In this document: positions 1 through 64,000 of the stretch, one piece after another
How the letters are laid out: each line of letters starts with the position of its first letter
Numbering within the stretch: the stretch's first letter is position 1
Origin: Christensenellales bacterium
Lineage (GTDB): Bacteria > Bacillota > Clostridia > Christensenellales > CAG-138
Length of the DNA: 64,000 bases
Direction of reading: 5' to 3'
Assembly: GCA_045114775.1 (NCBI GenBank)
Contig: JBGULC010000028.1
Span: 20,483 to 84,482, forward strand
The notes under the pieces: generated by a model
Told to the model about the DNA's origin: nothing
Seen by the model: only the letters and a program-made list of their open reading frames with translations
Databases searched by the model: none
Made by a program: the position numbers and the translations under genes

Positions 1-1785
1 CGGAATCTTCATCATCTGCGCCTCGCGGATCTTGAAGCCGATCTTCTCGTTTCTGAGGTCCGTCTCCACGCGGATGCCCTTCTCCTCAAGCGCCTCCCGT
101 ACCGCTTCCGCCGCGTCGTTTGCGCGGTCGGTAATGGTCATGATCTTGACCTGCACCGGCGCGAGCCAGGTCGGAAACGCGCCCATCGTTTCCTCGATGA
201 GATACGCCATAAAGCGGTCCAAAGAGCCGAGGATCGCGCGGTGCAGCACGACCGGCGTGCGCTCCTTGCCGTCCTTGTCGATGTAGGTCAGGTTGAACCG
301 TGCCGGCAGGCAGAAGTCGAGCTGGCAGGTGGAGAGCGTGTATTCCGCGCCGACGGCGGGCGTGACGTAGACGTCGAGCTTCGGACCGTAGAACGCTGCT
401 TCGCCGATCTCCTCGGTGTATTCGAGCCCGAGCGAGTTCAATACGTCGCGCAGCGCGTTCTCCGCGGTGTTCCACATCTCGTCGTCGTCATGATACTTGA
501 CCTTGTCGGCAGGGTCGCGCAGCGACAGCGCGCAACGGTAGTTCGTGATGCCGAAGTCCTTATAGGTCGAGAAGATCAGGTCAACGACCTTTGCGAATTC
601 GTCCTTGATCTGCTCGGGGGTCACGAACAGGTGCGCGTCGTTCTGGCAGAAGTGCCGTCCGCGTTCAATCCCCTTCAGCGTGCCGGACGCCTCATAGCGG
701 AAATCGTGCGCGATCTCGCCGATGCGGACCGGCAGGTTCCGGTAGGAATGCGGCGAATTTGCGTAGATGCGCATGTGGTGCGGGCAGTTCATCGGGCGCA
801 GCACATATGTCTCGTCCTCCACGTTCATCGCCGGGAACATGTTCTGCTGATAGTGATCCCAGTGTCCCGAAGTCTTGTAGAGGTTGACGGTGCCGATACA
901 CGGGGTCAGAACATGCTGATAGCCGGTCTTGATCTCGCGGTCGCGGATGTAGTCCTCAAGGATGCGCCAAAGCGTGTATCCCTTCGGCAAAAACATCGGC
1001 ATGCCCTTTCCGACGAGCTCGTCGGTCATGAAGAGACCGAGCTCGCGGCCGAGCTTTCTGTGGTCGCGCTTCTTCGCTTCCTCGATGCGGGTGATGTACG
1101 CTTCGAGGTCTTCCTTCTTCGCAAACGCGGTGGCGTAGATGCGCTGCAGCATCTTGTTCTTCTCCGAGCCGCGCCAGTATGCGCCCGCAAGACTCATGAT
1201 CTTGATGTTCTTGACCTTGCCGGTGCTTGCGACGTGCGGACCTGCGCAGAGGTCGACGAACTCGCCCTGACGATAGAAGCTGATTGTCTCGTCCTCGGGA
1301 AGGTCCTCAATGAGCTCGACCTTGTAGGGTTCACCCTTCTCCTGCATGAACGCGATCGCTTCCTCGCGCGGGAGCTCGAAGCGTTCGAGCTTGTGGTTCT
1401 CGTTTACGATGCGCTCCATCTCCTTCTCGATCGCCTTGAAATCGTCCGGCGTGAACGCATGCGGAGAATCAAAATCGTAATAGAAGCCGTCCGCGATCGC
1501 GGGACCGATGGCAAGCTTCGCCTCCGGCCAGAGGCGCTTCACCGCCTGCGCAAGGATATGCGAGCCGGTGTGGCGATACGCCCAGCGTCCGTCCTCGTCC
1601 TCCCATGTCAGAAGCTTCAGTTCGCAGTCTTCATTGATCGGGCGGAACGCGTCCGCACGTTCGCCGTTGATTGCGCAGCAAAGGGTCGCCTTTTTGAGTC
1701 CGTTTGAGATCGCTCCCGCAATGTCAAGCGCACTCATGCCGTTCTCGAATTCCCGCTTGGATCCGTCGGGAAACGTAATGATCAT
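1..1785 (-). CDS. thrS: threonine--tRNA ligase (3' end and stop codon lie outside the window)
   Basis: The minus frame is open from the window edge, so it is absent from the ORF track. My translation starts MIITFPDGSKREFENG. It contains RPMNCPHHMRIY and ends in-window with HRAILGSLDRFMAYLIEETMGAFPTWLAPVQVKI. GGAGG RBS at 1793-1797. The + ORF 241..1707 is its antisense shadow. Confidence 0.9.
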   Translation of the reverse strand, partial: MIITFPDGSKREFENGMSALDIAGAISNGLKKATLCCAINGERADAFRPINEDCELKLLTWEDEDGRWAYRHTGSHILAQAVKRLWPEAKLAIGPAIADGFYYDFDSPHAFTPDDFKAIEKEMERIVNENHKLERFELPREEAIAFMQEKGEPYKVELIEDLPEDETISFYRQGEFVDLCAGPHVASTGKVKNIKIMSLAGAYWRGSEKNKMLQRIYATAFAKKEDLEAYITRIEEAKKRDHRKLGRELGLFMTDELVGKGMPMFLPKGYTLWRILEDYIRDREIKTGYQHVLTPCIGTVNLYKTSGHWDHYQQNMFPAMNVEDETYVLRPMNCPHHMRIYANSPHSYRNLPVRIGEIAHDFRYEASGTLKGIERGRHFCQNDAHLFVTPEQIKDEFAKVVDLIFSTYKDFGITNYRCALSLRDPADKVKYHDDDEMWNTAENALRDVLNSLGLEYTEEIGEAAFYGPKLDVYVTPAVGAEYTLSTCQLDFCLPARFNLTYIDKDGKERTPVVLHRAILGSLDRFMAYLIEETMGAFPTWLAPVQVKIMTITDRANDAAEAVREALEEKGIRVETDLRNEKIGFKIREAQMMKIP

Positions 1786-1805
1786 ACCGATACCTCCATG
1801 TTTCT

Positions 1806-2007
1806 TAGTAAAATAAAACGCCCCTCGGTTTACGAGGGACGCGAATCGCGTGGTTCCACCCTGTTTGGTGCTCTGTTCGCTGTAACGGGCGAGCCCGCTT
1901 TGATCCTCCGGCGGTCTTCACGCTGTACTTCGCGCGGCGCTCTCACCGTCCGCCGCTCGCTTTCCGAAGCCGATAAACGCTACTGCTTCCGAATTCGCCT
2001 CAAAGTT
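1806..2007 (-). promoter_or_regulatory. T-box leader of thrS (candidate specifier ACC, Thr)
   Basis: The minus strand reads GGGTGGAACCACGCG (T-box motif, 1849-1862). It is followed by hairpin GTCCCTCG-TAAAC-CGAGGGGC plus a TTTTATTTT terminator (1812-1842). GAAG-ACC-G at 1913-1915 fits a specifier loop. Confidence 0.75.
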
Positions 2008-2013
2008 GAACAC

Positions 2014-2041
2014 ATTATACCACACTTCGGTTATTTGTCAA
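2014..2041 (-). promoter_or_regulatory. sigma-A type promoter of the thrS leader
   Basis: Minus strand: TTGACA (2036-2041), 16 nt, TGgTATAAT (-10 at 2014-2019). Confidence 0.55.
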
Positions 2042-2049
2042 CCGGAATC

Positions 2050-3426
2050 TTACGCTTTTTTCGGAGCGCGGGCGGTTCTGACGGTCACGATAAAATCCGT
2101 ATAGGTTTCGCCGTCGCTGTCGCAGCGGATCGTGCCGCCCATCGTTTCGATCAGGTTCTTCGCGATCGCAAGCCCCAGACCATAGCTGCCTTCAATGTGC
2201 GTCCTGCCTGCATCGGCACGGTAGAAACGGTCGAAAATGCTCTGGCGGTCCTCCTTCGGAATGCCGACGCCCTCGCTGCGTACCGAAACAACGATACTTC
2301 TTCGCTTTCTGAACGCCGAGATTCGAGTACTTTTTCCTTTCGGAGTATACTTTCCCGCGTTGTCCAAAAGGGCATTTATGACCTGCTTGAACGCATTCTC
2401 CTCGGCAACGGTATAAAGCTCCTCCTCTACCTGCGTGTCAAGTCCTACGCCTTGCTCATACAGAAGCGATTCATAGCGCAGCGCACATTCTGTAACAGCG
2501 TCGGAAGCCGAAAAGACCGTATTGTTCCGCTGTTGTGCTGCGCGGCTCTTGATGCGGGCGGATTCGAGCATCCGCGTAATGAGAAGATTGATCCTGCGCG
2601 CCTCGTCTCGAATCACACCGAAGCGGCGTTCGTTCTCCTCCTGCTGTTCGGCTGTACCGAGCTCCGCCGTGGACAGGATGATCGCAAGCGGCGTTTTGAT
2701 CTCATGCGAGGCGTCGGCAACGAAGCGTTCCTGATTCTCCCATGCACGCTCCGCAGGTCTCAAAAGTATGTTTGCGGAGAAACGAAGCAGCAGATAGAAC
2801 GCTCCCGCGAACCCGAGCAGAAGTCCAAGACCCGCGATCAGAAGACGATTCAGAAAACGCGCATAACCGCTGTAATCGACGATCGCAATGCTGATCATCG
2901 AGCCGGTGCGGTCGACCATAAAGCAGAATGCTTCGCTGTCGATGCGGTCGATCCGCTTGTTGCTCTTCAGCATGACGTCGAACAGTGTTCGCCACGATTC
3001 GCTGTCGTCAAGGTACGGACGCTCGCCGCGGATCTGCAGGATCTGATCGTTTTCCGAAAGCGCCGTAGCGTTCGGATCGGAGTGCGGTTGCCAGATCTGA
3101 AAGAGATAGGTCGGAAACCGCGTGCCGCCGACGGTCGCCTTGCGCGGGCCGTCCAAGCCGAGCCGCGCCGCAAGGTCTTCGCGCTCCTTCCGGATCGGTT
3201 CGCCGTTCTCGTCAAGCTCTTTCTCTTCATCCGGATTCGGTTCCTGCTCTTCTTCCTCGACGACGCCGCCGCTCGTAAAGTGGATCAGGGAAACGAGCTC
3301 GCTCTCGATGCTCGAATCGACGAAGCGCACCATCATCACCGCCGTGATCAGAAAGATGACGATCAGGATGCTGCAGACGGCAAGGAACGAGTTGCGGATG
3401 AACCGGCTGTGTTGTTTCCGGATCAT
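2050..3426 (-). CDS. sensor histidine kinase (HisKA + HATPase_c)
   Basis: N-terminal TM helix, H-box DASHEIKTPLAIIL, G-box GYGLGLAIAKNLIETMGG. Its start overlaps the regulator stop by 4 nt. Confidence 0.85.
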   Translation of the reverse strand: MIRKQHSRFIRNSFLAVCSILIVIFLITAVMMVRFVDSSIESELVSLIHFTSGGVVEEEEQEPNPDEEKELDENGEPIRKEREDLAARLGLDGPRKATVGGTRFPTYLFQIWQPHSDPNATALSENDQILQIRGERPYLDDSESWRTLFDVMLKSNKRIDRIDSEAFCFMVDRTGSMISIAIVDYSGYARFLNRLLIAGLGLLLGFAGAFYLLLRFSANILLRPAERAWENQERFVADASHEIKTPLAIILSTAELGTAEQQEENERRFGVIRDEARRINLLITRMLESARIKSRAAQQRNNTVFSASDAVTECALRYESLLYEQGVGLDTQVEEELYTVAEENAFKQVINALLDNAGKYTPKGKSTRISAFRKRRSIVVSVRSEGVGIPKEDRQSIFDRFYRADAGRTHIEGSYGLGLAIAKNLIETMGGTIRCDSDGETYTDFIVTVRTARAPKKA

Positions 3427-4100
3427 GCTCCGCCCTCGGTAAGCTTATAGCCGAACTTGCGCAGCGTTTCAATCTGCACGTTCGTATGCAGAAACCGCAG
3501 TTTTTTGCGAAGAAACGAGATATAGACCTCGACGTTGTTGTCCTCGGCCTCGGAATCGACGCCCCACGCGCGTTTCAGAAGCTCGTCCTTGCTGACGACG
3601 ACGCTTCCGTTCGTCATCAGGATATGCAGGATCGAGAATTCCTTCTTGCCGAGGCGGATCGAACGTTCGCCGCACAACAGCTCGCAGGTCGATTTGTTCA
3701 GCGTAAGATCGCCGAATTTCAGCTCGTCCATCACGACCTCGCCGCGCCGCCTTGTGAGCGCGCGCACGCAGGCCAGAAGCTCCTGCATCTCAAACGGCTT
3801 CGTGAGATAGTAATCCGCGCCGAGATCGAGCCCGTGCACGTAATCCTCGACGCCCGACTTTGCGGTAAGCACCAGGATCGGCGTCGCGTCGCCGTCCTTC
3901 CGAAGCTCCTCCACGATCGAAAACCCGTTTCGTTTCGGCAGCATCACGTCAAGGATCAGCAGGTCGTAAGATCCCTTTCTCGCGTATTCCAGTCCGGATT
4001 CGCCGTCGTAACAGACGTCGCTGTCGAAGCGGTTCTGCTTCAGCATCTGCCGCAGCGTTTCCGCAAGGTTCGCCTCGTCCTCCACGATCAGAACGCGCAT
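3423..4100 (-). CDS. OmpR/PhoB-family response regulator
   Basis: MRVLIVEDE...DLLILDVMLP receiver domain plus a C-terminal winged-helix (VEVYISFLRKKL...RKFGYKL). Confidence 0.9.
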   Translation of the reverse strand: MRVLIVEDEANLAETLRQMLKQNRFDSDVCYDGESGLEYARKGSYDLLILDVMLPKRNGFSIVEELRKDGDATPILVLTAKSGVEDYVHGLDLGADYYLTKPFEMQELLACVRALTRRRGEVVMDELKFGDLTLNKSTCELLCGERSIRLGKKEFSILHILMTNGSVVVSKDELLKRAWGVDSEAEDNNVEVYISFLRKKLRFLHTNVQIETLRKFGYKLTEGGA

Positions 4101-4143
4101 AGCTGCCCTCCCTCTCTTCGCTTTCGTTATTCTTCGGTGATGT

Positions 4144-7100
4144 TCAGATCCGCTCGACGGAAAGCGTGATCGCGTTCCCGTTCAGATCCCAGTCCTTCGT
4201 GTAACCGAACGCGCCCTCCTCGATGCGCTCCGCGAGCGTGTCCGCCTTCACACCGTCGGCGTACTTTTCGAGCACCCTTGCCGCCTCGCCGCCGTTCCGA
4301 TACCCGATGCGGATGTGGTCTGCGACCTCGAAGCCCGCTTCCTTGCGCATCGTCTGCAGCTTGGAGACCAGCTCGCGCATGAGGCCTTCTTCTTTGAGCT
4401 CCGGCGTCAGGTTCGTGTCGAGCACGACGGTCACGCCGCTGCCCTGTTCGCTGACAAGTCCTTCCTTCTGCTGCGTCGAAACAAGCACGTCGTCCGGAGA
4501 AAGCACGACCTCCGTGCCGTCGATCTCGAAGGTATAGTTCTGTCCCGCATGGTGCTGCTTTACGATCTCGTCGCCGTTTGCAGCAAGATGCGCACTGATC
4601 TTTCCGAGCAGTTTTCCGTAACGCGGTCCGAGCGTGCGAAGCTGCGGCTTAACCTTATAGCTCATCAGCGCGTCGGCGTTCTCGATGAACGCGACCTCCT
4701 TGACGTTCAGCTCCTCGGCGGCGATCGCAGCGGCGCGCTCGGAGAGCGCTTCGCCCTGGACATACATTTTCTGCAGCGGCTGACGCGTCTTCTGCCCCGC
4801 GCTGCTTCTGGCGCTTCTGCCCACCGTGACGATGTTCAGGACCTTCGCCATCTCGTCCTCGAGGTCCGCGTCGATGAAGGAATCATCCGCGGCAGGATAG
4901 TCGTTGAGGTGTACCGAGATCGGCGCGGTGTCATCCACGCTGCGCACGATGTTCTGATAGATCGCCTCCGTCATGAACGGGCAGAACGGCGCGGCCAGCA
5001 GCGTGACGGTCTTCAGAACCGTGCAGAGCGTCATATACGCGGCTTCCTTGTCGTCGGTCATCTCCGCACCCCAGTACCGGTCGCGGCAGCGGCGCACGTA
5101 CCAGTTACTTAGCTCATCCGCAAAGTCGATGAGCAGTCTGCCCGCTTCGGTGATGCGGAACGCTTCAAGATTTCCGTCGACGCCTTTCACGAGCGTCTGC
5201 AGCCGCGAAAGGATCCAGCGATCCATCAGCGACAGGTTCTCGCGCTTCAAGGCATGCTTCGTCGGATCGAACTTGTCGATCTCGGCGTAGAGCACATAGA
5301 ACGCATAGGTGTTCCAAAGGGTCGCCATGAACTTTCGCTGATACTCGCTGACCGCCTCGCCCGAGAAGCGCGACGGAAGCCACGGCGCGGAGCCGGTGTA
5401 GAAATACCAGCGGACCGCGTCGGCGCCCTGCTTATCGAGCACATCCGCCGGCGCGATGACGTTGCCGATGTGCTTGGACATCTTCTTGCCGTCCTTGTCG
5501 CAGACAAGACCGAGCACGACGCAGTTTTCGAACGGCGCCTTGTCAAAGAGACATGCGGCGACCGCCATCAGCGTATAGAACCAGCCGCGGGTCTGATCGA
5601 CCGCTTCGGAGATGAACGCTGCCGGATAGCGACGCTCGAATTCTTCCTTGTTTTCAAAGGGATAGTGCCACTGCGCAAACGGCATGGAGCCGGAATCGAA
5701 CCAGCAGTCGATGACGACCGGCTCGCGCTTCATGATCCTTCCGCATTCCGGGCACACGACCTCGACGCGATCGATGTAGGGCTTATGCAGCTCGATGTCC
5801 TCCGGGCAGTTGCGGCTCATCTTTTTGAGCTCTTCCCGGCTGCCGATCACGTGAACGTGACCGCAGTCGCACATCCAGACGGGCAGCGGCGTGCCCCAGT
5901 AGCGCTCGCGGGAGATGCCCCAGTCGATGACGTTCTCGAGAAAGTTGCCCATGCGGCCCTCGCCGATCGTCTCGGGGATCCAGTTGACCGACTTGTTGAA
6001 CGCGATCAGCTTGTCCTTCACCGCAGTCATCTTGATGAACCAGCTCTCGCGGGCGTAATAGATCAGCGGCGTGTCGCAGCGCCAGCAGAACGGGTAGCTG
6101 TGCTCGAACGGGATCGCGGAAAACAGCTTGCCGCTTTCTTTCAGCGCTTCCATGATCGGCTTGTCAGCATCCTTCACGAACAGCCCGTCCCACGGCGTGC
6201 CGCCGCACATATGACCGGAGGTGTTGACAAGCTGCAAAAACGGCAGATCCCAGACCTTGCCGACGCGGTTGTCGTCCTCGCCGAACGCCGGCGCGATGTG
6301 AACGACGCCGGTGCCGTCGGTCAGCGTGACATAATCGTCCGCGACGACGCGATAGCCCTTCTTGCCCCGGAAATTCACAGGCAGGTCAAACAGCGGCTCG
6401 TATTCCGTGCCGACCAGGCTCTCGCCGGAGAACGTCTCGACGATCTCGGCGCCTTCGCCGAGAACGGACGGGACCAGCGCTTCCGCCATGATGTAGGTCT
6501 TGCCGTCCGCTACGACCTTGCAGTAGGTCTCGTGCGCGTTGACGCACAGCGCGACGTTCGAGGGCAGCGTCCACGGCGTGGTCGTCCACGCAAGGATCGC
6601 CGTGCCGCTTCCGTCTTTGAGATAGAAGCGCGCGATCGCGGAGACCTCCTTGACGTCGTGATAGCCCTGCGCGACCTCGTGGCTCGACAAAGCCGTGCCG
6701 CAGCGCGGGCAGTACGGGACGATCTTGTGTCCCTTATAGAGAAGCCCCTTTTCGTGGATCGTCTTCAGCGCCCACCACTCGGACTCGATATAATCGTCCT
6801 TATAGGTGACGTAGGGATTGTCCATGTCGCACCAGAAGCCGACGCGGTCGCTCATCTCGCGCCACTGCGATTCATACTTCCAGACGGACTGCTTGCACGC
6901 CTTGATGAACGGTTCGACGCCGTAGCCCTCGATCTGCTCCTTGCCGTCGAGGCCCAGGGATTTTTCAACCTCCAGCTCGACCGGAAGGCCGTGCGTATCC
7001 CAGCCCGCTTTTCTGAGGACGTCGTAGCCCTTCATCGTCTTATAGCGCGGGATCAGGTCCTTGATGCTTCTGGTCAGCACATGCCCGATGTGCGGCTTGC

Positions 7101-7254
7101 CGTTTGCCGTCGGCGGGCCGTCGAAGAACGTGAAGGCGGGCTTGCCCTTGCGCCATTCCACGCTCTTCTCAAAAACGCGATTCTCTTTCCAGAACGCCAG
7201 CGTTTCCTTTTCGCGGGAAACGAAATCCATGTCCGTACTTACTTTCTTATACAT
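4144..7254 (-). CDS. ileS: isoleucine--tRNA ligase (type 2, ~1036 aa)
   Basis: HIGH-type motif PPTANGKPHIGHVLTR and KMSKS motif KKMSKHIGN. I placed the start at ATG 7254 (MYKKV) behind GGAGG 7260-7264, because the track's TTG start overlaps the RBS. Confidence 0.95.
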   Translation of the reverse strand: MYKKVSTDMDFVSREKETLAFWKENRVFEKSVEWRKGKPAFTFFDGPPTANGKPHIGHVLTRSIKDLIPRYKTMKGYDVLRKAGWDTHGLPVELEVEKSLGLDGKEQIEGYGVEPFIKACKQSVWKYESQWREMSDRVGFWCDMDNPYVTYKDDYIESEWWALKTIHEKGLLYKGHKIVPYCPRCGTALSSHEVAQGYHDVKEVSAIARFYLKDGSGTAILAWTTTPWTLPSNVALCVNAHETYCKVVADGKTYIMAEALVPSVLGEGAEIVETFSGESLVGTEYEPLFDLPVNFRGKKGYRVVADDYVTLTDGTGVVHIAPAFGEDDNRVGKVWDLPFLQLVNTSGHMCGGTPWDGLFVKDADKPIMEALKESGKLFSAIPFEHSYPFCWRCDTPLIYYARESWFIKMTAVKDKLIAFNKSVNWIPETIGEGRMGNFLENVIDWGISRERYWGTPLPVWMCDCGHVHVIGSREELKKMSRNCPEDIELHKPYIDRVEVVCPECGRIMKREPVVIDCWFDSGSMPFAQWHYPFENKEEFERRYPAAFISEAVDQTRGWFYTLMAVAACLFDKAPFENCVVLGLVCDKDGKKMSKHIGNVIAPADVLDKQGADAVRWYFYTGSAPWLPSRFSGEAVSEYQRKFMATLWNTYAFYVLYAEIDKFDPTKHALKRENLSLMDRWILSRLQTLVKGVDGNLEAFRITEAGRLLIDFADELSNWYVRRCRDRYWGAEMTDDKEAAYMTLCTVLKTVTLLAAPFCPFMTEAIYQNIVRSVDDTAPISVHLNDYPAADDSFIDADLEDEMAKVLNIVTVGRSARSSAGQKTRQPLQKMYVQGEALSERAAAIAAEELNVKEVAFIENADALMSYKVKPQLRTLGPRYGKLLGKISAHLAANGDEIVKQHHAGQNYTFEIDGTEVVLSPDDVLVSTQQKEGLVSEQGSGVTVVLDTNLTPELKEEGLMRELVSKLQTMRKEAGFEVADHIRIGYRNGGEAARVLEKYADGVKADTLAERIEEGAFGYTKDWDLNGNAITLSVERI

Positions 7255-7264
7255 GCTTTCCTCC

Positions 7265-7497
7265 AAAAATAAAATACTTCATCCTCATTTGAGGACGAAG
7301 CTTCTCCGCGGTACCACCTCAGTTGACAGGGTTCCCCCTGCCCGCTCATTGCCCCTTAACGCGGGGATACGGGAACGACTACTCTGTTCGCCGCTCCTCT
7401 CCCGGGTGATTTTCACGTCCGTTCCGCCGCCGCCTTGCACCAAACGCGGCTCGCTGTTGGTTTTCCGATACGTTACTCGTCCCGATCGACGATTTAC
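7265..7497 (-). promoter_or_regulatory. T-box leader of ileS (specifier AUC, Ile)
   Basis: The minus strand has GAAA-ATC-A (codon at 7408-7410) and the T-box motif AACTGAGGTGGTACCGCGGAG. Terminator CTTCGTCCTCA-AA-TGAGGATGAAG plus a T-run lies just before the RBS. Confidence 0.8.
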
Positions 7498-7503
7498 CGG
7501 GAT

Positions 7504-7532
7504 ATTATATCCGAAACCTTTCCGTTTGTAAA
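7504..7532 (-). promoter_or_regulatory. promoter of the ileS leader
   Basis: Minus strand: TTTACA (7527-7532), 17 nt, TATAAT (7504-7509). Confidence 0.55.
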
Positions 7533-7566
7533 GCCCCGATTTTTCAGCTTTTTCACTTTGCGCAGG

Positions 7567-7602
7567 AAAAGAAAAGAAGATCCTCCGATCGTCCGAAGGA
7601 TC
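7567..7602 (-). terminator. rho-independent terminator after the YARHG gene
   Basis: Minus strand: GATCCTTCG-GACGAT-CGGAGGATC followed by TTCTTTTCTTTT. Confidence 0.6.
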
Positions 7603-7624
7603 CTCGCGTATCCATGTTTTCCGC

Positions 7625-9631
7625 TCAGCCGTTTTTGATCAGGTTTTCGAGGAACTTGATCGTAGTGATATTTCCCTTCGTCGCGGGGAACATCTTCGCA
7701 AGATCATCGGCGCTGACCTTTCCGGTCGGTTTATACCAGCTGTATTTGCTGTAAAACTTCTGATAATTGCTTGAATCGCCGAACTGATGTCCTCCGCGTG
7801 CAAACATTTCGTTTCTTGCATAGCCCAAAAGCTGCAGAAGCGTCAGATCGTCGGTCGCCGGAATATCCCAGAGCTCGTCGTAGCTGACCGATTCCTTCGT
7901 GCTCTTCGGCATCACAAGGCCGTCATCGTTGAACGGGCTTTTGCCCTCGTTCTCCGGGAAGACCATGCTGCCGCCGGAAAGCGTATGGACCTTGTAGTCC
8001 TTCAGATCGTCGATGCTGCGCGCCTTCCCGCTGTCGTTGAACACGGTGAGATGCACATCGTCCGCCTTGTAGCCGGTCTCGTTTTCAAGGTCATATACGT
8101 CTGCGACCAGATATTCGGTTCCGGTCGTCTTGGTGATCGTATACACGATACGGAATGCATTGGCATGCTCGGCAGCCTCGTTGCCGACGGCAAAGTAATT
8201 GTACTTGATCTCGCAGCTCTCGAGATTGCTGCCGTATTTCTGTTCCTTCGCGGCGCGGATCGCCTTGCGGACCTCGGTCTGATCGAAGCCGTACAGCGTG
8301 TCGATCGCGTTTTCGTTGCGCTTCGGCGCGGGAGTCGGTGTATCGCCCACTACGTCGTTGAATGTCGGCCACGGGGACTCAGACGCTTCAGCGTTCTGAT
8401 CCGGCGTCGGTTCCGCCGTGGGCGTCGTTGTAACCGTACCCTCGTGCGCGGCGGTCTCCGCCTCGGTCCAGGTCCACTTCGTATTCTTGATGCCGAGGCC
8501 CGCGGTCTTCAGATCGTCCATAACGGTCGCAAGCGCACTCGTCGTCTGGAACGTATAGCCGTCGTCGCCCTTCTGCACCATAACGCCGAGGCTCCGGATC
8601 GCCCGTAAACCGGGATTCGTCTCAGGATCCGCGTTCGGATCGATGCCGACGTCGGTCAGGATCTTCAGCGTATCAACGTCCGCCGTCCATTCTCCGGCGT
8701 CCGTGCGGCGCGTACAAACATAGAGCGGAAAGTCGATCGTGTCCGTCTTCGTCGGCGGTTCACTTGTCGGCTCGCCTGCGGCGCCCGGTTCGGGCAGCGG
8801 GATGACGGCGCCTTCATGCGTCGCCATCTCCCCTTCGGTCCAGGTCCACTTCGTGTTCACGATCCCGATCCCGGCGTTCTTCAGATCCTCCATGACCGTC
8901 GGAAGCGTACTGGTCGTCTGGAACGCATAGCCTTCCGCGGTCTTCTCCATCGTCACTGCAAGGCTTCTCAAAGCCTTCGCGCCGGCGTTCGTTTCAGGAT
9001 CCGTTTTCGGGTCGATGCCCGCATCCGTAAGCAACCGATACACATCGAGTTTTGCTTCGTAGTCGCCGCTCTCATTGCGGTTTGTGCGAACGTATGAAGC
9101 CAGATCGAGCCTGCTCTTATCGACGGTCGGCTGCGTTTCATCCTGCCGCGGATCGCCCGCCGCTTCCTCGCCCTTCCGTTCAAGCGCCTGCATCTCGGCA
9201 CGGCTGAGCTTCAGGACCACATTCTTGAGTTCGATCCCGTATTTCTTCAGAAAAGCATTGGCGTCCGTCTTTTCATCGAGAACACCCGGGCGGAGCTGCA
9301 GGCTCAGAACGTATGACTCTCCGCTGTTCTGCGCATTTACCATATAGACCAGATTCCTGAGGACCCGGATCTCCGGATACTGATCCGGATGCTTCTCCAG
9401 TTCGCCGGGCGTCGGGTTCATCAGGCGTTCCTCCATGATCAGCCGATCGACATCCAACTCTGCGGTATAGCCGCCGTTGCCGTCGCTCTTGACCACCGTA
9501 TACTCATCCATCCTGATCGTCTGTATGTTCCAGCCGTTGTATATGCCGATCCCGATCAGAACGCCGCAAATCAGAAATACCAACAGCGCGCCGAGGCCGC
9601 CGATCAATCTGCGAATCGATGCATTTGACAT
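7625..9631 (-). CDS. membrane-anchored YARHG-domain protein with three copies of a ~100-aa module
   Basis: C-terminal GYARNEMFARGGHQFGDSSNYQKFYSKYSWYKP (YARHG-type motif). N-terminal TM (LGALLVFLICGVLIGIGI). The start is moved to ATG 9631 behind AAGGAGG, which avoids overlap with the upstream gene. Confidence 0.7.
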   Translation of the reverse strand: MSNASIRRLIGGLGALLVFLICGVLIGIGIYNGWNIQTIRMDEYTVVKSDGNGGYTAELDVDRLIMEERLMNPTPGELEKHPDQYPEIRVLRNLVYMVNAQNSGESYVLSLQLRPGVLDEKTDANAFLKKYGIELKNVVLKLSRAEMQALERKGEEAAGDPRQDETQPTVDKSRLDLASYVRTNRNESGDYEAKLDVYRLLTDAGIDPKTDPETNAGAKALRSLAVTMEKTAEGYAFQTTSTLPTVMEDLKNAGIGIVNTKWTWTEGEMATHEGAVIPLPEPGAAGEPTSEPPTKTDTIDFPLYVCTRRTDAGEWTADVDTLKILTDVGIDPNADPETNPGLRAIRSLGVMVQKGDDGYTFQTTSALATVMDDLKTAGLGIKNTKWTWTEAETAAHEGTVTTTPTAEPTPDQNAEASESPWPTFNDVVGDTPTPAPKRNENAIDTLYGFDQTEVRKAIRAAKEQKYGSNLESCEIKYNYFAVGNEAAEHANAFRIVYTITKTTGTEYLVADVYDLENETGYKADDVHLTVFNDSGKARSIDDLKDYKVHTLSGGSMVFPENEGKSPFNDDGLVMPKSTKESVSYDELWDIPATDDLTLLQLLGYARNEMFARGGHQFGDSSNYQKFYSKYSWYKPTGKVSADDLAKMFPATKGNITTIKFLENLIKNG

Positions 9632-9644
9632 ATCCGTACCTCCT

Positions 9645-10499
9645 TTACACGCGTTTGCCGCAGTAGATGCAGAACGTCGAATCCGCATCGATCCTCTCTC
9701 CGCAGTGCGGACAGTGCATCTGCTGCGGAGCTTCCGGCTGCATCAGCGGTTTTTTTACCATTTCGGGAGAAGGATATGCTTCCCTCGCCGCCGGGCGCTC
9801 CCGGCTTTCATCGTCCATTTCCCCAGCCGGACGGAATCCGGACATGGTCTTCTCCTCTGCATTGCGGAAGGAGGACCGGATCACGGATCTCTGTGCCGGC
9901 GCTTCCGGCTCCTCATGGTAAGCAGGACGCACGGTCTCCTGCGCCGGTCTTTCTTCGCGATATGCGGATCGTACCGGCTCCTGCACGGTTCTTTCCTCGC
10001 GGTATACAGGTCGTATAGGCTCCTGTGCCGGTCTTTGCCCGCTGTACGCTTGTCGAATCGGAACGGATTGCGGCTCCGGGCCGTCCTCCTGATAATACTC
10101 ATACGGCCCTTCATCCTCATCATTCTCGTCCGTATGACGCAGCGCCTTGCGCTGTTTCCGCTTGATCTCGCTCGACCAGGTCTCGTCCGCCTCTGCAGCG
10201 CGCTCCTCCGGGACGGTTTCATCCTCAAGGAACTCGTCCAATTCGTCCTCTTCGTCAAATACTTCATGCTTTTTACGCGAGCCTTCATCGCGGAACGAAA
10301 CGATCGCGATCGTCATGATCACGGCGGCGAGCACGCAGCCGATGCCGATCACAAGCGTCACAAAGCCTGTCTCACGGAAAAGCTGAAAAATCGACCGTCC
10401 GGTAAATGCCGGATTCAGCCGCATCATCAGCAGCGCGAACAGACCGTACAGCAGGGTCGTGACCCCGAAGGTCGCCAAAATGGTTCGGATGGTTTTCAT
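9645..10499 (-). CDS. zinc-ribbon membrane protein with degenerate P-x-YREER repeats
   Basis: Two N-terminal TM helices. Repeats EPIRPVYREERTVQEPVRSAYREERPAQETVRPAYHEE. C-terminal CPHCGERIDADSTFCIYCGKRV. Start ATG 10499 behind AAGGAG. Confidence 0.6.
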   Translation of the reverse strand: MKTIRTILATFGVTTLLYGLFALLMMRLNPAFTGRSIFQLFRETGFVTLVIGIGCVLAAVIMTIAIVSFRDEGSRKKHEVFDEEDELDEFLEDETVPEERAAEADETWSSEIKRKQRKALRHTDENDEDEGPYEYYQEDGPEPQSVPIRQAYSGQRPAQEPIRPVYREERTVQEPVRSAYREERPAQETVRPAYHEEPEAPAQRSVIRSSFRNAEEKTMSGFRPAGEMDDESRERPAAREAYPSPEMVKKPLMQPEAPQQMHCPHCGERIDADSTFCIYCGKRV

Positions 10500-10509
10500 A
10501 CTGTTCTCC

Positions 10510-11769
10510 TTACTTTTCAATCAAAGATTGTATCTCCCGAAGCAGCCGGATGTTTCCCCGCTCCGTCTCTGTCATACGACCGGACAGGTCCGGATCGCGC
10601 ACTTCATACCAATCGTATGCATGGTAGTGTTCGTCAAATTCCCGTTCTGTCTTAGGATCGAACGCAGCGTAATAGCGTGCGTAGATCTCCTTTCTCGCAT
10701 AGCGCAGAAGATTCGCCAGCGAGTGTCCGTCCACAGCAGTGAGACTCCAGATCATATCCTCATCCAGCGGGTCGTAGGTCGGCGACCAGTAGACGCCGTT
10801 CGCCATACGGTAGCTCGTGGGGAATCCCGGGAACCGCACGAATCCGTTTACATCGAATCCGTCCTTGCCCTTCACACGTACGCCGCCGCCCGAAAGCTTC
10901 GTCGCTGTTCCTCCGCGCGGAATTTGCTTGCTCTCCTCTTCCGTGCCGCACAAAGAGACGTCGACTGAGGAGTACAGGATCTTTCCTTCCGATCGGTAAA
11001 GATCGTAGAGATCGACTGTAAACCAGATACTGATCGGATCGGCGCCGTCCTCAGGCTTATAGGTCGCCGTGTAGCTCGCTCGGTACAGATTTCTGTGTCG
11101 TCCTCCCTCGTATACTATAAACACCACTTGTGTCTTAGTTGTGTCATAATTGTTTCCGAATATCTCTTTACACAGCAAATCCCGTTCATTTTGTACGGTT
11201 TCGCAGATCGTACGAAGATTCAGGCCGTTTCCGTCAGCGTCCAGAAGGGAGGTGAGCATGCCGTCCGGATCCTTCGGCTGCGGCGTTACGACGACCGCAG
11301 GCGTCTCGCTCGGCACGGGGACGGGCGTCGGCGACGAGCCGGCCACAAACCCCTTGACCTGCTGTTCCCACGTCGTTTCGCGGAATGTGATACCGTATTT
11401 TTGCAACGTCTCCGTGTCCGCCTCAATCGTGACGCGCATGGTCTCCGCGTCGATCGGCTTCAGGTGCATCTTAGCGGTGCAGAGCGCATATACCTCCGGA
11501 TAGTCCGCCGCCTTCACATTCGGGCGGTTCGGGTTCGGCAGACGAAGATCGTTCAGGATCGCATCCACGTCCAAAAGAACGGCGGGGTTTCCGCCGGCGT
11601 CCGTGCCGACGTTCACATAGTTTTTCAGGTCGATTTCGGTTCGGTTCCCGCGTACGGCGATCAGCACGGCGATCGTTACCGCCGCGCCGAGCATGATCCC
11701 GGAAAGGATCCACGCAAGGCGTTTTCTTCCCCGCATCCTGCGTTCGCCGTTGTCCGTTCCCTCTTTCAT
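10510..11769 (-). CDS. membrane-anchored YARHG-domain protein (paralog of 7625..9631)
   Basis: C-terminal LLRYARKEIYARYYAAFDP...YDWYEVRDP, an N-terminal TM, and one copy of the same N-terminal module as the paralog. Confidence 0.7.
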   Translation of the reverse strand: MKEGTDNGERRMRGRKRLAWILSGIMLGAAVTIAVLIAVRGNRTEIDLKNYVNVGTDAGGNPAVLLDVDAILNDLRLPNPNRPNVKAADYPEVYALCTAKMHLKPIDAETMRVTIEADTETLQKYGITFRETTWEQQVKGFVAGSSPTPVPVPSETPAVVVTPQPKDPDGMLTSLLDADGNGLNLRTICETVQNERDLLCKEIFGNNYDTTKTQVVFIVYEGGRHRNLYRASYTATYKPEDGADPISIWFTVDLYDLYRSEGKILYSSVDVSLCGTEEESKQIPRGGTATKLSGGGVRVKGKDGFDVNGFVRFPGFPTSYRMANGVYWSPTYDPLDEDMIWSLTAVDGHSLANLLRYARKEIYARYYAAFDPKTEREFDEHYHAYDWYEVRDPDLSGRMTETERGNIRLLREIQSLIEK

Positions 11770-11925
11770 GTCTTTCAGTATATCACATCCTCATCGTTTT
11801 GCATAGGGCAAACACGGGTTTTCATACAAAATACCGTGCTTTACCGTTTTCGGTTGCAAACGGCTGAAGCTGTTTCCCGTCAAAAAAGCGCCCCGCAGAA
11901 TACGAGGCGCAAAGTGTACTATTGT

Positions 11926-13155
11926 TCAGAACGCAAAATTGCCGTCGATAAAGACGGGCACTTCTTTTCCGTCATGGGTATAGCCGGTGACACGAAGATC
12001 CGCGGTGCCAACCATAAAATCGACGTGCGTGATCGAATCGTTGAGGCCTGCGGCGATCAACTCTTCCTTGGTCATGTTTGCGCCGTCCTTGACGTTACTT
12101 GCATACGCCTTGCCGAACGCAAAGTGGCAGGCGGCGTTCTCGTCGAACAGGGTTTCGTAATAAAGCGTTTTCGAATTGCTGATCGGAGAATCGTACGGTA
12201 CAAGCGCGACCTCACCGAAATACGACGCGCCTTCGTCAACGCTGATCGCAGCCTTCAGGACATCCTCGCCCTTGGTCGCTTCGGCTTTTTCGATATGCCC
12301 GTCCTTCAGCGTGAAGCGGATATTTTCGATGACGTTGCCGTCGCGGCAGAGCGGCATCGAAGCGCAGACGACGCCGTTGATCCCGGTCTTCTTGTTCGCG
12401 GTAAAGCATTCCTCGGTCGGGATGTTCGGCATATAGTCCTGACCGGACGCCGTGCGATCGCCGCCCGCTTCCCAGATATGGTCGTCCGCGAGCTCGACCC
12501 AAAGATCCGTGCCGAGCGCATTCTCATAGTGCAGCTTCTCGAAATGGTATTCGTTCAGAATGCGGACATGCTCCCGAAGGTTTGCCGCGTGTTTTCTCCA
12601 CGCCTCGACCGCCGTGCCGTCTCCTTTGACGCGGCAGGCCATGAAGATCTTGTCCCACAGCGCGTTGACCGCGTCCGCTTCATCGAGATCCGGGAAGACC
12701 TTTTTCGCCCACTTGGGACTCGAAAGCGCGCCGATGCCCCACGGGAAAACGTTCTGATCCTGATAGCGGCGGTACTCCTTGAGCTTCTCGCCGGACGCCT
12801 TGTGCGAACGCAGAATGCGGTCGCTGTCCACGCCGAGCAGGTTCTCCGGGTCGTCGGATATCAGGTGCAAAAACGCCGCGCCTTCCTTTGAATAGTGCGT
12901 ATAGAGGTCCGCGCGGAACTGCGGGAACTCGTCGAACACCGCGTCGTCGGCATACAGGAACTTTGCGCGGGTCATGTGGTCGTCGTTCCACATCATCACG
13001 ACCTCACGGCAGCCGTTCTCATACGCGACGTCTGCGCACATCCTTGCAAACGGCGCCTGATCGACCGGTGCAAACAGCAACAGCGTCTGCCCCTTCTGAA
13101 TGTTGACGCCGACCTCGACCAACAGTTTTGCGTACTCTTTGAGCTTCGATTCCAT
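11926..13155 (-). CDS. aminopeptidase, M29 (AmpS/PepS-like) family
   Basis: Full-length similarity pattern to thermophilic metalloaminopeptidases (MESKLKEYAKLLVEVGVNIQKGQ...FIDGNFAF). Start ATG 13155 behind AAGGAGAG. Confidence 0.8.
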   Translation of the reverse strand: MESKLKEYAKLLVEVGVNIQKGQTLLLFAPVDQAPFARMCADVAYENGCREVVMMWNDDHMTRAKFLYADDAVFDEFPQFRADLYTHYSKEGAAFLHLISDDPENLLGVDSDRILRSHKASGEKLKEYRRYQDQNVFPWGIGALSSPKWAKKVFPDLDEADAVNALWDKIFMACRVKGDGTAVEAWRKHAANLREHVRILNEYHFEKLHYENALGTDLWVELADDHIWEAGGDRTASGQDYMPNIPTEECFTANKKTGINGVVCASMPLCRDGNVIENIRFTLKDGHIEKAEATKGEDVLKAAISVDEGASYFGEVALVPYDSPISNSKTLYYETLFDENAACHFAFGKAYASNVKDGANMTKEELIAAGLNDSITHVDFMVGTADLRVTGYTHDGKEVPVFIDGNFAF

Positions 13156-13185
13156 TCTCGTTTTCTCTCCTTGCAAAATAGTGTT

Positions 13186-14157
13186 TTATACAGCCGCGCC
13201 CGCCATCGAAACGACAACGAACAGCAGAATTCCGGACATCAGAAGGGTCTGGAGAAGATCCCGCTTCTTTGCGTGATCCCCGTCGGAAAGCGACGCGTCC
13301 GCGAGCGCGTCGATCGCCGCGAGCGCCGTCGCATAGACAAGCCGCTGGCTGCGTCCGACCTTCATCGCGGAAAAGCCCTTCTGCTCCTTGAGATACGCCG
13401 CGATCGCCGCGATCGTTTCGGCAGTTTCGGTCTCGTTCGCATCCAACGTTGCCAGAAACGCAAGGATCGGCAGATCGAGCATCTCGCGGTTTTTGATCCC
13501 CGCTTCCCGGACCGCATCGTACAGCCGCTCAGTTCTGAGCGCAAGCAGATCCGCAGGCTGGTCGGACATTGCGATCGCAAAGCTCGCCATCTGTGCCGCA
13601 TTCGTGCGGCGGAACCGACGCGCCAGAAGATCCATCGCCGTATCGGCGCGCGGGTACAGAACATCCTTTTCGGCGCCGTACATAGCGAACAGCACGGCGA
13701 ACATCACGTCCTCGCCGCCGGTCAGGATCCGATGCGCATGCCGCATTTCAAGGTACTGCTCGCGCGCTTCCCTCGCTACCGCGTCCGCGCGATCGTGCGC
13801 CTTTGCCATCAGAAATGCCGCCGGGCACAGATAGTCGGTCGGCGCAAAGCCCGCGGCACGAAGCTTCCGCAAGTTGTCCTTTGCATAGCTCAGCCTCTGT
13901 CCGCCGTCCTCGTGCTCGCCGATCTTGATCGCCGCCGGCGCCATGCCCAGACCTCGGAACGCCGAGAAGATCCCTGTGTTTTTTTTCAGAATGTGCTTGC
14001 CGCGGCGGATCGAATCAAGGTCCGCATCCCGATCATCCAATCCCAGTAGAAGCGCACACAGGCAATGCACCTGCGGCGTGGACATTCGGAACGCGCGCTC
14101 GATCCGTTTTCTGTTTTCGATAAACTGCTCCGTACGGCGCATCGTTGCGCTCTGCAT
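13186..14157 (-). CDS. hypothetical protein (helical; family not recognised with confidence)
   Basis: Clean ORF with coding-like composition. ATG 14157 lies 7 nt after GGAGGA. I see no diagnostic motif. Confidence 0.5.
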   Translation of the reverse strand: MQSATMRRTEQFIENRKRIERAFRMSTPQVHCLCALLLGLDDRDADLDSIRRGKHILKKNTGIFSAFRGLGMAPAAIKIGEHEDGGQRLSYAKDNLRKLRAAGFAPTDYLCPAAFLMAKAHDRADAVAREAREQYLEMRHAHRILTGGEDVMFAVLFAMYGAEKDVLYPRADTAMDLLARRFRRTNAAQMASFAIAMSDQPADLLALRTERLYDAVREAGIKNREMLDLPILAFLATLDANETETAETIAAIAAYLKEQKGFSAMKVGRSQRLVYATALAAIDALADASLSDGDHAKKRDLLQTLLMSGILLFVVVSMAGAAV

Positions 14158-14361
14158 TGCCATATCCTCCATATCTGTATCTATATTATTATGCCATAAA
14201 CTGCGGCGTTTGAAAAGCTTTTTTTAACCGTTTTCGGCTACGTTTCGTATATGTATGCGAGAGAGTACGAATCCGTCCCTCGCGCCGCTTTGTTTGTCGA
14301 AACCATCTTTCGCCCCGTTTCGTATGTTATGCTCGCCAAAAACCGTTCCGGAGGCGATCCC

Positions 14362-15561
14362 ATGACAAAAACCCGACTGTTTCAGGCGCTGTGGATCCTG
14401 CTGCTTGCCGTTGTCTGCGCGCTCATGTTCTTCTGGCGCCGTGAGTCCACAAAGTCCGCGCAGGGCACGATCCCGTTTGAAGATACGGTGGTCGCCGTCG
14501 TGACGCCCGACAGCACACCCGCGCCGCTGCCGACGGTACCGCCGACGCTGCAGGTCGTCGAAGAGCTCGTGCCGACGCCGAAGCCGACGCAAAAGCTTAT
14601 CGAAGAGGTTGTGCCGACGCCGAAACCGACGATCTTCGAAATCACCGAGGTGTTCGTACCGCTGATCGAGACTCCGACGCCCGCGCCTCTGCCGACTGCG
14701 CCGTTCTCGATCTCTACGCCTATTCCCTCACCCTCTCCCGTGCCGGATCCTGACAGCATTGCGCCGTTTTCGCTGATTTGGTTTTCGGATACGCAGTACT
14801 ACGCCTATAAAAAACCGGAGATCTTCCTCTCGATGGCGGATTGGGCGCTGCGCGTCCGTACAGACTACAACGCGCTTGCGGTCGTCTGCACCGGCGACAT
14901 TGTGGATAACCGCAACTATACGCGCCATTGGACGAACGCGGAAAAGGCGATCGACCGCGTGCGCGAGTCCATGCCGTTCTACTGCGTCGCAGGCAATCAT
15001 GACGTCGGCGCCGACAAGGTCGATTACACGCAGTATTTTGCCTACGATTTTTGCACCGCGCCGGAGGCCATGGAGTTTTCGGAAGACGGACGCTGCTGGG
15101 TGCTGCCGATATATTCGCACGGGATCCTGCTGATCGGGATCGGCTGGCAGAACGACGTCGCCTACGCAGACTGGCTGAACGGACGCATCCATGCCTACAA
15201 CGACCTGCCCGCCGTATTGCTCGTACACAGCTTTCTGAATGACGACGGCTCGCTTTCCGTAAACGGCAAACGGGTGGAAAAGGCGATCCTGCGCCGCTCC
15301 CCCTCCGTACGGTTGGTTCTGTGCGGGCACAACGACGGTTCCGCACGCTGGTCGAAAACGTATGACGACGGACATACGGTGAACGCAATGATGTACAATT
15401 TCCAGGACGATAAAAAATACGGGCTCGGCTATGCCCGCGTGCTGATGTTCAACCCGAAAACCCGCAATATTGCGGTCACAACCTATTCCCCGTACCTGAA
15501 CGACTACAACTATTACAAAAATGCCGAGCGGGACACCTTTACCCTGCACGACGCGTGGTGA
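14362..15561 (+). CDS. membrane-anchored calcineurin-like metallophosphoesterase with a Pro/Thr linker
   Basis: TM helix LFQALWILLLAVVCALMFF and a linker with repeated VPTPKPT. Motifs CTGDIVDN, AGNHDVG and CGHNDG. Start ATG 14362 behind GGAGG. Confidence 0.75.
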   Translation: MTKTRLFQALWILLLAVVCALMFFWRRESTKSAQGTIPFEDTVVAVVTPDSTPAPLPTVPPTLQVVEELVPTPKPTQKLIEEVVPTPKPTIFEITEVFVPLIETPTPAPLPTAPFSISTPIPSPSPVPDPDSIAPFSLIWFSDTQYYAYKKPEIFLSMADWALRVRTDYNALAVVCTGDIVDNRNYTRHWTNAEKAIDRVRESMPFYCVAGNHDVGADKVDYTQYFAYDFCTAPEAMEFSEDGRCWVLPIYSHGILLIGIGWQNDVAYADWLNGRIHAYNDLPAVLLVHSFLNDDGSLSVNGKRVEKAILRRSPSVRLVLCGHNDGSARWSKTYDDGHTVNAMMYNFQDDKKYGLGYARVLMFNPKTRNIAVTTYSPYLNDYNYYKNAERDTFTLHDAW

Positions 15562-15586
15562 AGACGGACGGATGATCCGCTTGCCG

Positions 15587-16024
15587 TCATGACAGTCTCT
15601 TCACAAAGCAGATGATGCGGTTTGCTTCCGTGAAACCGGCCGCAAGATGAAAATGCAGGCTGTCGGTGTTCGTGAGCTCGCAATCGCTTGCAAATTCTTT
15701 GCAGCCCTGTTCCCTTGCCCAGTTCTCGCATGCGGCAAGCAGCGCCGATGCAACGCCGCGGTTCCGGTATGGCTTTTCTACGAAAACGCCCTCAAGGTAT
15801 CCGACCGGCGAGGTCTCCGTGCCCTCCACGTAATCGTACCGCAGCTGACACTGCGCAAAGCCGACGTGCTTTCCCGCCTGCTCGTAAAGATAGACCGCAC
15901 AATCCTTGTTCGGAAGGATCGATTCAAACTCCGCTTCAAGCTCCTCCGGCCGATGCTCCGGCCAGAGCCGAACGGCTATCTTCGCGACGATCTTTGCGTC
16001 ATCCGGTGTTGCTTTCCGCATCAT
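15587..16024 (-). CDS. GNAT N-acetyltransferase, AAC(6')-I-like
   Basis: 145 aa. QCQLRYDYVEGTETSPVGYLEGVFVEKPYRNRGVASALL...GCKEFASDCELTN matches, from memory, the AAC(6')-I signature LRxDYVxGxxxSPVxxLEG...ASD. Confidence 0.65.
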   Translation of the reverse strand: MMRKATPDDAKIVAKIAVRLWPEHRPEELEAEFESILPNKDCAVYLYEQAGKHVGFAQCQLRYDYVEGTETSPVGYLEGVFVEKPYRNRGVASALLAACENWAREQGCKEFASDCELTNTDSLHFHLAAGFTEANRIICFVKRLS

Positions 16025-16213
16025 ATAGCCACCCCTTTATCGATGAAACCCCGCCGTTTGCACGGCGCAGGCTGTTGGGAAGACGGTCAAAATCCGTGTT
16101 TTCACGAGGTAGTTATACTAACGTATGCATGGTACGCGCGGGTAGCGCGCGATCTGCCTCTGTAACGAAGTGGACCGAGAGAAAACACGGATAGTTTGCG
16201 GCGATAATAATCA

Positions 16214-16242
16214 AAGAAAGGGCGCGATTTGCGCCCTTTCTT
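16214..16242 (-). terminator. hairpin terminator downstream of PFOR
   Basis: AAGAAAGGGCGC-GATT-TGCGCCCTTTCTT, flanked by A/T runs, so potentially bidirectional. Confidence 0.55.
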
Positions 16243-16307
16243 CCTATCGGTGTTTATTGCGATCCAATCGCCGCAAACGGTCTGACCTCTTATACGACAG
16301 CCTGCGA

Positions 16308-19889
<3,582 letters not shown>

Positions 19890-20002
19890 TTATAACAAAA
19901 ACCCATGTGAACTGTCAACGCCTTCCCGCCCGAAATCGCGTGTATATTGTACGGAAAGTTTTTTTCTTGCCAATCTGCGGAAAACCTATTATACTATAAC
20001 CC

Positions 20003-20914
20003 ATGAACAGTTGTACGCAATTTATATGGGATCATATCCTGACCTACTCGGTCATGGCGGCCGTCGGCATCCTCGCCGCGTTCGTTGCTGCGCTCCTGAT
20101 GTGCGTCAAGCGTGAGCAGAACTGGGTCCGTCAGCTCTTTCTGATGATCGCTTCGCTCCTCGGCCTTCTGGGCGGGGCGAAGCTTTTCGGCGCGATCTCC
20201 TACGCAACCTATCTGATGCAGCTCGGCGAGACCGTCACGCTGAAAAGGATCTTTGAGGATTCCGGCATCGTGTTTTACGGCGGGCTTTTGGGGTATCTTC
20301 TCACCTTCTGGGTGCTTTCGAAATTCTTTCTTCCGAAACGGCGCATCGGCCGCGACATCGTCGCCGCCACGATCCCGCTGTTTCACGGCTTTGCGCGCAT
20401 CGGCTGCTATCTCGGCCGCGGGACCGACGCGCTCGGCGAGCTCGTATGGAGCCCCTGCTGCTACGGGATCGAGATGCCCGACAGCGCGTTCTGCGCGCAT
20501 TTCTGGGATCACCGGCTGCCGGTGCAGCTCTTTGAATCGGCGTTCAACTTTCTTCTGTTCGCCCTGCTCCTCGTGCTCTTCCTCCGCGAGAAAAAGGAGG
20601 AGCGCCGCGGGCGTCTGATCTATCTGTATCTTCCCGCCTACGCAGTCTTCCGCTTTGTTATCGAGTTCTTCCGCGGCGATGCGGTCCGCGGCGGCTTCGG
20701 TCCGTTCTCGTTCTCGCAGATCGTAAGCCTTCTGATCCTCGTGTGGGTCGCGGTCTTCCTGCTTCTTAAAAAGCTCGGGGTTTTGAAGCCCCTGCCCGTC
20801 GATCCCTATGATCCCGGCGTAGACCTCTACCGTCTCGGCAAGCCGAAGGCCGTCAACGAGCCGATCGTCTTCAGTGAAGATGATGAAAACGACGGGGACG
20901 ACGACGAGCAATGA
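20003..20914 (+). CDS. lgt: prolipoprotein diacylglyceryl transferase-like protein with an acidic C-terminal tail
   Basis: Polytopic. Motifs FYGGLLG, ARIGCYLG...CCYG, LPVQLFES and YAVFRFVIEFFRGD resemble clostridial Lgt. The tail is SEDDENDGDDDEQ. Confidence 0.7.
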   Translation: MNSCTQFIWDHILTYSVMAAVGILAAFVAALLMCVKREQNWVRQLFLMIASLLGLLGGAKLFGAISYATYLMQLGETVTLKRIFEDSGIVFYGGLLGYLLTFWVLSKFFLPKRRIGRDIVAATIPLFHGFARIGCYLGRGTDALGELVWSPCCYGIEMPDSAFCAHFWDHRLPVQLFESAFNFLLFALLLVLFLREKKEERRGRLIYLYLPAYAVFRFVIEFFRGDAVRGGFGPFSFSQIVSLLILVWVAVFLLLKKLGVLKPLPVDPYDPGVDLYRLGKPKAVNEPIVFSEDDENDGDDDEQ

Positions 20915-21804
20915 GCGCGTACCTCGAACGGTTTGAAGACGTTTCCGCGCTTCGCGAAGCGGTCCGGGCGATCCTCGGACCCGGCGATTTTACGGCGTAC
21001 CGGTTCTGCGACGACGTCGCCGGCGAGCATAAGGTCTACGAGGTGTTCAAGATCGTACGATCCGACGGCGCGTACATATTGAAGCGCTATGACGATCCGA
21101 AGCGATCCGCCGCCGAGAAAGCGATCTATGCGCGATTCTCCCCCGCCCTTCCCGTTCCGCGCGCGCTCGGCTTTACCGCCGACTGCATGGTCACGTCGTT
21201 CGTTCCGGGCGAAGACCTCAAGAATATGACGGATGAAAGCGTTTCCGCGGCGGCTCTGTCCGTTGCGGAGATCCTGAATGCGTTCCCGCCCGGGTACGGT
21301 TATGACCGGATGGATGCGGACGCGGAGATTGCGTACCGTGAGCGGCGTCTTGAGAGTCTGAAAGGCGAACCGCTGCTTTTTGACGCATATACGAAGTGTC
21401 TGAAACGGATCAAGGCGATGCCGCTGACGCTGGCAAACGGCGATTTCCTGCCGCTTAACTGTCTGTACGACGGCAGGCGCGTCTGTATCATCGATTGGGA
21501 ATACGGCGGTTTCCTGCCCTACGCGCTCGATATCGGACGGTTCCTCGCGCACAGCGGCGAGCACGCGGTCTTCCCCTACCGTATGACCGAAGCGCAGAAG
21601 GTGCTGTTCTGCGATCGCATCTATGCGGCGCTTCGCGAGAAGCCCGACCGCAGCGTCTTCGACCGCGACGTGCAGCTTGCGGTCTTCGACGAATGGATCT
21701 TGATCTTAAGCTGGTATCTCAAGAATCCCGACGAGCCGAGAGACGAGACCTTTTCCGTCTATTCCGAAAAAGAAAAAGCGCTCGCGAAGGAGCTTCTGTC
21801 CTGA
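20911..21804 (+). CDS. phosphotransferase (APH/choline-kinase) family protein
   Basis: LANGDFLPLNCLYDGRRVCIIDWEYGG corresponds to a Brenner-type catalytic loop plus the IDWE metal site. The start overlaps the lgt stop (ATGA). Confidence 0.7.
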   Translation: MSAYLERFEDVSALREAVRAILGPGDFTAYRFCDDVAGEHKVYEVFKIVRSDGAYILKRYDDPKRSAAEKAIYARFSPALPVPRALGFTADCMVTSFVPGEDLKNMTDESVSAAALSVAEILNAFPPGYGYDRMDADAEIAYRERRLESLKGEPLLFDAYTKCLKRIKAMPLTLANGDFLPLNCLYDGRRVCIIDWEYGGFLPYALDIGRFLAHSGEHAVFPYRMTEAQKVLFCDRIYAALREKPDRSVFDRDVQLAVFDEWILILSWYLKNPDEPRDETFSVYSEKEKALAKELLS

Positions 21805-21816
21805 TTTTTCACATAG

Positions 21817-21846
21817 AAAAAGCAAGCCCATCGGACTTGCTTTTTT
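21817..21846. terminator. bidirectional hairpin between convergent genes
   Basis: AAAAAGCAAGCCC-ATC-GGACTTGCTTTTTT. Confidence 0.5.
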
Positions 21847-21857
21847 CATGCCGTTCT

Positions 21858-22343
21858 TTATCGTTCCATCTGAATGAGAAACTCGTTCGTGTCGTCCACG
21901 CGCTTCTTGTGCTCCGTCAGATGAAACCCGTGCCGCTCGTAGAAGCGGATCGCGCGCGGGTTCTTTTCAAGCACCCAAAGACGTCTGCCGCCGAGCATTT
22001 CCGCCGCATAACGAAACAGCGCGTCGCCGATCCCGTGGTTCTGCAGCACCGGCTCGACGAACAGCTTTTCGATCTCTCCGTCCTTTACGCGAATGAAGCC
22101 CTTGACGACGCCGTCGTCGTAAACGACAGTATGCTCCACGATCCCCGGTTCCTTCGAATAGAACGCCAGAAGATTCGGGACGGTCTTTTCGCCGAAATAA
22201 TACGCGTCGCTCCGGAAGATCGGGTAGAAGTTCAGTCGGTAATTGAAGATCTCGATCTCCGCAATTCGATTGAGGTCCTCCGCCCGCGCCGGGCGAATGC
22301 ATTCAACGTCACATAGCGGCGCTTTCCTGTGTTTCCGTTCCAT
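21858..22343 (-). CDS. GNAT family N-acetyltransferase
   Basis: Acetyl-CoA loop VLQNHGIGDALFRYA. Start ATG 22343 behind GGAGCGG. Confidence 0.75.
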   Translation of the reverse strand: MERKHRKAPLCDVECIRPARAEDLNRIAEIEIFNYRLNFYPIFRSDAYYFGEKTVPNLLAFYSKEPGIVEHTVVYDDGVVKGFIRVKDGEIEKLFVEPVLQNHGIGDALFRYAAEMLGGRRLWVLEKNPRAIRFYERHGFHLTEHKKRVDDTNEFLIQMER

Positions 22344-22356
22344 TTTTCCGCTCCGT

Positions 22357-23793
22357 TCAATCATTTTTCAGGATCCAACTCTCGGTACGACATTCGCCGT
22401 TCTCATTACAGCCGAAGCATATCACGGTGCCGTCCGGCCGCAGCAGCGCAGCGTGCGTCGCACCGTTTGCGATTGCAAGGATCCCCGTGACCGGCTCATT
22501 CGGCAGAATCCGATCGTTCTCGCGAAACGCATACTCCATGACCGTCCCCTCCGCGTCCAGCGCCAGGATGCGTGTCGCACCTGCGGAAACCGCGACGATG
22601 TTTTCCCATGCGGGAAGCGCAACACCGTGGGACAGAAGCGTTCCGTCCGCTTTGAGTCCAAGCGAATATCCGATATGCACGGCGGCGGCGGTCAACCCCT
22701 CCCATTCCGGCGCCTTCGCCGAGGGCGAAACGGCAAGCAGCATCCCGTTCCGACGAACCGCGCAGACGGAATACCCTCCCGCTGCGATCGTCTTCAGATC
22801 CCGCGGCCAATCCTGTACCGCGGAATAATCGTGAAACCCGGTGAACAGGATGCGTCCGTCCCCGGTCAGCGCGATCGTATCGTAATATCCTGCGGCGACC
22901 GCGACGACGTCCCTCCAATCCGTTACCCTGCACTGGCCGTACCGGTCATCCCCCGCAGCGACCATCGTTCCGTCCGCTCTGAGTCCGACCGAGTGGTATG
23001 CACCAGCCGCAACAGCGATCAGATCGCTCCAATCGGACACGTCGCACTGGCCGTACGTGTTGTCGCCGACCGCGAGCGCGGTCCCATCCGCTGCAAGACC
23101 GAGTGTATGCGCAAATCCCGTCGCGAGCGGCGACAATTGCGCAGCGTGCTGCATACTGCTCAACCGTTCCTGTTTTCGGACGGTCTCGTCGTCCAGCCCG
23201 CGGGCAGTGCGCAGCGCGCGCTCGGCGTCGTCGATCCCGGTATATTCGATCGCAAGCGTCTCTGCTCGCTCCCTGCCCGCTTCGCTTCCGAGCGCAAGGA
23301 ACGCCTCAATTGCCTCGACCGTCTCCCCCGACTGCGCAAGCGCCTCCGCCATAGTGAATCGCGCTTCCTCATAATATCGGAAACTGTCTTTGTACCCGTC
23401 CAAAGCGCGCATTGCGTCAGCCGCCTCCGCATACCGTCCCGCTTCCATCAGACGCTCTGCCTCCCGGTAATCCAGTTCTCGCCGGAGCGTACGCGTCTCT
23501 TCCGTTTCGGCAAGCTCTGCAAGGATCGCCTCCGCAGCGGCGTCGTCTCCCGCGGCAACAGCTTCCGTCGCAAGTTCAAGCTGCGATCTCTGAAGCAACT
23601 CGGATCCGTCGTCCGATCGATCGGATTGCAGCAGTTCGGCTGCACGTTCATAATCGCCCGTTTCGAATGCCGACCGTGCGCAGCGCATGCGCAGGTCTTT
23701 CAGATGAAACAGAAACGTCGCGGCGCCGAAAAACAGCACAGCAGTCAGCGGCAGCGCGATGAGAAGGAACCGTTTATCGGATAATCTCTTCAT
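22357..23793 (-). CDS. membrane-anchored TPR-like + RCC1-repeat (beta-propeller) protein
   Basis: N-terminal TM (FLLIALPLTAVLFFGAATFLF). Repeated GDNTYGQCDVSDWSDLIAVAAGAYHSVGLRADGT and GDDRYGQCRVTDWRDVVAVAAG units. Start ATG 23793 behind GGAGG. Confidence 0.7.
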   Translation of the reverse strand: MKRLSDKRFLLIALPLTAVLFFGAATFLFHLKDLRMRCARSAFETGDYERAAELLQSDRSDDGSELLQRSQLELATEAVAAGDDAAAEAILAELAETEETRTLRRELDYREAERLMEAGRYAEAADAMRALDGYKDSFRYYEEARFTMAEALAQSGETVEAIEAFLALGSEAGRERAETLAIEYTGIDDAERALRTARGLDDETVRKQERLSSMQHAAQLSPLATGFAHTLGLAADGTALAVGDNTYGQCDVSDWSDLIAVAAGAYHSVGLRADGTMVAAGDDRYGQCRVTDWRDVVAVAAGYYDTIALTGDGRILFTGFHDYSAVQDWPRDLKTIAAGGYSVCAVRRNGMLLAVSPSAKAPEWEGLTAAAVHIGYSLGLKADGTLLSHGVALPAWENIVAVSAGATRILALDAEGTVMEYAFRENDRILPNEPVTGILAIANGATHAALLRPDGTVICFGCNENGECRTESWILKND

Positions 23794-23804
23794 AGCGGCC
23801 TCCC

Positions 23805-25229
23805 TCAGTGCAGATAGCGGACGACCTGCCCGCCAATGAAAAACTCGGAATTGATGCTGGTCGCAAGGCACAGTACAAAATAAACGTCGTCTACACCGTA
23901 TGCCTCGATGTACTCGCTCACGGATGCGCCGGCCTCCTCATGGCGGTACGAGGTAAATCGCAGATCCGTCATCATCACGCGGTCATAATGCAGCAGAAGA
24001 TACGGCAGGAAGGCATTGGAGAATGAATCTCCGATCAGCAGTGCCGTCCGTCCCGTTCTGGAACCTGTCTCAAACCGTCGCCACGGTGTTTTGGTGCCGC
24101 CGAGGAATGCGAGATAGTTGTTTGCGGAATAGTCCATGAACGGAATCTCTTTGCTTTTATCGAGATGCGAAACGATATAACTCTGTGTCGGCAGCAACTC
24201 GTGCATGACCTCGAGCGTGTCGCTTTTCACACCGGACTTGGCATTGTTTCCGCGCATCCCGTTCCGTACCGAATAGGTATAATCGCCGTAATCCGCTGGC
24301 GGTATCCCGAGCCGCTCCATCGCCGCGCGGTAGGCGTAATACGCTCCGCGCGCGGTCCAGTGATGATCGGTCCGGAAATAGACATATTCGCCGTTCTGCA
24401 GCGGCGCGTTCATCGCTTCCTCCGCTTTTACAACGATCACGCCGTCCTTCGTAAGGCTCTCCAGCTTCTCCTCAAGATCCGAGCGCCAGACCGGATTGCG
24501 GGAGAGCCGGTCAAGATAGGTATTGCCCATCGACGCCACCGGGACCTGCAGAAAAACGACATTCCCGTCCGGAGGCAGCGCATCGCGATACGCGTTCAGC
24601 ACATCGGCTGCATGATAGATGTTTTTTGCCGGAAAATCGAAGACCGTCTGCTGCGTCCCATCGCCGTACTCGATCCTGAACGAAGCGTCGCCGATTATCG
24701 GGAGCTCGGTCGGCGCCGGCGTCGGCGCTTCGGTCGGTTCCGGCGTCGTTCCCGGCAGCGGCGTTCCTGTTGCTTCGGCAATCGGCGACGGGCACGGTTC
24801 CGGCGTTTCGACAGGCTTTGCCGTCGGAGTTGGGTATTCTGTCGGGTGGAACGTTTCGGTCGGCGACGTTTTCGGAACGGGCTCAGCAGCTTGATTCGGT
24901 CCCGCGTTCATCTCCGCTTCGATTGCTTCGATCAGCGCTGCCGTTTCATCCTCTTCATTTTTCGGAACCGCAATCAACGATTCGACCGAACGCGACATCC
25001 CGATCAGCGTACCGCGCAGTGCAACGCCGTCTGAAAGCCATTCCTCGGTCTCCGTCATGAAAGAACCATCCAGGATCTTTTGTGCAGAAAGCGCCGGAGC
25101 AGCCGCAAGCATACGGTTTTCGTCCGTGCTGACGCGCGTCTCGCGCGGCGTACGCAGCAGCGTCATGCCGCCGAGCCAGACGAGCCCGAGCACCCAAAGA
25201 TATCGAACGATGAATCCGAACCGTTTCAT
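23805..25229 (-). CDS. DHHW-motif (AlgJ/AlgX-N-like) acyltransferase partner protein
   Basis: N-terminal TM, Pro/Thr linker, YFRTDHHWTARGAYYAY. Adjacent to the MBOAT gene. Confidence 0.75.
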   Translation of the reverse strand: MKRFGFIVRYLWVLGLVWLGGMTLLRTPRETRVSTDENRMLAAAPALSAQKILDGSFMTETEEWLSDGVALRGTLIGMSRSVESLIAVPKNEEDETAALIEAIEAEMNAGPNQAAEPVPKTSPTETFHPTEYPTPTAKPVETPEPCPSPIAEATGTPLPGTTPEPTEAPTPAPTELPIIGDASFRIEYGDGTQQTVFDFPAKNIYHAADVLNAYRDALPPDGNVVFLQVPVASMGNTYLDRLSRNPVWRSDLEEKLESLTKDGVIVVKAEEAMNAPLQNGEYVYFRTDHHWTARGAYYAYRAAMERLGIPPADYGDYTYSVRNGMRGNNAKSGVKSDTLEVMHELLPTQSYIVSHLDKSKEIPFMDYSANNYLAFLGGTKTPWRRFETGSRTGRTALLIGDSFSNAFLPYLLLHYDRVMMTDLRFTSYRHEEAGASVSEYIEAYGVDDVYFVLCLATSINSEFFIGGQVVRYLH

Positions 25230-25238
25230 ATTGCCGCC

Positions 25239-26648
25239 TCAGAACCGGAAATAGATAAAGGGATTATAGCTTTGTCCGACCAGAAAAGCGATCGAAAGCA
25301 CCAACAGCGCAGTCTCCAGGATCGGAACCGCAATACGCAAAGCCGCTTCACGCGCAGACCGCTTCTCCGCCCACGAACGGATGGCGGGCACGATCGGCAG
25401 GCAGCAGACGGCGGCGATCAACGGCAGAACCGTATTCTGCGAAAGAACAGCTGAAACGGTTGCGTCCGTCCCCGCGACGCCACCGATCCCGAACAGCGCC
25501 AGAATGTGCCGCCAGCCCTCAGCCAGCGACGTATGATAGAACAGGATCCAACCGACCATTGCGATCAAAAATGTGAGAAGGATCCTGATCGCCTTCGGAA
25601 TGTGTTCCAGAACGCTGCGCAGCGCAAACCGTTCCAGCAGAATCCAGAAGCCGTAGTATAGACCCCAGACCGCAAAATTCCAGCTTGCGCCGTGCCAAAG
25701 CCCTGTCAGAATCCAGACGATCAAAAGATTGCGGACCGTACGCAGCGTACCCTTCCGGTTGCCGCCGAGCGGAATGTATACATAATCCCGGAAAAAGCTG
25801 CCAAGCGAGATATGCCAGCGACGCCAGAACTCGGATACGCTCAAGGATACATAGGGATAACGAAAATTCTCACGATACGAAAATCCGAAGATGCGACCGA
25901 GTCCGATCGCCATGTCGGAATATGCGGAAAAATCGAAATAGATCTGAAAAGTATAGAACAGACCGGACAGCCACGCTCCGGCTACAGACAGCGCCGCGCC
26001 CTCCGGCAGAAGCGTTTCCACTGCCTTTCCGCACAGATTGGCGAGCAGGACCTTCTTGGCAAGGCCGACCGAAAAGCGGCCCAGACCTTCGGAAAAATCG
26101 GTCATCGTCGTCGTACGGGCGTCGAGCTGCGCTGCTATATCGGCGTACTGAACGATCGGTCCGGCAATCAACTGTGGAAAGCAGCTCACGTAGAGCAGAA
26201 GCTTCATCGGATTTCTCTGCACGGGAACCTTGCCGCGATAAACGTCGACGGTGTAAGTCAGGATTTGGAATGTGTAAAAGCTGATGCCGATCGGCAGCCG
26301 GACCTCCGGAACTGTGCCTGATATACCGAAAACAGAGTACACTGTCGAAAGAAAAAACGCCGCATACTTGAACCAAAAGAGCGCGCCGAGCGTCGCTGCC
26401 GTCCCCAATGCAAGATATGCCCGCTTCCCGTAGGCAGTTTTTGCACGGACGATCCCGAACGCTGCGCCGTAATTCATCAGCGTCGCGCCGAGCATGCACA
26501 GAATCCAGATCGGCTCCCCCCACGCATAGAACAGAAGCGAAAACAGCAGCAGAACCGCATTTCTCCACTTTAGGCCGCGGCCGACGAAATACAGTGTCAG
26601 CAACAGCGGCATGAAAAGCAGCAAAAATGTCAAGCTCGAAAATACCAC
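25239..26648 (-). CDS. MBOAT family O-acyltransferase (AlgI/DltB/PatA-like)
   Basis: 469-aa polytopic protein with FWRRWHISLGSFFRDYVYIPLGGNR and the conserved-His region LTGLWHGASWNF. Confidence 0.9.
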   Translation of the reverse strand: MVFSSLTFLLLFMPLLLTLYFVGRGLKWRNAVLLLFSLLFYAWGEPIWILCMLGATLMNYGAAFGIVRAKTAYGKRAYLALGTAATLGALFWFKYAAFFLSTVYSVFGISGTVPEVRLPIGISFYTFQILTYTVDVYRGKVPVQRNPMKLLLYVSCFPQLIAGPIVQYADIAAQLDARTTTMTDFSEGLGRFSVGLAKKVLLANLCGKAVETLLPEGAALSVAGAWLSGLFYTFQIYFDFSAYSDMAIGLGRIFGFSYRENFRYPYVSLSVSEFWRRWHISLGSFFRDYVYIPLGGNRKGTLRTVRNLLIVWILTGLWHGASWNFAVWGLYYGFWILLERFALRSVLEHIPKAIRILLTFLIAMVGWILFYHTSLAEGWRHILALFGIGGVAGTDATVSAVLSQNTVLPLIAAVCCLPIVPAIRSWAEKRSAREAALRIAVPILETALLVLSIAFLVGQSYNPFIYFRF

Positions 26649-26691
26649 GTTCGTCCTCCCAAGGCAGTTTCAGAAGACTTGCGGCAAGTCG

Positions 26692-27630
26692 TTACGGTTC
26701 GGTCAGATCCAGCGCTGCATTGGGGCACATCTGCTGCGCAGCATAGATGCGGGCGGCACAGGCCCAAATCTCATTTCCGGCGTCAGACAAATGAAGATGT
26801 CCTTTTGCGTATTCGGAGCGCAGATAACCGTTTTCATCCATCAACTCCCGCGCAAAGGTGAAAAAGCCCAGACCGTATTCCGCGCAGATCCCGCGCAAAA
26901 CGTCGTTGAAACTGTTCCAATGGTCGATGTCCAAATTTCTGTTGTCGCAAAACATTTTCGTGCCCGGATTGACGCCCTCCACGATGATCTCAACGCCGGG
27001 ACAATCCGCTTGGATCCGCTCGATCATTCTGCAGTAATCGGCACGCACCGTATCCCAATCGCGGCAGTATATATCATTTGCGCCAAGCATCAGAAACACC
27101 TTCGTCGCCTCATTGAGGTTGATGCCTTTTGTGAGAGCCACATGACCGCCGCGATAGGAAAACACGGCGTCCTTCGAGCTTGCCTGATAGACAGTCATCG
27201 AGACCTCGCCCATAAACTTTGCGCTGCCGAAAAATCCTTCATCCCGATTGCGCTGCGCCCGTACGTAGTTTCCAAACTCGCGCGTCATGGAATCTCCGAT
27301 AAACAGTGCGCCGTCGAAAAACGAATCGAACTCTCCCGAATCCAGCCTTGCGCGCGTGATAGGCTCAGGTGTCGGCTCTGCCGTCGGTTCCGGCGTCGGC
27401 TCCTCTGTCGGCACAGGTGTCGGTTCCGGCGTCGGCTCCTCTGTCGGCACAGGTGTCGGTTCATCAACCGGCTCGGGTGTCGATGCAGGCTCGGTCGTCG
27501 GGCACGCCGTAGGCACTTTCGTTTCGGTGGGTTTCTGTATTTGCACCGCATCGTCCGCTGTTTCCGGATTACAGCCGTATAGCCCGATCGCCAATAAAGC
27601 AGCTATGATAAAGCAAATGATCCGTTTCAT
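26692..27630 (-). CDS. SGNH/GDSL hydrolase lipoprotein
   Basis: Lipobox LAIGLYGC, Pro/Thr linker, FIGDSMT (block I Ser) and a C-terminal GHLHLSDAG (D-x-x-H-like). Start ATG 27630. Confidence 0.7.
   Translation of the reverse strand: MKRIICFIIAALLAIGLYGCNPETADDAVQIQKPTETKVPTACPTTEPASTPEPVDEPTPVPTEEPTPEPTPVPTEEPTPEPTAEPTPEPITRARLDSGEFDSFFDGALFIGDSMTREFGNYVRAQRNRDEGFFGSAKFMGEVSMTVYQASSKDAVFSYRGGHVALTKGINLNEATKVFLMLGANDIYCRDWDTVRADYCRMIERIQADCPGVEIIVEGVNPGTKMFCDNRNLDIDHWNSFNDVLRGICAEYGLGFFTFARELMDENGYLRSEYAKGHLHLSDAGNEIWACAARIYAAQQMCPNAALDLTEP
27386..27457. repeat. perfect 36-bp x2 tandem duplication inside the SGNH linker
   Basis: ggttccggcgtcggctcctctgtcggcacaggtgtc occurs at 27386-27421 and again at 27422-27457. 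It encodes PVPTEEPTPEPT twice. Confidence 0.9.
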
Positions 27631-27654
27631 ACGCGTTCCCCCCGATTCCCCTTC

Positions 27655-27682
27655 ATTATACCAAAATCGAGTGAAAAAGCAA
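27655..27682 (-). promoter_or_regulatory. candidate promoter of the SGNH-MBOAT-DHHW operon
   Basis: Minus strand: TTGCTT (27677-27682), 16 nt, TGgTATAAT (-10 at 27655-27660). Confidence 0.45.
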
Positions 27683-27834
27683 CCGTGATTTCCCTTTGCC
27701 TGCCTCGCTTGATATGAAATGATCCGGCAAGCCACGTATAAAAAGAAACATGCTCATGTTTGCAACGCGAACATTACAGGGGAAAGCTACCTTACAGCAA
27801 AGTCGTTTTCTCACCCCTCAGGGTAAACACTATT

Positions 27835-27867
27835 GAAAAAAGGACTTACTATCGTAAGTCCTTTTTC
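27835..27867 (-). terminator. terminator of the tRNA operon
   Basis: AGGACTTAC-TATC-GTAAGTCCT flanked by A5/T4 runs, immediately 3' of tRNA-Lys. Confidence 0.65.
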
Positions 27868-27944
27868 TGGTACCCCCTCAGGGATTCGAACCCTGGACAC
27901 CCTGATTAAGAGTCAGGTGCTCTAGCCAGCTGAGCTAAGGAGGC
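27868..27944 (-). tRNA. tRNA-Lys (anticodon CTT), CCA encoded
   Basis: Minus strand: GCCTCCTTAGCTCAGCTGGCTAGAGCACCTGACTCTTAATCAGGGTGTCCAGGGTTCGAATCCCTGAGGGGGTACCA. The cloverleaf folds by hand. The acceptor stem has G1-U72 and U4-G69 wobbles. Confidence 0.85.
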
Positions 27945-27948
27945 ATAT

Positions 27949-28024
27949 TGGAGCGGGAAACGGGGCTCGAACCCGCCACCTCAGCCTTGGCAAGGCTGCG
28001 CTCTACCAAATGAGCTATTCCCGC
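27949..28024 (-). tRNA. tRNA-Gly (anticodon GCC), CCA encoded
   Basis: Minus strand: GCGGGAATAGCTCATTTGGTAGAGCGCAGCCTTGCCAAGGCTGAGGTGGCGGGTTCGAGCCCCGTTTCCCGCTCCA. Confidence 0.9.
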
Positions 28025-28035
28025 GAACAGATGAT

Positions 28036-28064
28036 ATTATAGCGTCTCATCTGTTATTTGTCAA
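28036..28064 (-). promoter_or_regulatory. consensus sigma-A promoter of the tRNA operon
   Basis: Minus strand: TTGACA (28059-28064), 17 nt, TATAAT (28036-28041), about 11 nt before the tRNA-Gly 5' end. Confidence 0.7.
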
Positions 28065-28170
28065 CAACAATTTTTGCATTTCCGAAAAATATTTTCTGCG
28101 GCTCAAAAAACCTTTTGAAACCATGCTCCGCGCCGCGGAAATCGGCATCGGAAGCCAACGCAGGCCGTCC

Positions 28171-29955
28171 TTACTTTCCGTCGACGGGCTGCTCTCCCCA
28201 TCCGTACATACGATCCATGACGGCATAGAGCGCAAGATATTTCTCATTGACCGTCTCGACCCGTTCGCCGAGCTCCAGAAGCTTCGCGCTGTCGTTTGAG
28301 ACTTTCCACGCAGGAAGCCCTTCGCCGTTCGGATCGCCCGTCTTCATGTAGTTCAGCACGTACGAAAGCACCGTCCTGCCAAGCGCGTGATCGGCCTCGT
28401 CAAACCGGGAATCCTTCGGCAGATTGCCGTACACATAGATCAATTCGCCGCTGTGCCACGCGCCGAGCCTGCCGTTGTGCTTGCTGAAATAATACTCATA
28501 GACCGGGATGCCGTTCTCGACCGCAAGACGGTTCAGGCAGTAATGCGGGTAATTGAAGAAGATCGCGCCGTAGATCTGCGCCCAGTAATCCTTCGCCTCC
28601 GCGTCGGTCGTCGGGCGGTAGATCGCAAGCACGTCGTCCGCATACTCCTTGAAATACGCCCGGACCCTTTCCTCGTAGTTTTTCAGATTCGCGTTGCCGA
28701 GAATCAGGAACGGCCCGCTCTCCTCGGAATTGTAGCCGTGCATAATCTGCTCCTCGTTGTGCACGCCTTTCCGATAGGATTCGTACGGCGTTTCAACAAG
28801 CGCGTACCCGTCGACCGTCATAAAGTGCTGCGTATACGCCTCGTTGACGATCGTTTCCGCGTCGAGCGCGCGCAGTTCCGCCGGGGTTTTGACGTGATAC
28901 CGCGCCTTGAGCTCGCTTCCGGATCCAATCGCGTCCTCATAGGAACGGAACGAGTGCGGCGGTTCGACCGAAGCGACGGTCGAGCTCTCCAGCAGCACGC
29001 GGCGGAACAGCCCCTTCGAAAGCGGCGAGGTGCAGATTGCGCTGACGCTGGCCGCGCCCGCAGACTCGCCCGCAAGCGTCACGTTGTCGGGATCGCCGCC
29101 GAACGCTTTGATGTTCTGCCGCACCCATTCAAGCGCCTTGATCTGATCCAGAAGCCCGTAGTTGCCGGTCGTTCCGTGTTCGGATTCGGCTGCCAGCGCT
29201 TCGTCCGCAAGATACCCGAACACGCCGAGGCGATACCCGAGGTTGACCACGATCACGCCCTCGCGCGCAAGGCCGGTGCCCGCGTAATCGCCGTACCACG
29301 GCTGTCCGGTCTGCAGCGTGCCGCCATGAATATAGACGAGCACGGGAAGGCCTTCGCACTTGCCCGCAGGCTTCCAGACGTTGACGTACAGGCCGTCCTC
29401 GCTGACCGCCGGGCGATAGTTGTCCGAAAGCGTAAAGTTGTACTCATGGTAGCCGATGATCTGCTTCAGGCTGCCGATGATCGGCAGCTCCGTCGGCTGC
29501 ATGCACATCGGTGCGAAATGATCCGCATCGAGCACGCCGTCCCATGCGTCGGGATCCTGCGGCTCGCGCCAGCGAAGATCCCCCACCGGCGGCTTTGCGT
29601 ACGGGATGCCCGCGTAGAGTTCGACCTTGCCGCCGTCGATCACCACGCCGCGCACGTCGCCCTTTTCGATCGAAACGGTCTCCGTATAAGTCGGTGTTTT
29701 GCCTTCAAACGCGGGAACGCGCTTCATCGGCGGCCATGTCAGAAACAGGATCGCGACGAATACGCCGATAAAGCCGAGCCAGCCCAAAGCCTTCCAGTAC
29801 CATCTGCCTCCGTGCAGCACCTTGACAAACAGCACGACGAAGCCGATCGCCGCGACGATCAGCAGAATAAACCCCAAAACGGTGTTCTTGTTCAGTTCCA
29901 GCACGGCGAGCATGATAAGCAGCAGCAGCGCGCCGAAAACTCCGAATCCGATCAT
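28171..29955 (-). CDS. membrane-anchored type-B carboxylesterase/lipase
   Basis: N-terminal TM helices. PYAKPPVGDLRW, oxyanion region VYIHGG, nucleophile elbow GESAGAASV. Confidence 0.85.
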   Translation of the reverse strand: MIGFGVFGALLLLIMLAVLELNKNTVLGFILLIVAAIGFVVLFVKVLHGGRWYWKALGWLGFIGVFVAILFLTWPPMKRVPAFEGKTPTYTETVSIEKGDVRGVVIDGGKVELYAGIPYAKPPVGDLRWREPQDPDAWDGVLDADHFAPMCMQPTELPIIGSLKQIIGYHEYNFTLSDNYRPAVSEDGLYVNVWKPAGKCEGLPVLVYIHGGTLQTGQPWYGDYAGTGLAREGVIVVNLGYRLGVFGYLADEALAAESEHGTTGNYGLLDQIKALEWVRQNIKAFGGDPDNVTLAGESAGAASVSAICTSPLSKGLFRRVLLESSTVASVEPPHSFRSYEDAIGSGSELKARYHVKTPAELRALDAETIVNEAYTQHFMTVDGYALVETPYESYRKGVHNEEQIMHGYNSEESGPFLILGNANLKNYEERVRAYFKEYADDVLAIYRPTTDAEAKDYWAQIYGAIFFNYPHYCLNRLAVENGIPVYEYYFSKHNGRLGAWHSGELIYVYGNLPKDSRFDEADHALGRTVLSYVLNYMKTGDPNGEGLPAWKVSNDSAKLLELGERVETVNEKYLALYAVMDRMYGWGEQPVDGK

Positions 29956-30146
29956 AACCCTCTCCTGTTGTTTTGATACTGTTCATTGTACCGTATCCGC
30001 GTTCCCGCGTCAATCGTGAATGTTCGCAGGAGAATCGATCATAAAACTCCGAATTTTCCTCTGAACGCAACAGATCCATCGCCCTGTAGGGAGATGGATC
30101 TGTTTCACGATTTTTAAGCGCAATCCCAATGGTTGGGATCGGTTTT

Positions 30147-32039
30147 TTATTTCACTGTGAACGTGCCTGCGGAAGAATTCACACTGCCGAATTCGTTCGA
30201 TACTACACAACGGTATTGACGTCCATTCAAATTGCTTGCGGCTTTAAAGGTGAATGTCGCAGTATTATAACCGCCGGACTTGCAGTTCGACCATGTCGAA
30301 CCGTTTGTGCTGTACTGCCACTGATAGGTCAGGCCTTCGCCCCAAGCGACCACCGTGAAAGTTACGTCGTTTCCGACAGCAGCGGAAACATTCTTCGGAT
30401 TTGTGAGAATTACCGGCTTTGCATCGGAAACCGTAAGTCTGACGCTCTTGGATGTAACGGTTCCGTTCGCATTCGTGATCACGCAGCGGTACATGCAGCC
30501 GTTATTCGTTGCGCTTGCAACAACCGAAAGATTCGTACGCGTTCTGCCGCTCCACGCCGTCCACGTCGCGCCGTTGTTCTTGCTATACTCCCACTGATAG
30601 GTCAGATCGGAGCCGCCCGCCGCTACTTTGAACACCGCACTCTCGCCCAATGCGACCGTTGCATTCTTCGGCTGCGTCAGGATCGTCGGCTTCAGATCGG
30701 AAACCGTCAGCCTAGCATTCTTTGTGGTGACGCTGCCGTATTCATTCGAAACGACACAGCGATACATGCAACCATTGTTCGTCTCGCTCGCCTTTAAAGT
30801 GAGCGTCGCCTTGGTCTTGCCGCTCCAGGTGACCCAGGAGGTACCGTTGGTCTTACTGTACTCCCACTGATAGGTGATGGTTCCTTCACCGTCCGCAACG
30901 ACCTTGAAGGTCACGCTCGTGCCCACCGTAACGGTCACGCTCTTCGGATGGGTCAGGATCGACGGTCTGTTGTCGATCTGCGTCAGGCTGGCATTTTTCG
31001 AAGTGACTGAGCCGTAGTCATTGGAAACAACACAGCGATACAGGCAGCCGTTATTTGTCGTGCTTGCCGCTACTGTGGCCTGTGCCTTCGTCTTTCCGCT
31101 CCAGTTGTACCACGTTGCACCATTGTTTTTGCTGTACTGCCACTGATACTTCAGACCGACACCAGCCGCAACGACTTTGAAGGTCACACTGTCGCCCAAT
31201 GCAACTTCCACGCTGACCGGATGCACCAGAATGTTCGGCTTAACGCCGTCCACTGTCAGCCTTGCATTCTTTGTGGTAACGCTGCCGCAGGAGTTGCTCA
31301 CGACGCAACGGTACAGGCAGCCGTTGTTCGATTCGCTCGCCTTGACCGATAAGGTATCCTTGGTCTTACCGCTCCAGGTGACCCAGGAAGCGCCGTTGTC
31401 CTTGCTGTATTCCCACTGATACTGCAATCCGCCGCCGGTTGCAACGACCTTGAACTTGACGTTCGTGCCGACCTGTATGGTCTCGTTCGAAGGCTGCTCA
31501 ACGATTACCGGCATTGTCTCCAGCTCCGACAGGATAAACGGTGCAAAGCTCTGCGCAACGGAATGATGCGTCACGACATATACATCGTCCACAAACGTTT
31601 CGGCATCAGCGCCTTCGGAAAGTGCGAAAGCAATTTCCGTCCCTGCTTCCATATCATTTGCCAGTTCAAAATACAGTGTGGCGACTTTGATCGTTTCCGA
31701 AACCGCAACGCCTTCCGACGCAAACGAAAAACGGAGAATTCCGGGCACTGTATCATTTAACATCGAGCCGTTGAAAGCCTCGCCTGCGTCCATACGTACA
31801 AATGTCAGCTGCGCAGCTTCATACGTCAGATCGAAGGTCAGCGCAAGAAGCGTATCTTCGACCGTACCGTTCAGATTGACGTCAACCGCAAGAAGGTTCT
31901 TATTATCCTCCGTGATCAGGTGCTCGCCCACATCGCCGCCAGCAATCAAAAGTGTGAAATCTTCGCCGTCTGCAAATGCAGCCGAGACAGGCGCAACCAC
32001 CATTAACAGCGAAAGGAGCATTGCCAACAGTTTCTTCAT
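30147..32039 (-). CDS. secreted cohesin-like domain protein with five Ig (I-set-like) repeats
   Basis: Signal peptide MKKLLAMLLSLLMVVAPVSAAFA. The N-terminal ~150 aa shows a cohesin-like pattern (LTFDLTYEAAQLTF...GILRFSFAS...ATLYFEL). It is followed by 5 repeats of ~91 aa containing YQWEYSKNNGxSW...NNGCxYRCVVSN. Start ATG 32039 behind AGGAGG. Confidence 0.65.
   Translation of the reverse strand: MKKLLAMLLSLLMVVAPVSAAFADGEDFTLLIAGGDVGEHLITEDNKNLLAVDVNLNGTVEDTLLALTFDLTYEAAQLTFVRMDAGEAFNGSMLNDTVPGILRFSFASEGVAVSETIKVATLYFELANDMEAGTEIAFALSEGADAETFVDDVYVVTHHSVAQSFAPFILSELETMPVIVEQPSNETIQVGTNVKFKVVATGGGLQYQWEYSKDNGASWVTWSGKTKDTLSVKASESNNGCLYRCVVSNSCGSVTTKNARLTVDGVKPNILVHPVSVEVALGDSVTFKVVAAGVGLKYQWQYSKNNGATWYNWSGKTKAQATVAASTTNNGCLYRCVVSNDYGSVTSKNASLTQIDNRPSILTHPKSVTVTVGTSVTFKVVADGEGTITYQWEYSKTNGTSWVTWSGKTKATLTLKASETNNGCMYRCVVSNEYGSVTTKNARLTVSDLKPTILTQPKNATVALGESAVFKVAAGGSDLTYQWEYSKNNGATWTAWSGRTRTNLSVVASATNNGCMYRCVITNANGTVTSKSVRLTVSDAKPVILTNPKNVSAAVGNDVTFTVVAWGEGLTYQWQYSTNGSTWSNCKSGGYNTATFTFKAASNLNGRQYRCVVSNEFGSVNSSAGTFTVK
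30150..31511 (-). repeat. five tandem ~273-bp Ig-module coding repeats
   Basis: The periodicity is also visible as recurring 80-aa antisense ORFs ending in LLYSH at 30355, 30628 and 31177. Confidence 0.85.
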
Positions 32040-32235
32040 TGATTCTATCCTCCTGCTAAAATGTCCGGATCGTACAGACAAGTCATCGAATTATCGATCA
32101 AACGGTTACGCTGTAACGATTCCTTCTCTATAACGATCACCGTGCGCATATCTGTTCACAGTATCGTCATAATTTCTGATATATCATATCATACTCTTTC
32201 TGTTTTTGCAAGCATTCTGTAAAAAAAGATACGGT

Positions 32236-34032
32236 TTATTCTCTACTCCGGAATGGAATCCTTATGCCTGTTTTTTCAATTCTCCAAGATGCCATATCAC
32301 CTTTCATACCGATCCCGATGCTGCGAAAAAAACTTTCGGGCAGGTCCTTTGAACGCATTATGTTAAGCAGCGCGGCATCGGACGTTGCACTTCCCGCTTC
32401 ATTTTCCACTATGCAGCGATACTGCCTTCCGTTGAAATTGCCTGCCGCCGTAAAGGCAAATGCCGTTTTGTCATATCCTGCCGACTTACAGTAAACCCAT
32501 GTTTTACCGTTGTCGCTGCTGTACTGCCATCGGTACTGCAGCTCTGTGCCTACAGCCAATATCCGAAACTCTGCCGTGTCCCCAACGGAAACAGTCACAT
32601 TCTCCGGCTGTTCCGCGATCATGGGTGCAGCGCCGGAAACCGTCAACCTGGCAGCAGCCGACACCACCGAGCCGTAACTGTTTGTGATTCTGCAGCGATA
32701 TAGGCAGCCGTTGTTTGTACTGCTTCCCTTGACAGTAATACTTGTATTCGTCTTCCCCGACCACTTGACCCACGAGTCGCCGTTATTTCTGCTGTACTCC
32801 CATTGGTACTGCAAACCGGTTCCTCCGGCGACCGCAGTGAATGTCGCACACTTGCCCATATCTGCAGCCGCATCGGTCGGACTGCAAAGAAGCATAGGCT
32901 TCGCATTCGAAGCCGTCAGCCTCGCAGGCTCGCTCACGACGCTCCCGTATGCATTGGAAACCGTGCAGCGGTACAGACATCCGTTATTCGTATTGCTTGC
33001 CGTGACCGAAACGGACGCCTTTTCCCTGCCGTTCCAAACGGTCCAGCTCTCACCGTTGTTTTTGCTGTACTCCCACTGGTAATGCAATCCGGCGCCGCCC
33101 GCCGCAATCTTGAATGTGACTTCCTTTCCGAGCGCTGCAGAAACGTTTTTGGGCTGCATCAGCATTGTCGGCTTGCTGTTGGTCGTCGTCAGCCTCGCCG
33201 CTTTCGACACTTGCTTACCGATCGCAAACGTCACGATGCAGCGATACATACAGCCGTTGTTCGTTTCACTTGCCTTAACCGTAAGACTGTCATTCGTTTT
33301 CCCGCTCCACTTGACCCAGGAAGTTCCGTTATTCTTGCTGTACTCCCACTGATAACCCGCTGCGCCGACCGCGACGACCCGAAAAGTCGCCGTCTTCCCC
33401 AAGGCTGCACGAGCTGCGGTCGGATGCTCAGTGATCCGCGGCATGGCGTCGTCTATCACGTAAGCCGAAATATCCGTAGAAACCGATCGGCGCGTATAGG
33501 TTCCGTACCCGGTCTGATCGCTGCGTTTGACAGATTCCGCTTCAATATCGCCGTCGATCGAAACAGTCAGCTCCGTTCCGGTTGCAGCTTCCCGATCTAT
33601 GCGAAAATAAAAGGAAATCAAAGGCATACCGTCTTTGATGCGGCAGCCGTAATCGGTTGCAAAGAATACTCCGATTCTTCCGTTCCCGGAATTGTTTGCG
33701 TTGATCAGCAGCGTTCGTGTCCCGACATTTTGTCCGGATGCGTTCACTGCATATAGAGAACTCCCGCCGAGCGACTGCGAATCGGTCACGTATTCGAGCT
33801 GTTCCGGGTCAAACCCGAGTTCAAATGAAAGCGCTGTCAAAAGCTTACTGTCACTTACACCGTTCAAATACAGATCGACCTTCAGCGCTATTGCGTCGTC
33901 GATCTCCGCAAGGAATGCGCTTGCATTCCCGCCGGGAACCTTCAGTGTGAAGTCAGCTCCGGATGCCTCCGCTGCCGGAAGCAGTGAGAAAAGAAGAATC
34001 CAGATCAGGATCGCTGCAAGCGTTTTTTTCAT
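32236..34032 (-). CDS. secreted cohesin-like domain protein with four Ig (I-set-like) repeats (paralog)
   Basis: Signal peptide MKKTLAAILIWILLFSLLPAAEA. Cohesin-like N-domain (LSFELGFDPEQLEY...GRIGVFFAT...ISFYFRI). Four Ig repeats and a 40-aa unrelated tail. Start ATG 34032 behind AAGGAG. Confidence 0.65.
   Translation of the reverse strand: MKKTLAAILIWILLFSLLPAAEASGADFTLKVPGGNASAFLAEIDDAIALKVDLYLNGVSDSKLLTALSFELGFDPEQLEYVTDSQSLGGSSLYAVNASGQNVGTRTLLINANNSGNGRIGVFFATDYGCRIKDGMPLISFYFRIDREAATGTELTVSIDGDIEAESVKRSDQTGYGTYTRRSVSTDISAYVIDDAMPRITEHPTAARAALGKTATFRVVAVGAAGYQWEYSKNNGTSWVKWSGKTNDSLTVKASETNNGCMYRCIVTFAIGKQVSKAARLTTTNSKPTMLMQPKNVSAALGKEVTFKIAAGGAGLHYQWEYSKNNGESWTVWNGREKASVSVTASNTNNGCLYRCTVSNAYGSVVSEPARLTASNAKPMLLCSPTDAAADMGKCATFTAVAGGTGLQYQWEYSRNNGDSWVKWSGKTNTSITVKGSSTNNGCLYRCRITNSYGSVVSAAARLTVSGAAPMIAEQPENVTVSVGDTAEFRILAVGTELQYRWQYSSDNGKTWVYCKSAGYDKTAFAFTAAGNFNGRQYRCIVENEAGSATSDAALLNIMRSKDLPESFFRSIGIGMKGDMASWRIEKTGIRIPFRSRE
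32359..33444 (-). repeat. four tandem ~272-bp Ig-module coding repeats
   Basis: Same module as in 30150..31511. An antisense ...LLYSH ORF recurs at 32684 and 33110. Confidence 0.85.
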
Positions 34033-34171
34033 CAAGGTCAACTCCTTTTCCCCGGCAAACAGCGTCCGCCGACTGTACATAATTTCATATATTGCATTAT
34101 ATCATAGGATCCAATCGGATACAAGGAATTTCTTGCACGCGGGGCAAAAGAACGTCTGTGCCAGGTACAAG

Positions 34172-34199
34172 AGAAAAAACGCCCTTTTCATCAGGCGTT
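34172..34199 (-). terminator. terminator after PrsA-like gene A
   Basis: Minus strand: AACGCC-TGATGAAAAG-GGCGTT followed by TTTTCTC. Confidence 0.55.
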
Positions 34200-34228
34200 T
34201 TCTGCTTTGATATGGTTTATTGCGAGCT

Positions 34229-35443
34229 TTACCCAAGTCTGCCCTTATATTCGTAAAGTACGTCCTCATACCTTACATCGTCCAGCCATTTACTCCACAG
34301 CATACCGCGATAGGTCGCGATTGCTTTCTCACGGACGCCGGAATACCAGTCTATATCGATGATGCCGGATTCGCCATTTACGCACATATCGCCGTTTGCG
34401 CGACGAAACAAATATGCTGTGACCGTCGTATTGCCGTCGTCGTCGGTCACCGCCTGCCCGACAAAGGAATCGATCTCACCGACCTGAAGCGCAGTCGCTT
34501 TCGTGTAAACCATCTGTGGAGTGAACAGTTCCGAATGATCCGTTTCACCGATTGCATACGGTGTTTTCAGCGTGCCGCGAAACGGATCCGCATTCTCCTC
34601 CGAGTTCATGAGCTCGTCGAAATCGACTTTGCCTTCTTTGACCTTAAGAACGATTTCCTCTGCCTCCTCCGTCGATGCGGTGACGATCTCGATATAATCG
34701 ATAAAAATGAACCCCTCCGGCACGTAAAGCATCGGCGAATACGTCCCGGTTTGGAATCCTTTCAGATAATACCAGAACATGCCCGGCGTATAAACGGAAG
34801 TCTTCGTGCCGTCGTCAGATTCGGTGTACATCGACTGCTCGACGCTCTCACGATAGTACCGCTGCAGCGTTTCCTCATCGGGCGTGACGTTCTCGGCGTA
34901 ATACTGCTCAAGTTTTGTTCTGTAAAGCTCCGATTCTTCGCCCATGACGATCAGATCGCGGAGCTCCTCCTTCTGCATACCGAGGTTCTGATAATAGGTC
35001 GATACCAACAGGATATATGCCTGATCCGTATAATTGCCGGATTCGGTCAGTTGTGCGTGATACTGTTCCTCAACGCCGTCGACATATTCCTGCGCCGACT
35101 TCAGGCATGTCGCCTTCTCTTCCGCGGTCAGTACAATGCCGCGCGCCTGCGCCTCCTTGATGTAAATCTTCTGCAGCAGGACCTGTCTTGCAATGCTCTC
35201 CTGCAGCGCACGAAGGGTTTCTTCGCTCAGCTTGCTGTTTCCGTAATAACTGGCGAACATCTCAAATGTCGCCCGGTATTCCTTCATGGTAATCTGCACA
35301 CCGTCCGCGCTTGCCGCAATGACTTCCGTCTGTTCGTCCGCTTTTGCGGGCGGCTCCGTCGGAATGCAGCCTGCAAAGGCCGATGCAGCCAAAAGGATTG
35401 TCATAAGCACGGCGATCCCCGCCGTATGCCTTTTTTTCATCAT
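34229..35443 (-). CDS. PrsA/SurA-like foldase lipoprotein (SurA-N-like + degenerate parvulin region)
   Basis: Lipobox LLAASAFAGC. The YRATFEMFASYYG...ARQVLLQKIYIKEAQARGIVLTAEEK pattern matches SurA/PrsA N-domains. A later IEIVTASTEEAEEIVLKVKEGKVDFDELM resembles a parvulin start. Start ATG 35443. Confidence 0.55.
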   Translation of the reverse strand: MMKKRHTAGIAVLMTILLAASAFAGCIPTEPPAKADEQTEVIAASADGVQITMKEYRATFEMFASYYGNSKLSEETLRALQESIARQVLLQKIYIKEAQARGIVLTAEEKATCLKSAQEYVDGVEEQYHAQLTESGNYTDQAYILLVSTYYQNLGMQKEELRDLIVMGEESELYRTKLEQYYAENVTPDEETLQRYYRESVEQSMYTESDDGTKTSVYTPGMFWYYLKGFQTGTYSPMLYVPEGFIFIDYIEIVTASTEEAEEIVLKVKEGKVDFDELMNSEENADPFRGTLKTPYAIGETDHSELFTPQMVYTKATALQVGEIDSFVGQAVTDDDGNTTVTAYLFRRANGDMCVNGESGIIDIDWYSGVREKAIATYRGMLWSKWLDDVRYEDVLYEYKGRLG

Positions 35444-35550
35444 GCTATGATACTCCCTGATTTCATTGCCGTGCCGTCGTCCCTGTTTTGCGGACGACAT
35501 GCTCTTTTGTTTTATCATAGCGGCGAGTATTTGTCAACAAACCTCTCCGT

Positions 35551-35581
35551 ATGAAAAAGCGCCTTTCAAAAAAGGCGCTTT
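35551..35581 (-). terminator. terminator after PrsA-like gene B and the small ORF
   Basis: AAAGCGCCTT-TCAAAA-AAGGCGCTTT, a perfect 10-bp stem with a flanking T-run on the minus strand. Confidence 0.7.
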
Positions 35582-35592
35582 CATGCCTATGA

Positions 35593-35685
35593 TCAGGTTG
35601 CCAGACCGATGACCGCACCGACCACGCCGAGCAGCATCAATCCCGCAAGGATCCAACATACGATCCGGATCGTGCGTTGTTTCAT
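35593..35685 (-). CDS. candidate 30-aa hydrophobic peptide, ATGA-coupled to the upstream gene
   Basis: MKQRTIRIVCWILAGLMLLGVVGAVIGLAT. Its ATG overlaps the TGA of 35682..36947. GGAGGA lies 5 nt upstream, and the terminator starts ~10 nt after its stop. It is too short for the ORF track. Confidence 0.3.
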   Translation of the reverse strand: MKQRTIRIVCWILAGLMLLGVVGAVIGLAT

Positions 35686-36947
35686 CCGAGTCCTCCCTTA
35701 TAGTTGTAGATTGCGTCCTCATACTTGATGTCAGACAGCCAATCGTTCTGAAGGTCATTGAATTTTTCCGAGACGAACTCAGTCTTGACGGTCTCACGGA
35801 AATCAACGAAATAATCCATATCGATGATCCGCGCTTCCTTGTCCATAAAGATGCTTTCGCCGTCCGCGCGACGGAAAACGTACACTGTATAACTCTTCGT
35901 GCCGTCTTCGGCGGTCTTTTCATCGACAAAAGCGCCCATTGCGCCGATCTCAAGTTCAGCAGCCTTTGCATAGACCTCGTCCGATTCAAACAATTCCTTG
36001 TGATCCTTTTCCGCGATCGGATAGGGTCCGTTCAGTTTGTTCGCAAAGGGATCCTTGTTGTCCTCGGAGTTCTGAAGCTCTTCGAAATTAAGCTCACTCG
36101 AATTGATCTTATCAATGACCTCGTTGGCTTCTTCGGCCGTATTCTTCTCAAGCTGGACGAAATCAATGAAAATAAATCCTTCGGGCAGGTATAACATCGG
36201 TACATCGGCGTTAGTCCGGAACTTTTCAAGATACTCCCAGACCTGGCCGTCCGTGTACTTAAGTTCCTTTGTGCCATCCGCTTTCTCGTTGTACATCGCC
36301 GCCTCAGCCGCATCACGATAATACTTCTGAAGAGTCTCTTCGTCCGGCGTGTTTTTCTCCGTAAAAAGATCGCTGTATTTCTTCGCGTATAACTCCGCTT
36401 CCTCGCTCATCTGTATGAAATCCATATACTGGTTTCGATTCATGCCGAGATTCTTATAATACTCGGCTATCTGCTTGTCAAATTGCGTTTTTGAATACGA
36501 ACCCTGCTCGACCATCTGGTTCTTGAGCTGATTTTCCGTGGACTCGACGTACTCTTTTGCAGACTTTTCGCATTCCGCGATTTCATCTTTCGTCAGAGTG
36601 ATGCCCTGTGCCTTTGCCTCTTTGATGAAAATCTTCTGCAAAAGACCCTGCTTTGCAGAACTCTCCTGAAGCAACTTCATGGAATCGCCGGTTACCGTGA
36701 CTCCATAATACTTATAGATCTGTGCCTGTGAATCGAACGCCACGCGATACTCGCCCATGGTGACTTTCTCACCATCCGCCGTTGCCGCAGTCGCTTTTCT
36801 CTGGAAGCAGTTCATGCCTGCGCTGTCCTTCTGCAGTGTGACGCTCAGAAAGATCGCTGCTGCGATTACCAGTGCGACGAGAACGCCGATCAGAATGTTG
36901 CGGGTCAGTTTCTTCTTGCCTTGTTGGCTCATTGTCTTTTTGCTCAT
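35682..36947 (-). CDS. PrsA/SurA-like foldase, membrane-anchored (paralog of 34229..35443)
   Basis: N-terminal TM (ILIGVLVALVIAAAIFLSV). YRVAFDSQAQIYKYYG...AKQGLLQKIFIKEAKAQGITLTKDE. Colinear with the paralog through to the ...YNYKGGLG end. Confidence 0.55.
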   Translation of the reverse strand: MSKKTMSQQGKKKLTRNILIGVLVALVIAAAIFLSVTLQKDSAGMNCFQRKATAATADGEKVTMGEYRVAFDSQAQIYKYYGVTVTGDSMKLLQESSAKQGLLQKIFIKEAKAQGITLTKDEIAECEKSAKEYVESTENQLKNQMVEQGSYSKTQFDKQIAEYYKNLGMNRNQYMDFIQMSEEAELYAKKYSDLFTEKNTPDEETLQKYYRDAAEAAMYNEKADGTKELKYTDGQVWEYLEKFRTNADVPMLYLPEGFIFIDFVQLEKNTAEEANEVIDKINSSELNFEELQNSEDNKDPFANKLNGPYPIAEKDHKELFESDEVYAKAAELEIGAMGAFVDEKTAEDGTKSYTVYVFRRADGESIFMDKEARIIDMDYFVDFRETVKTEFVSEKFNDLQNDWLSDIKYEDAIYNYKGGLG

Positions 36948-37016
36948 TTGGTTCTCCTCATATTTCCGAATGGAATCTTTTGAATTTTACTCTTTTCCAC
37001 TACGCTTGTCAACCGT

Positions 37017-37880
37017 TTATTCAACCTCCCGCGCAGAAAGAAGACGCAAAAATGCCGCCATGCCGCCGGTCTTTCCTTTATCACGCCGATGCGAGTACAG
37101 CCGCTCGTCCTCAAACGTGCAAACGCCCATCAGGTGGATGTGCTCCGGAACGACGCCGCATTCCAGAAACTGCGCTGTCGCGACCTGCCAGAGATCGACC
37201 GTCGCACGGCCTCTTTGGTTCACGCCGCGAAGATCGCACTGCGGGAACGCGGTCTCGAAGCTCTCCGCAACATCGTCGCCGACCTCAAAGCATTTCGGAC
37301 AGATCGAAGGCCCGACGCCGCAGACGATATCCTTTGGGTCGGAGCCGATCGCCGTCTGCATCGTTCTGATGACCTCGGTGCCGATGCGGTCCAGCGCGCC
37401 GCGCCAGCCCGCGTGGCAGAGCCCGATCCCGTGTTTCACCGGATCGTAGAAATAGAACGCCATGCAGTCGGCATGTCCGGTGATCAGCGTGACCTCCGGG
37501 TCGTCGGTCACAAGCCCGTCGCAGAACGGGAGCGGCTCGCGGTCATAGCCCCTTCTGCAGTCGAAACGGTTCACGCAGAGCACCGTCGTGCCGTGCTCAT
37601 AGGTGTCCATGACCATGCTGTCCAGCGGGATATTCGCCGCGTCACAGAAGATGCGGTAGTTTTCCATCACGTTCTCACGCTGCTCCGGCCGCGTGAAGCT
37701 CAGGTTCAGCGAGGAAAAGCAACCCTCGGAGACGCCGCCGGTCCGCGCCGAAAAGCCGTGGTCGATCCCCGGGTACGCCGAAAACGCCGGGATCGTATAG
37801 ATACCGACGTTGTTTACTTCCCGATAGGCATGCGCGGGAACGATCGACCGAAAGATGCGGGTGAATTCTTCGCGCGTCAT
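37017..37880 (-). CDS. pgeF: peptidoglycan editing factor PgeF / YfiH (DUF152 laccase-domain) protein
   Basis: HGTTVLCV...TGHADCMAFYFYDP...GLCHAGWRGAL...CTFEDERLYSHRRD. Confidence 0.85.
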   Translation of the reverse strand: MTREEFTRIFRSIVPAHAYREVNNVGIYTIPAFSAYPGIDHGFSARTGGVSEGCFSSLNLSFTRPEQRENVMENYRIFCDAANIPLDSMVMDTYEHGTTVLCVNRFDCRRGYDREPLPFCDGLVTDDPEVTLITGHADCMAFYFYDPVKHGIGLCHAGWRGALDRIGTEVIRTMQTAIGSDPKDIVCGVGPSICPKCFEVGDDVAESFETAFPQCDLRGVNQRGRATVDLWQVATAQFLECGVVPEHIHLMGVCTFEDERLYSHRRDKGKTGGMAAFLRLLSAREVE

Positions 37881-38332
37881 TTTTCGTTCAGAAGCCGCTG
37901 CAGTTCCTGCAGGAAGGTCTGCGAATCCTTGAACTCGCGGTAGACCGACGCAAAGCGCACATATGCGACCTCGTCCACGTCGCGGAGCTTCTTCATGACC
38001 AGCTCGCCGATCGCTTCCGTCGAGACCTCGGAATCCAAAGAGTTATTGATCTCGCGGCAGATCTCGTCGACCAGACGGTTCTGCACGTCCGCGGGGATCG
38101 GGCGCTTTTCACACGCCTTGCGGATGCCGACCGCGACCTTCTCGCGCTCGAACGGCTCGCGCCGCCCGTCGCGCTTGACGACCATGACCGGATTCTCCTC
38201 GATGCGCTCCCAGGTCGTGAACCTGCGGCCGCAGCCGATGCACTCCCTTCGCCGACGGATCGCGCTGTAATCTTCATTCGGACGCGAGTCGATGACCTTG
38301 CTGTCCGTCCCTCCGCAATACCGGCACTTCAT
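37877..38332 (-). CDS. nrdR: transcriptional repressor NrdR
   Basis: MKCRYCGGTDSKVIDSRPNEDYSAIRRRRECIGCGRRFTTWERIE zinc ribbon plus an ATP-cone. Confidence 0.95.
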   Translation of the reverse strand: MKCRYCGGTDSKVIDSRPNEDYSAIRRRRECIGCGRRFTTWERIEENPVMVVKRDGRREPFEREKVAVGIRKACEKRPIPADVQNRLVDEICREINNSLDSEVSTEAIGELVMKKLRDVDEVAYVRFASVYREFKDSQTFLQELQRLLNEK

Positions 38333-38437
38333 AGGGCTGCCCTCCTTGTATTGATGCGATACTTATTTAGGATAGTATAGCACAGTACAAAAGAAACCCG
38401 AACCCGTCCGGACGCGAATTTACGGATTGTTCAGAAA

Positions 38438-38719
38438 TTACGGCAGCTCGACCAGGATCACGTCCTCGCCGAGCTTTTTGATCTTATTGAACGGGATCGC
38501 CATGCCCTCGCGGCCCTTCAAAAGCCCGAACATGCGCGAGCCGCCCGGCACGATGATCGCCCGCACCTCCCCCGCGCACGGATCAAACTCGAGATCGCTG
38601 ACGTTCCCGTAGCGCTCCCCCGTACAGATATTGATGACCTCCCTGCTCTTCAGTTCCGAAAACAGCATACGCGCTCCGCTCCTCTCTTTTCTGACTTGAA
38701 GTTCCGTCGTCGTTTCCAT
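38438..38719 (-). CDS. ylmC: YlmC/YmxH-family sporulation protein (PRC barrel)
   Basis: LKSREVINICTGERYGNVSDLEFDPCAGEVRAIIVPG...IPFNKIKKLGEDVILVEL. GGAGG lies 6 nt before ATG 38719. An alternative start is at 38668. Confidence 0.8.
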   Translation of the reverse strand: METTTELQVRKERSGARMLFSELKSREVINICTGERYGNVSDLEFDPCAGEVRAIIVPGGSRMFGLLKGREGMAIPFNKIKKLGEDVILVELP

Positions 38720-38828
38720 GGCAGACCTCCGTTTCCGTTACAGGATATGCGCGCTCCGTCCCGAAAAGAATCACATTTTTCCGACAGTTTTCATACGGTG
38801 ACAGTAAAGAACCAAGGAGGAATCTACG

Positions 38829-39107
38829 ATGCAACGATCTAATGCTGGCGGCGGGACCTGCTGTTTTACGGACCGCGTTCCCGCCGTCGATCCCACCACG
38901 GTCGATAACGTCGTGCCCGCGGGCGCCGTTTCCTCGGCGAATCCCTGCGGCATGCCGAGCGGCGGCAGCGGCTGCGCGCCGGCGACCGTTTATTTCCCGA
39001 CCCAGGTGTACCGCGCGGGCTTCTGCCCCTGCGAAGCGCTTGCGCACGGTACCCTTTTTCCGGAGCTCGTCTCCGATTATCCCACATGCCGGAACGGGGA
39101 GGTATAA
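38829..39107 (+). CDS. cotJA: spore coat-associated protein CotJA
   Basis: YFPTQVYRAGFCPCEALAHGTLFPELVSDY matches the CotJA C-terminal signature. AAGGAGG RBS. First gene of a cotJABC arrangement. Confidence 0.75.
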   Translation: MQRSNAGGGTCCFTDRVPAVDPTTVDNVVPAGAVSSANPCGMPSGGSGCAPATVYFPTQVYRAGFCPCEALAHGTLFPELVSDYPTCRNGEV

Positions 39108-39108
39108 G

Positions 39109-39360
39109 ATGACAAACTGCAATGAACAGGCGCTGCTTACGAAGATCGGCGAAGCGCGCTTCGCCTGCGTCGAGCTGCAGCTCTATCTCGACACCCACCC
39201 CGAGGACCTCGAGGCAAAGAACGACTTCAACAGCTACGCGGAAGCGCTGCAGCGCCTTTGCGCGGAATACACGGAAAGCTACGGACCGCTGGAAAACTTC
39301 GGCAACAGCACGCACGACGCGGGCAGCTGGGTCTACCAGAAGTGGCCGTGGCAGAACTGA
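39109..39360 (+). CDS. cotJB: spore coat protein CotJB
   Basis: MTNCNEQALLTKIGEARFACVELQLYLDTHPEDLEAKNDFNSY...WPWQN. Start ATG 39109 behind GGAGG. The track's longer ORF 38842..39360 is an upstream extension. Confidence 0.85.
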   Translation: MTNCNEQALLTKIGEARFACVELQLYLDTHPEDLEAKNDFNSYAEALQRLCAEYTESYGPLENFGNSTHDAGSWVYQKWPWQN

Positions 39361-39372
39361 GGAGGCAAGCTT

Positions 39373-39972
39373 ATGTGGATCTATGAAAAACGACTGGAAT
39401 ACCCCGTCCGCATCACCAAGCCCGACCCTAAAATGGCAAAGCTCCTGATGGCGCAGTACGGCGGACCTGATTCGGAGCTCGGCGCGGGGCTCCGCTACCT
39501 CACGCAGCGCTATTCGATGCCGGACGACCGCATCCGCGCGACTCTGACGGACATCGGCACCGAGGAAATCGCCCACTGGGAGATGATCGCGACGATGATC
39601 ACGCAGTGCATGCAGGGCGCAAGCCTCGAGGAACTCTCCGCCGCAGGGCTCGACGGCTACTATACGATGCACGGCACCGGCGTCTTCCCCGCCGACCCGA
39701 ACGGCGTGCCCTTTACCTCCGCCTATATCGCCTGCACCGGCGATCCGATCGCGGATCTATCCGAGGACATGGCGGCCGAGCAGAAGGCGCGGGCGACCTA
39801 TGAGCATCTGATGAACATGACGAACAACAGCCAGATCATCGAGCCGCTGTACTTTCTTCGCGAGCGCGAGATCGTACACTATCAGCGTTTCGGCGAGTGC
39901 CTCGAGATCATGCAGGCGATCAAGACCGGCCGCAGCGCTCCCTCCTGCCGCTGCACGAGACGGCGCTATTGA
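39373..39972 (+). CDS. cotJC: spore coat protein CotJC (manganese-catalase family)
   Basis: MWIYEKRLEYPVRITKPDPKMAKLLMAQYGGPDSELGAGLRYLTQRY...EEIAHWEMI. Confidence 0.9.
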   Translation: MWIYEKRLEYPVRITKPDPKMAKLLMAQYGGPDSELGAGLRYLTQRYSMPDDRIRATLTDIGTEEIAHWEMIATMITQCMQGASLEELSAAGLDGYYTMHGTGVFPADPNGVPFTSAYIACTGDPIADLSEDMAAEQKARATYEHLMNMTNNSQIIEPLYFLREREIVHYQRFGECLEIMQAIKTGRSAPSCRCTRRRY

Positions 39973-40119
39973 CCACTCCCCTTTCCGGGAACATGAAACG
40001 GGGCGAAGCCATTTGGCTTCGTCCCTTCGTTATATTTCACCGCAAGGCATTAAGTCGTGCGCTGCCTTTCTTTATTTCCGCTTCATATTCCTTCTCTCTG
40101 CGGAAACTGTGACACTTGG

Positions 40120-43100
40120 TTATGCAGCGTCCGTCAGCTTCAGCTTTTTGACTTTCTTCAGCGCGATCGCGTTGACGATGACCGTGAATACGATCGTCAT
40201 CAGCGCGCCGATCGCCCATGCGAAGATCGACGGATGGCGGTCAAACTGTACATAGCTCTGCTCCAGCGAGCGTACGATCTTATAGCCGATGCCTGCACCG
40301 AGTCCGATGCCGAGCAAAATACCTACTGCAGTCGTGACGACCGTTTCGCGCAGAACGTAGCCGATGACCTCCCGGACCGTAAAACCGTTGATTCGCATGA
40401 TCGTCAGCTCCGGCAGCTTCTGCATGATATAGATATTCGTCAGGTTCATCAGCACGACGCCTGCCATGACCGCCGCCATGAAGATGAACAGCAGCACGAC
40501 CATGTTCATCACGCTGGTCGCCGTTTCAAACAGCGTTTTAAAGGAATCGGAATGCGTGTAGCTCTCATACCCCTCGATCGTGCCGAGCTTTTCGAGCAGC
40601 GGATCGAGCTCCGTACCGTCGAGCCGGATCAAAAATGCGTTCGTTTCCGGATTGTGTCCGAACAAGTTCCGAAAGCAGGCGTCGCTCATGTACATCGTTC
40701 TTTCGGTATAAACATTGAAGATGCCTGCGATTTTCGTGTGCGCCGTCTCCGAGCCGTTCAGGATGATCTCTATCGGATCGCCTGCCTTGACGTTATAGTT
40801 TTCGGAAAACCGCTTTGAGACCAGTACGCCCTCCTCGGTCGGTGGAATCGGTTCGCCGGTTTTGATGTCGGCAATGCGTATCATCTCGTTGATCGCGGAA
40901 AGATCTCCGACGTACAGCTCCTGCATATCGAGGTCCTTGATGTGCACGGTCACGTTCTTCCTGAGAACGGGACAGCTCTTTGCGCCTGCGTCCTTCAGGA
41001 TCCGTGCGACGGTATCCGGTGCATCGGCGTTCGTTTCGGGATCGAGCGACACCATGCCGTCATAATGGATGATCTCGCTGAGCTGCAGTTTCAGCGCATT
41101 GCTGACCGCGTTTCGGAGCGTGATGCCGATAACGACCAGCGCGCAGCAGCCCGCGACACTGACGATCGTAACGAGCACGCGGCGAAAATCCGTACGCATA
41201 TTCAGAAGAATAAGGCGCGAATACAGCGACAGCGCGGACCGTTTGCCGGACGCCGCTTTGTTCCTGCCCTTCGGAACCGACTGCTGCATCAGCCTGATCG
41301 CCGGTGTGCGCAGCAGCTTTGCGCATGCAAACCAAATGGAGAAAAATGCCAAAGCAACGCCTGCGAAAAACACGATCGCCGTCGGAAGCACAGCCATTGC
41401 CGGTTTTCTCAGATCGAAATCGAAATAGAGGTTATAGCCGTTGGTGATGAAGCTCTGAATCCAGAACCGCGCGATCAGCAGACCGATCACACAGCCGAGC
41501 AGTGTTGCCGAGATCCCGAACAGCAGGTATTTCGCGAAAATCTCACGGTTGAAGAAGCCAAGCGCCTTCGTCGTCCCGATCTGCCTGCGCTGTTCGTCTA
41601 CCATCTTGCTGATCGTTGCATAGATGACAAGCGCGCCGACCAGAACGAACAGAAGCGCAAAGGTCATTTCCATGCTCTTCAAGTTGTCCGCAGCGGTCCC
41701 GAGCTGCACAAAACCGACGTTCCCGAAGCCGTCCATCACGATCCAGTTGCATGGACCGAGTGCGTCGGCACGTTTTTGCGCCTCTGCGAGCGCTTCCCGG
41801 CCTTCACTGTACTGTTTCAGTCCGTCCGCATAATCCCGTTCGCCATCCTCAAGCTTGATACGCGCATCATCGAGTTCCCGGCGGCCGTTTTCAAGGTCGA
41901 TAAGCCCCTGCGCGTACTGTGCTTCCCCGTCGTTGTACTGCCGAAGTCCGTCCTCATATTGCGCAAGTCCCTCGGCGTACCGCGCCTCGCCCTCCTGATA
42001 CAGCTTAAGCGCGCTCTCGTATTTTGCAAGTCCGTTGCGGTACTGTTTGAGTCCCGAAAGATAGGTCCCGTGTCCGTTGTCCCACTTGGTGCATCCGTCG
42101 GCGAGCGCGTCGTACTGCGATTGATACTCGCCCGCGAGCGACGCAACGCGGTCGGCAAGGAGTTTCCGTGCAACTTCCGGATCGTAATCACCCTCGCCGC
42201 CGAACTGTTCGAACGCTTTGCGCAGTACGCGGTCCGGAATCTGCACTGTGTGCATGAGCTGATCGATCTTGTCGGACAACGATGAGCCGAGATTGATTTT
42301 GAAATTGTCCGTAATCCAAAAATCGCTTGCGGAAACGCCGGAACTGTTCGGATTCGCCTGCTTCGGCTTCGCCCAGGCAATCCACTGGGAAGAATCCTCA
42401 CCGATAATGTCATCAAGCCCGGTATGCAGCTTGTTCCGAATCTGCGTCTTGGCATTCTCGATCGTGTTCCAACCGGAAACGAGCTGCCGTTTTGCCGAAT
42501 CGAGTTTCGTTTCCGTCTCCTGAAGCTGCGACTCGCCCGTTTCAAGCTCAGCTTTTGCCGTGTCGAGCTCCGCGCGGCTGTTCTGAAGCTGCTGTTCGGC
42601 ATTCGCAAGCTGCTGCTTGACTTCGTCCAGCTGTTTCCGTGCGTCTTCGAGCTTTTTTTTGCCTTCCTCGTAGTCCCGCTCGCCCTCCGCAAGCTGTTTT
42701 TTGCCGTCGTCGAGCTCCGCACGCCCGTTTTTGAGCTTCACTTCGGCTTCGTCAAGCGTTCGGCGGTTCTCGTCGATTATCGTCTGCGCCTGTGCCTTGA
42801 CCGATTCCTCGCGGCGCGGCGCTAAGGTCTTTGCTGCCGTTTCCATCCGTTCGCGTACCTCGACCGACGCCGTCCGGTATTCGGCCTCAAATCGGTTCAG
42901 GTCGATCGTACGGTCTGCCATGATCAAAGCCTTCATAAAGCAGCCGTCCAGCGCATCCTCATCGAACGCCGCGGGCGTTACGATGATGTATTGCGTTTCC
43001 GGAATGCTGTTGCAGACATGATCCGGATGCAGAACTGCGCCGCATATGGAAAACGAATCGGTTCTGAGGTACTGCGGCGTCGCGCCTTCGGCGCTCGCGA

Positions 43101-43548
43101 CCGCGACCGTATCGCCGACCTTCCACCCCATCTGGTCCATCAGCCGCTGTTCTACGGCGCATTCGGCGTCGTTTTCCGGCAGACGCCCTTCATATACGGT
43201 CGGGATGTTGATCCGTTCCGTCTTGGAAATCACATAAGCGTCCGTGCGGGTATCATCGGACGCCACCTTGACGGAAATCATATAAATGCCTTCGACGTCT
43301 TCCACGCCCTCCGTATTCCGGACAACGTCCATATCCGCTTCGGAGAGCAGCATTGTGGAAACGATCTCAACGTCACGGAATTTCGTGTCGCGATAAAAGG
43401 CGGTGCCGTTTCTCCGGAGCGCAGCCGCCGCGTATTCGATCCCGAGAAAAATCGTCACGCCGAGCGCGGCGATCACGATGATCGACAAAAATGAGATCTG
43501 TAATCTCAGGATATTCCGGATCGCGTCCTTAAACTGTGTCTTCTTCAT
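40120..43548 (-). CDS. FtsX/MacB-type ABC permease (two FtsX modules) with a ~370-aa coiled-coil ectodomain insert
   Basis: 1142 aa. TM1 after MKKTQFKDAIRNILRL. The heptad-rich insert spans aa ~225-595. There are two 4-TM FtsX-like blocks. Directly downstream of the ATPase gene. Confidence 0.85.
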   Translation of the reverse strand: MKKTQFKDAIRNILRLQISFLSIIVIAALGVTIFLGIEYAAAALRRNGTAFYRDTKFRDVEIVSTMLLSEADMDVVRNTEGVEDVEGIYMISVKVASDDTRTDAYVISKTERINIPTVYEGRLPENDAECAVEQRLMDQMGWKVGDTVAVASAEGATPQYLRTDSFSICGAVLHPDHVCNSIPETQYIIVTPAAFDEDALDGCFMKALIMADRTIDLNRFEAEYRTASVEVRERMETAAKTLAPRREESVKAQAQTIIDENRRTLDEAEVKLKNGRAELDDGKKQLAEGERDYEEGKKKLEDARKQLDEVKQQLANAEQQLQNSRAELDTAKAELETGESQLQETETKLDSAKRQLVSGWNTIENAKTQIRNKLHTGLDDIIGEDSSQWIAWAKPKQANPNSSGVSASDFWITDNFKINLGSSLSDKIDQLMHTVQIPDRVLRKAFEQFGGEGDYDPEVARKLLADRVASLAGEYQSQYDALADGCTKWDNGHGTYLSGLKQYRNGLAKYESALKLYQEGEARYAEGLAQYEDGLRQYNDGEAQYAQGLIDLENGRRELDDARIKLEDGERDYADGLKQYSEGREALAEAQKRADALGPCNWIVMDGFGNVGFVQLGTAADNLKSMEMTFALLFVLVGALVIYATISKMVDEQRRQIGTTKALGFFNREIFAKYLLFGISATLLGCVIGLLIARFWIQSFITNGYNLYFDFDLRKPAMAVLPTAIVFFAGVALAFFSIWFACAKLLRTPAIRLMQQSVPKGRNKAASGKRSALSLYSRLILLNMRTDFRRVLVTIVSVAGCCALVVIGITLRNAVSNALKLQLSEIIHYDGMVSLDPETNADAPDTVARILKDAGAKSCPVLRKNVTVHIKDLDMQELYVGDLSAINEMIRIADIKTGEPIPPTEEGVLVSKRFSENYNVKAGDPIEIILNGSETAHTKIAGIFNVYTERTMYMSDACFRNLFGHNPETNAFLIRLDGTELDPLLEKLGTIEGYESYTHSDSFKTLFETATSVMNMVVLLFIFMAAVMAGVVLMNLTNIYIMQKLPELTIMRINGFTVREVIGYVLRETVVTTAVGILLGIGLGAGIGYKIVRSLEQSYVQFDRHPSIFAWAIGALMTIVFTVIVNAIALKKVKKLKLTDAA

Positions 43549-43554
43549 AACGGA

Positions 43555-44775
43555 TCACCAGACAAGCTCCTCCGCATGGACCGGATGCAGATTCTTTTTG
43601 ATGCTTGCGATCTTTCCGTTGCGCACCTTCACCACACGATCCGCCATCTTGGCGATCTCGGGGTTGTGCGTGACCATCATGACCGTCGCGCCTTCATTGC
43701 GCACGATCTCCTCGACGACCGACAAAACCTCGATGCTCGTCGTGTAGTCGAGCGCCGCGGTCGGCTCGTCGGCAAGGATCAGTTTCGGTTTCTTGACGAT
43801 CGCACGCGCGATCGAAACGCGCTGCTGCTGGCCGCCGGACATCTGCCCGGGGTAGTTTCCCGCGCGTTCGGAAAGGCCCACCTTTGCGATCGCGTCCGCC
43901 GCGTCCATCGGCTCCTTCACGAGCTCTGCGATGAACTGCACGTTCTCGAGCGCGGTCAAGTTCGGCATCAGGTTATAGGATTGGAAGATGAAGCCGATAT
44001 ACTCGCGGCGGTACTTTGTCAGCTCTGCGTCCGACGGATGCGAAAAGTCCTTGCCTTCGACCGTCAGTGTGCCGTCGGTTAAGAAATCCATACCGCCGAC
44101 GATGTTCATCATAGTGGACTTGCCGCAGCCGGATTCGCCGAGCACGACCACGAATTCGTTCTTGTAAATGTCGAGGTTGACGCCCTTCAGGACCTGCAGC
44201 ACGCCGTCGCCGGACGGGAACTCCTTGGTGACGTTCCGGAGCGTCGCAAGAACCTCCTTCTGTTCGCCGAGGTTGACGATCAGCCCTTTTTCATCGATCG
44301 TTATCGCGGCGAGCGACGCCATGCGTTCGCAAAGCTTCAGCTCCTCCGCGTCATAGAGCGAGCCGTCCTTCTTATTGACGATTTGCACGCAGCCGATCAC
44401 GTCATGCAGATTGTTGAGCGGCACACAGATCATAGTCTTGGTGACGAGCCCGTTGTCGTCGAACACGGAGCCCTCGAAGCGCGAATCGTTCGCTGCATCC
44501 TCTACGATCACGGACTTGCCGGTCTTGGTGACAACGCCCTCGATCCCGAGTCCGTTTTCCACCGTGATGTTGGAAATGTCCGCCGGACCGATGTGAAACA
44601 TCGGGGTCAGCCGGTCCGTTTTGGAATCCAGAAGCCAGATCGCGCCGGCTTCGCTGTTCAGTGTCTTGACGATGATCTCCAGACTGCCGGAAAGCGCGTC
44701 GTCAAGGTTGTCCACCTCCAAAAGCTGCTCCATGATCTGCCATGTCGCTTTGGTGAATCGTTTTTCATCTGCCAT
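43555..44775 (-). CDS. GAF domain fused to a MacB/LolD-type ABC ATP-binding protein
   Basis: The N-terminal ~170 aa are GAF-like (AGAIWLLDSKTDRL...GIEGVVTKTGKSVIVEDAANDSRF...MICVPL). Then Walker A GESGCGKST, signature MSGGQQQRVSIARA and Walker B LILADEPTAALD. Start ATG 44775 behind AAGGAG. Confidence 0.85.
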   Translation of the reverse strand: MADEKRFTKATWQIMEQLLEVDNLDDALSGSLEIIVKTLNSEAGAIWLLDSKTDRLTPMFHIGPADISNITVENGLGIEGVVTKTGKSVIVEDAANDSRFEGSVFDDNGLVTKTMICVPLNNLHDVIGCVQIVNKKDGSLYDAEELKLCERMASLAAITIDEKGLIVNLGEQKEVLATLRNVTKEFPSGDGVLQVLKGVNLDIYKNEFVVVLGESGCGKSTMMNIVGGMDFLTDGTLTVEGKDFSHPSDAELTKYRREYIGFIFQSYNLMPNLTALENVQFIAELVKEPMDAADAIAKVGLSERAGNYPGQMSGGQQQRVSIARAIVKKPKLILADEPTAALDYTTSIEVLSVVEEIVRNEGATVMMVTHNPEIAKMADRVVKVRNGKIASIKKNLHPVHAEELVW

Positions 44776-44885
44776 GGTTCCGGTCTCCTTTATTGTCAAA
44801 TGGTCGTTTCAATTTTGTGCGGTCCGATGAAAAGCGCACCGCAGTCCGAAAAGGGCGCTCTAAGGTCGTGAAGGACCGGTTCGCA

Positions 44886-45030
44886 TCAGTTCTCGGTAAA
44901 CGCCGCTTCATAGTCCTCCGACGTTCTGCCGCCGTTGATGTCGAATCCTTTTTTGAAGCTGTACTGCGAGACGCCGGTCTCCACACAGTAATTTATGTCA
45001 TCCACTTTGAAGACCCGAATATACAGGTCT
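44886..45030 (-). pseudogene. possible AraC-family C-terminal HTH remnant
   Basis: The minus frame reads ...DLYIRVFKVDDINYCVETGVSQYSFKKGFDINGGRTSEDYEAAFTEN*. This resembles the last helix region of AraC/XylS proteins (G-F/V-S-x-x-S-Y-F-x-x-x-F-K-K...Y). There is no start codon or N-terminal part. Confidence 0.25.
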
Positions 45031-45037
45031 TCATTTT

Positions 45038-47074
45038 TTAAAGTTTTTTCCGTATCGTCAGGATGTTTTGTCCGAATTTATATGCATAGTCCATGCCGTC
45101 CATGGTCTTCTTCACCAGAAAGATGCCCAACCCGCCGATCGGTCTGTCCTCTGCGGAAAGATGCACATCCGGGTCTTTCTTCTCCAGAGGGTTATAGGGC
45201 ATCCCCTTGTCCAGGAAGGTCAGGGTCGCCGTTTTTGACGCCTGCTCGTATCCGAACCGCACGGTGACGGGACCGGTCCCCGGTGCATAGGCGTACTGGG
45301 AGATGTTCGCCATGATCTCGTCGATCGCCACACCGATCTGCATCTTTGCCTTCGGCGGGCAGTCGACAGCGTCCAGCTCCGCTTCGACGAAATCGGTCAC
45401 CGCAGGGATATTTCCGACCGCGGCTTCCACGGTCAGCGCCTTCACGGACGCAGCGGCCTTCGGTCCCTTATATTCGAGGCAGAGCATGGTGAGATCGTCG
45501 AACTGCTCCGCCTCCTGCACAAAGTCGTCCACCGCCCGGCGTACGCTGCGCAGGATCGCCTCCGGCGCTTCGTCCTTGGCGTCGTTCAACGCGGCGACCA
45601 TCCGCTCGGAACCGAAAAGCTCGTTCTTCGCGTTGCTCGCTTCGGGCACACCGTCCGTATAGACGAAAATCTTTGCTCCCGGCGTCAGTTGAACCTCATA
45701 TTCCCGATACCGGGCGCCGCTCATGCCGCCGATCACAAGACCGTGCTTATCCTTCAACAGGGCAAAGTCTCCGTCCGGCTCCTTGATCACCGGATATTCG
45801 TGTCCCGCGTTTGCCGCCGTGAGCTTGCCGGTGGAGATCTCCAGGATCCCCAGCCACACGGTGACGAACATCTGTTCCTGATTGTTGGAGCAGATCGCCT
45901 CGTTGGTCTTGGTCAAGGTCGCCGCCGGACCGTGTCCCAGCATGGCGCAGCTCTGCAGGATGATCTTGGAAGCCATCATGAACAGCGCCGCCGGCACGCC
46001 CTTTCCGGACACGTCGGCGATGACCAATCCCAGATGGTCCTCGTCGATCAGGAAGAAATCGAAGAAATCGCCGCCCACTTCCTTGGCGGGATCCATGGAA
46101 GCATAGAGCGCGAACTCCGGCCGGTCGGGGAAAGGCGGGAACAGATGCGGCACGAACGCCGCCTGAATGCGGGTCGCGAGAGACAGCTCCGTGCTGATGC
46201 GCTCCCGTTCGGCGGTGATCTGCGTGATATCCGAGATGTAGGTCTCGATCTGCTCCTCCATCGTGTCGATGGACTTTGCCAGCTGCCCGATCTCGTCCTT
46301 GTTGCGGATGACCTCCTGCAGCTTCTGCGCGGACGCCGTATTCTCCCGGGAGAACCGCGCCGCCTCCTCCGTGATCAGATTGACGGGACGCAGCAGCACC
46401 CGATGCAGGTATAAGCTCTGTCCCAGGATCACGAGCAGCACCAGCGTCACGACGGCAAGCGCGATCTTGTTGAGGAAGGTGCTGCGTACGCCGGCGAGGA
46501 TGTCCATCTGCCGCTGCACGCAAAGGATCCCCTTCACGCTGCCGTCAGACCCCAGAAGCCCGATCATGGCGGTGATGTGCGAATCGGTCTCGATGTTGCC
46601 CTTGTCCCGGATCACCAGCTCCCGATCCGCTTCCAGCTCGTAGAGCGCGCGGTATTTTTCCCGATACTCGTCGTTGGTGGTGTCCCGCACGAAGCCGAAA
46701 TCGTACTTGGTATAGGAGCTGTCGTGATCGATCGTTGAGAACAGAAAGGTGATATGCCGATAATCCGACCGGTCGGGCTCGATCACATAGATGAAGGTGG
46801 ACCCGGACGTATTGCACAGGTGGTCCAGCCGATCCCATACCTCCTTGTATGCAGGGGTGACGCCGCCGCTTTGGGCGTATTCGTCTATGTTATCGGCGTC
46901 AACGAGCTCGGCGGCTGTTTGCGCCGTCAGAAAAGCGCCCTCCGCGTACTGATTCAGCAGCGCGTCGGTGAAGGTCCGATAGCCGATGATGCCGACGACC
47001 ACGGAAAACAGCACCAGCAGCAGCACGATGCCGGCTATGCTCTTGACGGTAATGTGTTGTCGCAGCCACTTCAT
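45038..47074 (-). CDS. sensor PP2C (SpoIIE-family) phosphatase fused to a C-terminal RsbW/SpoIIAB-like HATPase domain
   Basis: TM, extracytoplasmic region, TM, then a HAMP-like segment. PP2C core EVGGDFFDFFLIDEDHLGLVIADVSGKGVPAALFM. C-terminal ATPase-like domain (IDEIMANISQYAY...GGLGIFLVKKTMD). The start is uncertain (ATG 47074 or TTG 47113). Confidence 0.8.
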   Translation of the reverse strand: MKWLRQHITVKSIAGIVLLLVLFSVVVGIIGYRTFTDALLNQYAEGAFLTAQTAAELVDADNIDEYAQSGGVTPAYKEVWDRLDHLCNTSGSTFIYVIEPDRSDYRHITFLFSTIDHDSSYTKYDFGFVRDTTNDEYREKYRALYELEADRELVIRDKGNIETDSHITAMIGLLGSDGSVKGILCVQRQMDILAGVRSTFLNKIALAVVTLVLLVILGQSLYLHRVLLRPVNLITEEAARFSRENTASAQKLQEVIRNKDEIGQLAKSIDTMEEQIETYISDITQITAERERISTELSLATRIQAAFVPHLFPPFPDRPEFALYASMDPAKEVGGDFFDFFLIDEDHLGLVIADVSGKGVPAALFMMASKIILQSCAMLGHGPAATLTKTNEAICSNNQEQMFVTVWLGILEISTGKLTAANAGHEYPVIKEPDGDFALLKDKHGLVIGGMSGARYREYEVQLTPGAKIFVYTDGVPEASNAKNELFGSERMVAALNDAKDEAPEAILRSVRRAVDDFVQEAEQFDDLTMLCLEYKGPKAAASVKALTVEAAVGNIPAVTDFVEAELDAVDCPPKAKMQIGVAIDEIMANISQYAYAPGTGPVTVRFGYEQASKTATLTFLDKGMPYNPLEKKDPDVHLSAEDRPIGGLGIFLVKKTMDGMDYAYKFGQNILTIRKKL

Positions 47075-47105
47075 GGAATGCTCTTTTCCCTTTCCCGCGC
47101 AGAGG

Positions 47106-47402
47106 TCATTCAACGGTCAGGATGTCCGAAAAACCGGTGACTTCGAAGATCTCCAGGATCATTTCATTCGCATGGATCACCTTCATGGTCCCCTGCCGGT
47201 TCATCGTCTTCAGCGCCGCAAGCAGCACGCGAAGCCCCGCCGAAGAGATGTAATCGAGCTTCTCGAAATCAAAGGTCAGCTCCTCCACGCCAACGAGCGC
47301 GTCGTTCAGCACCGTCTCCAGTTCCGGCGCGGTCGTCGTGTCCAGTCGCCCTTCGAGGGCGATCGTCAGCGCTTTTTCATTTTTGGTTTGCAGAATCGTC
47401 AT
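47106..47402 (-). CDS. STAS-domain anti-sigma-factor antagonist (SpoIIAA/RsbV-like)
   Basis: 98 aa with the conserved phosphorylatable Ser context DFEKLDYISSAGLRVLL. Confidence 0.85.
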   Translation of the reverse strand: MTILQTKNEKALTIALEGRLDTTTAPELETVLNDALVGVEELTFDFEKLDYISSAGLRVLLAALKTMNRQGTMKVIHANEMILEIFEVTGFSDILTVE

Positions 47403-47516
47403 TGCTTTGCTCCTTTTCTCCCGCTATGGGTTATCTGATGATTCGTTCCGGTCCGTGAAAACCCGGATACCGGCGCCGCAAAACGCGCGGCGCCGGATAT
47501 GCTTCGGTCGGACCGC

Positions 47517-47936
47517 TTACGGTCTGCCGTAATAGAACTCGGTCGCGGTCACGTTTTTCTGGATCAGAACGGAGCTCTGATGAAACGCCGCGATCAGGTC
47601 GTCCGCAGCGGCGTGAACGGCTTCCGCGCTCGTGTCGCTCAGATAGATCACGATCGTGTATTCGCGATAGAGCATCTCTCCGTCTGCCCAGCCGCCGTTC
47701 GCCTCCTGGATCGTCCAGCCGCCGACATGCTTGAGCAGGATCTCCTCCGCTTTCGTTTTGGCTTCGTCCGGCGTGAACACCGGCTCGTTCGTATCCTTAT
47801 CATTCGTACCGAGATACATGACGTACTGCACGTCCCCCGCTGCCTGCTTCGGCAGCAGCGCAACGATCATTCCCGCGACCGACAGGCACAGCGCGACGGC
47901 GGCAAGAACGATTGCAGCGACAGATCTTTTATTCAT
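47517..47936 (-). CDS. membrane-anchored small protein of unknown function
   Basis: MNKRSVAAIVLAAVALCLSVAG TM anchor followed by a ~100-aa domain (YVMYLGTNDKD...GGWTIQEANGGW...YTIVIYL...HQSSVLIQ). It reminds me of a DUF family, but I have not verified this. Start moved to ATG 47936 to avoid overlap. Confidence 0.5.
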   Translation of the reverse strand: MNKRSVAAIVLAAVALCLSVAGMIVALLPKQAAGDVQYVMYLGTNDKDTNEPVFTPDEAKTKAEEILLKHVGGWTIQEANGGWADGEMLYREYTIVIYLSDTSAEAVHAAADDLIAAFHQSSVLIQKNVTATEFYYGRP

Positions 47937-47971
47937 AACGGTAAACACCGCTCGGATCGTACCCGCGTCCG

Positions 47972-48937
47972 TTACATCTGCTGATGCAGCTTGCGGAACT
48001 TCGGGGATTTGGAATCGAGCATTTTGAAGCTCTCCTCCGACGGAATATCGTTCTTGCCGGAGTCGATGTAGTTTCTCAGCACGCCGACCAGCACGAACGG
48101 CTTGATAAAGACCGAGTGGATGATCGCCCACATGATGATCCCGATGAGCGTCGCAAAAGCGATGGGCAGCGTTTGGGGATTTGTGAGGATCTTACCGAGC
48201 CAGTTCGTCGTATCGGTAAGATTTTCCGCCATCCACGCCGCAAGCGGTTCATAGAACGTCTGTCCCTTCAGGATCAGGTAGGCGATAACGCCGAATATGC
48301 CGCCGATCCCGAGCAGAGAAACAAGGCCCATGCCGAACACGCGGCCCATGTTCTTGGCAAACGTCTTGCCGTGCTTGAAGAACAGCACCGCGCCTTCGCA
48401 CGCCGCCTTTGCGGGCTTGACCTCCTTGCGGTAGAAGACCCAGCCGAGGCAGCAGTCGCAAAGGTAATTGACGATCGTCTGCATGGCGGAGCTTACCGCG
48501 CTGCCGACCGCGCCGCCGGTGTCGCCGCCGATGCTTTCACCGAGCTTCGTGACGCCGCGGCCGATCTGGTTGAAGATGCCCCGGATCACGCCGGTGATCG
48601 CGTAGAACGCCGCAACGGTCGCAAAGCGCTCTTTCACGACCTTCTTGCCCTCCTTGATGACGTTGTCGGGCAGTTCGCCTTCGGCAACGCCACGGGTCAT
48701 CATGGCGATCTGTCCCGCTTTCAGCGAATAGGAAATGAACCGCGTGATGAGGATCATCAGAGCGACGCCGATCACCGCGCCGATCAACAAACCGATCGGC
48801 CCGTTCTGCGCGAATTTTTCACCGAGGAAATACCCGAGCGTTCCCGCGCCGAGAAGCAGCGCAACCGAAATGATGTCCCAGAACACGCGGCGCAGAGAGA
48901 AGCCGAGCGTCTTTTTGTAGATTTGTTTGTTGTCCAT
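47972..48937 (-). CDS. polytopic membrane protein of unknown function
   Basis: 321 aa with several predicted TM helices. GGAGG RBS before ATG 48937. No recognisable motif. Confidence 0.55.
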   Translation of the reverse strand: MDNKQIYKKTLGFSLRRVFWDIISVALLLGAGTLGYFLGEKFAQNGPIGLLIGAVIGVALMILITRFISYSLKAGQIAMMTRGVAEGELPDNVIKEGKKVVKERFATVAAFYAITGVIRGIFNQIGRGVTKLGESIGGDTGGAVGSAVSSAMQTIVNYLCDCCLGWVFYRKEVKPAKAACEGAVLFFKHGKTFAKNMGRVFGMGLVSLLGIGGIFGVIAYLILKGQTFYEPLAAWMAENLTDTTNWLGKILTNPQTLPIAFATLIGIIMWAIIHSVFIKPFVLVGVLRNYIDSGKNDIPSEESFKMLDSKSPKFRKLHQQM

Positions 48938-49005
48938 AGTTGCCTCCTAATCCTTATCTTTTATTTTCATGTGTTTATGAACAGTCCCGTAAGATTCACG
49001 GGATC

Positions 49006-50043
49006 TCAGCCCTTCATTGCGTTGAAGAGGATCTTGCGGGATCCGCCCTTATCGTCCGTTGCGCCGCTGCGCGCGAACGCGAGCGCGACGACAAACAGCA
49101 GATCGAGGTTCTTCTCGCTCGTGAAGATGCGGTAGAAGCCCGGAACCGGGACCTTGTTCGCGACCGCATGCTCCTCCGCGTCCTCCTCATGGACGTACTG
49201 ACTCGAGGCCTCGATATAGCCGATCTCCGCGCCGTCTCTCGAAACCGTGTAGGACGGGAACAGAACCTTGCCCTGCGCAAAGCGGGATTCCACCTTGACG
49301 CCGTTCTTTTTGAGGTGCTTCCAGATGTCCTCGCCGTCCAGCGAGAAGGTGTAGTGGTTGTCGAGCAGGAAGGAATCCCAGTCGGTCTCCTCCTGGTGCC
49401 CGACAAGATGCGCCTTGGTCGTGCCGTGCTCGTGGTCGATGAAGTCGAAGCCGAACGGACCCGCCAGCGTGAACTTCGTCATCTTTGCTTCGTAGAGAAC
49501 CTTGCGGTCCTTGTCCTCGATGCGGTGCCCGTACTTCGGCGTGCCGAGATCGGTCAAGAAGTACAGCTCTCGCTGTTCGCCCTGCTCGGACGGCGCATAG
49601 ACGGTCTCGCCCTGTGTTTCCTTGAGCTTTTTGACGTCGATCTTCTTTTTGACCGTGAGTCCGACCACTAAAAGCAGGATGACCGCGCCCGCGATCATAA
49701 GATAGATGCCGAAGCCCTTAGAGGACGTGATCTTTGCGGGATTCTGCGGATCGTACTGGATTTTGATGGTCTTGCCCACCTCGTAGGAGGGGCTGTCGGA
49801 ATCGAGCTGCGTCGTGTATTCCTTGCCGCCGACCGTATACTTCACGGTCACGATCCGTCTGACGTCGTTTGCGGTGCCCGGATCGGGAATGTAATCGGGG
49901 TCGTTTTCGATGGAAACGATGGTTGCTTCCGCCTTTTCATAGCCCTTCGACCGGAAGAACGTGAAATAGACGCCGACGCCGAGCGCGATTGCGGCAAGAA
50001 TCGCCGCGAAGATTTTCAAACCGGGTCCTTTGAATGAGAACAC
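49006..50043 (-). CDS. DUF3592-like TM-sandwich-TM module fused to a LURP-one/Tubby-C-like domain
   Basis: GTG start behind AGGAGG. The N-terminal part is TM, then VTVKYTVGGKEYTTQLDSDSPSYEVGKTIKIQYDPQNP, then TM. The C-terminal ~200 aa end with FYRIFTSEKNLDLLFVVALAFA, a buried-helix pattern I remember from LOR/scramblase-like folds. Confidence 0.55.
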   Translation of the reverse strand: MFSFKGPGLKIFAAILAAIALGVGVYFTFFRSKGYEKAEATIVSIENDPDYIPDPGTANDVRRIVTVKYTVGGKEYTTQLDSDSPSYEVGKTIKIQYDPQNPAKITSSKGFGIYLMIAGAVILLLVVGLTVKKKIDVKKLKETQGETVYAPSEQGEQRELYFLTDLGTPKYGHRIEDKDRKVLYEAKMTKFTLAGPFGFDFIDHEHGTTKAHLVGHQEETDWDSFLLDNHYTFSLDGEDIWKHLKKNGVKVESRFAQGKVLFPSYTVSRDGAEIGYIEASSQYVHEEDAEEHAVANKVPVPGFYRIFTSEKNLDLLFVVALAFARSGATDDKGGSRKILFNAMKG

Positions 50044-50120
50044 TGTTATTTCCTCCTGTTAATTGGATTGTTTCCTTGCTGCCGTCAATCAGGCCTCACA
50101 GAATTTGTTTTCAACATTTC

Positions 50121-50154
50121 AGTATAGCAAAGCATGTCCAAAGGATGTCCAAAG
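50121..50154 (-). promoter_or_regulatory. 11-bp-phased direct repeats abutting a -10 box (candidate response-regulator-activated promoter)
   Basis: The minus strand reads CTTTGGACATC CTTTGGACATG CTTTGCTATACT, i.e. two perfect TTTGGACAT repeats (50144-50154 and 50133-50143). A third CTTTG phase runs into TATACT (50121-50126). No -35 hexamer is present. Confidence 0.4.
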
Positions 50155-50215
50155 AAACAGCCGCTTTTCTCAAAAAACTTGAAAAAAGCGGATTCCGTCT
50201 CTGAATTATATCAGT

Positions 50216-51016
50216 TTAGTTTTTATTATCTATTTCGGAAAGGATGCTTTCCGTCAAGCTCGCCCAGGTATAGGTGCTCATATATTCTCCCCGGTACGCG
50301 TTGATCGCCTCGCTGTCGCCCGCATGGAACCGGTATGCATCGCAGGTGAGCGTCTCCGGTCTGACGCGGAGAATCCCTTTGCTCATTTCCATGATCTCCT
50401 CAGCGCCGTACTCCCGCAAGGTATCCCGCAAAGAACGGATGTAGGTATCAAGCTGCTTCTGCATGCCGCGATCGTACGGGCGATCCTCCCATATCGCGGC
50501 AAAGAGCTCCGCCCGCGTGACACCGGAACCTTGCCGGTCTACCAGATATGCCAGAATCTCCTTGCTTTTCGCCAGTTTGAAATGCATGATCCGGTCCTTC
50601 ACAAACACATCGAAGGAACCGAAGGTCTTGATCCGTATCTGTTCGGATGTCTCGGACCGTTTCCCCTCGCACAGATAACGCACCTCCGCCGCGAGTTTTT
50701 CTAAAGACACCGGCTTCAAAAGATACCCCGTCGGATGCACTGCATACGCGTCGAAAGCATATTCTTTGTACGCGGTCAGGAACAAAATCGCCGTTTGCGG
50801 ATGCAGCTTTTTGATCCGCGCGGCAAGCGTGATGCCGTCGATTTCCGGCATATTGATATCGAGGAGGACAAGGTTGACAACATGCTCTGAAAGCCAATTC
50901 AGCGCATCCTGCGCCCTTGTAAATCCCCGGATCTCGTCGATCTCCGGCAGGCTTTCGCATTGATGTACCGTATATTCGACCGCCAGCGGCTCGTCGTCGA
51001 TACAGATCGCTTTCAC
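50216..51016 (-). CDS. response regulator: receiver + SARP/OmpR-type winged helix with the start of a BTAD-like region
   Basis: GTG start 51016 (GTGA overlap with the kinase stop, AAGGAGAG RBS). Receiver LVLLDINMPEIDG. DNA-binding part IRIKTFGSFDVFVKDRIMHFKLAKSKEILAYLVDRQG...AAIWEDRP...YIRSLRDTL. Confidence 0.8.
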   Translation of the reverse strand: MKAICIDDEPLAVEYTVHQCESLPEIDEIRGFTRAQDALNWLSEHVVNLVLLDINMPEIDGITLAARIKKLHPQTAILFLTAYKEYAFDAYAVHPTGYLLKPVSLEKLAAEVRYLCEGKRSETSEQIRIKTFGSFDVFVKDRIMHFKLAKSKEILAYLVDRQGSGVTRAELFAAIWEDRPYDRGMQKQLDTYIRSLRDTLREYGAEEIMEMSKGILRVRPETLTCDAYRFHAGDSEAINAYRGEYMSTYTWASLTESILSEIDNKN

Positions 51017-52287
51017 GGTTTTCTCTCCTTTCCTTTCCCCGCTGCATCCGGGATGAACAGTGTGACGTCGGTGCCTTTTCCGATCTCGCTTCTTAGAATC
51101 ATTGTGCCGCCGCACATCTGCTCAATGCGTTCTCTGACATTTTGAATCCCGATATGTGCTTCTCCGTCGGGCCGCTCTTTGACCGGATCAAAACCGACCC
51201 CGTTGTCCTCAATCGTGATCCGGTGTCCGCCCGTCTCATGCGCGGTAGAAACTGTCACGCGTCCCTCCCTGCAGCTTCGGACCCCGTGCCGGATCGCGTT
51301 CTCCACGAGCGGCTGGATCGTCAAAGCAGGAATCGAAAACGCATCGTCCTCGATCCGATACTCCACACGGATCTGCGGAAAGCGGAGCGCTTCGATCTCC
51401 GCATACAGCCGCGTATGCTCCAGCTCCTTCTTGATCGGGATCAGATCGGTCCGGTCAAGCGTTTCCAGATTCTGCCGGAGGTATGTGCTGAAATCCTCCA
51501 GGATGCGGTCTCCCATGGGCGGGTCCTTTGCGTACAGCGCGCGGATGGTGTTGAGCGCGTTGAACAGAAAGTGCGGCTGGACCTGCGTCATCATGATTTG
51601 AATGCGCTGCGTTGCCATGAGGTCGCGTTCATGCGCACGGACGAACTGCAGATGCAGCCAAATATAATAGAAGACGGTGCTGATCACGATGCCGACGGTC
51701 AAAAACGTGACCGGAGAACGGAGATCTGTTGCGAATACGGAATCCATCAGAACACAGGCAATGATCAGCAGTGCGTTCAGCAGCGGGATCCACATTTCCG
51801 CTTTTTTGATCCGACGAAACGCGCGGACCGTGATCCAAAGCAGGCAGAACAGCAAAACGCCGCTGACGACGTGACAGCTGTAGCCCAGCGGTCCGCGAAG
51901 GAAGTGGTTGGTTTCATCAATGGAAAAGCTGACGCCGGAAAACAGCGCCGTAGAATAGATCAGCGCATTGGCGCCGACCAGCGTCCAGAAAGGCCAGATC
52001 CTGCGCTTTGTGCCGAACAGGTACATAAACAGCACAAGGACTGCCGGACGAACGGAATACCCGTAGATCCCGAGGATCGTCCTCGCCACGCGCTGCGTGC
52101 TGTCCTGCTCCACCCAAAAATCGAGGACATTCTGCGCAACAAGCGTCACGACCAACGCGGCGATGATCAGCATGACCCGTCGATACTCCCGACGGATATA
52201 CGGGTCGATCACGACCGTGATCGACAGCCCGAGCAGAAGCAGCAGCAGCGGCACAATCGCAACAAGCGTATCATAATTGACGGTCAT
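51013..52287 (-). CDS. LytS/YehU-type sensor histidine kinase (His_kinase + HATPase)
   Basis: About 6 N-terminal TM helices, H-region MTQVQPHFLFNALNTIRALY, ATPase region ENAIRHG...ITIEDNGVGF. Confidence 0.85.
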   Translation of the reverse strand: MTVNYDTLVAIVPLLLLLLGLSITVVIDPYIRREYRRVMLIIAALVVTLVAQNVLDFWVEQDSTQRVARTILGIYGYSVRPAVLVLFMYLFGTKRRIWPFWTLVGANALIYSTALFSGVSFSIDETNHFLRGPLGYSCHVVSGVLLFCLLWITVRAFRRIKKAEMWIPLLNALLIIACVLMDSVFATDLRSPVTFLTVGIVISTVFYYIWLHLQFVRAHERDLMATQRIQIMMTQVQPHFLFNALNTIRALYAKDPPMGDRILEDFSTYLRQNLETLDRTDLIPIKKELEHTRLYAEIEALRFPQIRVEYRIEDDAFSIPALTIQPLVENAIRHGVRSCREGRVTVSTAHETGGHRITIEDNGVGFDPVKERPDGEAHIGIQNVRERIEQMCGGTMILRSEIGKGTDVTLFIPDAAGKGKERKP

Positions 52288-52363
52288 ACCCCTGCTCCCC
52301 CTTCTGCCGTTTCTCCGTCATGATCCGTTTGTCGGTTTTCCGATCGGATGACTGAGTAAATCT

Positions 52364-52392
52364 ATAGTATCAGAAAACAGAAAGATTATCAA
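52364..52392 (-). promoter_or_regulatory. candidate promoter of the kinase-regulator operon
   Basis: Minus strand: TTGATA (52387-52392), 17 nt, TACTAT (52364-52369). Confidence 0.4.
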
Positions 52393-52428
52393 TGTGTTTC
52401 GGCATGTTCGGGCGCGCTTCAATTTGCT

Positions 52429-53745
52429 TTACCGTTTTCGCTTGAGATCGCCCGTCGCCGGGTTGTCGATCAGGCTGCCGTCCTCCGCAAAGCGCGAGCC
52501 GTGGCAAGGGCAGTCCCAGCTGCGTTCCTGCTCGTTCCAATGCAGCGCGCAGCCGAGATGCGGACAGCGCGGCGCGGTCGGCGTGACCCAGCCTAAAAGC
52601 GCCTCTCCTGCGTTCGAAAGCAGCTTCGGCCGCAGCACGGTCCGCAACGGAGAGAACATCTCCTCGTACGGATTCTCCTTGCCGGTCATCAGATCGCACA
52701 GAAGCTTTGCCGCAGCCATGGAGCCCGTCATGCCCCACTTGTTGAAGCCCGTCGCAACGTACAGGTCCTTCGTATTCCGGGAATAGCGTCCGACATACGG
52801 AACGGAATCGAGCGTCATGCAGTCCTGCGCCGCCCACGCGCAGCGCACGGTCGCCCTGTGGAAATACAGGTCCGCGACGTCCCTGAGCTCCCGGTATCCG
52901 CCGCCCTTCTTCCCCGTCCGATGACTGCCGCCGCCGACCAGCAGCAGATTCCCGTAATTGCGAAACGACAGGCCCTTTTCGTCGTCATCCAGATACATTC
53001 CTTCAAGCTCAGCCGCGTTTTCAAGCGCAAGCACATAGGAACGGTGCTGATACTGCTTCATGAAGTACATCCCGTGCTTGTTCAGAAACGGAAAATGCGT
53101 GGCGACGATCATACGGTTTGCAAAGACGGTCCCGCCGCTCGTTACCGCCACGACGCCGGACTTCGTTTTCTTCAGTTCGCGCACGCGCGTATGCGCATAG
53201 ATGCGAAGGTCCTTTGCGATCGCCGCAAGGAATTTCAGCGGATGAAACTGCGCCTGATCGGGAAAGCGTAACGCTCCGGCGACGTCAAACGGAAGCTCCC
53301 ACGCATCCGACCGGTCGGCGGGAATGCCCAGCCGTTTCAGCGCGTTCAGCTCGCGCATGAGTTTCTTTTCGTCGTCAAGCGTATACACGAAGCTGTCCCG
53401 CGTCTCGAAATCGCAGTCGATCGTTTCGCTGAGCGTTCGATAAGCCTTCAACGCCTCGTCGTTCGCCCGAAAATACAGCGCCGCCTTTCGCGCGCCGAAC
53501 TCACGGATCAATGTATCGTAGATCAGGCCGTGCTGACTCGTGATCTTTGCGGTCGTGTTCTTTGTCGTGCCGTCGCCGACTGTCTCCGCCTCGCAAAGCG
53601 CGTAGTCCACGCCTGCGCTTTTCAGCAGATACGCGGTCAGCACGCCCGCCATGCCGCCGCCGACGATCAGCACGTCGGTGCGGATATCGCGTTCAAGCGT
53701 CGGAAACGCCGGCAGCTTTACGCTTTCCTTCCAAACAGAACCCAT
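52429..53745 (-). CDS. FAD-dependent oxidoreductase with a C-terminal Rieske [2Fe-2S] domain
   Basis: Dinucleotide fold DVLIVGGGMAGVLTAYLL. Rieske ligands CPHLGCALHW...CPCHGSRF. Start ATG 53745 behind GGAGGC. Confidence 0.8.
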   Translation of the reverse strand: MGSVWKESVKLPAFPTLERDIRTDVLIVGGGMAGVLTAYLLKSAGVDYALCEAETVGDGTTKNTTAKITSQHGLIYDTLIREFGARKAALYFRANDEALKAYRTLSETIDCDFETRDSFVYTLDDEKKLMRELNALKRLGIPADRSDAWELPFDVAGALRFPDQAQFHPLKFLAAIAKDLRIYAHTRVRELKKTKSGVVAVTSGGTVFANRMIVATHFPFLNKHGMYFMKQYQHRSYVLALENAAELEGMYLDDDEKGLSFRNYGNLLLVGGGSHRTGKKGGGYRELRDVADLYFHRATVRCAWAAQDCMTLDSVPYVGRYSRNTKDLYVATGFNKWGMTGSMAAAKLLCDLMTGKENPYEEMFSPLRTVLRPKLLSNAGEALLGWVTPTAPRCPHLGCALHWNEQERSWDCPCHGSRFAEDGSLIDNPATGDLKRKR

Positions 53746-53909
53746 AGTTGCCTCCGATGTACAGTTTGCTGTAATGTACCCGGAGATGACAGGATCCATA
53801 CACGAAAATAACCCTTTCCGCGATCCTTCGCGATCGTTCGATCGGGTTCGAAGCGCATACGCGCAAAAAAGGCCATCTTCTTCGACAGCCCTTTGCATAA
53901 CGGTCTTCT

Positions 53910-55373
53910 TCAGTTGTCCGCGCGGTTATAGCCGTTCTTCATCGTGACGCTGGATTCGTGCAGCACGGCGGTCAGCGCCTTGTCTGTCTGCTCCTTCGCC
54001 ATTGCGGCGAGCTTCTCGTTCGCCTCGGCACAGAGCGACGCGTCGCCGGTTTCGGCGATCCTTTTGTCGTATTCGAGAACGATCCTGCGTCCCTCGGTAA
54101 TCACCGCGTTCTGGTAGCGCGTCACGATCTGCACGCACTGGTTGTAGCTGTGATCCGCCAGCGCGCCGATCAGCCGGCTGCCCCAGTAGAAATTCTCCGT
54201 CGAAGCGTCGAGCGCGACGTCGCTGAGATACTTCGGCATCTTCGGTACGTTCGGATAAACCGGCAGCAGCGCGTCGAAGGTCGTGGAGCCGAAGCAGATC
54301 CACTCAAGCCCTTTCGAGCAGTCCGGCGCGTCGGAGCGGATCTGACATACGGAGGTAACGCCGGTGCGGTTGATGCCGATCGAGCGGTACTTGCCGCGGA
54401 CGCCGGTGTCGCGGTTCAGGTACGGATCGAACGGCGTGCCCTTGTAGTTCGAGGACAGGAGCTCCTTGACCTCCTCGACCGCGATCTTGCGATCCGGTAC
54501 GAAGCTCCACGGGATGTCGTCGCTTTCAGGCGAAAAATCGGCGTTCGGACCGTCCCAACGATATTGCCGCGGCGCAAGATACCGTCCCATATACCACGCG
54601 CGGGGCGTGTTGTAAACGTGGTCCTGATCGGAATGCGAGCCGAACACGAGCCGCGGGTTGAATGCGCCTCCCTGATTGCAGTCAAGATGATAGGTTTCGA
54701 TGAATTCACGGAGGTCCTTCGAGCAGAGATGCGCCTCCTGTTTGCCGAACGCGTCTTCGAAATCGAAGCTATCCATGCCGAACTGGTTGGGCATGATGAC
54801 CGCGACGTCGTCCGGTACGCGCTTTGCTATCCAATGATGCCCGCCGATCGTTTCCATCCACCAGATCTCGTTCTCATCATTGAACGCGATCCCGTTGGAT
54901 TCGTAGGTTCCGTACTGTTCCAGAAGCGCGCCAAGCCGCAGCACGCCCTCTCTGGCGGTACGGATATACGGCAGCACGAGCACGACGATGTCCTCCTCGC
55001 CGATGCCGCCCGGCACGTCCTTTTCCCGCTTCGTCTTCGCCTTCCGATACTTTACGAGCGGGTCCGCGGAGAGCACGCGCGGATTCGAGGTGATCGTCTC
55101 CGTCGCGGTCATACCGACGTTCGCCGCGTTGATCCCGGTCGCTGCCCAAACGCCGTTCTTCGGATCGACGCTCGGGCATGCCGTATAGCGCATGGGGCTT
55201 TCCGGCAGCTCGATCGTAAGACGTCCGCCGACGGACGTATAGGTCTTCTTCTGCTCTTTCGGTTCGACGACGATAAGCTTTTTGACGTCGAAGTGTCCGT
55301 CGTCGGTCCGCGCGATCATCGTGGAATTGTCGTTGGAAGCCTTTTTGCCGACCAGTACCGTTGTGCAGGGCAT
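53910..55373 (-). CDS. C69-family dipeptidase
   Basis: MPCTTVLVGKKASNDNSTMIARTDD, with an N-terminal Cys nucleophile right after Met-Pro. Start ATG 55373 behind AGAGGAGAG. Confidence 0.85.
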   Translation of the reverse strand: MPCTTVLVGKKASNDNSTMIARTDDGHFDVKKLIVVEPKEQKKTYTSVGGRLTIELPESPMRYTACPSVDPKNGVWAATGINAANVGMTATETITSNPRVLSADPLVKYRKAKTKREKDVPGGIGEEDIVVLVLPYIRTAREGVLRLGALLEQYGTYESNGIAFNDENEIWWMETIGGHHWIAKRVPDDVAVIMPNQFGMDSFDFEDAFGKQEAHLCSKDLREFIETYHLDCNQGGAFNPRLVFGSHSDQDHVYNTPRAWYMGRYLAPRQYRWDGPNADFSPESDDIPWSFVPDRKIAVEEVKELLSSNYKGTPFDPYLNRDTGVRGKYRSIGINRTGVTSVCQIRSDAPDCSKGLEWICFGSTTFDALLPVYPNVPKMPKYLSDVALDASTENFYWGSRLIGALADHSYNQCVQIVTRYQNAVITEGRRIVLEYDKRIAETGDASLCAEANEKLAAMAKEQTDKALTAVLHESSVTMKNGYNRADN

Positions 55374-55435
55374 ATTTCTCTCCTCTTTTCTTCGATCTTT
55401 GCCTTCATTATACGCGCGGACCGCGTTTCCGTCAA

Positions 55436-55462
55436 CGAAAAAGCGCACGGCTTTCCGTGCGC
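55436..55462 (-). terminator. terminator after the IMP dehydrogenase gene
   Basis: Minus strand: GCGCACGG-AAAG-CCGTGCGC followed by TTTTTCG. Confidence 0.65.
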
Positions 55463-55477
55463 CTTAAAGCTGTTCTG

Positions 55478-56986
55478 TTACGAGCGGAACGGCTCGGTCG
55501 TGTTCTTGCGGATGACGTCGTGCGCGCCGCCCTCGACGATGCTCGTTGCGGACACCAGCGTGAGCTTCGCTTTTTTCTGAAACTCCGCGATCGAAAGCGC
55601 GCCGCAGTTGCACATGGTCGATTTGACTTTTGAAAGCGTCAGCGCAACGTTGTCGCGCAGGGAGCCCGCGTAGGGAACGTAGGAATCGACGCCTTCCTCG
55701 AAGCTCAGCTTCTTGTCGCCGCCGAGATCGTACCGCTGCCAGTTGCGCGCTCTTGCGGAGCCTTCGCCCCAGTACTCCTTATAGTAGGTGCCGTTGAGGT
55801 TCACCTTGCGCGACGGGCTTTCGTCGAACCGCGCGAAGTACCGGCCGAGCATGATAAAATCCGCGCCCATGGCGAGCGCCAGCGTGACGTGATGGTCATA
55901 GACGATGCCGCCGTCGGAGCAAACCGGCACGTAAACGCCCGTTTCCTCAAAGTATTCGTCGCGCGCCTTGCACACGTCGATCAGCGCCGTCGCCTGACCT
56001 CGGCCGATGCCCTTGGTCTCGCGCGTGATGCAGATGGAGCCGCCGCCGATGCCGACCTTGACGAAGTCCGCGCCCGCGTCCGCAAGGAAGCGGAAGCCGT
56101 CCGCGTCGACCACGTTTCCCGCGCCGATCTTGACCGTGTCGCCGTAACGGGAGCGGACCCACGCAAGCGTCCGCGCCTGCCACTCGGAGAAGCCCTCCGA
56201 CGAGTCGATGCACAGCACGTCCGCACCGGCTTCGACAAGCGCCGGGATGCGGGTCTCGTAATCGCGCGTGTTGACGCCCGCGCCGACGACGTAACGCTTA
56301 TGGTCGTCCAGGAGCTCGTCCCGGTTTTCCTTGTGCGAATCGTAGTCCTTGCGGAATACGATGTAGCAAAGCTGTCCCTTTTCGTTTATGATCGGCAGCG
56401 CGTTCAGCTTATGGTCCCAGATGATGTCGTTCGCGTCCTTGAGGCTCGTGCCCTCCGGCGCGCAGACGAGTTTCGAAAGCGGCGTCATAAAGGTATACAC
56501 GGGCGTGTCCGGCGCCATGCGGGAAACGCGGTAATCGCGGCTGGTGACGATGCCGACGAGCCCGCCTTCGGGCGTGCCGTCTTCGGTGACCGCCATCGTG
56601 GAATGCCCGGTGCGCTCTTTGAGCGCGATCACGTCGGCGAGCGTATCGACCGGCTTGAGGTTCGAGTCGCTGCGCACAAAGCCCGCCTTGTACGCTTTTG
56701 CACGGCGGACCATCTCCGCCTCGCTTTCCACGGACTGCGAGCCGTAAATAAAGCTGACGCCGCCCTCTCTTGCAAGCGCGACCGCCATGCGATCGTCGGA
56801 GACCGCCTGCATGATCGCGGAGACCAGCGGGATGTTCAGAGAAAGCGCGGGTTCCTCGCCGCGGCGGTATTTCACCAGCGGCGTCCTGAGCGTGACGTTT
56901 TGGGGAACGCATTCCGAAGAGGAATAGCCGGGAATCAGAAGATACTCGTTGAAGGTGCGGGAGGGATCCGAAATATACGTTGCCAT
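55478..56986 (-). CDS. guaB: IMP dehydrogenase (long clostridial type with CBS pair)
   Basis: 502 aa. Catalytic loop [37 protein letters not shown]. Confidence 0.85.
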
Positions 56987-57034
56987 AGCTGCTCCTTTCC
57001 TGTCCGAAAATGATTGATAAACGATTTATAGTTT

Positions 57035-57063
57035 ATTATATCGCACCGGCCGCCATCCCGCAA
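57035..57063 (-). promoter_or_regulatory. candidate guaB promoter
   Basis: Minus strand: TTGCGG (57058-57063), 17 nt, TATAAT (57035-57040). Confidence 0.45.
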
Positions 57064-57158
57064 GCCTTGATTTTTGCTTTTGCAGCGCGCGGCTGCCCTC
57101 TTGCAGATCGCGGTGGATTCATGTATACTATATACGATCATGATCAAGGGGGTTCCGT

Positions 57159-59156
57159 ATGAAAAAGGGAGTCATCAAATGGGCGGCGATCCTTGCCGCG
57201 CTGCTTTGCGTCGCGTTCGTCGCGCTGTTCTTCGCGAACCGCATCCAGACGGCGAACGGCGAGGTTCAGATCACCGAAGGGTATCTTCCGAGCGAGGTCG
57301 GCGATCTCTTCTATAAGCTATACACGCCCGTCGGATTGAAGAACGGTGAAAAAGCGCCGGGCGTTCTGCTGCTGCACGGGTATCAGAACGACCACGAGAC
57401 CAACGCCGCCTACGCGATCGAGCTTGCGAAACGCGGCGTCGTGGTGCTTTCGATCGACGAATACGGCCACGGCGCAAGCAAGCCGGGGCTCATCAACCGC
57501 GGCTTCGTCAATCACATGGTCAAGGGCATTTACGGCGAGGACACCGACGAGAACGGTATGTTCCGCAAGGTCGGCGGCACGGAACGCTACCGGCTGATGA
57601 TGAATTTCTCGAACCTTTCCTTCTTCAACGACCGCTATATAAAGGACGACGCCGGCCATGTATTGACAGACAGCTCATGCGGCGGCGTCGCAGCGTATAA
57701 GTATCTGTCCGAGCTACCGAACGTCGACGGCACGAAGCTCGGCGTCAGCGGACATTCGATGGGCACCTGGGCGGGCTGGAGCGTTGCCGCGGCGTATTCC
57801 GGTACGGAGATCGAGCCGAAAGCGACCGTGCTGCAGTGCGGCGAGCTGTTCCGCAGCGCAGCATACGATTCCGCAAACATCAAATTCAACAACGTCCTGC
57901 TGCTGCAGGCGAAGTGGGACGAGTTCAGCTACTTCCGCGACTACAAAAACAACGTGGACGACGCGATCCTCCGCTCTCCCCTGCGCACCGAATTCTTGGG
58001 AACGACCGCGGAACAGGCCGCTTGGGACACGACCTTCGGCGATTTTGCTGACGGCTCGGCGCGTCGTATGGAGCTTCTCTATACGAATCACCGCCTCACC
58101 ACGCACAACGAGCGCGGGCTCGCGGTCGCGCTCGACTGGTTTGACAAAGCCTTCGACGGTGCTTTGACCGGACCGGATCATACGGAGCAGACCGCGATGG
58201 GCAAGGAATGGCTTGTGCTGCTCGCGATGCTCTGCACGCTTGCGGCGCTGATCCCGTTCTTTGAGCTTCTGATCATGATCCCGTTCTTCCGAAAGGTCGT
58301 GCAGCCGCTGCCCTCCGAAGCCGGGATCAAGACCAAGGGCAAGTGGTGGCGCGGCGCGTTGATCACGATTCTGATCGCGGGCGCGACCTATCCTTTCATG
58401 ACGCAGCTCGGACACGCGCTTTTGCCGCTGCCGGAAGGCGTTTTCCGCATGACGGTCGGCAACGGCTTCATCGGCTGGTATCTGCTGTTGATCCTTATCA
58501 TGGTGATCACCTCGATCATCGGCTGGCGCTCGGCCAAGAAAAAGGGCACGCTCGACGGTTTCTACGGCATGGGCCTCGGCTCCGAAGCGAAGCCGAATCG
58601 TATCGCCTGGGGACTGCTCGTTCGCGCGTGCATCCTGGTGCTTTGCCTGCTTTGCATGCTGTATCTGGTCGTGTTCCTGGCAGGCGTTCTCTTCAAGCTC
58701 GACCTCCGGTTTGTCTGGCCGTTCTTCAAGACCTTTACGTGGACGCGCCTCGGGCAGTTCTTCGTCTACATCCCCGTGTTCGCGCTGTTCTTCCTGCTGA
58801 ACAACTCGAAGATCATGGCGTCCATGCGAACCAAAGCGACGTACAAGAAGGGCCTCAAGGGCTTCCTCGGCTGCTGGTGGCGCAATGCGCTTTTGATGGT
58901 CGGCGGCATTCTGCTGATCGTGCTGATCGAGTATGTGCCGTTCTTCCTCGGGATCGGACCCGGCGCGGACGTGCTGTTCGGCTCGACCTTCGGCGGACCG
59001 TTCATGTCGCTGCTGATCCTGTTCGTGCCGCAGGTCGTCGTATTCAGCGTGCTCTGCGCCTATTTCTACCGTCGCACGGGCAGCGTCTATACGGGCGCGC
59101 TTTTGGTCGCCTCCCTTGCCGCGTGGATCGTCACCGGCGGATCGTCGATGCTTTGA
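57159..59156 (+). CDS. alpha/beta hydrolase fused to a C-terminal polytopic membrane domain
   Basis: N-terminal TM, LLLHGYQNDHE, nucleophile elbow GVSGHSMGTW, then ~8 hydrophobic helices over the last ~330 aa. Confidence 0.7.
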   Translation: MKKGVIKWAAILAALLCVAFVALFFANRIQTANGEVQITEGYLPSEVGDLFYKLYTPVGLKNGEKAPGVLLLHGYQNDHETNAAYAIELAKRGVVVLSIDEYGHGASKPGLINRGFVNHMVKGIYGEDTDENGMFRKVGGTERYRLMMNFSNLSFFNDRYIKDDAGHVLTDSSCGGVAAYKYLSELPNVDGTKLGVSGHSMGTWAGWSVAAAYSGTEIEPKATVLQCGELFRSAAYDSANIKFNNVLLLQAKWDEFSYFRDYKNNVDDAILRSPLRTEFLGTTAEQAAWDTTFGDFADGSARRMELLYTNHRLTTHNERGLAVALDWFDKAFDGALTGPDHTEQTAMGKEWLVLLAMLCTLAALIPFFELLIMIPFFRKVVQPLPSEAGIKTKGKWWRGALITILIAGATYPFMTQLGHALLPLPEGVFRMTVGNGFIGWYLLLILIMVITSIIGWRSAKKKGTLDGFYGMGLGSEAKPNRIAWGLLVRACILVLCLLCMLYLVVFLAGVLFKLDLRFVWPFFKTFTWTRLGQFFVYIPVFALFFLLNNSKIMASMRTKATYKKGLKGFLGCWWRNALLMVGGILLIVLIEYVPFFLGIGPGADVLFGSTFGGPFMSLLILFVPQVVVFSVLCAYFYRRTGSVYTGALLVASLAAWIVTGGSSML

Positions 59157-59169
59157 TTCAATAACGACA

Positions 59170-59200
59170 AACAGCCTGCCGATCCCGGCAGGCTGTTATT
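59170..59200 (+). terminator. rho-independent terminator
   Basis: AACAGCCTGCC-GATCC-CGGCAGGCTGTT followed by ATTGTAT. Confidence 0.6.
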
Positions 59201-59409
59201 GTATGCGACACTCAGTTCCCGTCCTTTTCCATATACCGCGCGCGGCTGAACCGGTCGTTAAGATCGGCTGTGTTCTCCGCGTCGTCCCGCAACGTCTTTT
59301 CCGGACGCCCTTTGACCAGCAAGAAACCGATCACACCGAGTACTGCGATCACGCCGAAAAAGATGATCAATGCTGTTTGCGTTCCATTGCCTTTCGCATC
59401 GGAAAGCCG

Positions 59410-60090
59410 TCAATCCCCATCCCGGCGAAGCGCGTGCACCGTGTACTGTACGGTGTAACTGCCCAGACACCGGATCTTTCCGCGTGACAGACAGATCCAT
59501 CGTCCGCTGTTTTTCAGCTCGTTTACATACAGACAGTTCAGATAATAGATGCGCACCGGCTTCGTGCAGACGGTTTCCAGTAAGCCGACAAAAGCGCGGA
59601 AAACGGTTCGATCAAACGGATTGAACAGATAAACGGCGGTCGCATCCCGAAGCAGCTCACCCTGCTCAAGCACATTACCGCAGCATATCGTAACGTTCGG
59701 GCAGGACGCCGTGCGCTGCCTTGCCGTTTCTGCTGCATCCGTATCCAGTTCGATTCCGATCGCTCTGCCGCGGAACCCCTTTGCATACAGATATGTCAAT
59801 ACCCGACCGCCGCCGCAGCCAACGTCTATAAAGACGTCGTCCGGCTGCACCGGCACTTCCCGAAATATGCGCTTCAGGCAGCGGTAATCGGAGCTTAGTG
59901 TGGCATATGCACCCTGATCGGGATGCTTTGACGGAATTCTTTGATTGACTGCTATGCCGCCGAACCGCTTGTCGCTGCGCACCGCAAAAAAAGAGTATAA
60001 TCGCTGCGGCAGGAACGCGGTCCCTTTTTTCCAAATCTTCCGGAACTCTCCTTTCCGGATCAGCTGCATCAGCGTTTTTATGCGGCTCAT
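59410..60090 (-). CDS. class I SAM-dependent methyltransferase
   Basis: Motif I VFIDVGCGGGRVLTYL, with an acidic residue at GIELD. Confidence 0.75.
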   Translation of the reverse strand: MSRIKTLMQLIRKGEFRKIWKKGTAFLPQRLYSFFAVRSDKRFGGIAVNQRIPSKHPDQGAYATLSSDYRCLKRIFREVPVQPDDVFIDVGCGGGRVLTYLYAKGFRGRAIGIELDTDAAETARQRTASCPNVTICCGNVLEQGELLRDATAVYLFNPFDRTVFRAFVGLLETVCTKPVRIYYLNCLYVNELKNSGRWICLSRGKIRCLGSYTVQYTVHALRRDGD

Positions 60091-60124
60091 GCTCGTCTTC
60101 CGTCCTTTTCAGTGTGATAAGAAT

Positions 60125-60171
60125 CTGAATATAAGAATTCGGTTCCGCATGAACCTTCATGCAGAACCGAA
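60125..60171 (-). terminator. orphaned native terminator of the rubrerythrin gene
   Basis: Minus strand: TTCGGTTCTGCATGAA-GG-TTCATGCGGAACCGAA (16-bp stem, one G-U) followed by TTCTTATATTC. It begins 18 nt after the stop of the displaced rbr fragment. Confidence 0.55.
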
Positions 60172-60188
60172 CGATCCAATGCTGCTTC

Positions 60189-60254
60189 TTATTTGAAGTA
60201 TCTCTCCAGGAGACCCTTCAGCGCCTTGCCGTGTCTTGCCTCGTCGCGCGCCAT
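60189..60254 (-). pseudogene. displaced native 3' end of the rubrerythrin gene (attL-side repeat)
   Basis: The minus strand translates to [21 protein letters not shown], identical to the C-terminus of 63118..63663. Homology stops exactly at the Met codon (upstream reads ...RSNQ). Confidence 0.75.
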
Positions 60255-60446
60255 TTGATTGCTTCGCACTGCTTGCAATCAAGGGGGGATGCTTCAAAAC
60301 GCGAACAGCACAACAAAGGACTTCCTTGATATAAGTTTAGCACATCTCCAAACAAATGTCCACATCTCTTGGACAACTTATGTTCAAGAAATCTCATCTT
60401 TGTTACAATAAAAGCCACACTTTGGACAACAAAGGAGGTTTTTTCT

Positions 60447-61661
60447 ATGGCAAACAACAAAGATTCTGGCATTTTCAAGCTGGAAAATGGAAACTGGGGA
60501 TTTCGGTTCGTCATAACAGTAGATGGTAAAAAGATTAGCAGCCGAAAATCCACCGATGAGTTTGGAAACAAACTCAAAACTAAGAAGCAAGCAGTCAAGG
60601 CAAGGGAAAAGGCGATTGCAGAAGCGCGGATTGAGCGTGAGCGTCAGCACAAAATTTCCAGAAGGACAGTCGAAGAAGTCTATGACGAATACTGTGAAAA
60701 GGGACGCGCGGGGCGTGCCTACATGACGATCCGCAAACAGGATTGTATGTGGAGGAATCACATCAAGGCGTCCTTCGGCAAGCGCTTCATTGATGAAATC
60801 AACGTTGCTGAAATCAATGATTATCTTGCAGAAAAATACTACAAGGATGGGTATTCTTTCCGCTATACCGAAAGCTTCCTCAAAATGTTTTATCTGATCT
60901 TCGGGCAAGCGTATTCCAGGGACTATCTGGACGTGGACAGCTACAACAAGCTTTGCTTGAACAAGAACACAAAAATCCACATGCCGAAGCTGAAAGCCGA
61001 TGATGATACCGATATTGTGGCTTTCACACGCGAAGAAATGCGGATTCTAGATGCGTATTTCAAAGGCACCAATGCCGAAACCGCTTACCTCCTGGGAATG
61101 TATTGCGGCTTACGCATCAATGAGGCATTTGGGCTGAAATGGGATCATGTGGACTTAGAAGCTGGAACCATTCTGATTGATCGCCAACAACAGTATCAAG
61201 ACAGCCTCATCAAGCTCGTTCCTGTGAAAACGCGCAACGGCAACCGCACAGTTTACCTGAGCGACAGAATGAAAGCGTACTTTCAAGAATTGGCGTCTCG
61301 ACGGGCGGATTTCGCGGTCAAGTACAAAGCAGTGCGCGAACAGAAGCAGCGTTTCATTGAGGATTTAGATGGCAAGAAGATTTCTTCCACTGAATTGGTG
61401 AATTGTCTCCCCGACGGTACGATCCAGACAGTGAACAGCATGAAGTACCCCACCAGGCACATCAAAGAAACGCTGGGGATTGATTTCAAGTATCACTATC
61501 TGCGCCACACCTTCGGAACGCGCATGGCAGAATTGAACACCCCTGAACACTTGTTATTGGCGCAAATGGGGCATGGCAATATTCATGTGACACAACTCTA
61601 TTATCTTGCGGTCACGAAAACAGGCGTGGATGTGCTGCAAGAGAATTTGAACAAGCTATAA
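60447..61661 (+). CDS. int: tyrosine-type site-specific integrase with an N-terminal AP2-like arm-binding domain
   Basis: N-terminus GIFKLENGNWGFRFVITVDGKKISSRKSTDEFGNKLKTKKQA. Box I GLRINEAFGLKWDHVD. HYLRHTFGTRMA. GHGNIHVTQLYY (Tyr nucleophile). Start ATG 60447 behind AAAGGAGG. Confidence 0.9.
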   Translation: MANNKDSGIFKLENGNWGFRFVITVDGKKISSRKSTDEFGNKLKTKKQAVKAREKAIAEARIERERQHKISRRTVEEVYDEYCEKGRAGRAYMTIRKQDCMWRNHIKASFGKRFIDEINVAEINDYLAEKYYKDGYSFRYTESFLKMFYLIFGQAYSRDYLDVDSYNKLCLNKNTKIHMPKLKADDDTDIVAFTREEMRILDAYFKGTNAETAYLLGMYCGLRINEAFGLKWDHVDLEAGTILIDRQQQYQDSLIKLVPVKTRNGNRTVYLSDRMKAYFQELASRRADFAVKYKAVREQKQRFIEDLDGKKISSTELVNCLPDGTIQTVNSMKYPTRHIKETLGIDFKYHYLRHTFGTRMAELNTPEHLLLAQMGHGNIHVTQLYYLAVTKTGVDVLQENLNKL

Positions 61662-61669
61662 TGCAGAAA

Positions 61670-61723
61670 CCCCCGAAAGGTTTTCCCTCCATCCTTTTTC
61701 TTATGTGGAAAACCTTTCGGGGG
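61670..61723. terminator. bidirectional terminator between convergent int and WYL genes
   Basis: Perfect 17-bp stem CCCCCGAAAGGTTTTCC (61670-61686) / GGAAAACCTTTCGGGGG (61707-61723). Confidence 0.7.
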
Positions 61724-61738
61724 ACGCGCGGCGCAAGG

Positions 61739-62575
61739 TCAATACATTTCTCGAATTCTATCCATGTACGCTGTAAAATCATCTACTACCGATTGCGGCG
61801 AAATAATCTTGGCACGTCTGCCGAAGCCCAGGAGCCATCCAAAGAATTGATCGCTGATTTCCACGTCTGTCCACAGAAGGAAATGGTTTTCATCGTCTTT
61901 GGTGTAATCTGTACCGCCACCAGTACCGAAACGCTCTATGACCGCATCCAGCAGCGGATTGATGAAGCGGATCGTGACGCGCTCATGCCGCCCTTCAAAC
62001 ATGGAGAAGGTGCGTTTGGTGAATTCTTTGATGTTTAGCGCGGCGTATTCATCTTTACCATCGCGCGGCTTATCGTCCAGAATATTCACTTCGCGCATAC
62101 GATCCACGCGGTATGTCCGCATTTGTTGGCTCTTGTCATCGAACGCCAACAGATAATAGTTTCCATCATTCATCAAAAGCTTGTAAGGGCTTACGATATA
62201 TTCTGCACCCTTGCGGCGATCCACTTGCTTCTTTACATCATTGATGGTGTATTTCTGGTATTTGAAGCTGATCTTCGATGGCTCGCGCTTGACCCCTCCA
62301 ACCTCTTTCTGCATTGCGCTGTTGATTGTGCTTACATTGTTGAAGGTGTATTTGTTATCAGTCTTGCGGCGATCCACCATCTCCACATCATGCCTGATTT
62401 CCTGAGCTTGATGTTCGCTGACAAAGCCGCAAAGCAAATCAACAAAGGTTTTCGCCTGTTTCTCTGTCAGGAATTTCGTGGCATAAATCGCCTCTGCCGC
62501 AAGCTTGATCTCATCTGGCTCATAGCGGTGTTCTTTCACATAAAAGCCCTTTTCTTGGCTGCATTGATGTAACAA
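61739..62575 (-). CDS. WYL-domain transcriptional regulator, N-terminally truncated or frameshifted
   Basis: WYL core GNYYLLAFDDKSQQMRTYRVDRMREVNIL. The ORF opens at a TTG with an in-frame stop 10 codons upstream. A 48-codon ORF (62536..62682) with its own RBS covers the missing N-terminus in another frame. Confidence 0.7.
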   Translation of the reverse strand: MLHQCSQEKGFYVKEHRYEPDEIKLAAEAIYATKFLTEKQAKTFVDLLCGFVSEHQAQEIRHDVEMVDRRKTDNKYTFNNVSTINSAMQKEVGGVKREPSKISFKYQKYTINDVKKQVDRRKGAEYIVSPYKLLMNDGNYYLLAFDDKSQQMRTYRVDRMREVNILDDKPRDGKDEYAALNIKEFTKRTFSMFEGRHERVTIRFINPLLDAVIERFGTGGGTDYTKDDENHFLLWTDVEISDQFFGWLLGFGRRAKIISPQSVVDDFTAYMDRIREMY

Positions 62576-63056
62576 GTATTCTGCTCGAAGGAGGCGATTA
62601 CTTTACTGGCAATTTCTTTAGCCTTGTTTGCGCTTCTGTTGCTGGTGAAACTGAGTTCCATTTTGTTATTGAAGATTTCCATTTTCTTTCCTTTCTCTGA
62701 GGGTTTGATTTTTTATTTCCCTCATCTCTTTTGTGATTACAGTATAACATGTGGGGGCAATGAACCTCTGATTATAATCGTACAGGTTCACGTTTTTGTA
62801 ATTTGTTTTTCTGAAAGTGTATCTTCAAAAGAATGAAACATATAAAATGATGTCTCTGTGGTGTAAAAAGCTGTTTAGTTTTGAATTTCTGATGTGCTTT
62901 TTTGCTTTAAGATGTTGCGTTTTTGTTCGATAAATGCTATGATTTTGCTTGCCAAAGTTTGGACAACTTTTCGATGGACAATTTTGAGGGATTTTGACTG
63001 GTTTCGAAAAGGGTATGGACAACTTTTGGACAATGTGTTTTCTTGTATCAAGGCGC

Positions 63057-63090
63057 AAAAAAGAGAGACAGCGCATCCGCTGTCCCTCTC
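63057..63090 (-). terminator. element-borne terminator now serving the rubrerythrin gene
   Basis: Minus strand: GAGAGGGACAGCG-GATG-CGCTGTCTCTC followed by TTTTTTG, 28 nt after the rbr stop. Confidence 0.6.
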
Positions 63091-63117
63091 AAAAATCCCT
63101 ATTTCAGGGTGTTTTGC

Positions 63118-63183
63118 TTATTTGAAATACCTCTCCAGAAGGCCCTTCAGCGCCTTGCCATGTCTTGCTTCGTCGCGCGCCAT
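63118..63183 (-). repeat. attR-side repeat, the element-supplied recoded 3' end of rbr
   Basis: It differs from 60189-60254 at six positions, all synonymous third-codon positions. Four of the six are A/T here, against two in the left copy. Confidence 0.8.
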
Positions 63184-63663
63184 CTCGTGGACGGTGTCGT
63201 GGATCGCGTCAAGACCGAGCTCCTTTGCACGCTTTGCGAGGTCCGTCTTGCCCGCGGTCGCGCCGTATTCGGCTTCCACGCGCATTTCGAGGTTCTTCTT
63301 GGTGCTGTCGGTCACGACTTCGCCGAGGAGCTCGGCAAACTTTGCCGCATGCTCGGCTTCTTCAAACGCGGCCTTTTCCCAATAGAGACCGATCTCCGGA
63401 TAGCCCTCGCGGTGCGCAACTCGCGCCATGGCAAGATACATGCCGACTTCGGTGCATTCGCCCTGGAAATTGGCGCGCAGATCGTTGAGGATATCCTCGC
63501 GGACGCCCTTCGCAACGCCGACGACGTGCTCCGCCGCCCAGACCATTTCTTCCTTCACCTCGTTGAACTTCGACGCGGGCTGCTTGCAGACCGGGCAGAA
63601 CTCCGGCGGAGTCGCGCCTTCATGAACGTAACCGCAAACGCTGCAAATCCACTTCTTGATCAT
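63118..63663 (-). CDS. rbr: rubrerythrin with an N-terminal rubredoxin-like domain (reverse rubrerythrin arrangement)
   Basis: [10 protein letters not shown]...FCPVCKQP (two CxxC motifs), then a ferritin-like diiron domain with EEAEH and DEARH ExxH motifs. Confidence 0.9.
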
Positions 63664-63687
63664 GTGATAAAACCTCCGTTATTTGTT

Positions 63688-63707
63688 TTGTAAACCTGCA
63701 TTTACAA
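63688..63707. promoter_or_regulatory. perfect inverted repeat (candidate operator) in the rbr 5' UTR
   Basis: TTGTAAA-cctgca-TTTACAA, located between the predicted -10 and the RBS of rbr. Confidence 0.3.
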
Positions 63708-63713
63708 TATAGT

Positions 63714-63742
63714 ATTTTACCGTATTTTTCCCCCGCCGTCAA
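63714..63742 (-). promoter_or_regulatory. candidate rbr promoter
   Basis: Minus strand: TTGACG (63737-63742), 17 nt, TAAAAT (63714-63719). Confidence 0.5.
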
Positions 63743-63779
63743 TCGGGCAACGCAACTTTTCCGCGCTTGATTCCGTTTC

Positions 63780-63808
63780 TTGACAGTCTCCCGTTTGCGT
63801 GGTATCAT
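63780..63808 (+). promoter_or_regulatory. near-consensus promoter facing the tRNA-like fragment
   Basis: TTGACA (63780-63785), 17 nt, TGgTATCAT (-10 at 63803-63808). Confidence 0.5.
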
Positions 63809-63823
63809 ATCGATGTTTGCGAC

Positions 63824-63887
63824 GGGTCGGTATAGCTCGGTCGGATAGGCCATTCGCCTCCTAAGCGGGAGGCCGCGCGTTCGAAAT
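63824..63887 (+). pseudogene. tRNA-Arg(CCT)-like 5' fragment with no T-stem or acceptor 3' half
   Basis: GGGTCGGTATAGCTCGGTCGGATAGGCCATTCGCCTCCTAAGCGGGAGGCCGCGCGTTCGAAAT has a D-arm, an anticodon arm (loop CTCCTAA) and a GTTCGAAA T-loop. The following TTGCCGGCTACA cannot pair with GCGCG or with the acceptor 5' strand. Confidence 0.4.
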
Positions 63888-63961
63888 TGCCGGCTACAGA
63901 CAGAGACATTATGACCAGTATGGAAAACGGATCTATACCGAAACGTATCGAAGGAGAAAAC

Positions 63962-64000
63962 ATGGATTATTCCGGTTTGCAGAACGGCAGCGATATCCGC
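63962..64000 (+). CDS. 5' end of a CDS, possibly a phosphohexomutase (PGM/PMM family)
   Basis: AAGGAGAAAAC RBS followed by MDYSGLQNGSDIR. NGSDIRG recalls the N-terminus of clostridial phosphomannomutase/phosphoglucomutase, from memory. Only 13 codons are in the window. Confidence 0.3.
   Translation, partial: MDYSGLQNGSDIR

Follow-up and report, generated by a model that had tools for sequence, protein, structure and literature searches.

What do two neighbouring genes that each join a cohesin-like domain to a row of immunoglobulin-like (Ig) repeats provide to a Christensenellales bacterium, and how did the pair arise? The question is raised by a stretch of 64,000 nt (GCA_045114775.1, contig JBGULC010000028.1; hereafter the window), in which the genes occupy positions 30147-34032. 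Cohesins and Ig domains of these types are both known; what is unusual is their combination, together with a fast-evolving locus. The original prediction of two genes is borne out by the ORF list and the sequence: gene A (34032..32236, 598 aa) and gene B (32039..30147, 630 aa) are neighbours on the minus strand, where all the features given below also lie. They are laid out alike, with a signal peptide, an N-terminal domain of ~150-170 aa and 91-aa repeats, of which there are four in A and five in B. A Shine-Dalgarno sequence precedes both start codons (GGAG for A, AGGAGG for B), and both ORFs open, as had been claimed, with what reads in translation as a Sec-type signal peptide of 23 residues: MKKTLAAILIWILLFSLLPAAEA before SG in A (33964..34032) and MKKLLAMLLSLLMVVAPVSAAFA before DG in B (31971..32039). 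The putative cleavage sites follow AxA motifs (AEA before SG, AFA before DG), and neither peptide has a lipobox cysteine. The public call of gene A (P0017, 614 aa, start at 34080), identical to its long ORF, probably begins 16 codons too early; we place the start at the ATG at 34032 since it is preceded by GGAG and since MKK opens the signal peptide. The exact protein of gene B is on record as P0121, and a second strain carries a protein 98% identical to it (P0001).

The N-terminal domains of both proteins, previously described as cohesin-like, are cohesins according to Pfam, profile searches against the PDB and an AlphaFold model. When isolated, the domain of gene B (B-type, residues 24-175, 31515..31970) reaches 28.9 bits against Pfam Cohesin, above the cut-off of 24.1, while that of gene A (A-type, residues 24-195, 33448..33963) stays under it with 19.9 bits. 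A family profile from which A-type sequences had been left out recognizes the gene A domain at 84.6 bits (E = 3e-28). Pfam Cohesin is matched by 25 of the 29 family members, and all the significant PDB matches of the family profile (E < 0.05) are cohesins, including cellulosomal ones and, among the best, the non-cellulosomal NagJ of C. perfringens (3e-5). The AF2 model of the gene B domain (pLDDT 94.4, pTM 0.89) retrieves only cohesins among its top 50 PDB matches in Foldseek, with TM scores of 0.5-0.74 and identities to the solved cohesins of just 10-18%. The A-type cohesin carries an insertion of ~20 aa (AVNASGQNVGTRTLLINANN) and a DYGC motif, and its closest relatives are P0148 (44%), P0152 (47%) and the A-type gene of a related genome, L090 (54%). 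Several family members have a Dockerin_1 domain directly after the cohesin (P0134, with 35.7 bits, P0137-9, P0142-3, P0145 and P0151), and others end in choline-binding cell-wall repeats (P0130, P0140, P0141) or in fn3 modules. The Dockerin_1 fusions place the family in a lineage where a cohesin-dockerin system is active.

The rest of each protein is largely made up of Ig repeats (A1-A4, residues 196-560, 32353..33447; B1-B5, residues 176-630, 30150..31514). Pattern matching and alignment recover the previously noted ~91 aa and copy numbers; the unit is 273 nt long, not ~272. Pfam I-set (66 bits in A, 103.5 in B) and Ig_3 (59.8 and 115 bits) are both found far over their cut-offs in four and five stretches, respectively. 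The best PDB sequence match is the Hoc-like phage decoration protein Sf14 gp20 (E = 1.4e-31), followed by Robo1, titin (both ~1e-14), LRIG1 and LAR. The assignment to I-set/Ig_3-type domains is thus supported by both searches, but calling the repeats eukaryote-style was an overstatement, as Ig_3 is widespread in bacteria and phages (at least 855 matches) and the repeats lack the strand-B cysteine and contain an additional Asp-box hairpin. In A4, this Asp-box (YSSDNGKTW) is recognized by Pfam BNR (30.5 bits, cut-off 27 bits). Likewise, the D-x-G-x-Y-x-C-x-x-x-N signature attributed to the repeats is only partly there: in the HMM alignment to Robo1, N-G-C-x-Y-R-C faces D-x-G-x-Y-x-C, so that Y-x-C-x-x-x-N is kept, Asn replaces Asp, and the canonical Gly position is taken by Cys, the Gly sitting one residue earlier. 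Gene A has three W-type repeats (..SW..WSGKT..NNGC.YRC) and gene B four, each followed by one terminal C-type repeat (W..C.S.GY...F.F.A...NGRQYRC), the distinct subtype already noticed at the end of both.

Two groups of proteins carry related Ig repeats. Hoc-like phage decoration proteins (Shigella phage Sf14 gp20, 9c2d/9c3a; T4 Hoc) belong to the same tandem Ig family (PMC11821841) and have in common with the A and B repeats the motif PxIxxQP...YQW...G.Y.C.V.N..GSVTS..A.LTV. They differ from A and B by the absence of the seven residues that form the Asp-box (S-x-[DN]-x-G-x-[ST]-W) and of the Cys at the Gly position, and by their attachment through a capsid-binding domain. The second group consists of BspA-like LRR_5 and other Ig-domain proteins from rumen and gut Oscillospiraceae/Clostridia MAGs (P0010, P0030, P0020), which have the same C-terminal Asp-box array in WWWC order and likewise end right past the last repeat. 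Heads vary among the proteins that end in this array: they are leucine-rich repeats, peptidases, nucleases or others where A and B have a cohesin.

As had been stated, neither protein has a recognized anchor: Pfam and motif checks for LPXTG, SLH and dockerin found none in A or B. Among 126 proteins with this repeat, none has LPXTG at a C-terminal anchor position; LPxT[GAN] matches just three times, each time within the last Ig repeat. Gene B ends one residue past its last repeat. The unrelated tail of ~40 aa that had been reported does exist, at the C-terminus of gene A, although it is 38 aa long (RSKDLPESFF...RSRE, 32239..32352, 43% GC); it has no Pfam match and is atypical, as 108 of the 126 proteins stop at most 10 aa past the last repeat.

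Each gene had been assigned a strong promoter of its own. Both strings exist; the putative promoter of gene A (TTGTAT-17-TATAAT with a TG extension, 34096..34124) combines a perfect extended -10 with a -35 that has only three of six matches, for which reason the promoter scan omitted it, and it is not conserved in L090. The gene B promoter (TTGCAA-17-TATGAT with a TG extension, 32183..32211) was reported by the scan and is kept in the four related loci of the upstream alignment (window, L078, L079, L090). Overall, the number of promoter-like matches in the region does not exceed chance (6 found, against 3.6 +/- 1.9). The gene B promoter is followed by a 5' leader of ~137 nt (32040..32176), the first ~45 nt of which are nearly invariant among relatives. 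A hairpin is predicted there, and the 28 pairs proposed by RNAalifold, 3 of them with compensatory changes among only four sequences, make a structured leader no more than a lead; an Rfam search of the leader gave no match. Downstream of gene B, a hairpin read from the sequence (CAGATCCATC-12 nt-GATGGATCTG then TTGCGTT, 30071..30102), omitted by the scan due to a loop above its limit, is a possible but weak terminator candidate.

Several scenarios may explain this architecture. The one towards which we lean, with some reserve, sees in A and B Sec-exported proteins that use their single cohesin for display or as adaptors. After export and cleavage of the signal peptide, the N-terminal cohesin, a nine-strand beta-sandwich, would serve as the socket for a dockerin-bearing partner; in the cohesin fold, the dockerin-binding face is the 8-3-6-5 sheet. 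The four to five I-set-type Ig domains would form a rod of roughly 15-20 nm, if each is given the general figure of ~4 nm, and the Asp-box hairpin between strands C and C' may stiffen or decorate each of them. The rod would act both as a spacer and as the end by which the cohesin is held on the surface of the producer or on an external one, a role proposed because other members of the cohesin family have cell-wall-binding repeats, a dockerin or fn3-like modules in this C-terminal slot. The A-type and B-type cohesins, being an old conserved pair, would probably have two different partner specificities.

Known systems resemble this arrangement in part. Like the single-cohesin anchoring scaffoldins of cellulosomes and amylosomes (OlpA/OlpC of C. 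thermocellum, 3ul4 and 4dh2; ScaE/ScaC of R. flavefaciens, 5lxv; the Sca proteins of R. bromii), A and B are secreted with one N-terminal cohesin, which in the scaffoldins docks the dockerin partner, and the fold match to these reaches TM 0.6-0.74. The C-terminus of anchoring scaffoldins is formed by SLH modules or a sortase signal. A and B, by contrast, end in an I-set Ig array without a known anchor, and no sign of a cellulolytic host was found in the window. The NagJ cohesin (2jh2, 2o4e, 2ozn), from the non-cellulosomal cohesin-dockerin pairs of C. perfringens glycoside hydrolases, assembles secreted proteins outside the cellulosome, as is proposed here; nevertheless, it sits inside a large enzyme as one module among others, whereas in A and B the cohesin is the sole non-Ig domain. 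Finally, holozoan TMEM132/coherin combines an extracellular cohesin homologue with three Ig-type BIG domains placed after it (PMC6030884). Since TMEM132 is eukaryotic, spans the membrane and has Ig domains of the Big_2 type, not I-set, the resemblance is only an architectural analogy and implies no homology past that of the domain families.

Alternatively, A and B could be free secreted adaptors or adhesins. Their Ig arrays would then attach to an external target, for example mucin glycans of the host, plant fibre or other microbes, and it is there, not on the surface of the producer, that the cohesin would gather dockerin-tagged enzymes. The Ig arrays of phage Hoc-type proteins, the nearest PDB sequences, have been discussed as binding external targets (PMC11821841), and both the lack of a recognizable cell-wall anchor and the rumen and gut metagenomes from which the relatives derive would agree with such a role. 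Yet, the same array ends proteins with adhesin-like heads (LRR_5/BspA type) or enzymes that would need retention, the C-terminal slot of the cohesin family elsewhere holds known anchors (choline-binding repeats or dockerin) and viral contigs carry just distant relatives of the repeat (26-30% identity), which makes this scenario rather unlikely. Slightly less credible still is the possibility that the N-domain has kept the beta-sandwich of the cohesin fold but lost dockerin binding, being for instance the carbohydrate- or protein-binding head of an ordinary, variable surface adhesin. A search of the window, its syntenic loci and ~1.3 Mb of related loci turned up no dockerin-bearing gene, the identity to solved cohesins is low, and partnerless non-cellulosomal cohesin-like domains are widespread, TMEM132 being a case without detectable dockerins (PMC6030884). 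Nevertheless, close family members such as P0134 are fused to a bona fide Dockerin_1, and divergent cohesins conserved as a pair would be the expected picture if there were two specificities.

The history of the pair can be approached through its relatives. The A and B cohesins share only ~26-28% identity and the whole proteins 40%, while the corresponding locus of L090 holds an A-type and a B-type cohesin gene, likewise ordered and 54% (A-type/A-type) and 59% (B-type/B-type) identical to those of the window, for 28-33% across types. Both L090 genes carry an fn3-like C-terminus in place of the Ig arrays. These arrays are themselves at least as similar to those of proteins with unrelated heads (56-62%) as to each other (52%), and the cassette of W-type repeats closed by a C-type one is also found behind LRR_5 or peptidase C14. 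The cohesin divergence and the syntenic subtype pair with fn3-like ends point to an old duplication followed by a swap of the C-terminal module, so that, judging from the sequences, A and B are old paralogues with mosaic histories; the evidence for the swap comes from a single contrasting genome (L090) and from database proteins without genomic context. The terminal repeat subtype, which had been taken as a sign of whole-gene duplication, loses this meaning given that the cassette is family-wide. Similarly, the repeats were expected to be substrates for recombination and copy-number variation, but with 38-70% amino acid and 48-71% nucleotide identity between units and no exact match longer than 20 nt, they are poor ones, and Tandem Repeats Finder reports none in the region, the copies being too diverged. 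Repeat number does change across species (3 in P0055/P0063, 4 in P0015/P0016/P0019 and 5 in B), and the only other strain available for comparison has the same five. A recent whole-gene tandem duplication, however well it would suit two adjacent, co-oriented genes of the same architecture, is thus contradicted by the cohesin divergence and the orthologous pair in L090, and we regard the reading as a whole, with nine repeats driving ongoing recombination, as very improbable.

Genes A and B are part of a ~7 kb island of low GC3 (60-64%, for 78% in the flanks) that lies between conserved housekeeping flanks and includes, directly upstream, two SurA_N paralogues identified by Pfam (34229..36947): S1 (34229-35443), with a lipobox-like AFAGC, and S2 (35682-36947), with an N-terminal membrane anchor. 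Their co-location and co-variation with A and B suggest a functional link. The lower GC content previously estimated for A and B is confirmed (53.1%, for 60-61% in the flanking genes). Between relatives, the flanking genes are 80-91% identical, and IleS up to 95% to its closest database homologues, while identity falls to 42-47% in the SurA_N genes, 47-49% in B and 37-39% in A. Even between two strains whose flanking DNA is >99% identical, 17 differences were found, 13 nonsynonymous and 4 synonymous (dN/dS ~1.0). Such a pattern would fit exposed surface proteins that are under diversifying selection or frequently replaced.

Genes A (34032..32236) and B (32039..30147) are paired on the minus strand and encode secreted proteins in which a cohesin is followed by an Ig rod that closes the chain; they are an old and divergent pair within a variable island. 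The 598-aa product of gene A comprises a signal peptide, the cohesin, four Ig repeats and a 38-aa tail, and the 630-aa product of gene B a signal peptide, the cohesin and five Ig repeats. Both N-termini (MKK…) are signal peptides with AxA sites (AEA/SG in A, AFA/DG in B) and no lipobox, and a Shine-Dalgarno sequence lies 5' of both start codons. The exact gene B protein is on record (P0121), and its counterpart from a second strain (P0001) is 98% identical to it. The deposited gene A protein (P0017) is identical to the long open reading frame of this gene, for which the public gene calls start at 34080, 16 codons earlier, with an extension (34033-34080, minus strand) that reads MYSRRTLFAGEKELTL-MKK…. 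Since the ATG at 34032 has a Shine-Dalgarno sequence and opens the signal peptide, the deposited start seems too early, and the database entry probably carries 16 extra residues. The public pipeline also calls a 34-aa open reading frame ahead of gene B (32045-32149, minus strand, MRTVIVIEKESLQRNRL…), which overlaps the gene B ribosome-binding site. Its start codon is missing in L078 and L079, two loci from other genomes that share the gene order of the window, and because it is not conserved in relatives it is probably spurious.

The original prediction that the N-terminal domains are cohesin-like is borne out for gene B by Pfam, PDB profile comparison and structure modelling, and for gene A by homology to the family profile. 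Against Pfam Cohesin (PF00963, curated cut-off 24.1 bits), gene B reaches the cut-off both as a whole protein (24.1 bits) and as an isolated domain (28.9 bits), and gene A by itself stays below it in both forms (17.2 and 19.9 bits). The gene A domain matches over its full length, with 84.6 bits (E = 3e-28), a profile of B-type relatives from which all A-type sequences had been removed, and it is therefore a cohesin homologue, with an insertion of ~20 residues. A word-index homologue search with the isolated B domain gave no match. In an exhaustive phmmer comparison with 1.84 billion representative proteins, the domain has only 31 relatives at E<=1e-3, and the family is small. Individually, 25 of 29 family members match Pfam Cohesin (E<0.01), and when the 29-sequence family profile is compared with all PDB sequences, every match with E<0.05 is a cohesin, including A. 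cellulolyticus ScaB Coh6 (5nrm, 5nrk; 1.4e-6), C. perfringens NagJ and C. cellulolyticum CipC. The AF2 model of the gene B domain based on the 29-sequence alignment (pLDDT 94.4, pTM 0.89) has only cohesins among its best 50 Foldseek matches in the PDB (probability 1.0, TM 0.5-0.74, 10-18% identity), and these cover type I, type II, R. flavefaciens, C. perfringens and archaeal cohesins. As modelled, the gene B N-domain has the beta-sandwich (jelly-roll) fold of cohesins.

What follows the cohesin varies among the members of this family. Choline-binding cell-wall repeats occupy this position in P0130, P0140 and P0141, fn3-like modules in P0129, P0131, P0132, P0136 and P0148, and a domain without assignment in P0133 and P0153, while Dockerin_1 comes immediately after the same cohesin in P0134, P0137-P0139, P0142, P0143, P0145 and P0151. 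To judge from these assignments, the slot behind the cohesin is often that of an attachment module. Since members of the family carry Dockerin_1, the family comes from lineages that use cohesin-dockerin pairing. The cohesin-Dockerin_1 members often have an Endonuclease_1 domain and a Pro/Thr linker N-terminal of the cohesin. The database proteins P0134 and P0137-P0139 combine Endonuclease_1 and Pro/Thr linkers with a cohesin and a Dockerin_1 placed back to back; they could be secreted nucleases able both to dock and to be docked, and might serve as partners of proteins such as A and B. Regular expressions and a custom HMM, built from eight dockerins of the family and run with --max, found no dockerin in the 64-kb window, in the syntenic L077-L080 and L090, or in related loci totalling ~1.3 Mb.

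The repeats behind the cohesins had been described accurately, as both regular expressions and alignment recover four units in A and five in B, each of 91 aa or 273 nt. All of them are matched by Pfam I-set (PF07679; 66 bits over four stretches in A, 103.5 bits over five in B) and Ig_3 (PF13927; 59.8 bits in A, 115 bits in B), above the curated cut-offs and with one match per repeat. When the nine repeats are compared as a profile with the PDB, the best match (1.4e-31) is to chain S of 9c2d/9c3a, gp20 of Shigella phage Sf14. This Hoc-like protein decorates the phage capsid, and its three Ig-like domains are mostly predicted, not resolved, in that entry (PMC11821841). The profile also matches 9ncf ('Immunoglobulin-like domain protein') and 9d7z ('Ig-like domain-containing protein'), and, among eukaryotic I-set proteins, Robo1 and titin at ~1e-14, then LRIG1, LAR and contactins. 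Of the core of eukaryotic Ig domains, in which the strand-B Cys pairs with the strand-F Cys, the Trp of YQW in strand C and the Y-x-C of strand F are present and invariant, but the other landmarks are lost: Val, Ala or Ile takes the position of the strand-B Cys (FKVVA against FKCEA in Robo1), and D-x-G-x-Y-x-C reads N-G-C-x-Y-R-C, with Asn for Asp and Cys for Gly. Judged by their sequence, on which their Ig fold also rests, the repeats are of the bacterial/phage Ig_3 type and not eukaryote-style disulfide-bonded Ig domains; a single-sequence AF2 model of the cohesin with the first Ig repeat was unusable (pLDDT 32). A phage origin of the repeat is not supported, its viral relatives being distant only. 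Relative to the phage Ig repeats, there are seven extra residues between strands C and C', which give an Asp-box, S-x-[DN]-x-G-x-[ST]-W. This pattern is found in eight of the nine repeats, B5 being one residue shorter, and Pfam BNR (PF02012) recognizes it in A4 (residues 503-512, YSSDNGKTW) with 30.5 bits for a cut-off of 27. Single Asp-boxes are known in Ig-like sandwiches, where they usually support domain-domain contacts (PMC2716378).

The repeats are old, because any two of them share 38-70% of their amino acids and 48-71% of their nucleotides, no exact nucleotide match between them is longer than 20 nt, and Tandem Repeats Finder reports no array at genes A and B. The same figures speak against the proposal that the repeats are a good substrate for recombination, and the copy-number variation expected from it is not seen in gene B, which has the same number of repeats in both strains compared.

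The Ig array extends far beyond the cohesin family. A search with full-length gene B retrieves at least 855 proteins, and in a scan of GTDB representative genomes, to which the genome of the window does not belong, most relatives of the array are found in rumen and gut MAGs of Oscillospiraceae, Lachnospiraceae and other Clostridia, and others in Bacteroidota; named examples are annotated 'immunoglobulin domain-containing protein' or 'leucine-rich repeat protein'. The heads of 126 retrieved proteins with this repeat vary (LRR_5, LRR_4/8, peptidase C14, Endonuclease_1, CAP, PKD and others). Because the last repeat lies at most 10 residues from the protein end in 108 of these 126, the abrupt end of gene B is typical and the 38-aa tail of gene A, which has no Pfam match, is atypical. 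LPXTG is found at the C-terminal anchor position in none of the 126, three LPxT[GAN] matches all falling inside the last Ig repeat. As had been noted for SLH and LPXTG, the proteins of genes A and B are devoid of these anchors, and also of CBM, transmembrane and cell-wall-binding repeat assignments. The Ig array is the sole anchor candidate in both, and we infer that it has an attachment role.

Two subtypes of the repeat can be defined, W-type (..W..WSGKT..NNGC.YRC) and C-type (..W..C.S.GY...F.F.A...NG[RW].YRC). The C-type is present in 20 of the 126 proteins, in 16 of which it is the final repeat, and the orders WWWC and WWC also occur behind LRR_5 and peptidase heads. The LRR protein P0010 has an array that shares 56% identity with that of gene A and 62% with the WWWC part of the gene B array; the arrays of genes A and B are 52% identical. 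The terminal subtype common to A and B had been taken as a sign of whole-gene duplication. Yet a Wn-C cassette stands behind unrelated heads and the two arrays are at least as close to P0010 as to each other; the common subtype is thus a property of a shuffled cassette, and therefore not evidence for a recent duplication of the whole gene.

The history of the pair is better seen in its cohesins and in its locus. The organism belongs to an uncultured, spore-forming lineage of Clostridia and encodes CotJ and SpoIIE. The closest database proteins to its IleS are 91-95% identical, and MAG proteins labelled 'Clostridia' or 'Eubacteriales' follow at 70-78%; the isoleucine-tRNA ligase gene (4144-7266) has a T-box leader directly upstream (7288-7498, minus strand; Rfam RF00230, 119.5 bits). 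The order in relatives is CotJABC, PRC, NrdR, Cu-oxidase_4, SurA_N, cohesin gene(s) and carboxylesterase. In L078, L079 and L080 a single SurA_N gene is accompanied by a single B-type cohesin-Ig gene of four repeats, in the window a pair of SurA_N genes precedes A and then B, and in L090, from a further genome, one SurA_N gene is followed by A-type and B-type cohesin genes in the order of the window. Both C-termini of the L090 cohesin pair (metagenome contig JAEEGG010002603.1, 7998-11084) are fn3-like (…GYVIYRRAWN…) and have no Ig repeats. Identity between genomes is 88-92% for Cu-oxidase_4, 80-84% for the carboxylesterase and 42-47% for SurA_N. The single cohesin-Ig gene of L078 and L079 is 47-49% identical to gene B and 37-39% identical to gene A, and gene B is its positional orthologue. 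Across genomes, A-type cohesins are 54% identical to each other and B-type cohesins 59%, against 28-33% between types; the duplication of the A and B cohesins thus predates these genomes. At the other end of the proteins, the two L090 C-terminal modules are 50% identical and the two Ig arrays of the window 52%. Paralogues within one genome bear like C-terminal modules, Ig with Ig in the window and fn3-like with fn3-like in L090. In one lineage, both genes exchanged their C-terminal module.

A scan located the gene B promoter at 32211-32183 on the minus strand (TTGCAA-17-TATGAT with a TG extension). The window, L078, L079/L080 and L090 agree almost completely in this promoter and in the opening ~45 nt of its leader, despite B-type coding regions that are just 47-59% identical in the same four loci. 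The promoter/leader block spans 32040-32211 (minus strand) in the window, 9830-10000 in L078, 3996-4166 in L079 and 9450-9647 in L090. From four sequences RNAalifold predicts a 5' hairpin in the leader with a few compensatory changes, a lead at most, and Rfam gives no match in or around genes A and B at either the gathering threshold or E<=1. This element may be mRNA-stabilising or regulatory. The promoter string of gene A (34124-34096, minus strand) is weak in its -35 and has no conserved counterpart in L090.

Directly upstream of gene A, the SurA_N paralogues S1 (34229-35443) and S2 (35682-36947), both on the minus strand, are 43% identical to each other; S1 has a lipoprotein-like AFAGC signal and S2 an N-terminal membrane anchor. 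Pfam matches their N-terminal ~140 aa only, and the remaining ~260 aa have no relatives in Pfam or the PDB. In hypervariability between related genomes, and in low GC3, they match the cohesin genes. SurA_N is not a general partner of Ig-array genes, being confined to the syntenic loci and absent from the other 76 Ig loci. Over the island formed by S2, S1, A and B (~30.1-37.0 kb), GC is 48-53% and GC3 60-64%, compared with 60-61% and 78% in the flanking genes. Between two strains (30147-32039 in the window, 142-2034 in L094), gene B differs by 13 nonsynonymous and 4 synonymous changes, a dN/dS of ~1.0 from few sites, and the flanking non-coding DNA at 2 of 301 positions. Half of the amino-acid changes (6 of 12) are in the cohesin, and a cluster, DVY to NAA at residues 152-154, is near its end. 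These features are the signature of a surface-protein island that evolves fast or is often replaced.

Several other features of the window can be recorded. Adjoining genes for tRNA-Lys(CTT) and tRNA-Gly(GCC) (27868-28024, minus strand) lie between the GDSL-lipase and carboxylesterase genes. A DHHW/AlgX-like SGNH protein, an MBOAT O-acyltransferase and a GDSL-like lipase are the products of a three-gene cluster on the minus strand at 23805-27735; the cluster resembles extracellular-polymer O-acylation systems and may matter for the surface chemistry around the cohesin island. An open reading frame at 22357-23871 (minus strand) contains RCC1 repeats (PF13540, 100 bits), and at 40120-44799 (minus strand) a 1142-aa FtsX-type permease adjoins an ABC ATPase with an N-terminal GAF domain, an unusual fusion. 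A mobile element probably has its edge at 60-63 kb (60000-63700), where GC falls to 41-49% and a gene of the phage integrase family is found (60369-61661, plus strand). In L078, the carboxylesterase is followed instead by an integrase, a Fic protein and a type III restriction-modification methylase.

A spore-coat role for A and B, considered for the nearby cotJ genes, is rejected because both proteins carry Sec signal peptides. The reading that we modestly favour as a whole is that of cohesin adaptors. Each cohesin would dock a dockerin-bearing partner, probably not the same one for A and B, and the Ig rod would act as a spacer between the cohesin and whatever holds the C-terminus, and probably as the attachment to it too. 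The detail of this anchoring is held with far less assurance than the model itself. As the site of attachment, the producer's own envelope seems more likely, because the corresponding slot of sister proteins holds cell-wall-binding repeats or a dockerin, and because the same Ig array ends many adhesin- or enzyme-headed proteins without another anchor. A more complete scenario would have the array, and especially its C-type repeat, act as an undescribed non-covalent surface anchor of uncultured gut and rumen Clostridia, A and B form a two-socket, strain-variable docking platform in a non-cellulosomal cohesin-dockerin display system, the stalk or anchor cassette be swapped (Ig against fn3-like) under diversifying selection, and the co-varying SurA_N proteins serve as dedicated export or folding helpers; that all of these hold jointly is unlikely.

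Among known systems, the single-cohesin anchoring scaffoldins (OlpA/OlpC, ScaE) would be alike in function, but A and B do not have their anchors, and the non-cellulosomal cohesin-dockerin pairs of C. perfringens would be too, but A and B are not enzymes. Structurally, the bacterial/phage Ig_3 family is typified by Hoc-like proteins, and the A and B arrays belong there, with the addition of the Asp-box insertion. In TMEM132, a cohesin followed by Ig domains is an architectural echo of A and B (PMC6030884). Neither domain family is new, and such proteins already bear Ig-domain labels in databases; NCBIfam has no meaningful family for A and B, and a limited literature search did not find the combination of cohesin and Asp-box Ig repeats, the A/B cohesin pair or the cassette exchange.

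Cellulosomes and amylosomes are the best-known settings of cohesin-dockerin pairing, and little work has addressed what it does in uncultured gut Clostridia that are non-fibrolytic. With a single cohesin on an Ig rod, A and B have a compact architecture unlike that of the characterised scaffoldins, and the Asp-box Ig array is a very common, functionally uncharacterised terminal module in surface proteins of rumen and gut Clostridia. The locus is also a clear example of en-bloc exchange of C-terminal modules within a hypervariable surface island. The conserved and very divergent cohesins of A and B would be natural candidates for two orthogonal docking specificities, which is of interest for protein engineering. 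Current understanding is not overturned by these genes; their value is that of a defined, testable entry point.

Follow-up and report, generated by a model that had tools for sequence, protein, structure and literature searches.

The DNA analysed here is a 64,000-nt stretch from a Christensenellales bacterium (hereafter, the window). Four co-oriented open reading frames lie in a row on its minus strand, and a Pfam run bore out the domains and positions that a sequence-only reading had given for all four. The first encodes a 98-aa STAS-domain-only protein of the anti-sigma-antagonist type (47106..47402; Pfam and NCBIfam). The second (45038..47074) encodes a 678-aa membrane sensor, in which a transmembrane helix (TM1), an outside domain of ~168 aa, a second helix (TM2), and a weak HAMP domain are followed by a PP2C phosphatase domain and an RsbW-like kinase domain. 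The third (43555..44775) encodes a 406-aa ABC ATPase of the MacB/LolD/DevA type fused to a GAF domain, and the fourth (40120..43548) encodes a duplicated FtsX (type VII ABC) permease of 1142 aa with eight TM helices. The STAS, PP2C, and kinase genes of the window are confined to this transporter locus, and a search for further copies of these genes or of the GAF domain elsewhere in the window found none.

The STAS protein matches the Pfam STAS family (6.7e-14) and the NCBIfam anti-sigma-factor-antagonist superfamily TIGR00377 (65.7 bits, cut-off 53.45), and its best PDB sequence relatives are SpoIIAA/RsbV-type proteins. It falls below the MlaB family model NF033618 mlaB_1 (20 bits against a cut-off of 90). 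Ser54, in ...DYISSAGLRVLL, lies within the conserved motif YISSAGLRVLL and was aligned by eye with Ser58, the phospho-serine of SpoIIAA. YISSAGLR is invariant across the 26 linked orthologues, and linked orthologues are 51-88% identical with the phospho-site motif intact. The protein is therefore predicted to be a partner-switching antagonist with a conserved phosphorylatable serine, phosphorylation itself being a prediction. In the sensor, the TM helices (aa 13-31 and 200-218) bound the outside domain, and the HAMP match (22 bits) is under the Pfam cut-off of 25. The SpoIIE-type PP2C domain (45470..46045, minus strand) covers positions 1-191 of the 192 in PF07228 (6e-51) and its translation contains the metal motifs GGDFFD, DVSGKG, TDGV, and DDLT. 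The RsbW/SpoIIAB-like kinase domain (HATPase_c_2; 45047..45427, minus strand) covers positions 2-127 of the 127 in PF13581 (5e-20), has visible N- and G-box residues, and has a weak match to the NCBIfam RsbW equivalog. Judged by these domains, the locus carries the predicted components of a partner switch, namely a STAS antagonist, an RsbW-type kinase, and a PP2C phosphatase.

The ATPase has Pfam matches to GAF_2 (1e-13) and ABC_tran (2.7e-33), and its best NCBIfam matches are MacB (1e-62), DevA, and LolD, all of which are under their equivalog cut-offs. The motifs GESGCGKST, SGGQQQR, ILADEPT, and THN are present, which places it as a predicted member of the MacB/LolD/FtsE/DevA group with intact Walker A and B motifs, signature, and H-loop. 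A family alignment revealed a conserved C-terminal tail on the nucleotide-binding domain, with W as the last residue. Comparison of the GAF profile with PDB gave PDE5 (1e-19), PDE2A GAF-B (8e-18), and CyaB2 (8e-13), and also PDE10A and PDE6. The GAF fold is thus nearest to known cNMP-binding GAF domains, and ligand binding is predicted. The NKFDE-type signature is partly kept (N134, K135, Y141, and E145 are retained and the final Glu is not), and the family consensus at this site is NKxDGxxFxxxD. Constraint on the GAF domain is strong: its columns have a mean conservation of 0.89, against a mean distance of 54% among the permeases. The permease matches FtsX in two stretches (8e-30; Pfam), along with coiled-coil-type matches. 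Its eight TM helices are arranged as 1+3 and 1+3, with a first outside domain of ~590 aa containing long coiled coils and a second of ~205 aa. This layout is that of the FtsX fold, which has four TM helices, the first two of which flank a large outside domain, and the locus is classed on its sequence as a predicted type VII (MacB-like, 'mechanotransmission') ABC system. No MacA/YknX membrane-fusion or adaptor gene was found in the window. Distant relatives (L083-L085) have a permease of ~790 aa and a separate YknX-like adaptor gene, and the window permease has its long coiled-coil insert where these relatives have the adaptor gene.

The sensor and ATPase genes are separated by a spacer of 262 bp (44776..45037), as measured on the sequence. 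The sequence-only reading had described a spacer and a hairpin between two gene pairs; both are present, with the spacer somewhat longer than the 240 bp it gave, and across such a spacer the two pairs may or may not be co-transcribed. The proximal ~90 nt of the spacer is conserved in close relatives, as judged by alignment with L091-93 and with L096, and contains a repeated TTTTC..GGAC element; the spacer had no Rfam match. The hairpin (45008..45033, minus strand) has a 10-bp stem (-16.2 kcal/mol, z -3.6 on folding). Its T-run is on the opposite strand, with none on the coding strand, and it was not reported by a terminator scan. Furthermore, it sits in a ~100-nt insertion specific to the window and missing from L091-93, which have the same gene order, and so it is not a conserved terminator. 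Nor is it a canonical terminator, and it has no U-tract. The terminator scan did report a GC-rich hairpin with a T-run at 40000..40025 on the plus strand (11 pairs, 8 GC), between the convergent cotJC and permease genes, which likely terminates the unit.

A STAS orthologue whose YISSAGLR motif is intact was found at most four genes from the GAF-ABC and FtsX genes at 77 metagenome loci and two assembly loci, spanning 18 ATPase clusters (defined at 95% identity) and at least eight gene orders, although these counts ignore kinship and many of the loci are from similar rumen or gut metagenomes. The STAS gene may be followed by the PP2C-kinase and ATPase genes, lie immediately 5' of the ATPase gene (gaps of 22-97 nt) or one to two genes 5' of it, lie immediately 3' of the permease gene (gaps of 27-57 nt), or lie farther downstream alongside the PP2C-kinase gene. 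It may also be divergent, or be fused to APH immediately upstream or to an AMP-binding domain immediately downstream. Wherever GAF identity is 80% or higher and the locus can be seen on both sides, a STAS gene is linked. STAS ORFs account for 47/323 within four genes of the module versus 2/157 farther out (Fisher 6e-7). STAS divergence correlates with ATPase divergence (r=0.43, p=0.01) and with permease divergence (r=0.52, p=5e-4), and the precomputed gene calls and Pfam matches of other assemblies agree with the linkage. The STAS gene is therefore kept in the operon or neighbourhood of the transporter, as for an MlaB-type protein, and its repeated occurrence beside GAF-ABC/FtsX genes, conserved through rearrangement, argues for functional coupling.

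The PP2C-kinase gene behaves differently. It lies between the STAS and ATPase genes only in the window and L091-93; at other loci it has moved, is split, or is not seen in the visible flanks. PP2C and kinase genes are nonetheless frequent near the module, where they are movable and may be fused, split, or several genes away. The expectation that both pairs are syntenic in relatives therefore held for the linkage of STAS with GAF-ABC and FtsX and failed for the position of the PP2C-kinase gene. The conserved unit is STAS plus GAF-ABC plus FtsX, not two pairs as such. With the exception of L147, no STAS gene was found within 10 kb of the module in GAF-ABC relatives at ~60% ATPase identity or less, nor in some at 54-75% identity (L135, L140, L145, and L148). 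As these distant modules do without it, the GAF-ABC/FtsX family as a whole does not need STAS.

Three co-oriented membrane-protein genes lie 5' of the STAS gene (47517..50043, minus strand; Pfam and gene calls), encoding a DUF3574-like protein (139 aa), an unnamed 321-aa protein, and a DUF3592 protein (345 aa). Orthologues of all three are found repeatedly near the module in relatives, at L090-L098, L111, L113, L117, and L167-170. Beyond them is a two-component pair consisting of a PF06580-type histidine kinase and a REC/Trans_reg_C regulator (50216..52287, minus strand; Pfam), which is often beside the module and is upstream of it at L098 and L167-169. Other recurrent neighbours are VanZ, M15 peptidase, YkuD, DUF218/SanA-like, and PAP2 genes and glycolipid and lysyl-PG synthases. 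These neighbours point to a role for the transporter in the cell envelope, for example in defence against wall- or lipid-targeting compounds.

Such neighbourhoods also raise an alternative, which we consider unlikely, that the STAS and PP2C-kinase proteins form an independent partner switch that acts on a sigma factor, an anti-sigma factor, or another enzyme encoded at some other site, and that the switch lies near the transporter through a shared, shuffled island of envelope-stress genes. The histidine kinase/regulator, DUF3592, 321-aa, DUF3574, and DUF3089/DUF218 genes are likewise recurrent neighbours, the STAS protein scores above the cut-off of the anti-sigma-antagonist superfamily model, and distant GAF-ABC modules work without STAS. 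The variable position of the PP2C-kinase gene and the spacer in the window also fit an independent switch; both count against the reading that we favour below. However, in many independent arrangements the STAS gene directly adjoins the ATPase or permease gene in an operon, and it is almost absent past four genes. In addition, no sigma or anti-sigma gene was found among the 51 window ORFs scanned with Pfam (0/51; the three large ORFs at 1-1785, 16308-19883, and 53910-55448 lay outside the scan), in line with the original description of the window, or among those flanking genes of related loci that were annotated.

The deeper relatives provide evidence about the GAF domain. In seven deeper loci, from about three lineages, a class III cyclase gene lies immediately upstream of the ATPase gene. 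Together with the cyclic-nucleotide-type GAF domain, this supports the idea that the transporter is 'GAF-gated'. It also allows for an indirect route, in which the STAS protein would control a class III cyclase and the resulting cAMP or cGMP would gate the transporter via the GAF domain, the cyclase gene having relocated in the window's clade. The gene order of L147 (PP2CK-STAS-MBL-cyclase-GAFABC-FtsX) fits this route, as do the cyclases 5' of the ATPase gene and the cNMP-type GAF domain. STAS-like control of cyclases is also known from SiaABCD and HsbA-HsbD, where SiaC and HsbA control diguanylate cyclases. We nevertheless regard the indirect route as quite improbable, because cyclase genes are missing from the window and from every locus whose GAF identity is 64% or higher, yet the STAS gene adjoins the ATPase gene there, and because STAS and cyclase genes co-occur in one lineage only.

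Retention of the STAS gene beside the pump through many reshufflings suggests that signals received by the STAS protein probably exert direct control over the pump. Our preferred reading, to which we assign a probability of roughly 0.55, is a type VII GAF-ABC/FtsX system set at the protein level by a STAS phospho-switch and a GAF ligand. The first input would be a sigma-independent phospho-switch, in which the membrane sensor reads an extracellular signal and tunes its own PP2C activity against its RsbW-like kinase activity on STAS Ser54. Unphosphorylated STAS would then act on the transporter, most likely by binding the GAF-ATPase, as MlaB acts on MlaF. As second input, the GAF domain would bind a small ligand, of which cAMP and cGMP are the likeliest. 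From the sequence features and gene neighbourhoods we infer the coupling, the direct STAS-ATPase binding, the ligand, and the substrate. A transporter gated by a phosphorylatable STAS protein docked on its ATPase and by a cyclic nucleotide on the fused GAF domain is a tentative proposal, somewhat on the doubtful side. The original hypothesis that STAS phosphorylation or a GAF ligand controls the transporter thus draws partial support, from the STAS linkage and the cNMP-type GAF domain, and its two-pair unit does not survive.

The partner switch could also act on the pump in another way, with the RsbW-like domain holding the ATPase as an anti-sigma factor would and unphosphorylated STAS displacing the kinase domain. 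The kinase domain does belong to the anti-sigma type and kinase genes recur near the module (fused, free, or as a STAS-APH-kinase fusion), but many STAS-transporter loci have no kinase in their visible flanks (e.g., L098, L100, and L167) and we know of no precedent for an ABC ATPase bound by an RsbW-type domain. We consider this arrangement very unlikely.

An output of a STAS protein onto a transporter, although described as unusual in the sequence-only reading, has a precedent. In the MlaFEDB lipid transporter of Escherichia coli, the ATPase MlaF forms a complex with the STAS protein MlaB, whose phospho-site residue Thr52 lies in the interface; a T52E mutant binds MlaF more weakly, and MlaB is needed for stability and activity (PMC7367683). 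MlaB-MlaF is the closest precedent for the proposed regulation of the GAF-ABC/FtsX system by STAS. Both MlaFEDB and the locus described here encode a STAS-only protein with an ABC transporter. MlaB has no known kinase or phosphatase, whereas the SpoIIAA/RsbV-type STAS protein here has a dedicated PP2C-kinase sensor. Mla is an MlaE/MCE system, in contrast to the type VII FtsX system of a Gram-positive spore former, and the ATPase here has a GAF domain, unlike MlaF.

The switch itself resembles RsbU/V/W-SigB and SpoIIE/AA/AB-SigF of Bacillus in its phosphorylatable STAS protein, RsbW/SpoIIAB kinase, and PP2C phosphatase. It differs from them in that there is no local sigma factor, the conserved genomic partner is an ABC transporter, and kinase and phosphatase are fused as one membrane sensor. 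SiaABCD and HsbR-HsbA (Pseudomonas), SypE-SypA (Vibrio), and Rv1364c (Mycobacterium tuberculosis) are sigma-independent or multi-output partner switches, and HsbR, SypE, and Rv1364c have phosphatase and kinase on a single polypeptide. To our knowledge, neither these nor HenR/All4160 of Anabaena have an ABC transporter as output. HenR/All4160 is likewise a sigma-independent or multi-output switch (bioRxiv 10.64898/2026.04.08.717354). The non-sigma outputs of this group as a whole are diguanylate cyclases, biofilm, and a glycosyltransferase, and its inputs are REC or PAS domains, in contrast to the TM sensor here.

The transporter resembles Spr0693-0695, YknXYZ, and BceAB-BceRS in its FtsX-fold permease with a large outside domain, its MacB/LolD-type ATPase, the two-component system that is often adjacent, and the envelope-defence theme. 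Unlike in MacAB-type and BceAB systems, the permease here is a duplicated single chain with ~350 aa of extra coiled coil in its first outside domain, there is no separate adaptor gene, and the ATPase has an N-terminal GAF domain. We know of no description of STAS linkage for MacAB-type or type VII Gram-positive systems, or for BceAB-BceRS. The best sequence matches of the GAF domain are those of PDE2/5/6/10 and CyaB2 (E 1e-19 to 1e-13), and cyclase genes are adjacent in relatives. The GAF domains of PDEs and CyaB2 regulate a phosphodiesterase or a cyclase, whereas here the GAF domain is fused to an ABC nucleotide-binding domain and its ligand is putative.

Little is understood of how bacterial ABC transporters are controlled after translation. 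Whether an ABC ATPase is ever regulated through phosphorylation of a STAS protein was a question left by the MlaFB study (PMC7367683), and the locus described here, if our reading is correct, would be a natural system for it. It would also be the first partner switch with an ABC motor as its output, adding a membrane machine to the sigma factors, cyclases, and glycosyltransferases on which partner switches act, and a family of GAF-fused, probably cNMP-sensing ATPases would join the signal-gated transporters. Together with the many related loci of gut and rumen Clostridia in which the genes are rearranged, the locus provides a directly testable STAS-transporter system, and the surrounding genes suggest relevance to envelope defence in abundant uncultured gut anaerobes.

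We located all four genes claimed in the sequence-only reading as co-oriented open reading frames (ORFs) on the minus strand. The STAS gene (47106-47402) encodes a protein with a Pfam STAS match (6.7e-14) that also scores above the cut-off of the NCBIfam anti-sigma-antagonist superfamily model. Its translation contains the motif DYISSAGLRVLL, and Ser54 presumably occupies the position of the SpoIIAA phospho-serine (aligned by eye to the SpoIIAA sequence). The membrane sensor (45038-47074) combines a SpoIIE/PP2C phosphatase domain (Pfam, 6e-51) and an RsbW-like HATPase_c_2 kinase domain (5e-20) with a sub-threshold HAMP match, and its translation shows the metal motifs of PP2C as well as the N and G boxes of the kinase. 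A hydropathy scan placed two transmembrane helices around an outside domain of ~168 aa. The sensor starts at the ATG at 47074, consistent with the 679-aa orthologues in the related loci L091-93, and an exact look-up found no identical protein on record. The GAF-fused ABC ATPase (43555-44775; Pfam GAF_2, 1e-13; ABC_tran, 2.7e-33) has intact Walker A, Walker B, signature, and H-loop motifs, and its nearest NCBIfam models are MacB, DevA, and LolD. The permease (40120-43548) has two FtsX domains and coiled-coil-type matches in Pfam, with eight transmembrane helices and outside domains of ~590 aa (first) and ~205 aa (second) in the hydropathy scan.

No sigma factor was found among the 51 Pfam-scanned ORFs (three large ORFs lay outside the scan), in agreement with the earlier description of the window as sigma-less, and there is no further STAS, PP2C, kinase, or GAF copy anywhere in the window. 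Downstream of the permease gene and convergent with it lies the cotJA/B/C spore-coat operon (38829-39972, plus strand), followed by a ymxH-like PRC-barrel gene and nrdR (37877-38719, minus strand) and a laccase-domain gene. This neighbourhood indicates that the host is a spore-forming Firmicute. The ymxH/nrdR region of many Firmicutes also holds sigE/sigG, which are absent from the cotJ-ymxH-nrdR region of the window. Upstream of STAS, on the same strand, are DUF3574-like, unnamed 321-aa membrane-protein, and DUF3592 genes and a histidine kinase/response regulator pair. Further away, two large secreted proteins (30147-34080, minus strand) carry multiple eukaryote-type Ig/I-set domains, one with a cohesin domain and the other with a BNR repeat. 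GC content falls from ~0.58 to 0.47 over 60001-64000, where a tyrosine integrase (60369-61661) and a WYL/WCX regulator (61739-62575) are located, so a mobile element or prophage probably has its edge here.

The spacer between the two gene pairs measures 262 bp rather than the 240 bp first given. It contains a stable hairpin (45008-45033; -16.2 kcal/mol, z -3.6) that had been read as a possible sign of separate transcripts, a reading which our data do not bear out. The coding strand after the hairpin reads AAAGUGG, with the T-run on the opposite strand; the terminator scan did not report the hairpin; and it sits inside a ~100-nt insertion that is missing in L091-93 despite the same STAS-sensor-ATPase order. 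On these grounds a conserved terminator is ruled out and the hairpin is not evidence for separate transcription units. A known riboswitch or leader family in the spacer was likewise ruled out, as Rfam gave no match, and across gene orders the ribosome-binding site alone is common upstream of the ATPase gene. Separately, ~90 nt 5' of the ATPase start (44776-44870) are conserved in L091-93 and L096 and hold a repeated TTTTC(N)GGAC element with copies ~25 nt apart, which may be a candidate binding site of the neighbouring OmpR-type regulator.

Scanning metagenomes with an alignment of the GAF domain alone recovered 77 loci, with GAF identity from 97% down to 44%, which were mapped by tblastn and homology-guided ORF maps. 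Wherever GAF identity reaches 80% or more and the contig shows both flanks, a STAS orthologue lies within four genes of the module formed by the GAF-ABC ATPase and its FtsX permease. These orthologues show 51-88% identity, and their placement varies widely. The order STAS-sensor-ATPase is found in the window and L091-93; STAS immediately precedes the ATPase gene, at a distance of 22-97 nt, in L090, L098-L103, L105, L110, L111, L120, L122, L128, L155, L161, and L162, and lies one or two genes upstream, with VanZ, a 174-aa gene, or a 222-aa gene plus DUF3089/DUF218 between, in L113, L119, and L095-97. It is directly downstream of the permease in L118, L126, L127, and L131 (gaps of 27-57 nt) and in L106 (222 nt), three genes further downstream together with the PP2C-kinase in L117 and L124, and divergent in L142. 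L147 has the order PP2C-kinase-STAS-MBL-cyclase-ATPase, and STAS is fused to APH directly upstream in L129 and to an AMP-binding enzyme directly downstream in L112.

The YISS[AS]GLR phospho-site motif is kept in all 26 distinct linked STAS proteins, and the STAS-ATPase pairs form 18 clusters at 95% ATPase identity. Of the 323 ORFs no more than four genes from the module, 47 encode STAS, against 2 of the 157 more distant ORFs (Fisher p=6e-7, uncorrected for relatedness). Divergence among the STAS proteins correlates with divergence among the adjoining ATPases (Mantel r=0.43) and permeases (r=0.52). Other assemblies with precomputed gene calls and Pfam annotation gave the same pattern: STAS lies four genes upstream of GAF-ABC-FtsX-FtsX at the P0100 locus, and 89 nt upstream of the ATPase at the P0061 locus, where a SpoIIE+HATPase_c_2 gene is six genes downstream of the permease. 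The retention of one small gene at both ends of the operon through many rearrangements is a classic signature of functional coupling, predicted here between STAS and the transporter module.

A rival explanation is that STAS and its enzymes work as a separate partner switch whose target gene lies elsewhere. The expected synteny of the two gene pairs stands for STAS, which stays near the module in varied orders, but not for the PP2C/kinase genes, which are movable: they are often near the module, whether fused, split (L124, L126), or in STAS-APH-kinase fusions (L111, L126, L131), and are otherwise out of view. The kinase domain could alternatively be a holder of the ATPase. A HATPase_c_2 domain is joined to STAS itself in the STAS-APH-HATPase_c_2 fusions (L126:18879-20492; L111:6830-8377, minus strand; L131:12750-14345). 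We know of no described function for these proteins, for the STAS-APH fusion (L129:6714-7898), or for the STAS-AMP-binding fusion (L112:6173-8032). No STAS was found within 4-10 kb in L135-137, L140, L145, and L148 (54-75% GAF identity), and all loci at or below 50% GAF identity are without STAS. The STAS-module association is confined to a single clade of uncultured Clostridia, whose contig names suggest rumen or gut samples as their source.

A family search covering 1.8 billion representative proteins yielded ~15 full-length GAF-ABC clusters at 31-61% identity, which have in common the GAF domain, a Walker A of unusual sequence (GESGCGKST), and a tail at the C terminus with a final Trp. We examined the gene context of six diverged members (P0279, P0278, P0285, P0158, P0121, and P0124). 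In all six, the ATPase adjoins a large gene that is or probably is an FtsX permease (an FtsX Pfam match in five; the 884-aa neighbour of P0158 has no recorded match), three have a YknX-like adaptor gene, and no STAS or PP2C gene lies within 10 kb of any of them. The GAF-ABC/FtsX combination is therefore an old module that suffices by itself. The window permease and that of the 61% relative have at least ~350 aa of extra coiled coil and no adaptor gene, and this coiled coil may be a built-in stand-in for the adaptor. Long relatives of the ATPase include no STAS-ABC fusions; their N-terminal fusions (P0217, P0213, P0268, and P0256) are response-regulator receiver (REC), glycosyltransferase family 8 (GT8), amidohydrolase, and choloylglycine-hydrolase-like (CBAH/AAT) domains. 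Fusion of an extra N-terminal domain is thus a recurring theme for this motor, and in the REC fusion the added domain is again a signalling domain, as with GAF.

Several loci show variation in the module itself. In L096:8636-14740, L098:4789-10968, and L167:9228-15544, a single GAF-ATPase gene precedes a tandem of distinct FtsX permease genes, one of ~884-958 aa and the other of ~1140 aa. Of these, the long gene alone is retained in the window and the short gene alone in L091-93. Permeases that are only 50-80% identical adjoin ATPases that share 95% identity or more. What look like deletion remnants occur in L162:10001-10168, where only the first ~55 codons of the GAF-ABC gene remain and the upstream STAS gene persists, and in L154:9376-9770, where a GAF-ABC remnant runs into the final 35 permease codons; some strains appear able to dispense with the transporter. 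NRPS-like/adenylating genes (Condensation, AMP-binding, PP-binding) beside the module in L083:1-21236, L133:1989-4982, and L140:15020-17356 hint that some lineages have an acylated or lipopeptide substrate.

The GAF profile best matches cyclic-nucleotide-binding GAF domains (PDE5, 1e-19; PDE2A GAF-B, 8e-18; PDE10A; PDE6; CyaB2, 8e-13), and the NKFDE-type signature is kept in part in the window. In seven of seven loci with 44-59% GAF identity and enough upstream flank, the gene immediately preceding the ATPase encodes a class III nucleotide cyclase, present either as a PAS-cyclase (L087:1196-2527, L088, L151:2034-3371, L152) or together with an MBL-fold gene (L146, L147:8421-9997, L149) whose product could be a putative cyclic-nucleotide phosphodiesterase. 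L148 (54% GAF identity, ample flank) has no cyclase. Indirect control via the cyclase is a further rival to direct action of STAS on the transporter; no cyclase is present in the window or in loci at or above 64% GAF identity. In those loci the mean column conservation of GAF is 0.89, and permeases differ by 54% on average. Such strong conservation where permeases diverge, even without a cyclase, argues that the GAF domain is functional in the window clade.

Building on the observed parts, their catalytic motifs, and their conserved linkage, we propose that the sensor would set the phosphorylation of STAS upon a signal outside the cell, that unphosphorylated STAS would act on the transporter (binding to the GAF-ATPase being the simplest route), and that the GAF domain would bring in a cyclic-nucleotide input. 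Recurring neighbours (VanZ, M15 peptidase, YkuD, DUF218, PAP2, MGDG and lysyl-PG synthases, VTT, and TMEM164) and a frequently adjoining two-component system suggest, by analogy with BceAB- or MacB-type systems, a role in envelope defence.

Partner switches without a sigma factor include SiaABCD, HsbR/HsbA, and SypE/SypA. Apart from the Mla precedent, our literature search on STAS, GAF, or partner switching with FtsX/ABC returned nothing but sigma-less switches whose outputs differ, among them a STAS-glycosyltransferase system in Anabaena (2026 preprint, bioRxiv 10.64898/2026.04.08.717354). ABC systems go unmentioned in a review of STAS-only proteins, and full-text searches found neither a GAF-fused ABC ATPase nor a phosphorylatable STAS that, with dedicated enzymes of its own, is tied to an FtsX/MacB-type transporter. 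Sigma-less switches and a STAS-ABC ATPase complex are thus already known, and what appears new, judged from gene context, is a phosphorylatable STAS and its enzymes linked to an FtsX/MacB-type transporter. As in Mla, a STAS protein is linked to an ABC ATPase, by a known complex there and by gene context here. The STAS protein MlaB binds the ATPase MlaF with Thr52, the phospho-site equivalent, within the interface; T52E weakens MlaF binding, and the authors called phosphoregulation open (PMC7367683). The locus described here makes this question of STAS phosphoregulation directly testable for ABC transporters.

Follow-up and report, generated by a model that had tools for sequence, protein, structure and literature searches.

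Phased direct repeats at the −35 position as the putative DNA site of an upstream-encoded response regulator in rumen and gut Clostridia

Regulators of the OmpR/PhoB family bind head-to-tail on direct repeats that are phased at 11 bp and replace the −35 element, and they activate transcription via sigma region 4. The box geometry of the PhoB-type regulators is similar to that of the SARPs. For the latter the rule is that the repeats lie 11 or 22 bp apart and that the 3' repeat is placed 8 bp from the −10 (PMC10936776). The afs box covers −19 to −40 and is occupied by two protomers which sit side by side and contact sigma region 4 (PMC10936776). We analysed a 64-kb stretch of DNA (the window) in which a box of similar layout is found on the minus strand, between the terminator hairpin of a regulator gene and the GTG start at 50043. 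The features around it are as follows, in the order of transcription.

52364-52392, minus strand: promoter-like site of the sigma-A type (TTGATA-17-TGnTACTAT) upstream of the kinase-regulator operon; ordinary, without a repeat box
51013-52287, minus strand: sensor histidine kinase, about six predicted membrane helices followed by a His_kinase domain (PF06580, LytS/BtsS class) and HATPase_c
50216-51016, minus strand: response regulator of 266 aa with a LytR/BtsR-lineage receiver, an OmpR-type winged helix (PF00486) and a conserved C-terminal tail of about 50 aa
50161-50191, minus strand: intrinsic-terminator hairpin of the kinase-regulator operon, the T run of which (50160-50151) extends into the upstream repeat
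50146-50156, minus strand: upstream 11-nt repeat unit TTCTTTGGACA, at about −42 to −32 if the −10 hexamer is set at −12 to −7
50135-50145, minus strand: downstream 11-nt repeat unit TCCTTTGGACA, at about −31 to −21
50127-50134, minus strand: 8-nt spacer TGCTTTGC, read as a third CTTTG phase by the first-pass annotation; contains TG at 50129-50128
50121-50126, minus strand: −10 hexamer TATACT, with a predicted transcription start at about 50113-50117
49006-50043, minus strand: DUF3592 gene for a 345-aa membrane protein, with a GTG start and AGGAGG at 50052-50057, 8 nt 5' of the GTG
47972-48937, minus strand: membrane protein of 321 aa without a family match; syntenic with the DUF3592 gene in all close relatives
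47517-47936, minus strand: DUF3574 protein with a signal peptide; syntenic in several relatives

The minus strand from 50154 to 50121 reads CTTTGGACATC CTTTGGACATG CTTTGCTATACT, exactly as the first-pass annotation had given it, and the two phased TTTGGACA repeats 11 bp apart are real. The terminator, the regulator gene, the kinase gene and the GTG were also found in the places claimed for them. Exact copies of TTTGGACAT lie at 50145-50153 and 50134-50142, and the only third exact copy in the window is at 26927. The identical stretch is in fact the 10-mer CTTTGGACAT, repeated at 11 bp. This box was the only exact repeat of at least 9 nt with an 11-bp period in the 64-kb window. Block shuffles yielded a mean of 0.3 such repeats per 64-kb window and at least one in 20% of the shuffles. 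By itself the repeat is only mildly unlikely by chance; what makes it significant is where it lies and that it is conserved.

It had been claimed that the promoter has no −35 hexamer. This holds for spacers of 16-18 nt, where the hexamers match TTGACA in only 0-1 of 6 positions and no usable −35 is present; the family consensus at this position is GACATY. On the other hand, TGGACA at 50151-50146, inside the upstream repeat, matches TTGACA in 5 of 6 positions, but at a spacer of 19 nt. The box promoter was not called by a consensus promoter scan. An element that had been overlooked is TGcTATACT at 50129-50121, an extended −10. Downstream of it the predicted 5' leader of the DUF3592 gene (50044-50120, minus strand) shows conserved blocks in close relatives, with GAAAYGTTGAA just 3' of the −10 and GACGGCnGC 5' of the ribosome-binding site. 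The terminator stem upstream is preserved through compensatory changes in the orthologues. Another promoter-like site, TAGATA-16-TGnTATAAT (50232-50205, minus strand; 10 of 12 positions matched), runs across the stop of the regulator gene. We treated it as chance because it is not conserved in the orthologues and lies upstream of the terminator in an A+T-rich stretch.

The kinase gene overlaps the start of the regulator gene by 4 nt. Close relatives share the gene order kinase, regulator, box, DUF3592 gene and 321-aa membrane protein, often followed by the DUF3574 gene, and we detected no convincing terminator between the last three genes in the window. Because of the kept order and the lack of a convincing terminator between them we took these genes as one regulated operon: the gene for the 321-aa protein is probably co-transcribed with the DUF3592 gene, and the DUF3574 gene possibly belongs to the same operon. 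Orthologues of the DUF3592 gene carry ATG or GTG at the same position, and the C-terminal part of its product has no match to a Pfam family. There was no sign of autoregulation in the window, where the kinase operon has an ordinary −35 and −10 and no box; some relatives carry the box upstream of, or divergent from, the kinase gene.

We then followed the box through the relatives. The regulator has 1937 homologues at E ≤ 1e-10. Taking one genome per species, we sampled 80 loci via the regulator protein (48-89% identity), all of them from rumen or gut Clostridia assemblies and together representing about 75 genomes. In 59 of the 80 loci a phased repeat occurred within about 160 nt 3' of the regulator stop, right after the terminator. 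In about 10 further loci the repeat was found elsewhere, i.e. after an inserted downstream gene, divergent from the kinase gene, or upstream of the kinase gene on the same strand. A repeat search that did not require a −10, with near-identical promoters collapsed, gave 69 non-redundant repeats. TAnnnT followed exactly 8 nt after TTTGGACA in 58 of these, and no other offset was seen in more than 11. Among the 11 exceptions four belong to the TTGGATGGAT class in another register and seven are false positives in coding sequence.

The common design of the 58 promoters consists of two 11-nt units TYCTTTGGACA, exactly 8 nt, and TAnnnT. In the matrix built from them TGGA is invariant in both units and the T, A and T of the −10 hexamer are likewise invariant. 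The length of the 8-nt spacer does not change across the family, while its sequence is variable except for the TG: positions −20 to −16 are nearly free of information, and only T at −15 (41 of 58) and G at −14 (43 of 58) are enriched, occurring together in 35 promoters. The repeats are therefore conserved in orthologous and paralogous loci, with 58 non-redundant promoters of fixed geometry, although many of the loci are kin by descent and the 58 promoters are not 58 independent events. In close orthologues 80% of the whole intergenic region is conserved, which makes short-range footprinting weak. Conservation also corrects the first-pass annotation on one point. The third CTTTG phase is not a repeat; it is kept in the close DUF3592 clade only, and what remains of it across the family is the TG of the extended −10.

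Individual loci depart from this pattern. In L004 (4795-5700) the regulator is 88% and the kinase 89% identical, yet no box or cargo adjoins them and a convergent PP2C-like gene abuts the terminator. L134 (9289-9590) and L138 retain only a remnant of the regulator (residues 200-265), with the terminator, the box and the −10 intact, and we read them as boxes retained after their own regulator was lost. In both, the genes 3' of the intact box encode a lipoprotein and a protein homologous to the 321-aa membrane protein of the window.

A further set of phased repeats in the window lies in an integrated element. The element of 2.9 kb (60188-63183) is bounded by 67-nt direct repeats (60188-60254 and 63117-63183; 91% identical), encodes a tyrosine integrase (60369-61661, plus strand) and a WYL/WCX regulator (61739-62575, minus strand), and has integrated at the 3' end of a rubrerythrin gene (63118-63663, minus strand). 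Phased TGGACA(A/T) repeats at 60344-60429 and 62958-63033 were considered as regulator sites and rejected, as they lack TAnnnT 8 nt downstream and lie near both ends of the integrase element. They are probably arm-type sites of the integrase.

Several lines of evidence tie the box to the regulator next to it. The unit of regulator, terminator, box and −10 stays constant while the downstream gene differs: 3' of the box we observed genes for DUF3592 proteins, a 95-aa family, radical SAM/SPASM enzymes, STAS antagonists, SH3, TPR and DUF218 proteins, an ECF sigma factor and an ABC ATPase. Where the systems have diverged, the two repeat copies differ from the consensus in the same way, and the variants that we encountered were CTTTGGACA, ATTGGACA, GTTGGACA, GTTGGAAG, GTTGGA(C/A), GATGGAC, GATGGAT and TTGGATGGAT. 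The classes of the box go together with residues of the winged helix. FKLAK and QKQLDVYIR were found with the CTTTGGACA class, FKMAKCKE with the ATTGGACA class, FKRSK and QKYLDAIIR with the GATGGA class, and FRRAK and QKYLDV(I/V)IR with the TTGGATGGAT class. The box classes correspond to clades and amount to about 4-5 independent concerted changes. A concerted change of both half-sites is nevertheless hard to explain without a dimeric reader.

We also approached the linkage from the opposite side and scanned metagenome contigs for the motif first. This gave 70 matches, and the 56 with 300 nt or more of sequence upstream could be evaluated. Of these, 42 (75%) had the end of a regulator homologue 47-230 nt upstream in the same orientation. 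The other 14 boxes preceded other genes or stood divergent from a kinase gene, and these regulator-less boxes fit the pattern expected of extra members of a regulon. In some genomes the kinase-regulator cassette is present as two or more paralogues (L005 and L007 in assembly RGIG6889; also L045/L053 and L052/L056). L005 and L007 have an identical box sequence and different cargo; the identity of the box points to possible cross-regulation between the two systems at the DNA level.

The regulator combines domains of two lineages. Its receiver (PF00072, E = 6.6e-22) occupies residues 1-115 and is followed by the winged helix. The acceptor Asp is present in it, and D7, D8, D53, T81 and K101 are invariant in 14 homologues. 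As all residues for phospho-transfer are kept, the activity of the regulator should depend on phosphorylation by the kinase. The best NCBIfam matches of the receiver are BtsR (3e-20) and LytR (1e-18), and its best sequence matches in the PDB are 6m8o, which we take to be the S. aureus LytR receiver, and 2qv0. The kinase matches PF06580 with E = 2.7e-19, PF00512 (HisKA) not being its domain. The first-pass annotation had found this kinase class odd for a winged-helix regulator. The LytS-class assignment was borne out, and the mismatch is explained by a receiver of the LytR/BtsR lineage; going by these profile matches, kinase and receiver are of one lineage and the DNA-binding domain alone is of another type.

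That domain is an OmpR-type winged helix, as had been claimed: PF00486 scored 35.4 bits against a cutoff of 26.2 and was detected in 25 of 25 members. PF00072 and PF00486 were the only domains detected in the regulator, and a search for LytTR (PF04397) gave no match. The description of the regulator as 'SARP-like' fits the geometry of the promoter but not the protein. None of 25 members matched the BTA domain (PF03704), even with E values up to 10 allowed, and the profile of the output domain matched the effector domains of the OmpR family best (ArlR, 1.5e-4), with EmbR only weakly (0.05, query positions 7-114). Judged by its defining domain the regulator is not a SARP, though the promoter geometry is like that of a SARP or PhoB. 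In place of the BTA domain essentially all members carry a conserved tail of about 50 aa (CDxYxF...YRGEYM..Y.WA), and the proteins end a few residues after it. A profile search with the tail only against the PDB retrieved nothing relevant; the tail (CDxYRF...AYRGEYM..Y.WA) may be similar to the beginning of BTA domains. In the full-length AlphaFold model the mean pLDDT is 77.6, with values below 60 in the tail. Its top Foldseek matches (PrrA, DrrB, VanR and PhoP) were only full-length regulators of the OmpR family, so the comparison does not discriminate between OmpR and SARP. The winged helix plus tail unit matches 2073 protein clusters (50% identity), or 1348 when E ≤ 1e-10 is required, and the JGI name of the regulator is 'two-component SAPR family response regulator'.

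Taken together, we consider it likely that the 22-bp box (two units TYCTTTGGACA) is the DNA site of the regulator encoded immediately upstream, which would activate the next gene. This agrees with the central reading of the first-pass annotation, in which direct repeats one helical turn apart at the −35 position are read by the adjacent regulator and drive the downstream gene; the 58 boxes of fixed spacing, the concerted variation and the linkage in 42 of 56 matches all support it. From these computed properties of the box we infer binding by the regulator, and activation rather than repression. The membrane kinase (LytS/BtsS class) would phosphorylate the receiver domain, and two regulator molecules would then bind head-to-tail, one per repeat and on the same face of the helix, over about −42 to −21. 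Because there is no usable −35 at 16-18 nt, RNA polymerase would rely on the bound regulator, probably via sigma region 4, together with the TG-extended −10 (TGcTATACT). The predicted transcription start lies about 72 nt 5' of the GTG of the DUF3592 gene, and the transcript would probably extend over one or two further genes. The upstream terminator would keep transcription of the constitutively promoted kinase-regulator operon from running into the box promoter. According to the box rule, the kinase at 51013-52287 would have the DUF3592 membrane-protein operon of the window as its direct output.

The main rival to activation is repression, as the TG extension could allow initiation that is independent of an activator. 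The adjacent regulator would then cover the −35 and spacer region of an otherwise constitutive extended −10 promoter and occlude the polymerase. Extended −10 promoters can function without a −35, and the window has the TGn extension, as do 35 of 58 relatives. The box also overlaps the footprint of RNA polymerase, and a regulator at −42 to −21 could in principle repress. However, the distance from the box to the −10 is exactly 8 nt in all 58 true sites, in one orientation, whereas an occluder would tolerate variable spacing. Strictly fixed spacing and orientation suggest a stereospecific contact with the polymerase, i.e. activation, and occlusion would require neither. Furthermore, 23 of the 58 sites have neither the TG nor a −35, so they would be very weak unless activated, and the geometry is the same as that of known activators. 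We therefore regard repression as unlikely.

It is also very unlikely that the box is read by another factor, be it an alternative sigma using TGGACA as its −35 or an unlinked transcription factor. The 5 of 6 match of TGGACA to TTGACA at a 19-nt spacer could be taken that way, as could the 14 of 56 evaluable motif-first boxes without a regulator gene directly upstream. A −35 element, though, would not occur as a phased duplicate, and the two copies co-vary even to TTGGATGGAT, where the resemblance to a −35 is lost but the spacing is kept. The class of the box follows the winged-helix sequence of the adjoining regulator, and 75% of the motif-first matches have the regulator gene 47-230 nt upstream. 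A third arrangement, with three protomers on three phased CTTTG units of which the last overlaps the −10, starts from the spacer TGCTTTGC, which provides an in-phase third CTTTG in the window and in close relatives of the DUF3592 clade. We consider it extremely improbable: across the 58 promoters positions −20 to −16 are almost without information, with only T at −15 and G at −14 enriched, and the GGACA core, invariant in both real units, is missing from the third. A final alternative, that the repeat is a product of chance or an inherited sequence without function, could appeal to the roughly 20% of shuffled 64-kb windows in which one 9-mer repeat with an 11-bp period is expected. It is contradicted by the conservation, the invariant spacing, the concerted variation and the gene linkage and has a negligible probability.

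If the box is the site of the adjacent regulator, then its consensus, its fixed position and its class variants provide a rule by which hundreds of orphan two-component systems in rumen and gut Clostridia could have their direct targets read from sequence alone. The commonest putatively box-driven cargo is a family of 94-96 aa with an N-terminal ..QLExVSGG and the core LGVYRPGF...HHY..ARAFL.Q.DWEKF.WIE..GSL. In all 23 genome loci that carry it (e.g. L006:4974-5258 and L021:4971-5258) it lies 3' of the regulator on the same strand; it has no Pfam or NCBIfam match and is absent from the window. We considered the 95-aa cargo as a RiPP precursor with a radical SAM maturase and rejected this, as a radical SAM/SPASM gene follows it directly in L021 only and most loci with more than 3 kb of room downstream contain no such enzyme. 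A broader idea, which we regard as speculative and rather doubtful, is that kinase, regulator, terminator, box and −10 form a portable, self-contained sensor-plus-promoter cassette, recruited time and again in rumen and gut Clostridia to bring unrelated cargo under the control of a single signal, and that the 95-aa cargo is a secreted signal feeding back on the six-helix kinase in a form of peptide quorum sensing. If true, this would be a quorum-sensing circuit of LytS-type kinases and winged-helix regulators, in place of the classical Agr/Com kinases and LytTR regulators.

A few genes 3' of the box the window also encodes, on the minus strand, a STAS anti-sigma antagonist at 47106-47402 and, at 45038-47113, a PP2C phosphatase with an anti-sigma-kinase-like domain fused to it. 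L022, L054, L055 and L140 have a STAS gene as the first gene 3' of the box. These observations together suggest that partner-switching modules may be a recurrent output of the regulator family.

Our literature search returned no paper with the box sequence TYCTTTGGACA and none characterising the regulator family or its DNA site; CD1688, a C. difficile regulator that came up in the search, is unrelated. With the SARPs of Streptomyces (AfsR, ActII-ORF4, DnrI) the locus shares the 11-bp direct repeats, the distance of 8 bp between the 3' repeat and the −10, a box at about −40 to −20 that overlaps or replaces the −35, and an OmpR-type winged helix. The regulator differs from them in having a phospho-receiver and a partner kinase, whereas the winged helix of the SARPs is N-terminal and not under receiver control. 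It also has no BTA domain (25 of 25 members) and the tail of about 50 aa instead, and its host is one of the rumen Clostridia and not an actinomycete. It is mostly through the BTA domain that AfsR contacts sigma region 4 and the alpha CTD. As there is no such domain here, the contact surface must differ.

The OmpR/PhoB family (PhoB with the pho box, B. subtilis PhoP, ArlR) resembles the regulator in the combination of a receiver with PF00486, and the best structural and sequence matches belong to this family. The site agrees as well, with repeats at an 11-bp period and a box at −42 to −21 over the −35 position. Unlike in that family, the partner kinase carries PF06580 (LytS/BtsS) and not HisKA, the receiver matches BtsR and LytR best, and there is an extra conserved tail at the C-terminus. 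Other features are shared with LytSR, BtsSR and AgrCA, which work with LytTR regulators: the PF06580 kinase as in LytS and BtsS, a multi-helix membrane sensor without a large extracellular domain, the lineage of the receiver, and a regulator gene that adjoins the target promoter. The differences from these systems are the winged helix in place of LytTR and the contiguous 11-nt units of the repeat; sites of the AgrA type consist of 9-bp repeats separated by 12-13 bp. The proposed mechanism is a textbook one, and the family member and its motif are new. It presents a clean case of domain swapping, in which a LytS-type kinase and a LytR-type receiver are joined to DNA-binding and promoter logic of the OmpR/SARP type.

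Follow-up and report, generated by a model that had tools for sequence, protein, structure and literature searches.

A probable integrative island in a rubrerythrin gene

We identified a 2.9-kb unit in the window (the whole 64,000-nucleotide stretch of Christensenellales DNA analysed here) that is very probably, at about 0.85, a degenerate integrative island that entered the last ~20 codons of a rubrerythrin gene by site-specific recombination with its own attachment site, attP. The attP appears to have had its own version of the remaining codons, a stop codon and a terminator, and the gene would therefore have been rebuilt. The island measured 2,929 bp from repeat to repeat (60189-63183 region). 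It contained an intact tyrosine integrase gene, a 5′-truncated WYL gene and six TGGACAAY repeats; it had no cargo and thus was not itself a defence island. An earlier note on this DNA had described the interior as AT-richer than the flanks. Our GC scan gave 0.33-0.50 within 60.25-63.1 kb and about 0.55-0.61 in the flanks, with the shift located exactly between both repeats. Judged by sequence comparison, the element is one of a family of islands that target rubrerythrin in Clostridia of the gut and rumen.

The target is a gene of 181 codons on the minus strand (63118-63663) for the oxidative-stress protein rubrerythrin, which has the "reverse" domain order: an N-terminal rubredoxin-like domain (RUBY_RBDX, residues 5-33, Pfam) is followed by a C-terminal diiron four-helix domain (Rubrerythrin, residues 62-175). 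The translation contains two ExxH motifs, EEAEH and DEARH. The direct repeats (60189-60254 and 63118-63183) were identical at 60 of 66 positions, or 61 of 67 with one more base (BLASTN E about 9e-20), and begin four codons ahead of the second motif. On the minus strand, the right repeat (attR) comprises codons 161-181 and the stop codon now in use, and the left repeat (attL) is the displaced 3′ fragment with the same codons and stop.

Both copies encode an identical 21-residue peptide on the minus strand, as previously stated, and their six differences (GAG/GAA, CAC/CAT, GGT/GGC, CTC/CTT, AGA/AGG, TAC/TAT) all proved to be synonymous third-position changes. A single-base change in these codons is synonymous in just 22% of cases, so that six out of six would arise by chance with a probability of about 1e-4. 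The similarity stops at the Met codon (Met161), where the live gene reads ...HEM and the fragment ...SNQM, again in agreement with the earlier reading. That reading also had the left copy as more host-like. The direction held (third-position GC of 0.76 versus 0.67), but the claim was weakly supported, with a codon-usage log-likelihood ratio of 1.4, and codon usage was rejected as too weak a basis for assigning the host and element copies.

Each repeat copy is followed by a strong hairpin of its own, as had been proposed. The hairpin after the displaced native end (60137-60172, minus strand; 16-bp stem, weak U tract, -30.9 kcal/mol, z -4.8) is found immediately upstream of the methyltransferase gene of the host (59410-60090). 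The putative element-borne rubrerythrin terminator region (63055-63109, minus strand) includes a small hairpin at 63097-63109 and then a 13-bp stem followed by UUUUUU at 63061-63090 (-32.5 kcal/mol, z -5.2). Its flank pattern was common to the right ends of relatives. A further hairpin was detected at the inner edge of attL (60255-60282), formed by TTGATTGC and GCAATCAA separated by 12 nt, with GCGAAGC in the loop; in relatives the pairing was kept though the stem sequences differ. A search of 59.9-64 kb against Rfam gave no match.

Integrase and candidate arm sites

That the element begins with a tyrosine integrase agreed with domain matches to the product of the 404-codon gene at 60447-61661 on the plus strand (Pfam Phage_integrase, 1.1e-16; SAM-like domain, 4e-5; PHROG 1, 5e-43). 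The protein retains every one of the 96 residues shared without exception by 25 relatives, among them R223, K261, H350, R353, H376, and Y385/Y386, and its catalytic domain has the R-K-H-x-x-R-H/W-Y residues of tyrosine recombinases. The nearest solved structure was the integrase of Tn1549 (6emz/6en0; E about 3e-5), which matched over the catalytic domain only.

A prophage origin was considered and rejected: the viral contig collection contained no relative, and the nearest phage integrases were at most 25% identical. Phage structural, packaging and replication genes, as well as satellite hallmark genes, yielded no Pfam or PHROG matches.

Two TGGACAAC repeats on the plus strand (60370-60377 and 60423-60430) lie in the integrase promoter/leader region (60370-60430). 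Four TGGACAAY repeats in the same orientation occur at the right end (62960-63034, plus strand; starts at 62960, 62975, 63016, and 63027). All six are thus on a single strand and at most 190 nt from an end of the element, whereas the other 61 kb of the window contained four. Equivalent repeated motifs were present at both ends of relatives. From this arrangement, we infer that the left pair and the four right-hand repeats (P′ arm) are candidate arm-type integrase sites.

Relatives of the element

Homologous integrases (52-86% identity) were found in many Clostridia genomes. When the layout was counted for those whose upstream sequence extended for at least 300 nt (n = 23), a rubrerythrin C-terminal fragment was located 150-300 bp upstream of the integrase in 20, which bears out the expectation that such integrases sit next to rubrerythrin 3′ ends. 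A complete rubrerythrin gene was present at the opposite end, 2.5-9 kb away, in nine elements (L009, L014, L018, L019, L021, L031, L045, L047, and L048), and the window has the same layout of repeats, displaced fragment and adjoining integrase. The sizes of elements in the family ranged from 2.5 to 11 kb or somewhat more.

The comparison suggested which part of the gene belongs to the host and which to the element. The window element and L008 have a P arm in common, and L047 and L048 represent one element (integrases 100% identical; 97% nucleotide identity over 9.1 kb) with unrelated flanks and differing fragments. Because near-identical P arms in the window and L008 adjoin quite different fragments, the fragment is not carried along with the element, which supports a host origin for the displaced fragment. 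In L045, the live tail (14 residues) has an element-type flank and the displaced tail is HGKAFQGLLKRYFGE followed by the stop, so that the two differ even at the protein level; this supports the element as the supplier of the rubrerythrin tail. The earlier proposal that the element hits the codons of the second ExxH motif and brings a recoded copy with a terminator is therefore backed by comparative data. The 3′ coding parts were swapped between L047 and L048, which means that synonymous variants could be reshuffled after integration, and not all six differences in the window need be element-derived.

Crossover and integration

We compared attL and attR in nine pairs and about 30 fragments. 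A 7-nt block identical between attL and attR in all nine pairs was not found, the window pair is mismatched at codon 165, and the onset of homology ranged from codon 119 to codon 165. Only L047/L048, one element in two hosts, gave a usable overlap bracket, which placed the exchange at codons 164-166 (GAC GAG GC). The 14-nt block at the gene-proximal repeat edge, previously suggested as the crossover core, is a candidate only; the exchange at codons 164-166 indicated by these best-resolved relatives overlaps its 3′ edge.

Integration can be envisaged as follows. The 404-aa integrase would bind at the TGGACAAY arm repeats of either end as well as at a core site within the DEARH codons, with strand exchange around codons 164-166. 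The remaining codons, stop and terminator carried by attP would rebuild the gene as attR (63118-63183), and the native end with its own hairpin would be shifted by 2.9 kb to adjoin the integrase as attL (60189-60254). Under this scheme the element would be the source of attR from roughly codon 165 on, and attL codons 161-163 may come from the P arm. The predicted junctions on the minus strand are ...ACCGTCCACGAG ATGGCGCGCGACGA joined to GGCAAGACACGGCAAGG...TACTTCAAATAAGAAGCAGCATTGG for attB and ...GTGCGAAGCAATCAA ATGGCGCGCGACGA joined to AGCAAGACATGGCAAGG...TATTTCAAATAAGCAAAACACCC for attP.

Empty site and mobility

The empty arrangement was found in L039, a relative of a different species, in which a 72-nt stretch containing a terminator separates the rubrerythrin gene from the methyltransferase gene that comes next, with nothing else between; the methyltransferase protein was 70% identical to that of the window. 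An uninterrupted site of the same species was not found. An exact look-up of the window methyltransferase returned the same sample only, its homologues being at most 82% identical, and scanning the JGI metagenomes for exact 25-nt matches to the native end plus flank gave none. Searchable collections, from which the species is nearly absent, yielded neither an empty site nor an excised circle of the window element, nor a second copy of it. A Logan contig break inside attL was considered as a sign of mixed occupied and empty sites and was rejected, as its position was unlike the expected junction. The occurrence of one element in two host backgrounds (L047 and L048) points indirectly to mobility of the family.

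Truncation of the WYL gene

The WYL gene (61739-62575, minus strand) had previously been described as broken, and Pfam matches and an alignment to an intact homologue agreed. Its product retains the WYL (3.8e-13) and WCX (4e-8) domains, and its residues 9-278 align to residues 112-379 of a 379-aa homologue. As the alignment starts at residue 112, the DNA-binding N-terminus is missing; with about 111 N-terminal residues absent, the protein is not a complete HTH-WYL-WCX regulator. The DNA-binding role is presumed for the homologues, in which Pfam assigned no helix-turn-helix domain to the N-terminal part.

Full-size relatives encode complete WYL proteins of 363-403 aa beside the integrase and carry varied cargo, which makes the window copy a deletion derivative. 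Close relatives with cargo measured 4.6 to >11 kb. The deletion would have extended from about 62563 to at most 62675 and taken the cargo along with the first ~111 WYL codons, leaving an integrase-only remnant. A 48-codon ORF spanning the deletion junction (62536-62682, minus strand) was rejected as a gene: it has no homologue save for its last ~8 codons, which match WYL homologues and belong to the WYL gene, the remainder of which is in another frame.

Alternative explanations

The element could instead be a still-mobile minimal unit, consisting of an integrase and att sites, which uses helper functions of full-size relatives as a satellite. We regard this as unlikely. The integrase is of full length with every family-invariant residue kept, the repeats are kept in both arms, neither repeat copy has a nonsynonymous change, and other small versions (2.5-4.6 kb) occur in L009, L021, L031, and L045. 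Those small relatives are, however, different deletion or cargo variants and not copies of the window element, and the exact integrase sequence was found on a single contig and otherwise in its own sample. Truncation and a frameshift in the WYL gene resemble accidental decay, and no excisionase gene was recognisable in the window element. Of the two options in the earlier note, a decayed remnant is thus better supported than a satellite, given the truncated WYL gene, the larger relatives and the single contig.

Two further readings concern the repeats themselves. Exchange at the distal repeat edge, within a 10-nt block (TTCAAATAAG) that surrounds the stop codon, would leave the live end wholly native and make the left fragment element-carried. 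The repeat does also finish in this identical block, codon usage gives no clear assignment of the copies, and the empty-site relative L039 has three of the six variants in common with each copy. We nevertheless consider this highly improbable: the fragments differ between the window and L008 despite near-identical P arms, and likewise between L047 and L048, where only codons 159-165 beside the hairpin are element-constant. Moreover, other hosts and elements have the post-stop sequence (GCAAAAC...AAATAGGG...hairpin) too, where it adjoins arm repeats. Copy differences comprised 58 synonymous and 16 nonsynonymous changes, ten of the 16 in non-homologous P-arm codons, and the coding copy is therefore kept under purifying selection, which an insertion after the stop would not need. 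Least probable by far is local duplication or gene conversion with no mobile element involved, in favour of which there is nothing beyond the existence of a repeat. Against it stand the GC shift exactly between the repeats, the integrase adjoining one of them, the same layout in dozens of unrelated genomes and the uninterrupted site in a relative. Integration of an island that has since decayed is the reading we retain.

Comparison with known systems

That an element can rebuild the 3′ end of a gene from its attP is textbook knowledge dating from e14/icd. As described in PMC6379469 and PMC13626634 (the latter citing Hill et al. 1989), e14 is a tyrosine-integrase element in the coding 3′ end of icd in Escherichia coli K-12. 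According to the same sources (PMC6379469; PMC13626634), it provides the terminal codons of icd, the displaced end forms the pseudogene fragment icdC at the other end, and the copies differ mainly by synonymous changes and are recombined on excision. The window element resembles e14 (and phage 21) in its 3′-end insertion, element-borne terminal codons, displaced fragment and mainly synonymous differences. It differs in its target, in the length of the duplicated segment (66 bp versus about 163 bp in icd), in its anaerobic Clostridia hosts, in an integrase unrelated in sequence and in having no phage genes; excision is known for e14, whereas the window element is known from its sequence. The mechanism would thus be of the e14/icd type at rubrerythrin, a target that seems unreported: a literature search, with most subscription journals outside its coverage, returned no relevant paper on rubrerythrin as an attachment site.

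In streptococci, integrative mobilizable and conjugative elements target the 3′ ends of rpsI, rpmG, rplL, guaA, and similar genes with family-specific tyrosine integrases and long direct repeats, and show tandem accretion and many decayed elements per site (PMC5357655). The rubrerythrin family likewise has a conserved-gene 3′ end as its target, long repeats, and accretion and decay (L036, L031, L040, and L001). In contrast, neither a relaxase nor a coupling protein was recognised in the relatives examined, and the target gene and bacterial group differ. Tn1549/Tn916-type integrases, to which the resemblance is confined to the catalytic domain of Tn1549 Int, insert with low sequence specificity and without gene rebuilding. 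The integrase described here, by comparison, appears site-specific for one gene.

Cargo and significance

In relatives, cargo occupies the stretch from the WYL gene to the right end. It comprised a type IIG restriction-modification system in L036 (PADLOC, 1e-31 to 8e-42), Abi_C in L044 (1e-21), and DUF4411 with Peptidase_M78 in L043; in the others, only genes of no assigned function were found. Neither the window nor the cargo of L014, L019, L036, L043, L044, L045, and L047, in which many proteins are unannotated, contained a relaxase or coupling-protein domain. BrxR-family WYL regulators accompany phage-defence islands (PMC9122601, PMC9122589). Similarly to the BrxR/CapW type, full-size relatives pair an HTH-WYL-WCX-like protein with type IIG restriction-modification or Abi_C, although PADLOC matched the relatives' WYL proteins to generic WYL models only and the window copy lacks both the DNA-binding part and cargo. 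Members whose restriction-modification and abortive-infection genes stand under a WYL regulator are therefore candidate mobile defence islands.

Gene 3′-end rebuilding is already known and the window copy is a remnant, which limits the novelty. The family could nevertheless be a source of a site-specific integrase with a short, conserved target present in most anaerobic Firmicutes. These findings account for the short "rubrerythrin fragment" that many Clostridia assemblies show beside an integrase. It offers a simple boundary marker for the whole family of small islands in anaerobes of the rumen and gut, which are poorly studied. We would give even odds to a broader proposal, in which the rubrerythrin 3′ end is an undescribed, widely used landing site for integrase-plus-WYL islands that shuttle variable, partly anti-phage cargo. 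Such islands would rewrite the protein sequence of the Rbr tail (L045 and L019) and even add a spare rubredoxin gene (L014), their attP-edge hairpin would have no counterpart in described att sites, and the window copy would be a decayed member.

Decay and accretion at the same rubrerythrin site were observed in L001/L002, L036, and L040. Within the window element, a perfect 17-bp inverted repeat lies between the convergent integrase and WYL genes (61670-61723) and is probably a bidirectional terminator.

The Repeats and the Element Between Them

We compared the two direct repeats at the rubrerythrin (Rbr) locus: attL (60189-60254), a fragment beside the integrase gene, and attR (63118-63183), the end of the live Rbr gene. 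As the earlier note had claimed, they are 60/66 identical in an ungapped alignment (61/67 with one more base), and translation of the minus strand yielded an identical 21-residue peptide from both, all six differences being synonymous third-position changes. Of the single-base changes possible in these codons, only 22% leave the amino acid unchanged, and six of six would have a probability of ~1e-4 under neutrality; thus, the copies diverged while each was a functional gene end, not after fragmentation. Similarity is limited upstream by the Met161 codon, where the note had placed its edge, and downstream by one base past the stop codon. The target gene encodes a rubrerythrin with an N-terminal rubredoxin-like domain, whose second ExxH motif (DEARH) lies four codons after the repeat start. 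The terminator hairpin ascribed to each copy was recovered as a strong hairpin at 60137-60172 (z -4.8) for the left copy and at 63061-63090, followed by UUUUUU, for the right (z -5.2). A composition scan bore out the AT-richer interior, with GC content at 0.33-0.50 in precisely the interval that the repeats enclose, down from ~0.6 in the flanks.

Read along the plus strand, the element comprises a small hairpin (60255-60282) that borders attL on its inner side, two TGGACAAC motifs (60370 and 60423) left of a tyrosine integrase gene (60447-61661, 404 aa, identified by Pfam and PHROG), an inverted repeat of 17 bp without mismatches (61670-61723), a WYL-WCX gene convergent with the integrase gene on the minus strand (61739-62575), an AT-rich stretch of ~500 bp containing a further four TGGACAAY motifs (62960-63034), and, at the right end, a terminator and the repeat completing Rbr. 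All six TGGACAAY motifs are on a single strand, each at most 190 nt from an element end; the remaining 61 kb of the window contains four, and the shuffle expectation for the whole window is 2.7. Related elements possess equivalent repeated 7-10-mers at both ends, such as GGTACAACTT, present four plus four times in locus L019. Integrases of the lambda or Tn916 kind have arm-type binding sites arranged in this way, and the layout suggests that the integrase may bind these repeats. The integrase itself retains 96/96 residues invariant across 25 relatives, and the catalytic R, K, HxxR, H, and Y are among them.

A 7-8-bp hairpin directly before the start of Rbr homology in attL was observed in the window (60255-60282), L008 (7791-7825), L011 (7732-7750), L012 (7761-7782), L013 (7838-7863), L021 (7776-7794), L036 (9781-9806), L045 (about 9720-9745), and L047 (9827-9852). 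Its loop contains GCGAAGC or a GNA triloop, and the hairpin often follows a C-run; pairing is kept across at least six different stem sequences, and the hairpin is not a terminator in either direction. Also inside attL, Logan contigs L003 and L007 (SRR25030093) meet at 60223-60252 with a 30-nt overlap, which indicates a branch of the assembly graph. A simple occupied/empty junction would not account for a branch at this position.

Related Integrases and Empty, Scarred, and Stacked Sites

Homologues of the integrase number thousands on record. Scanning one genome per species provided 25 loci with integrases 52-86% identical, mostly from uncultured rumen or gut Clostridia but also from the cultured Oribacterium sp. 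KHPX15. The earlier note had suggested a search for integrases beside Rbr 3' ends. Of the 23 loci that extend 300 nt or more upstream of the integrase gene, 20 carry an Rbr C-terminal fragment of ~17-25 codons on the opposite strand, 150-300 bp upstream of that gene. Where the contig was long enough, a complete Rbr gene was scored at the other end, at 2.5 kb (L021), 3.4 kb (L009), 4.0 kb (L031), 4.6 kb (L045), about 5 kb (L018), 8.1 kb (L047 and L048), 8.9 kb (L014), and 9.1 kb (L019). Over nine attL/attR pairs, codon differences were 58 synonymous and 16 nonsynonymous, with 10 of the latter falling in P-arm codons 161-164, which are non-homologous, in L009, L014, and L031 (the P arm being the left arm of the element). 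Neither an Rbr fragment nor an Rbr gene was detected within 8 kb in L020 and L025 (integrases 61% and 54% identical, matches 8001-9149 and 8001-9212), which may represent other targets or rearranged sites.

In the nearest relatives of the window host, Rbr adjoins the same methyltransferase gene. The uninterrupted site that the note had proposed looking for is present in L039, in a species different from the window host: a gap of 72 nt, one terminator, and a single 3'-end copy (Rbr 88.6% nucleotide identical and methyltransferase 70% amino acid identical to those of the window). Other loci carry traces of related elements. L001 and L002 possess a ~480-bp remnant at the site, with AATGGTACA repeats and the first WYL codons. 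In L040 (113-260), a second C-terminal fragment starts from codon 164, 12 nt past the live stop codon, and is followed by the methyltransferase gene; this fragment is the scar of a lost island. In L036, three Rbr C-terminal fragments (8418-8471, 8914-8952, and 9706-9768) are stacked left of a single integrase gene, two of the three with element-type terminators, one nearly identical to the hairpin at window 63061-63090. Repeated arrivals would yield such a stack by tandem accretion of successive islands. Accretion and decay of the kinds seen in L036, L040, and L001 resemble those known for streptococcal elements at rpsI, rpmG, and rplL (PMC5357655).

Origin of the Live Gene End

Three comparisons indicate that the integrase-side fragment is probably the displaced resident end and that the live end arrived with the element, backing the proposal of the note that the element restores Rbr with its own recoded copy. 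The window and L008 elements (integrases 86% identical) have a common inner P-arm sequence up to ...GCGAAGCAATCAA, followed in L008 by a fragment of the type KAFAGLLKRYFGK* and in the window by a different type. L047 and L048 contain one element (identical integrase, 97.2% nucleotide identity over 9.15 kb) with unrelated left flanks and differing fragments; the sole constant part by the hairpin is CATGAG ATGGCAAGAGACGAGGC, instead of which both hosts have ATGGCTCGTGAYGAGGC. In L045, the live tail (14 residues, then element-type flank) differs in four residues and in length from the displaced one (HGKAFQGLLKRYFGE*), which has a terminator of its own, and the L045 Rbr is therefore a chimera. Restoration is not always exact: the element tail introduced four substitutions and one residue fewer in L045 (14245-14300 versus 9645-9715), and added one Asn to Rbr in L019 (16606-16660).

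In the window, the live stop codon is directly followed by the sequence GCAAAAC...AAATAGGG... with the GAGAGGG hairpin; other hosts (L001, L004, L006, L036, L045, and L047/48) show it again behind Rbr ends or fragments, as would be expected of an element arm. L014 has a direct repeat of 288 bp (7539-7826 and 16471-16758, 91.8% identical) spanning the Rbr end, a complete 51-aa rubredoxin gene, and a hairpin. Since it holds that complete gene, the L014 arm is captured host DNA and provides the element with a second, intact rubredoxin gene.

The mechanism is already known from e14 (and phage 21) in icd: there, the element gives the terminal codons and the displaced end persists as icdC, with mostly synonymous differences between the two copies, which recombine upon excision (PMC6379469; PMC13626634, citing Hill et al. 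1989). Many streptococcal integrative elements use the same mechanism in ribosomal protein genes, likewise at the 3' end (PMC5357655). We could not find a description of Rbr as an integration target in the literature searched, nor a characterised close relative of the window integrase; the target is thus apparently undescribed. The finding of the earlier note is real and was correctly interpreted.

Position of the Crossover

Homology to Rbr in attL starts at codon 161 in the window, L008, and L012; at codon 159 in L011, L013, L015, L017, L045, and L047; at codon 156/157 in L021, L036, and L043; at codon 163 in six loci; at codon 164/165 in L009, L014, L031, L032, and L040; and much farther upstream in L016 and L019. 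This variation implies that many attP sites carry Rbr-like sequence on both sides of the exchange, and hence that the homology edge is not the crossover. In L047/L048, the switch from element-constant to host-variable sequence lies between the third bases of codons 164 and 166 (GAC GAG GC). The note had taken the 14-nt block ATGGCGCGCGACGA as the likely core; its last five bases overlap this bracket, and it is one of three candidate blocks in the window, with GCAAGACA and GGCAAGGCGCTGAAGGG. Codons 164-166, with a margin of a few bases, are our best estimate from these alignments, and only an estimate, because attL and attR of the window mismatch at codon 165, no 7-nt block was identical in every one of the nine attL/attR pairs, and the L047/L048 repeat seems to have recombined later. 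There, the 3' coding versions are swapped between attL and attR (about 9755-9830/17870-17940 in L047 versus about 9754-9830/17868-17940 in L048), which indicates probable recombination within the repeat after or between integrations.

Remnant or Minimal Element

The note had left open whether the element is a decayed remnant or a minimal satellite-like element. It had called the WYL gene broken, and indeed the alignment of the window protein with a 379-aa homologue starts at residue 9 of the former and residue 112 of the latter; the intact WYL genes that accompany the integrase gene in relatives have 363-403 codons. Nucleotide similarity to the WYL gene ends near 62562; from ~62675 on, the right arms of L014, L019, and L001 have matching sequence. 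Of a 48-codon ORF at the deletion junction, just the last eight codons had homologues, being part of the WYL gene read in another frame. In close relatives (integrases 82-86% identical), the stretch from the WYL gene to the right end holds cargo: a type IIG-like restriction-modification system in split form (L036 and contig P0007), an Abi_C protein (L044), or DUF4411 with Peptidase_M78 and a Dam-type methylase (L043). Further relatives encode resolvase, SprT-like, SHOCT, or unknown proteins. Elsewhere, WYL regulators beside defence cargo are known as the BrxR/CapW type (PMC9122601, PMC9122589). The window element and the examined relatives had no recognisable phage, relaxase, or replication genes, and a search of a viral contig collection found no relative.

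Given the truncated WYL gene and the cargo in relatives, the simplest reading is that a single deletion probably took the WYL gene's 5' part along with the cargo, favouring the remnant; the window copy is a decayed member. It may have residual mobility, as the integrase and both arms look intact. The exact window integrase was on record in one contig only.

Beyond the live Rbr gene, window 63799-63885 shows 80% identity with a tRNA-Arg(CCT) gene ~1.6 kb past the window end (L003 1-76), and neither ARAGORN nor Rfam called it as a tRNA. In L001, an integrase fragment adjoins the real tRNA-Arg(CCT), and on this basis the stretch may be the scar of another, tRNA-targeting element.
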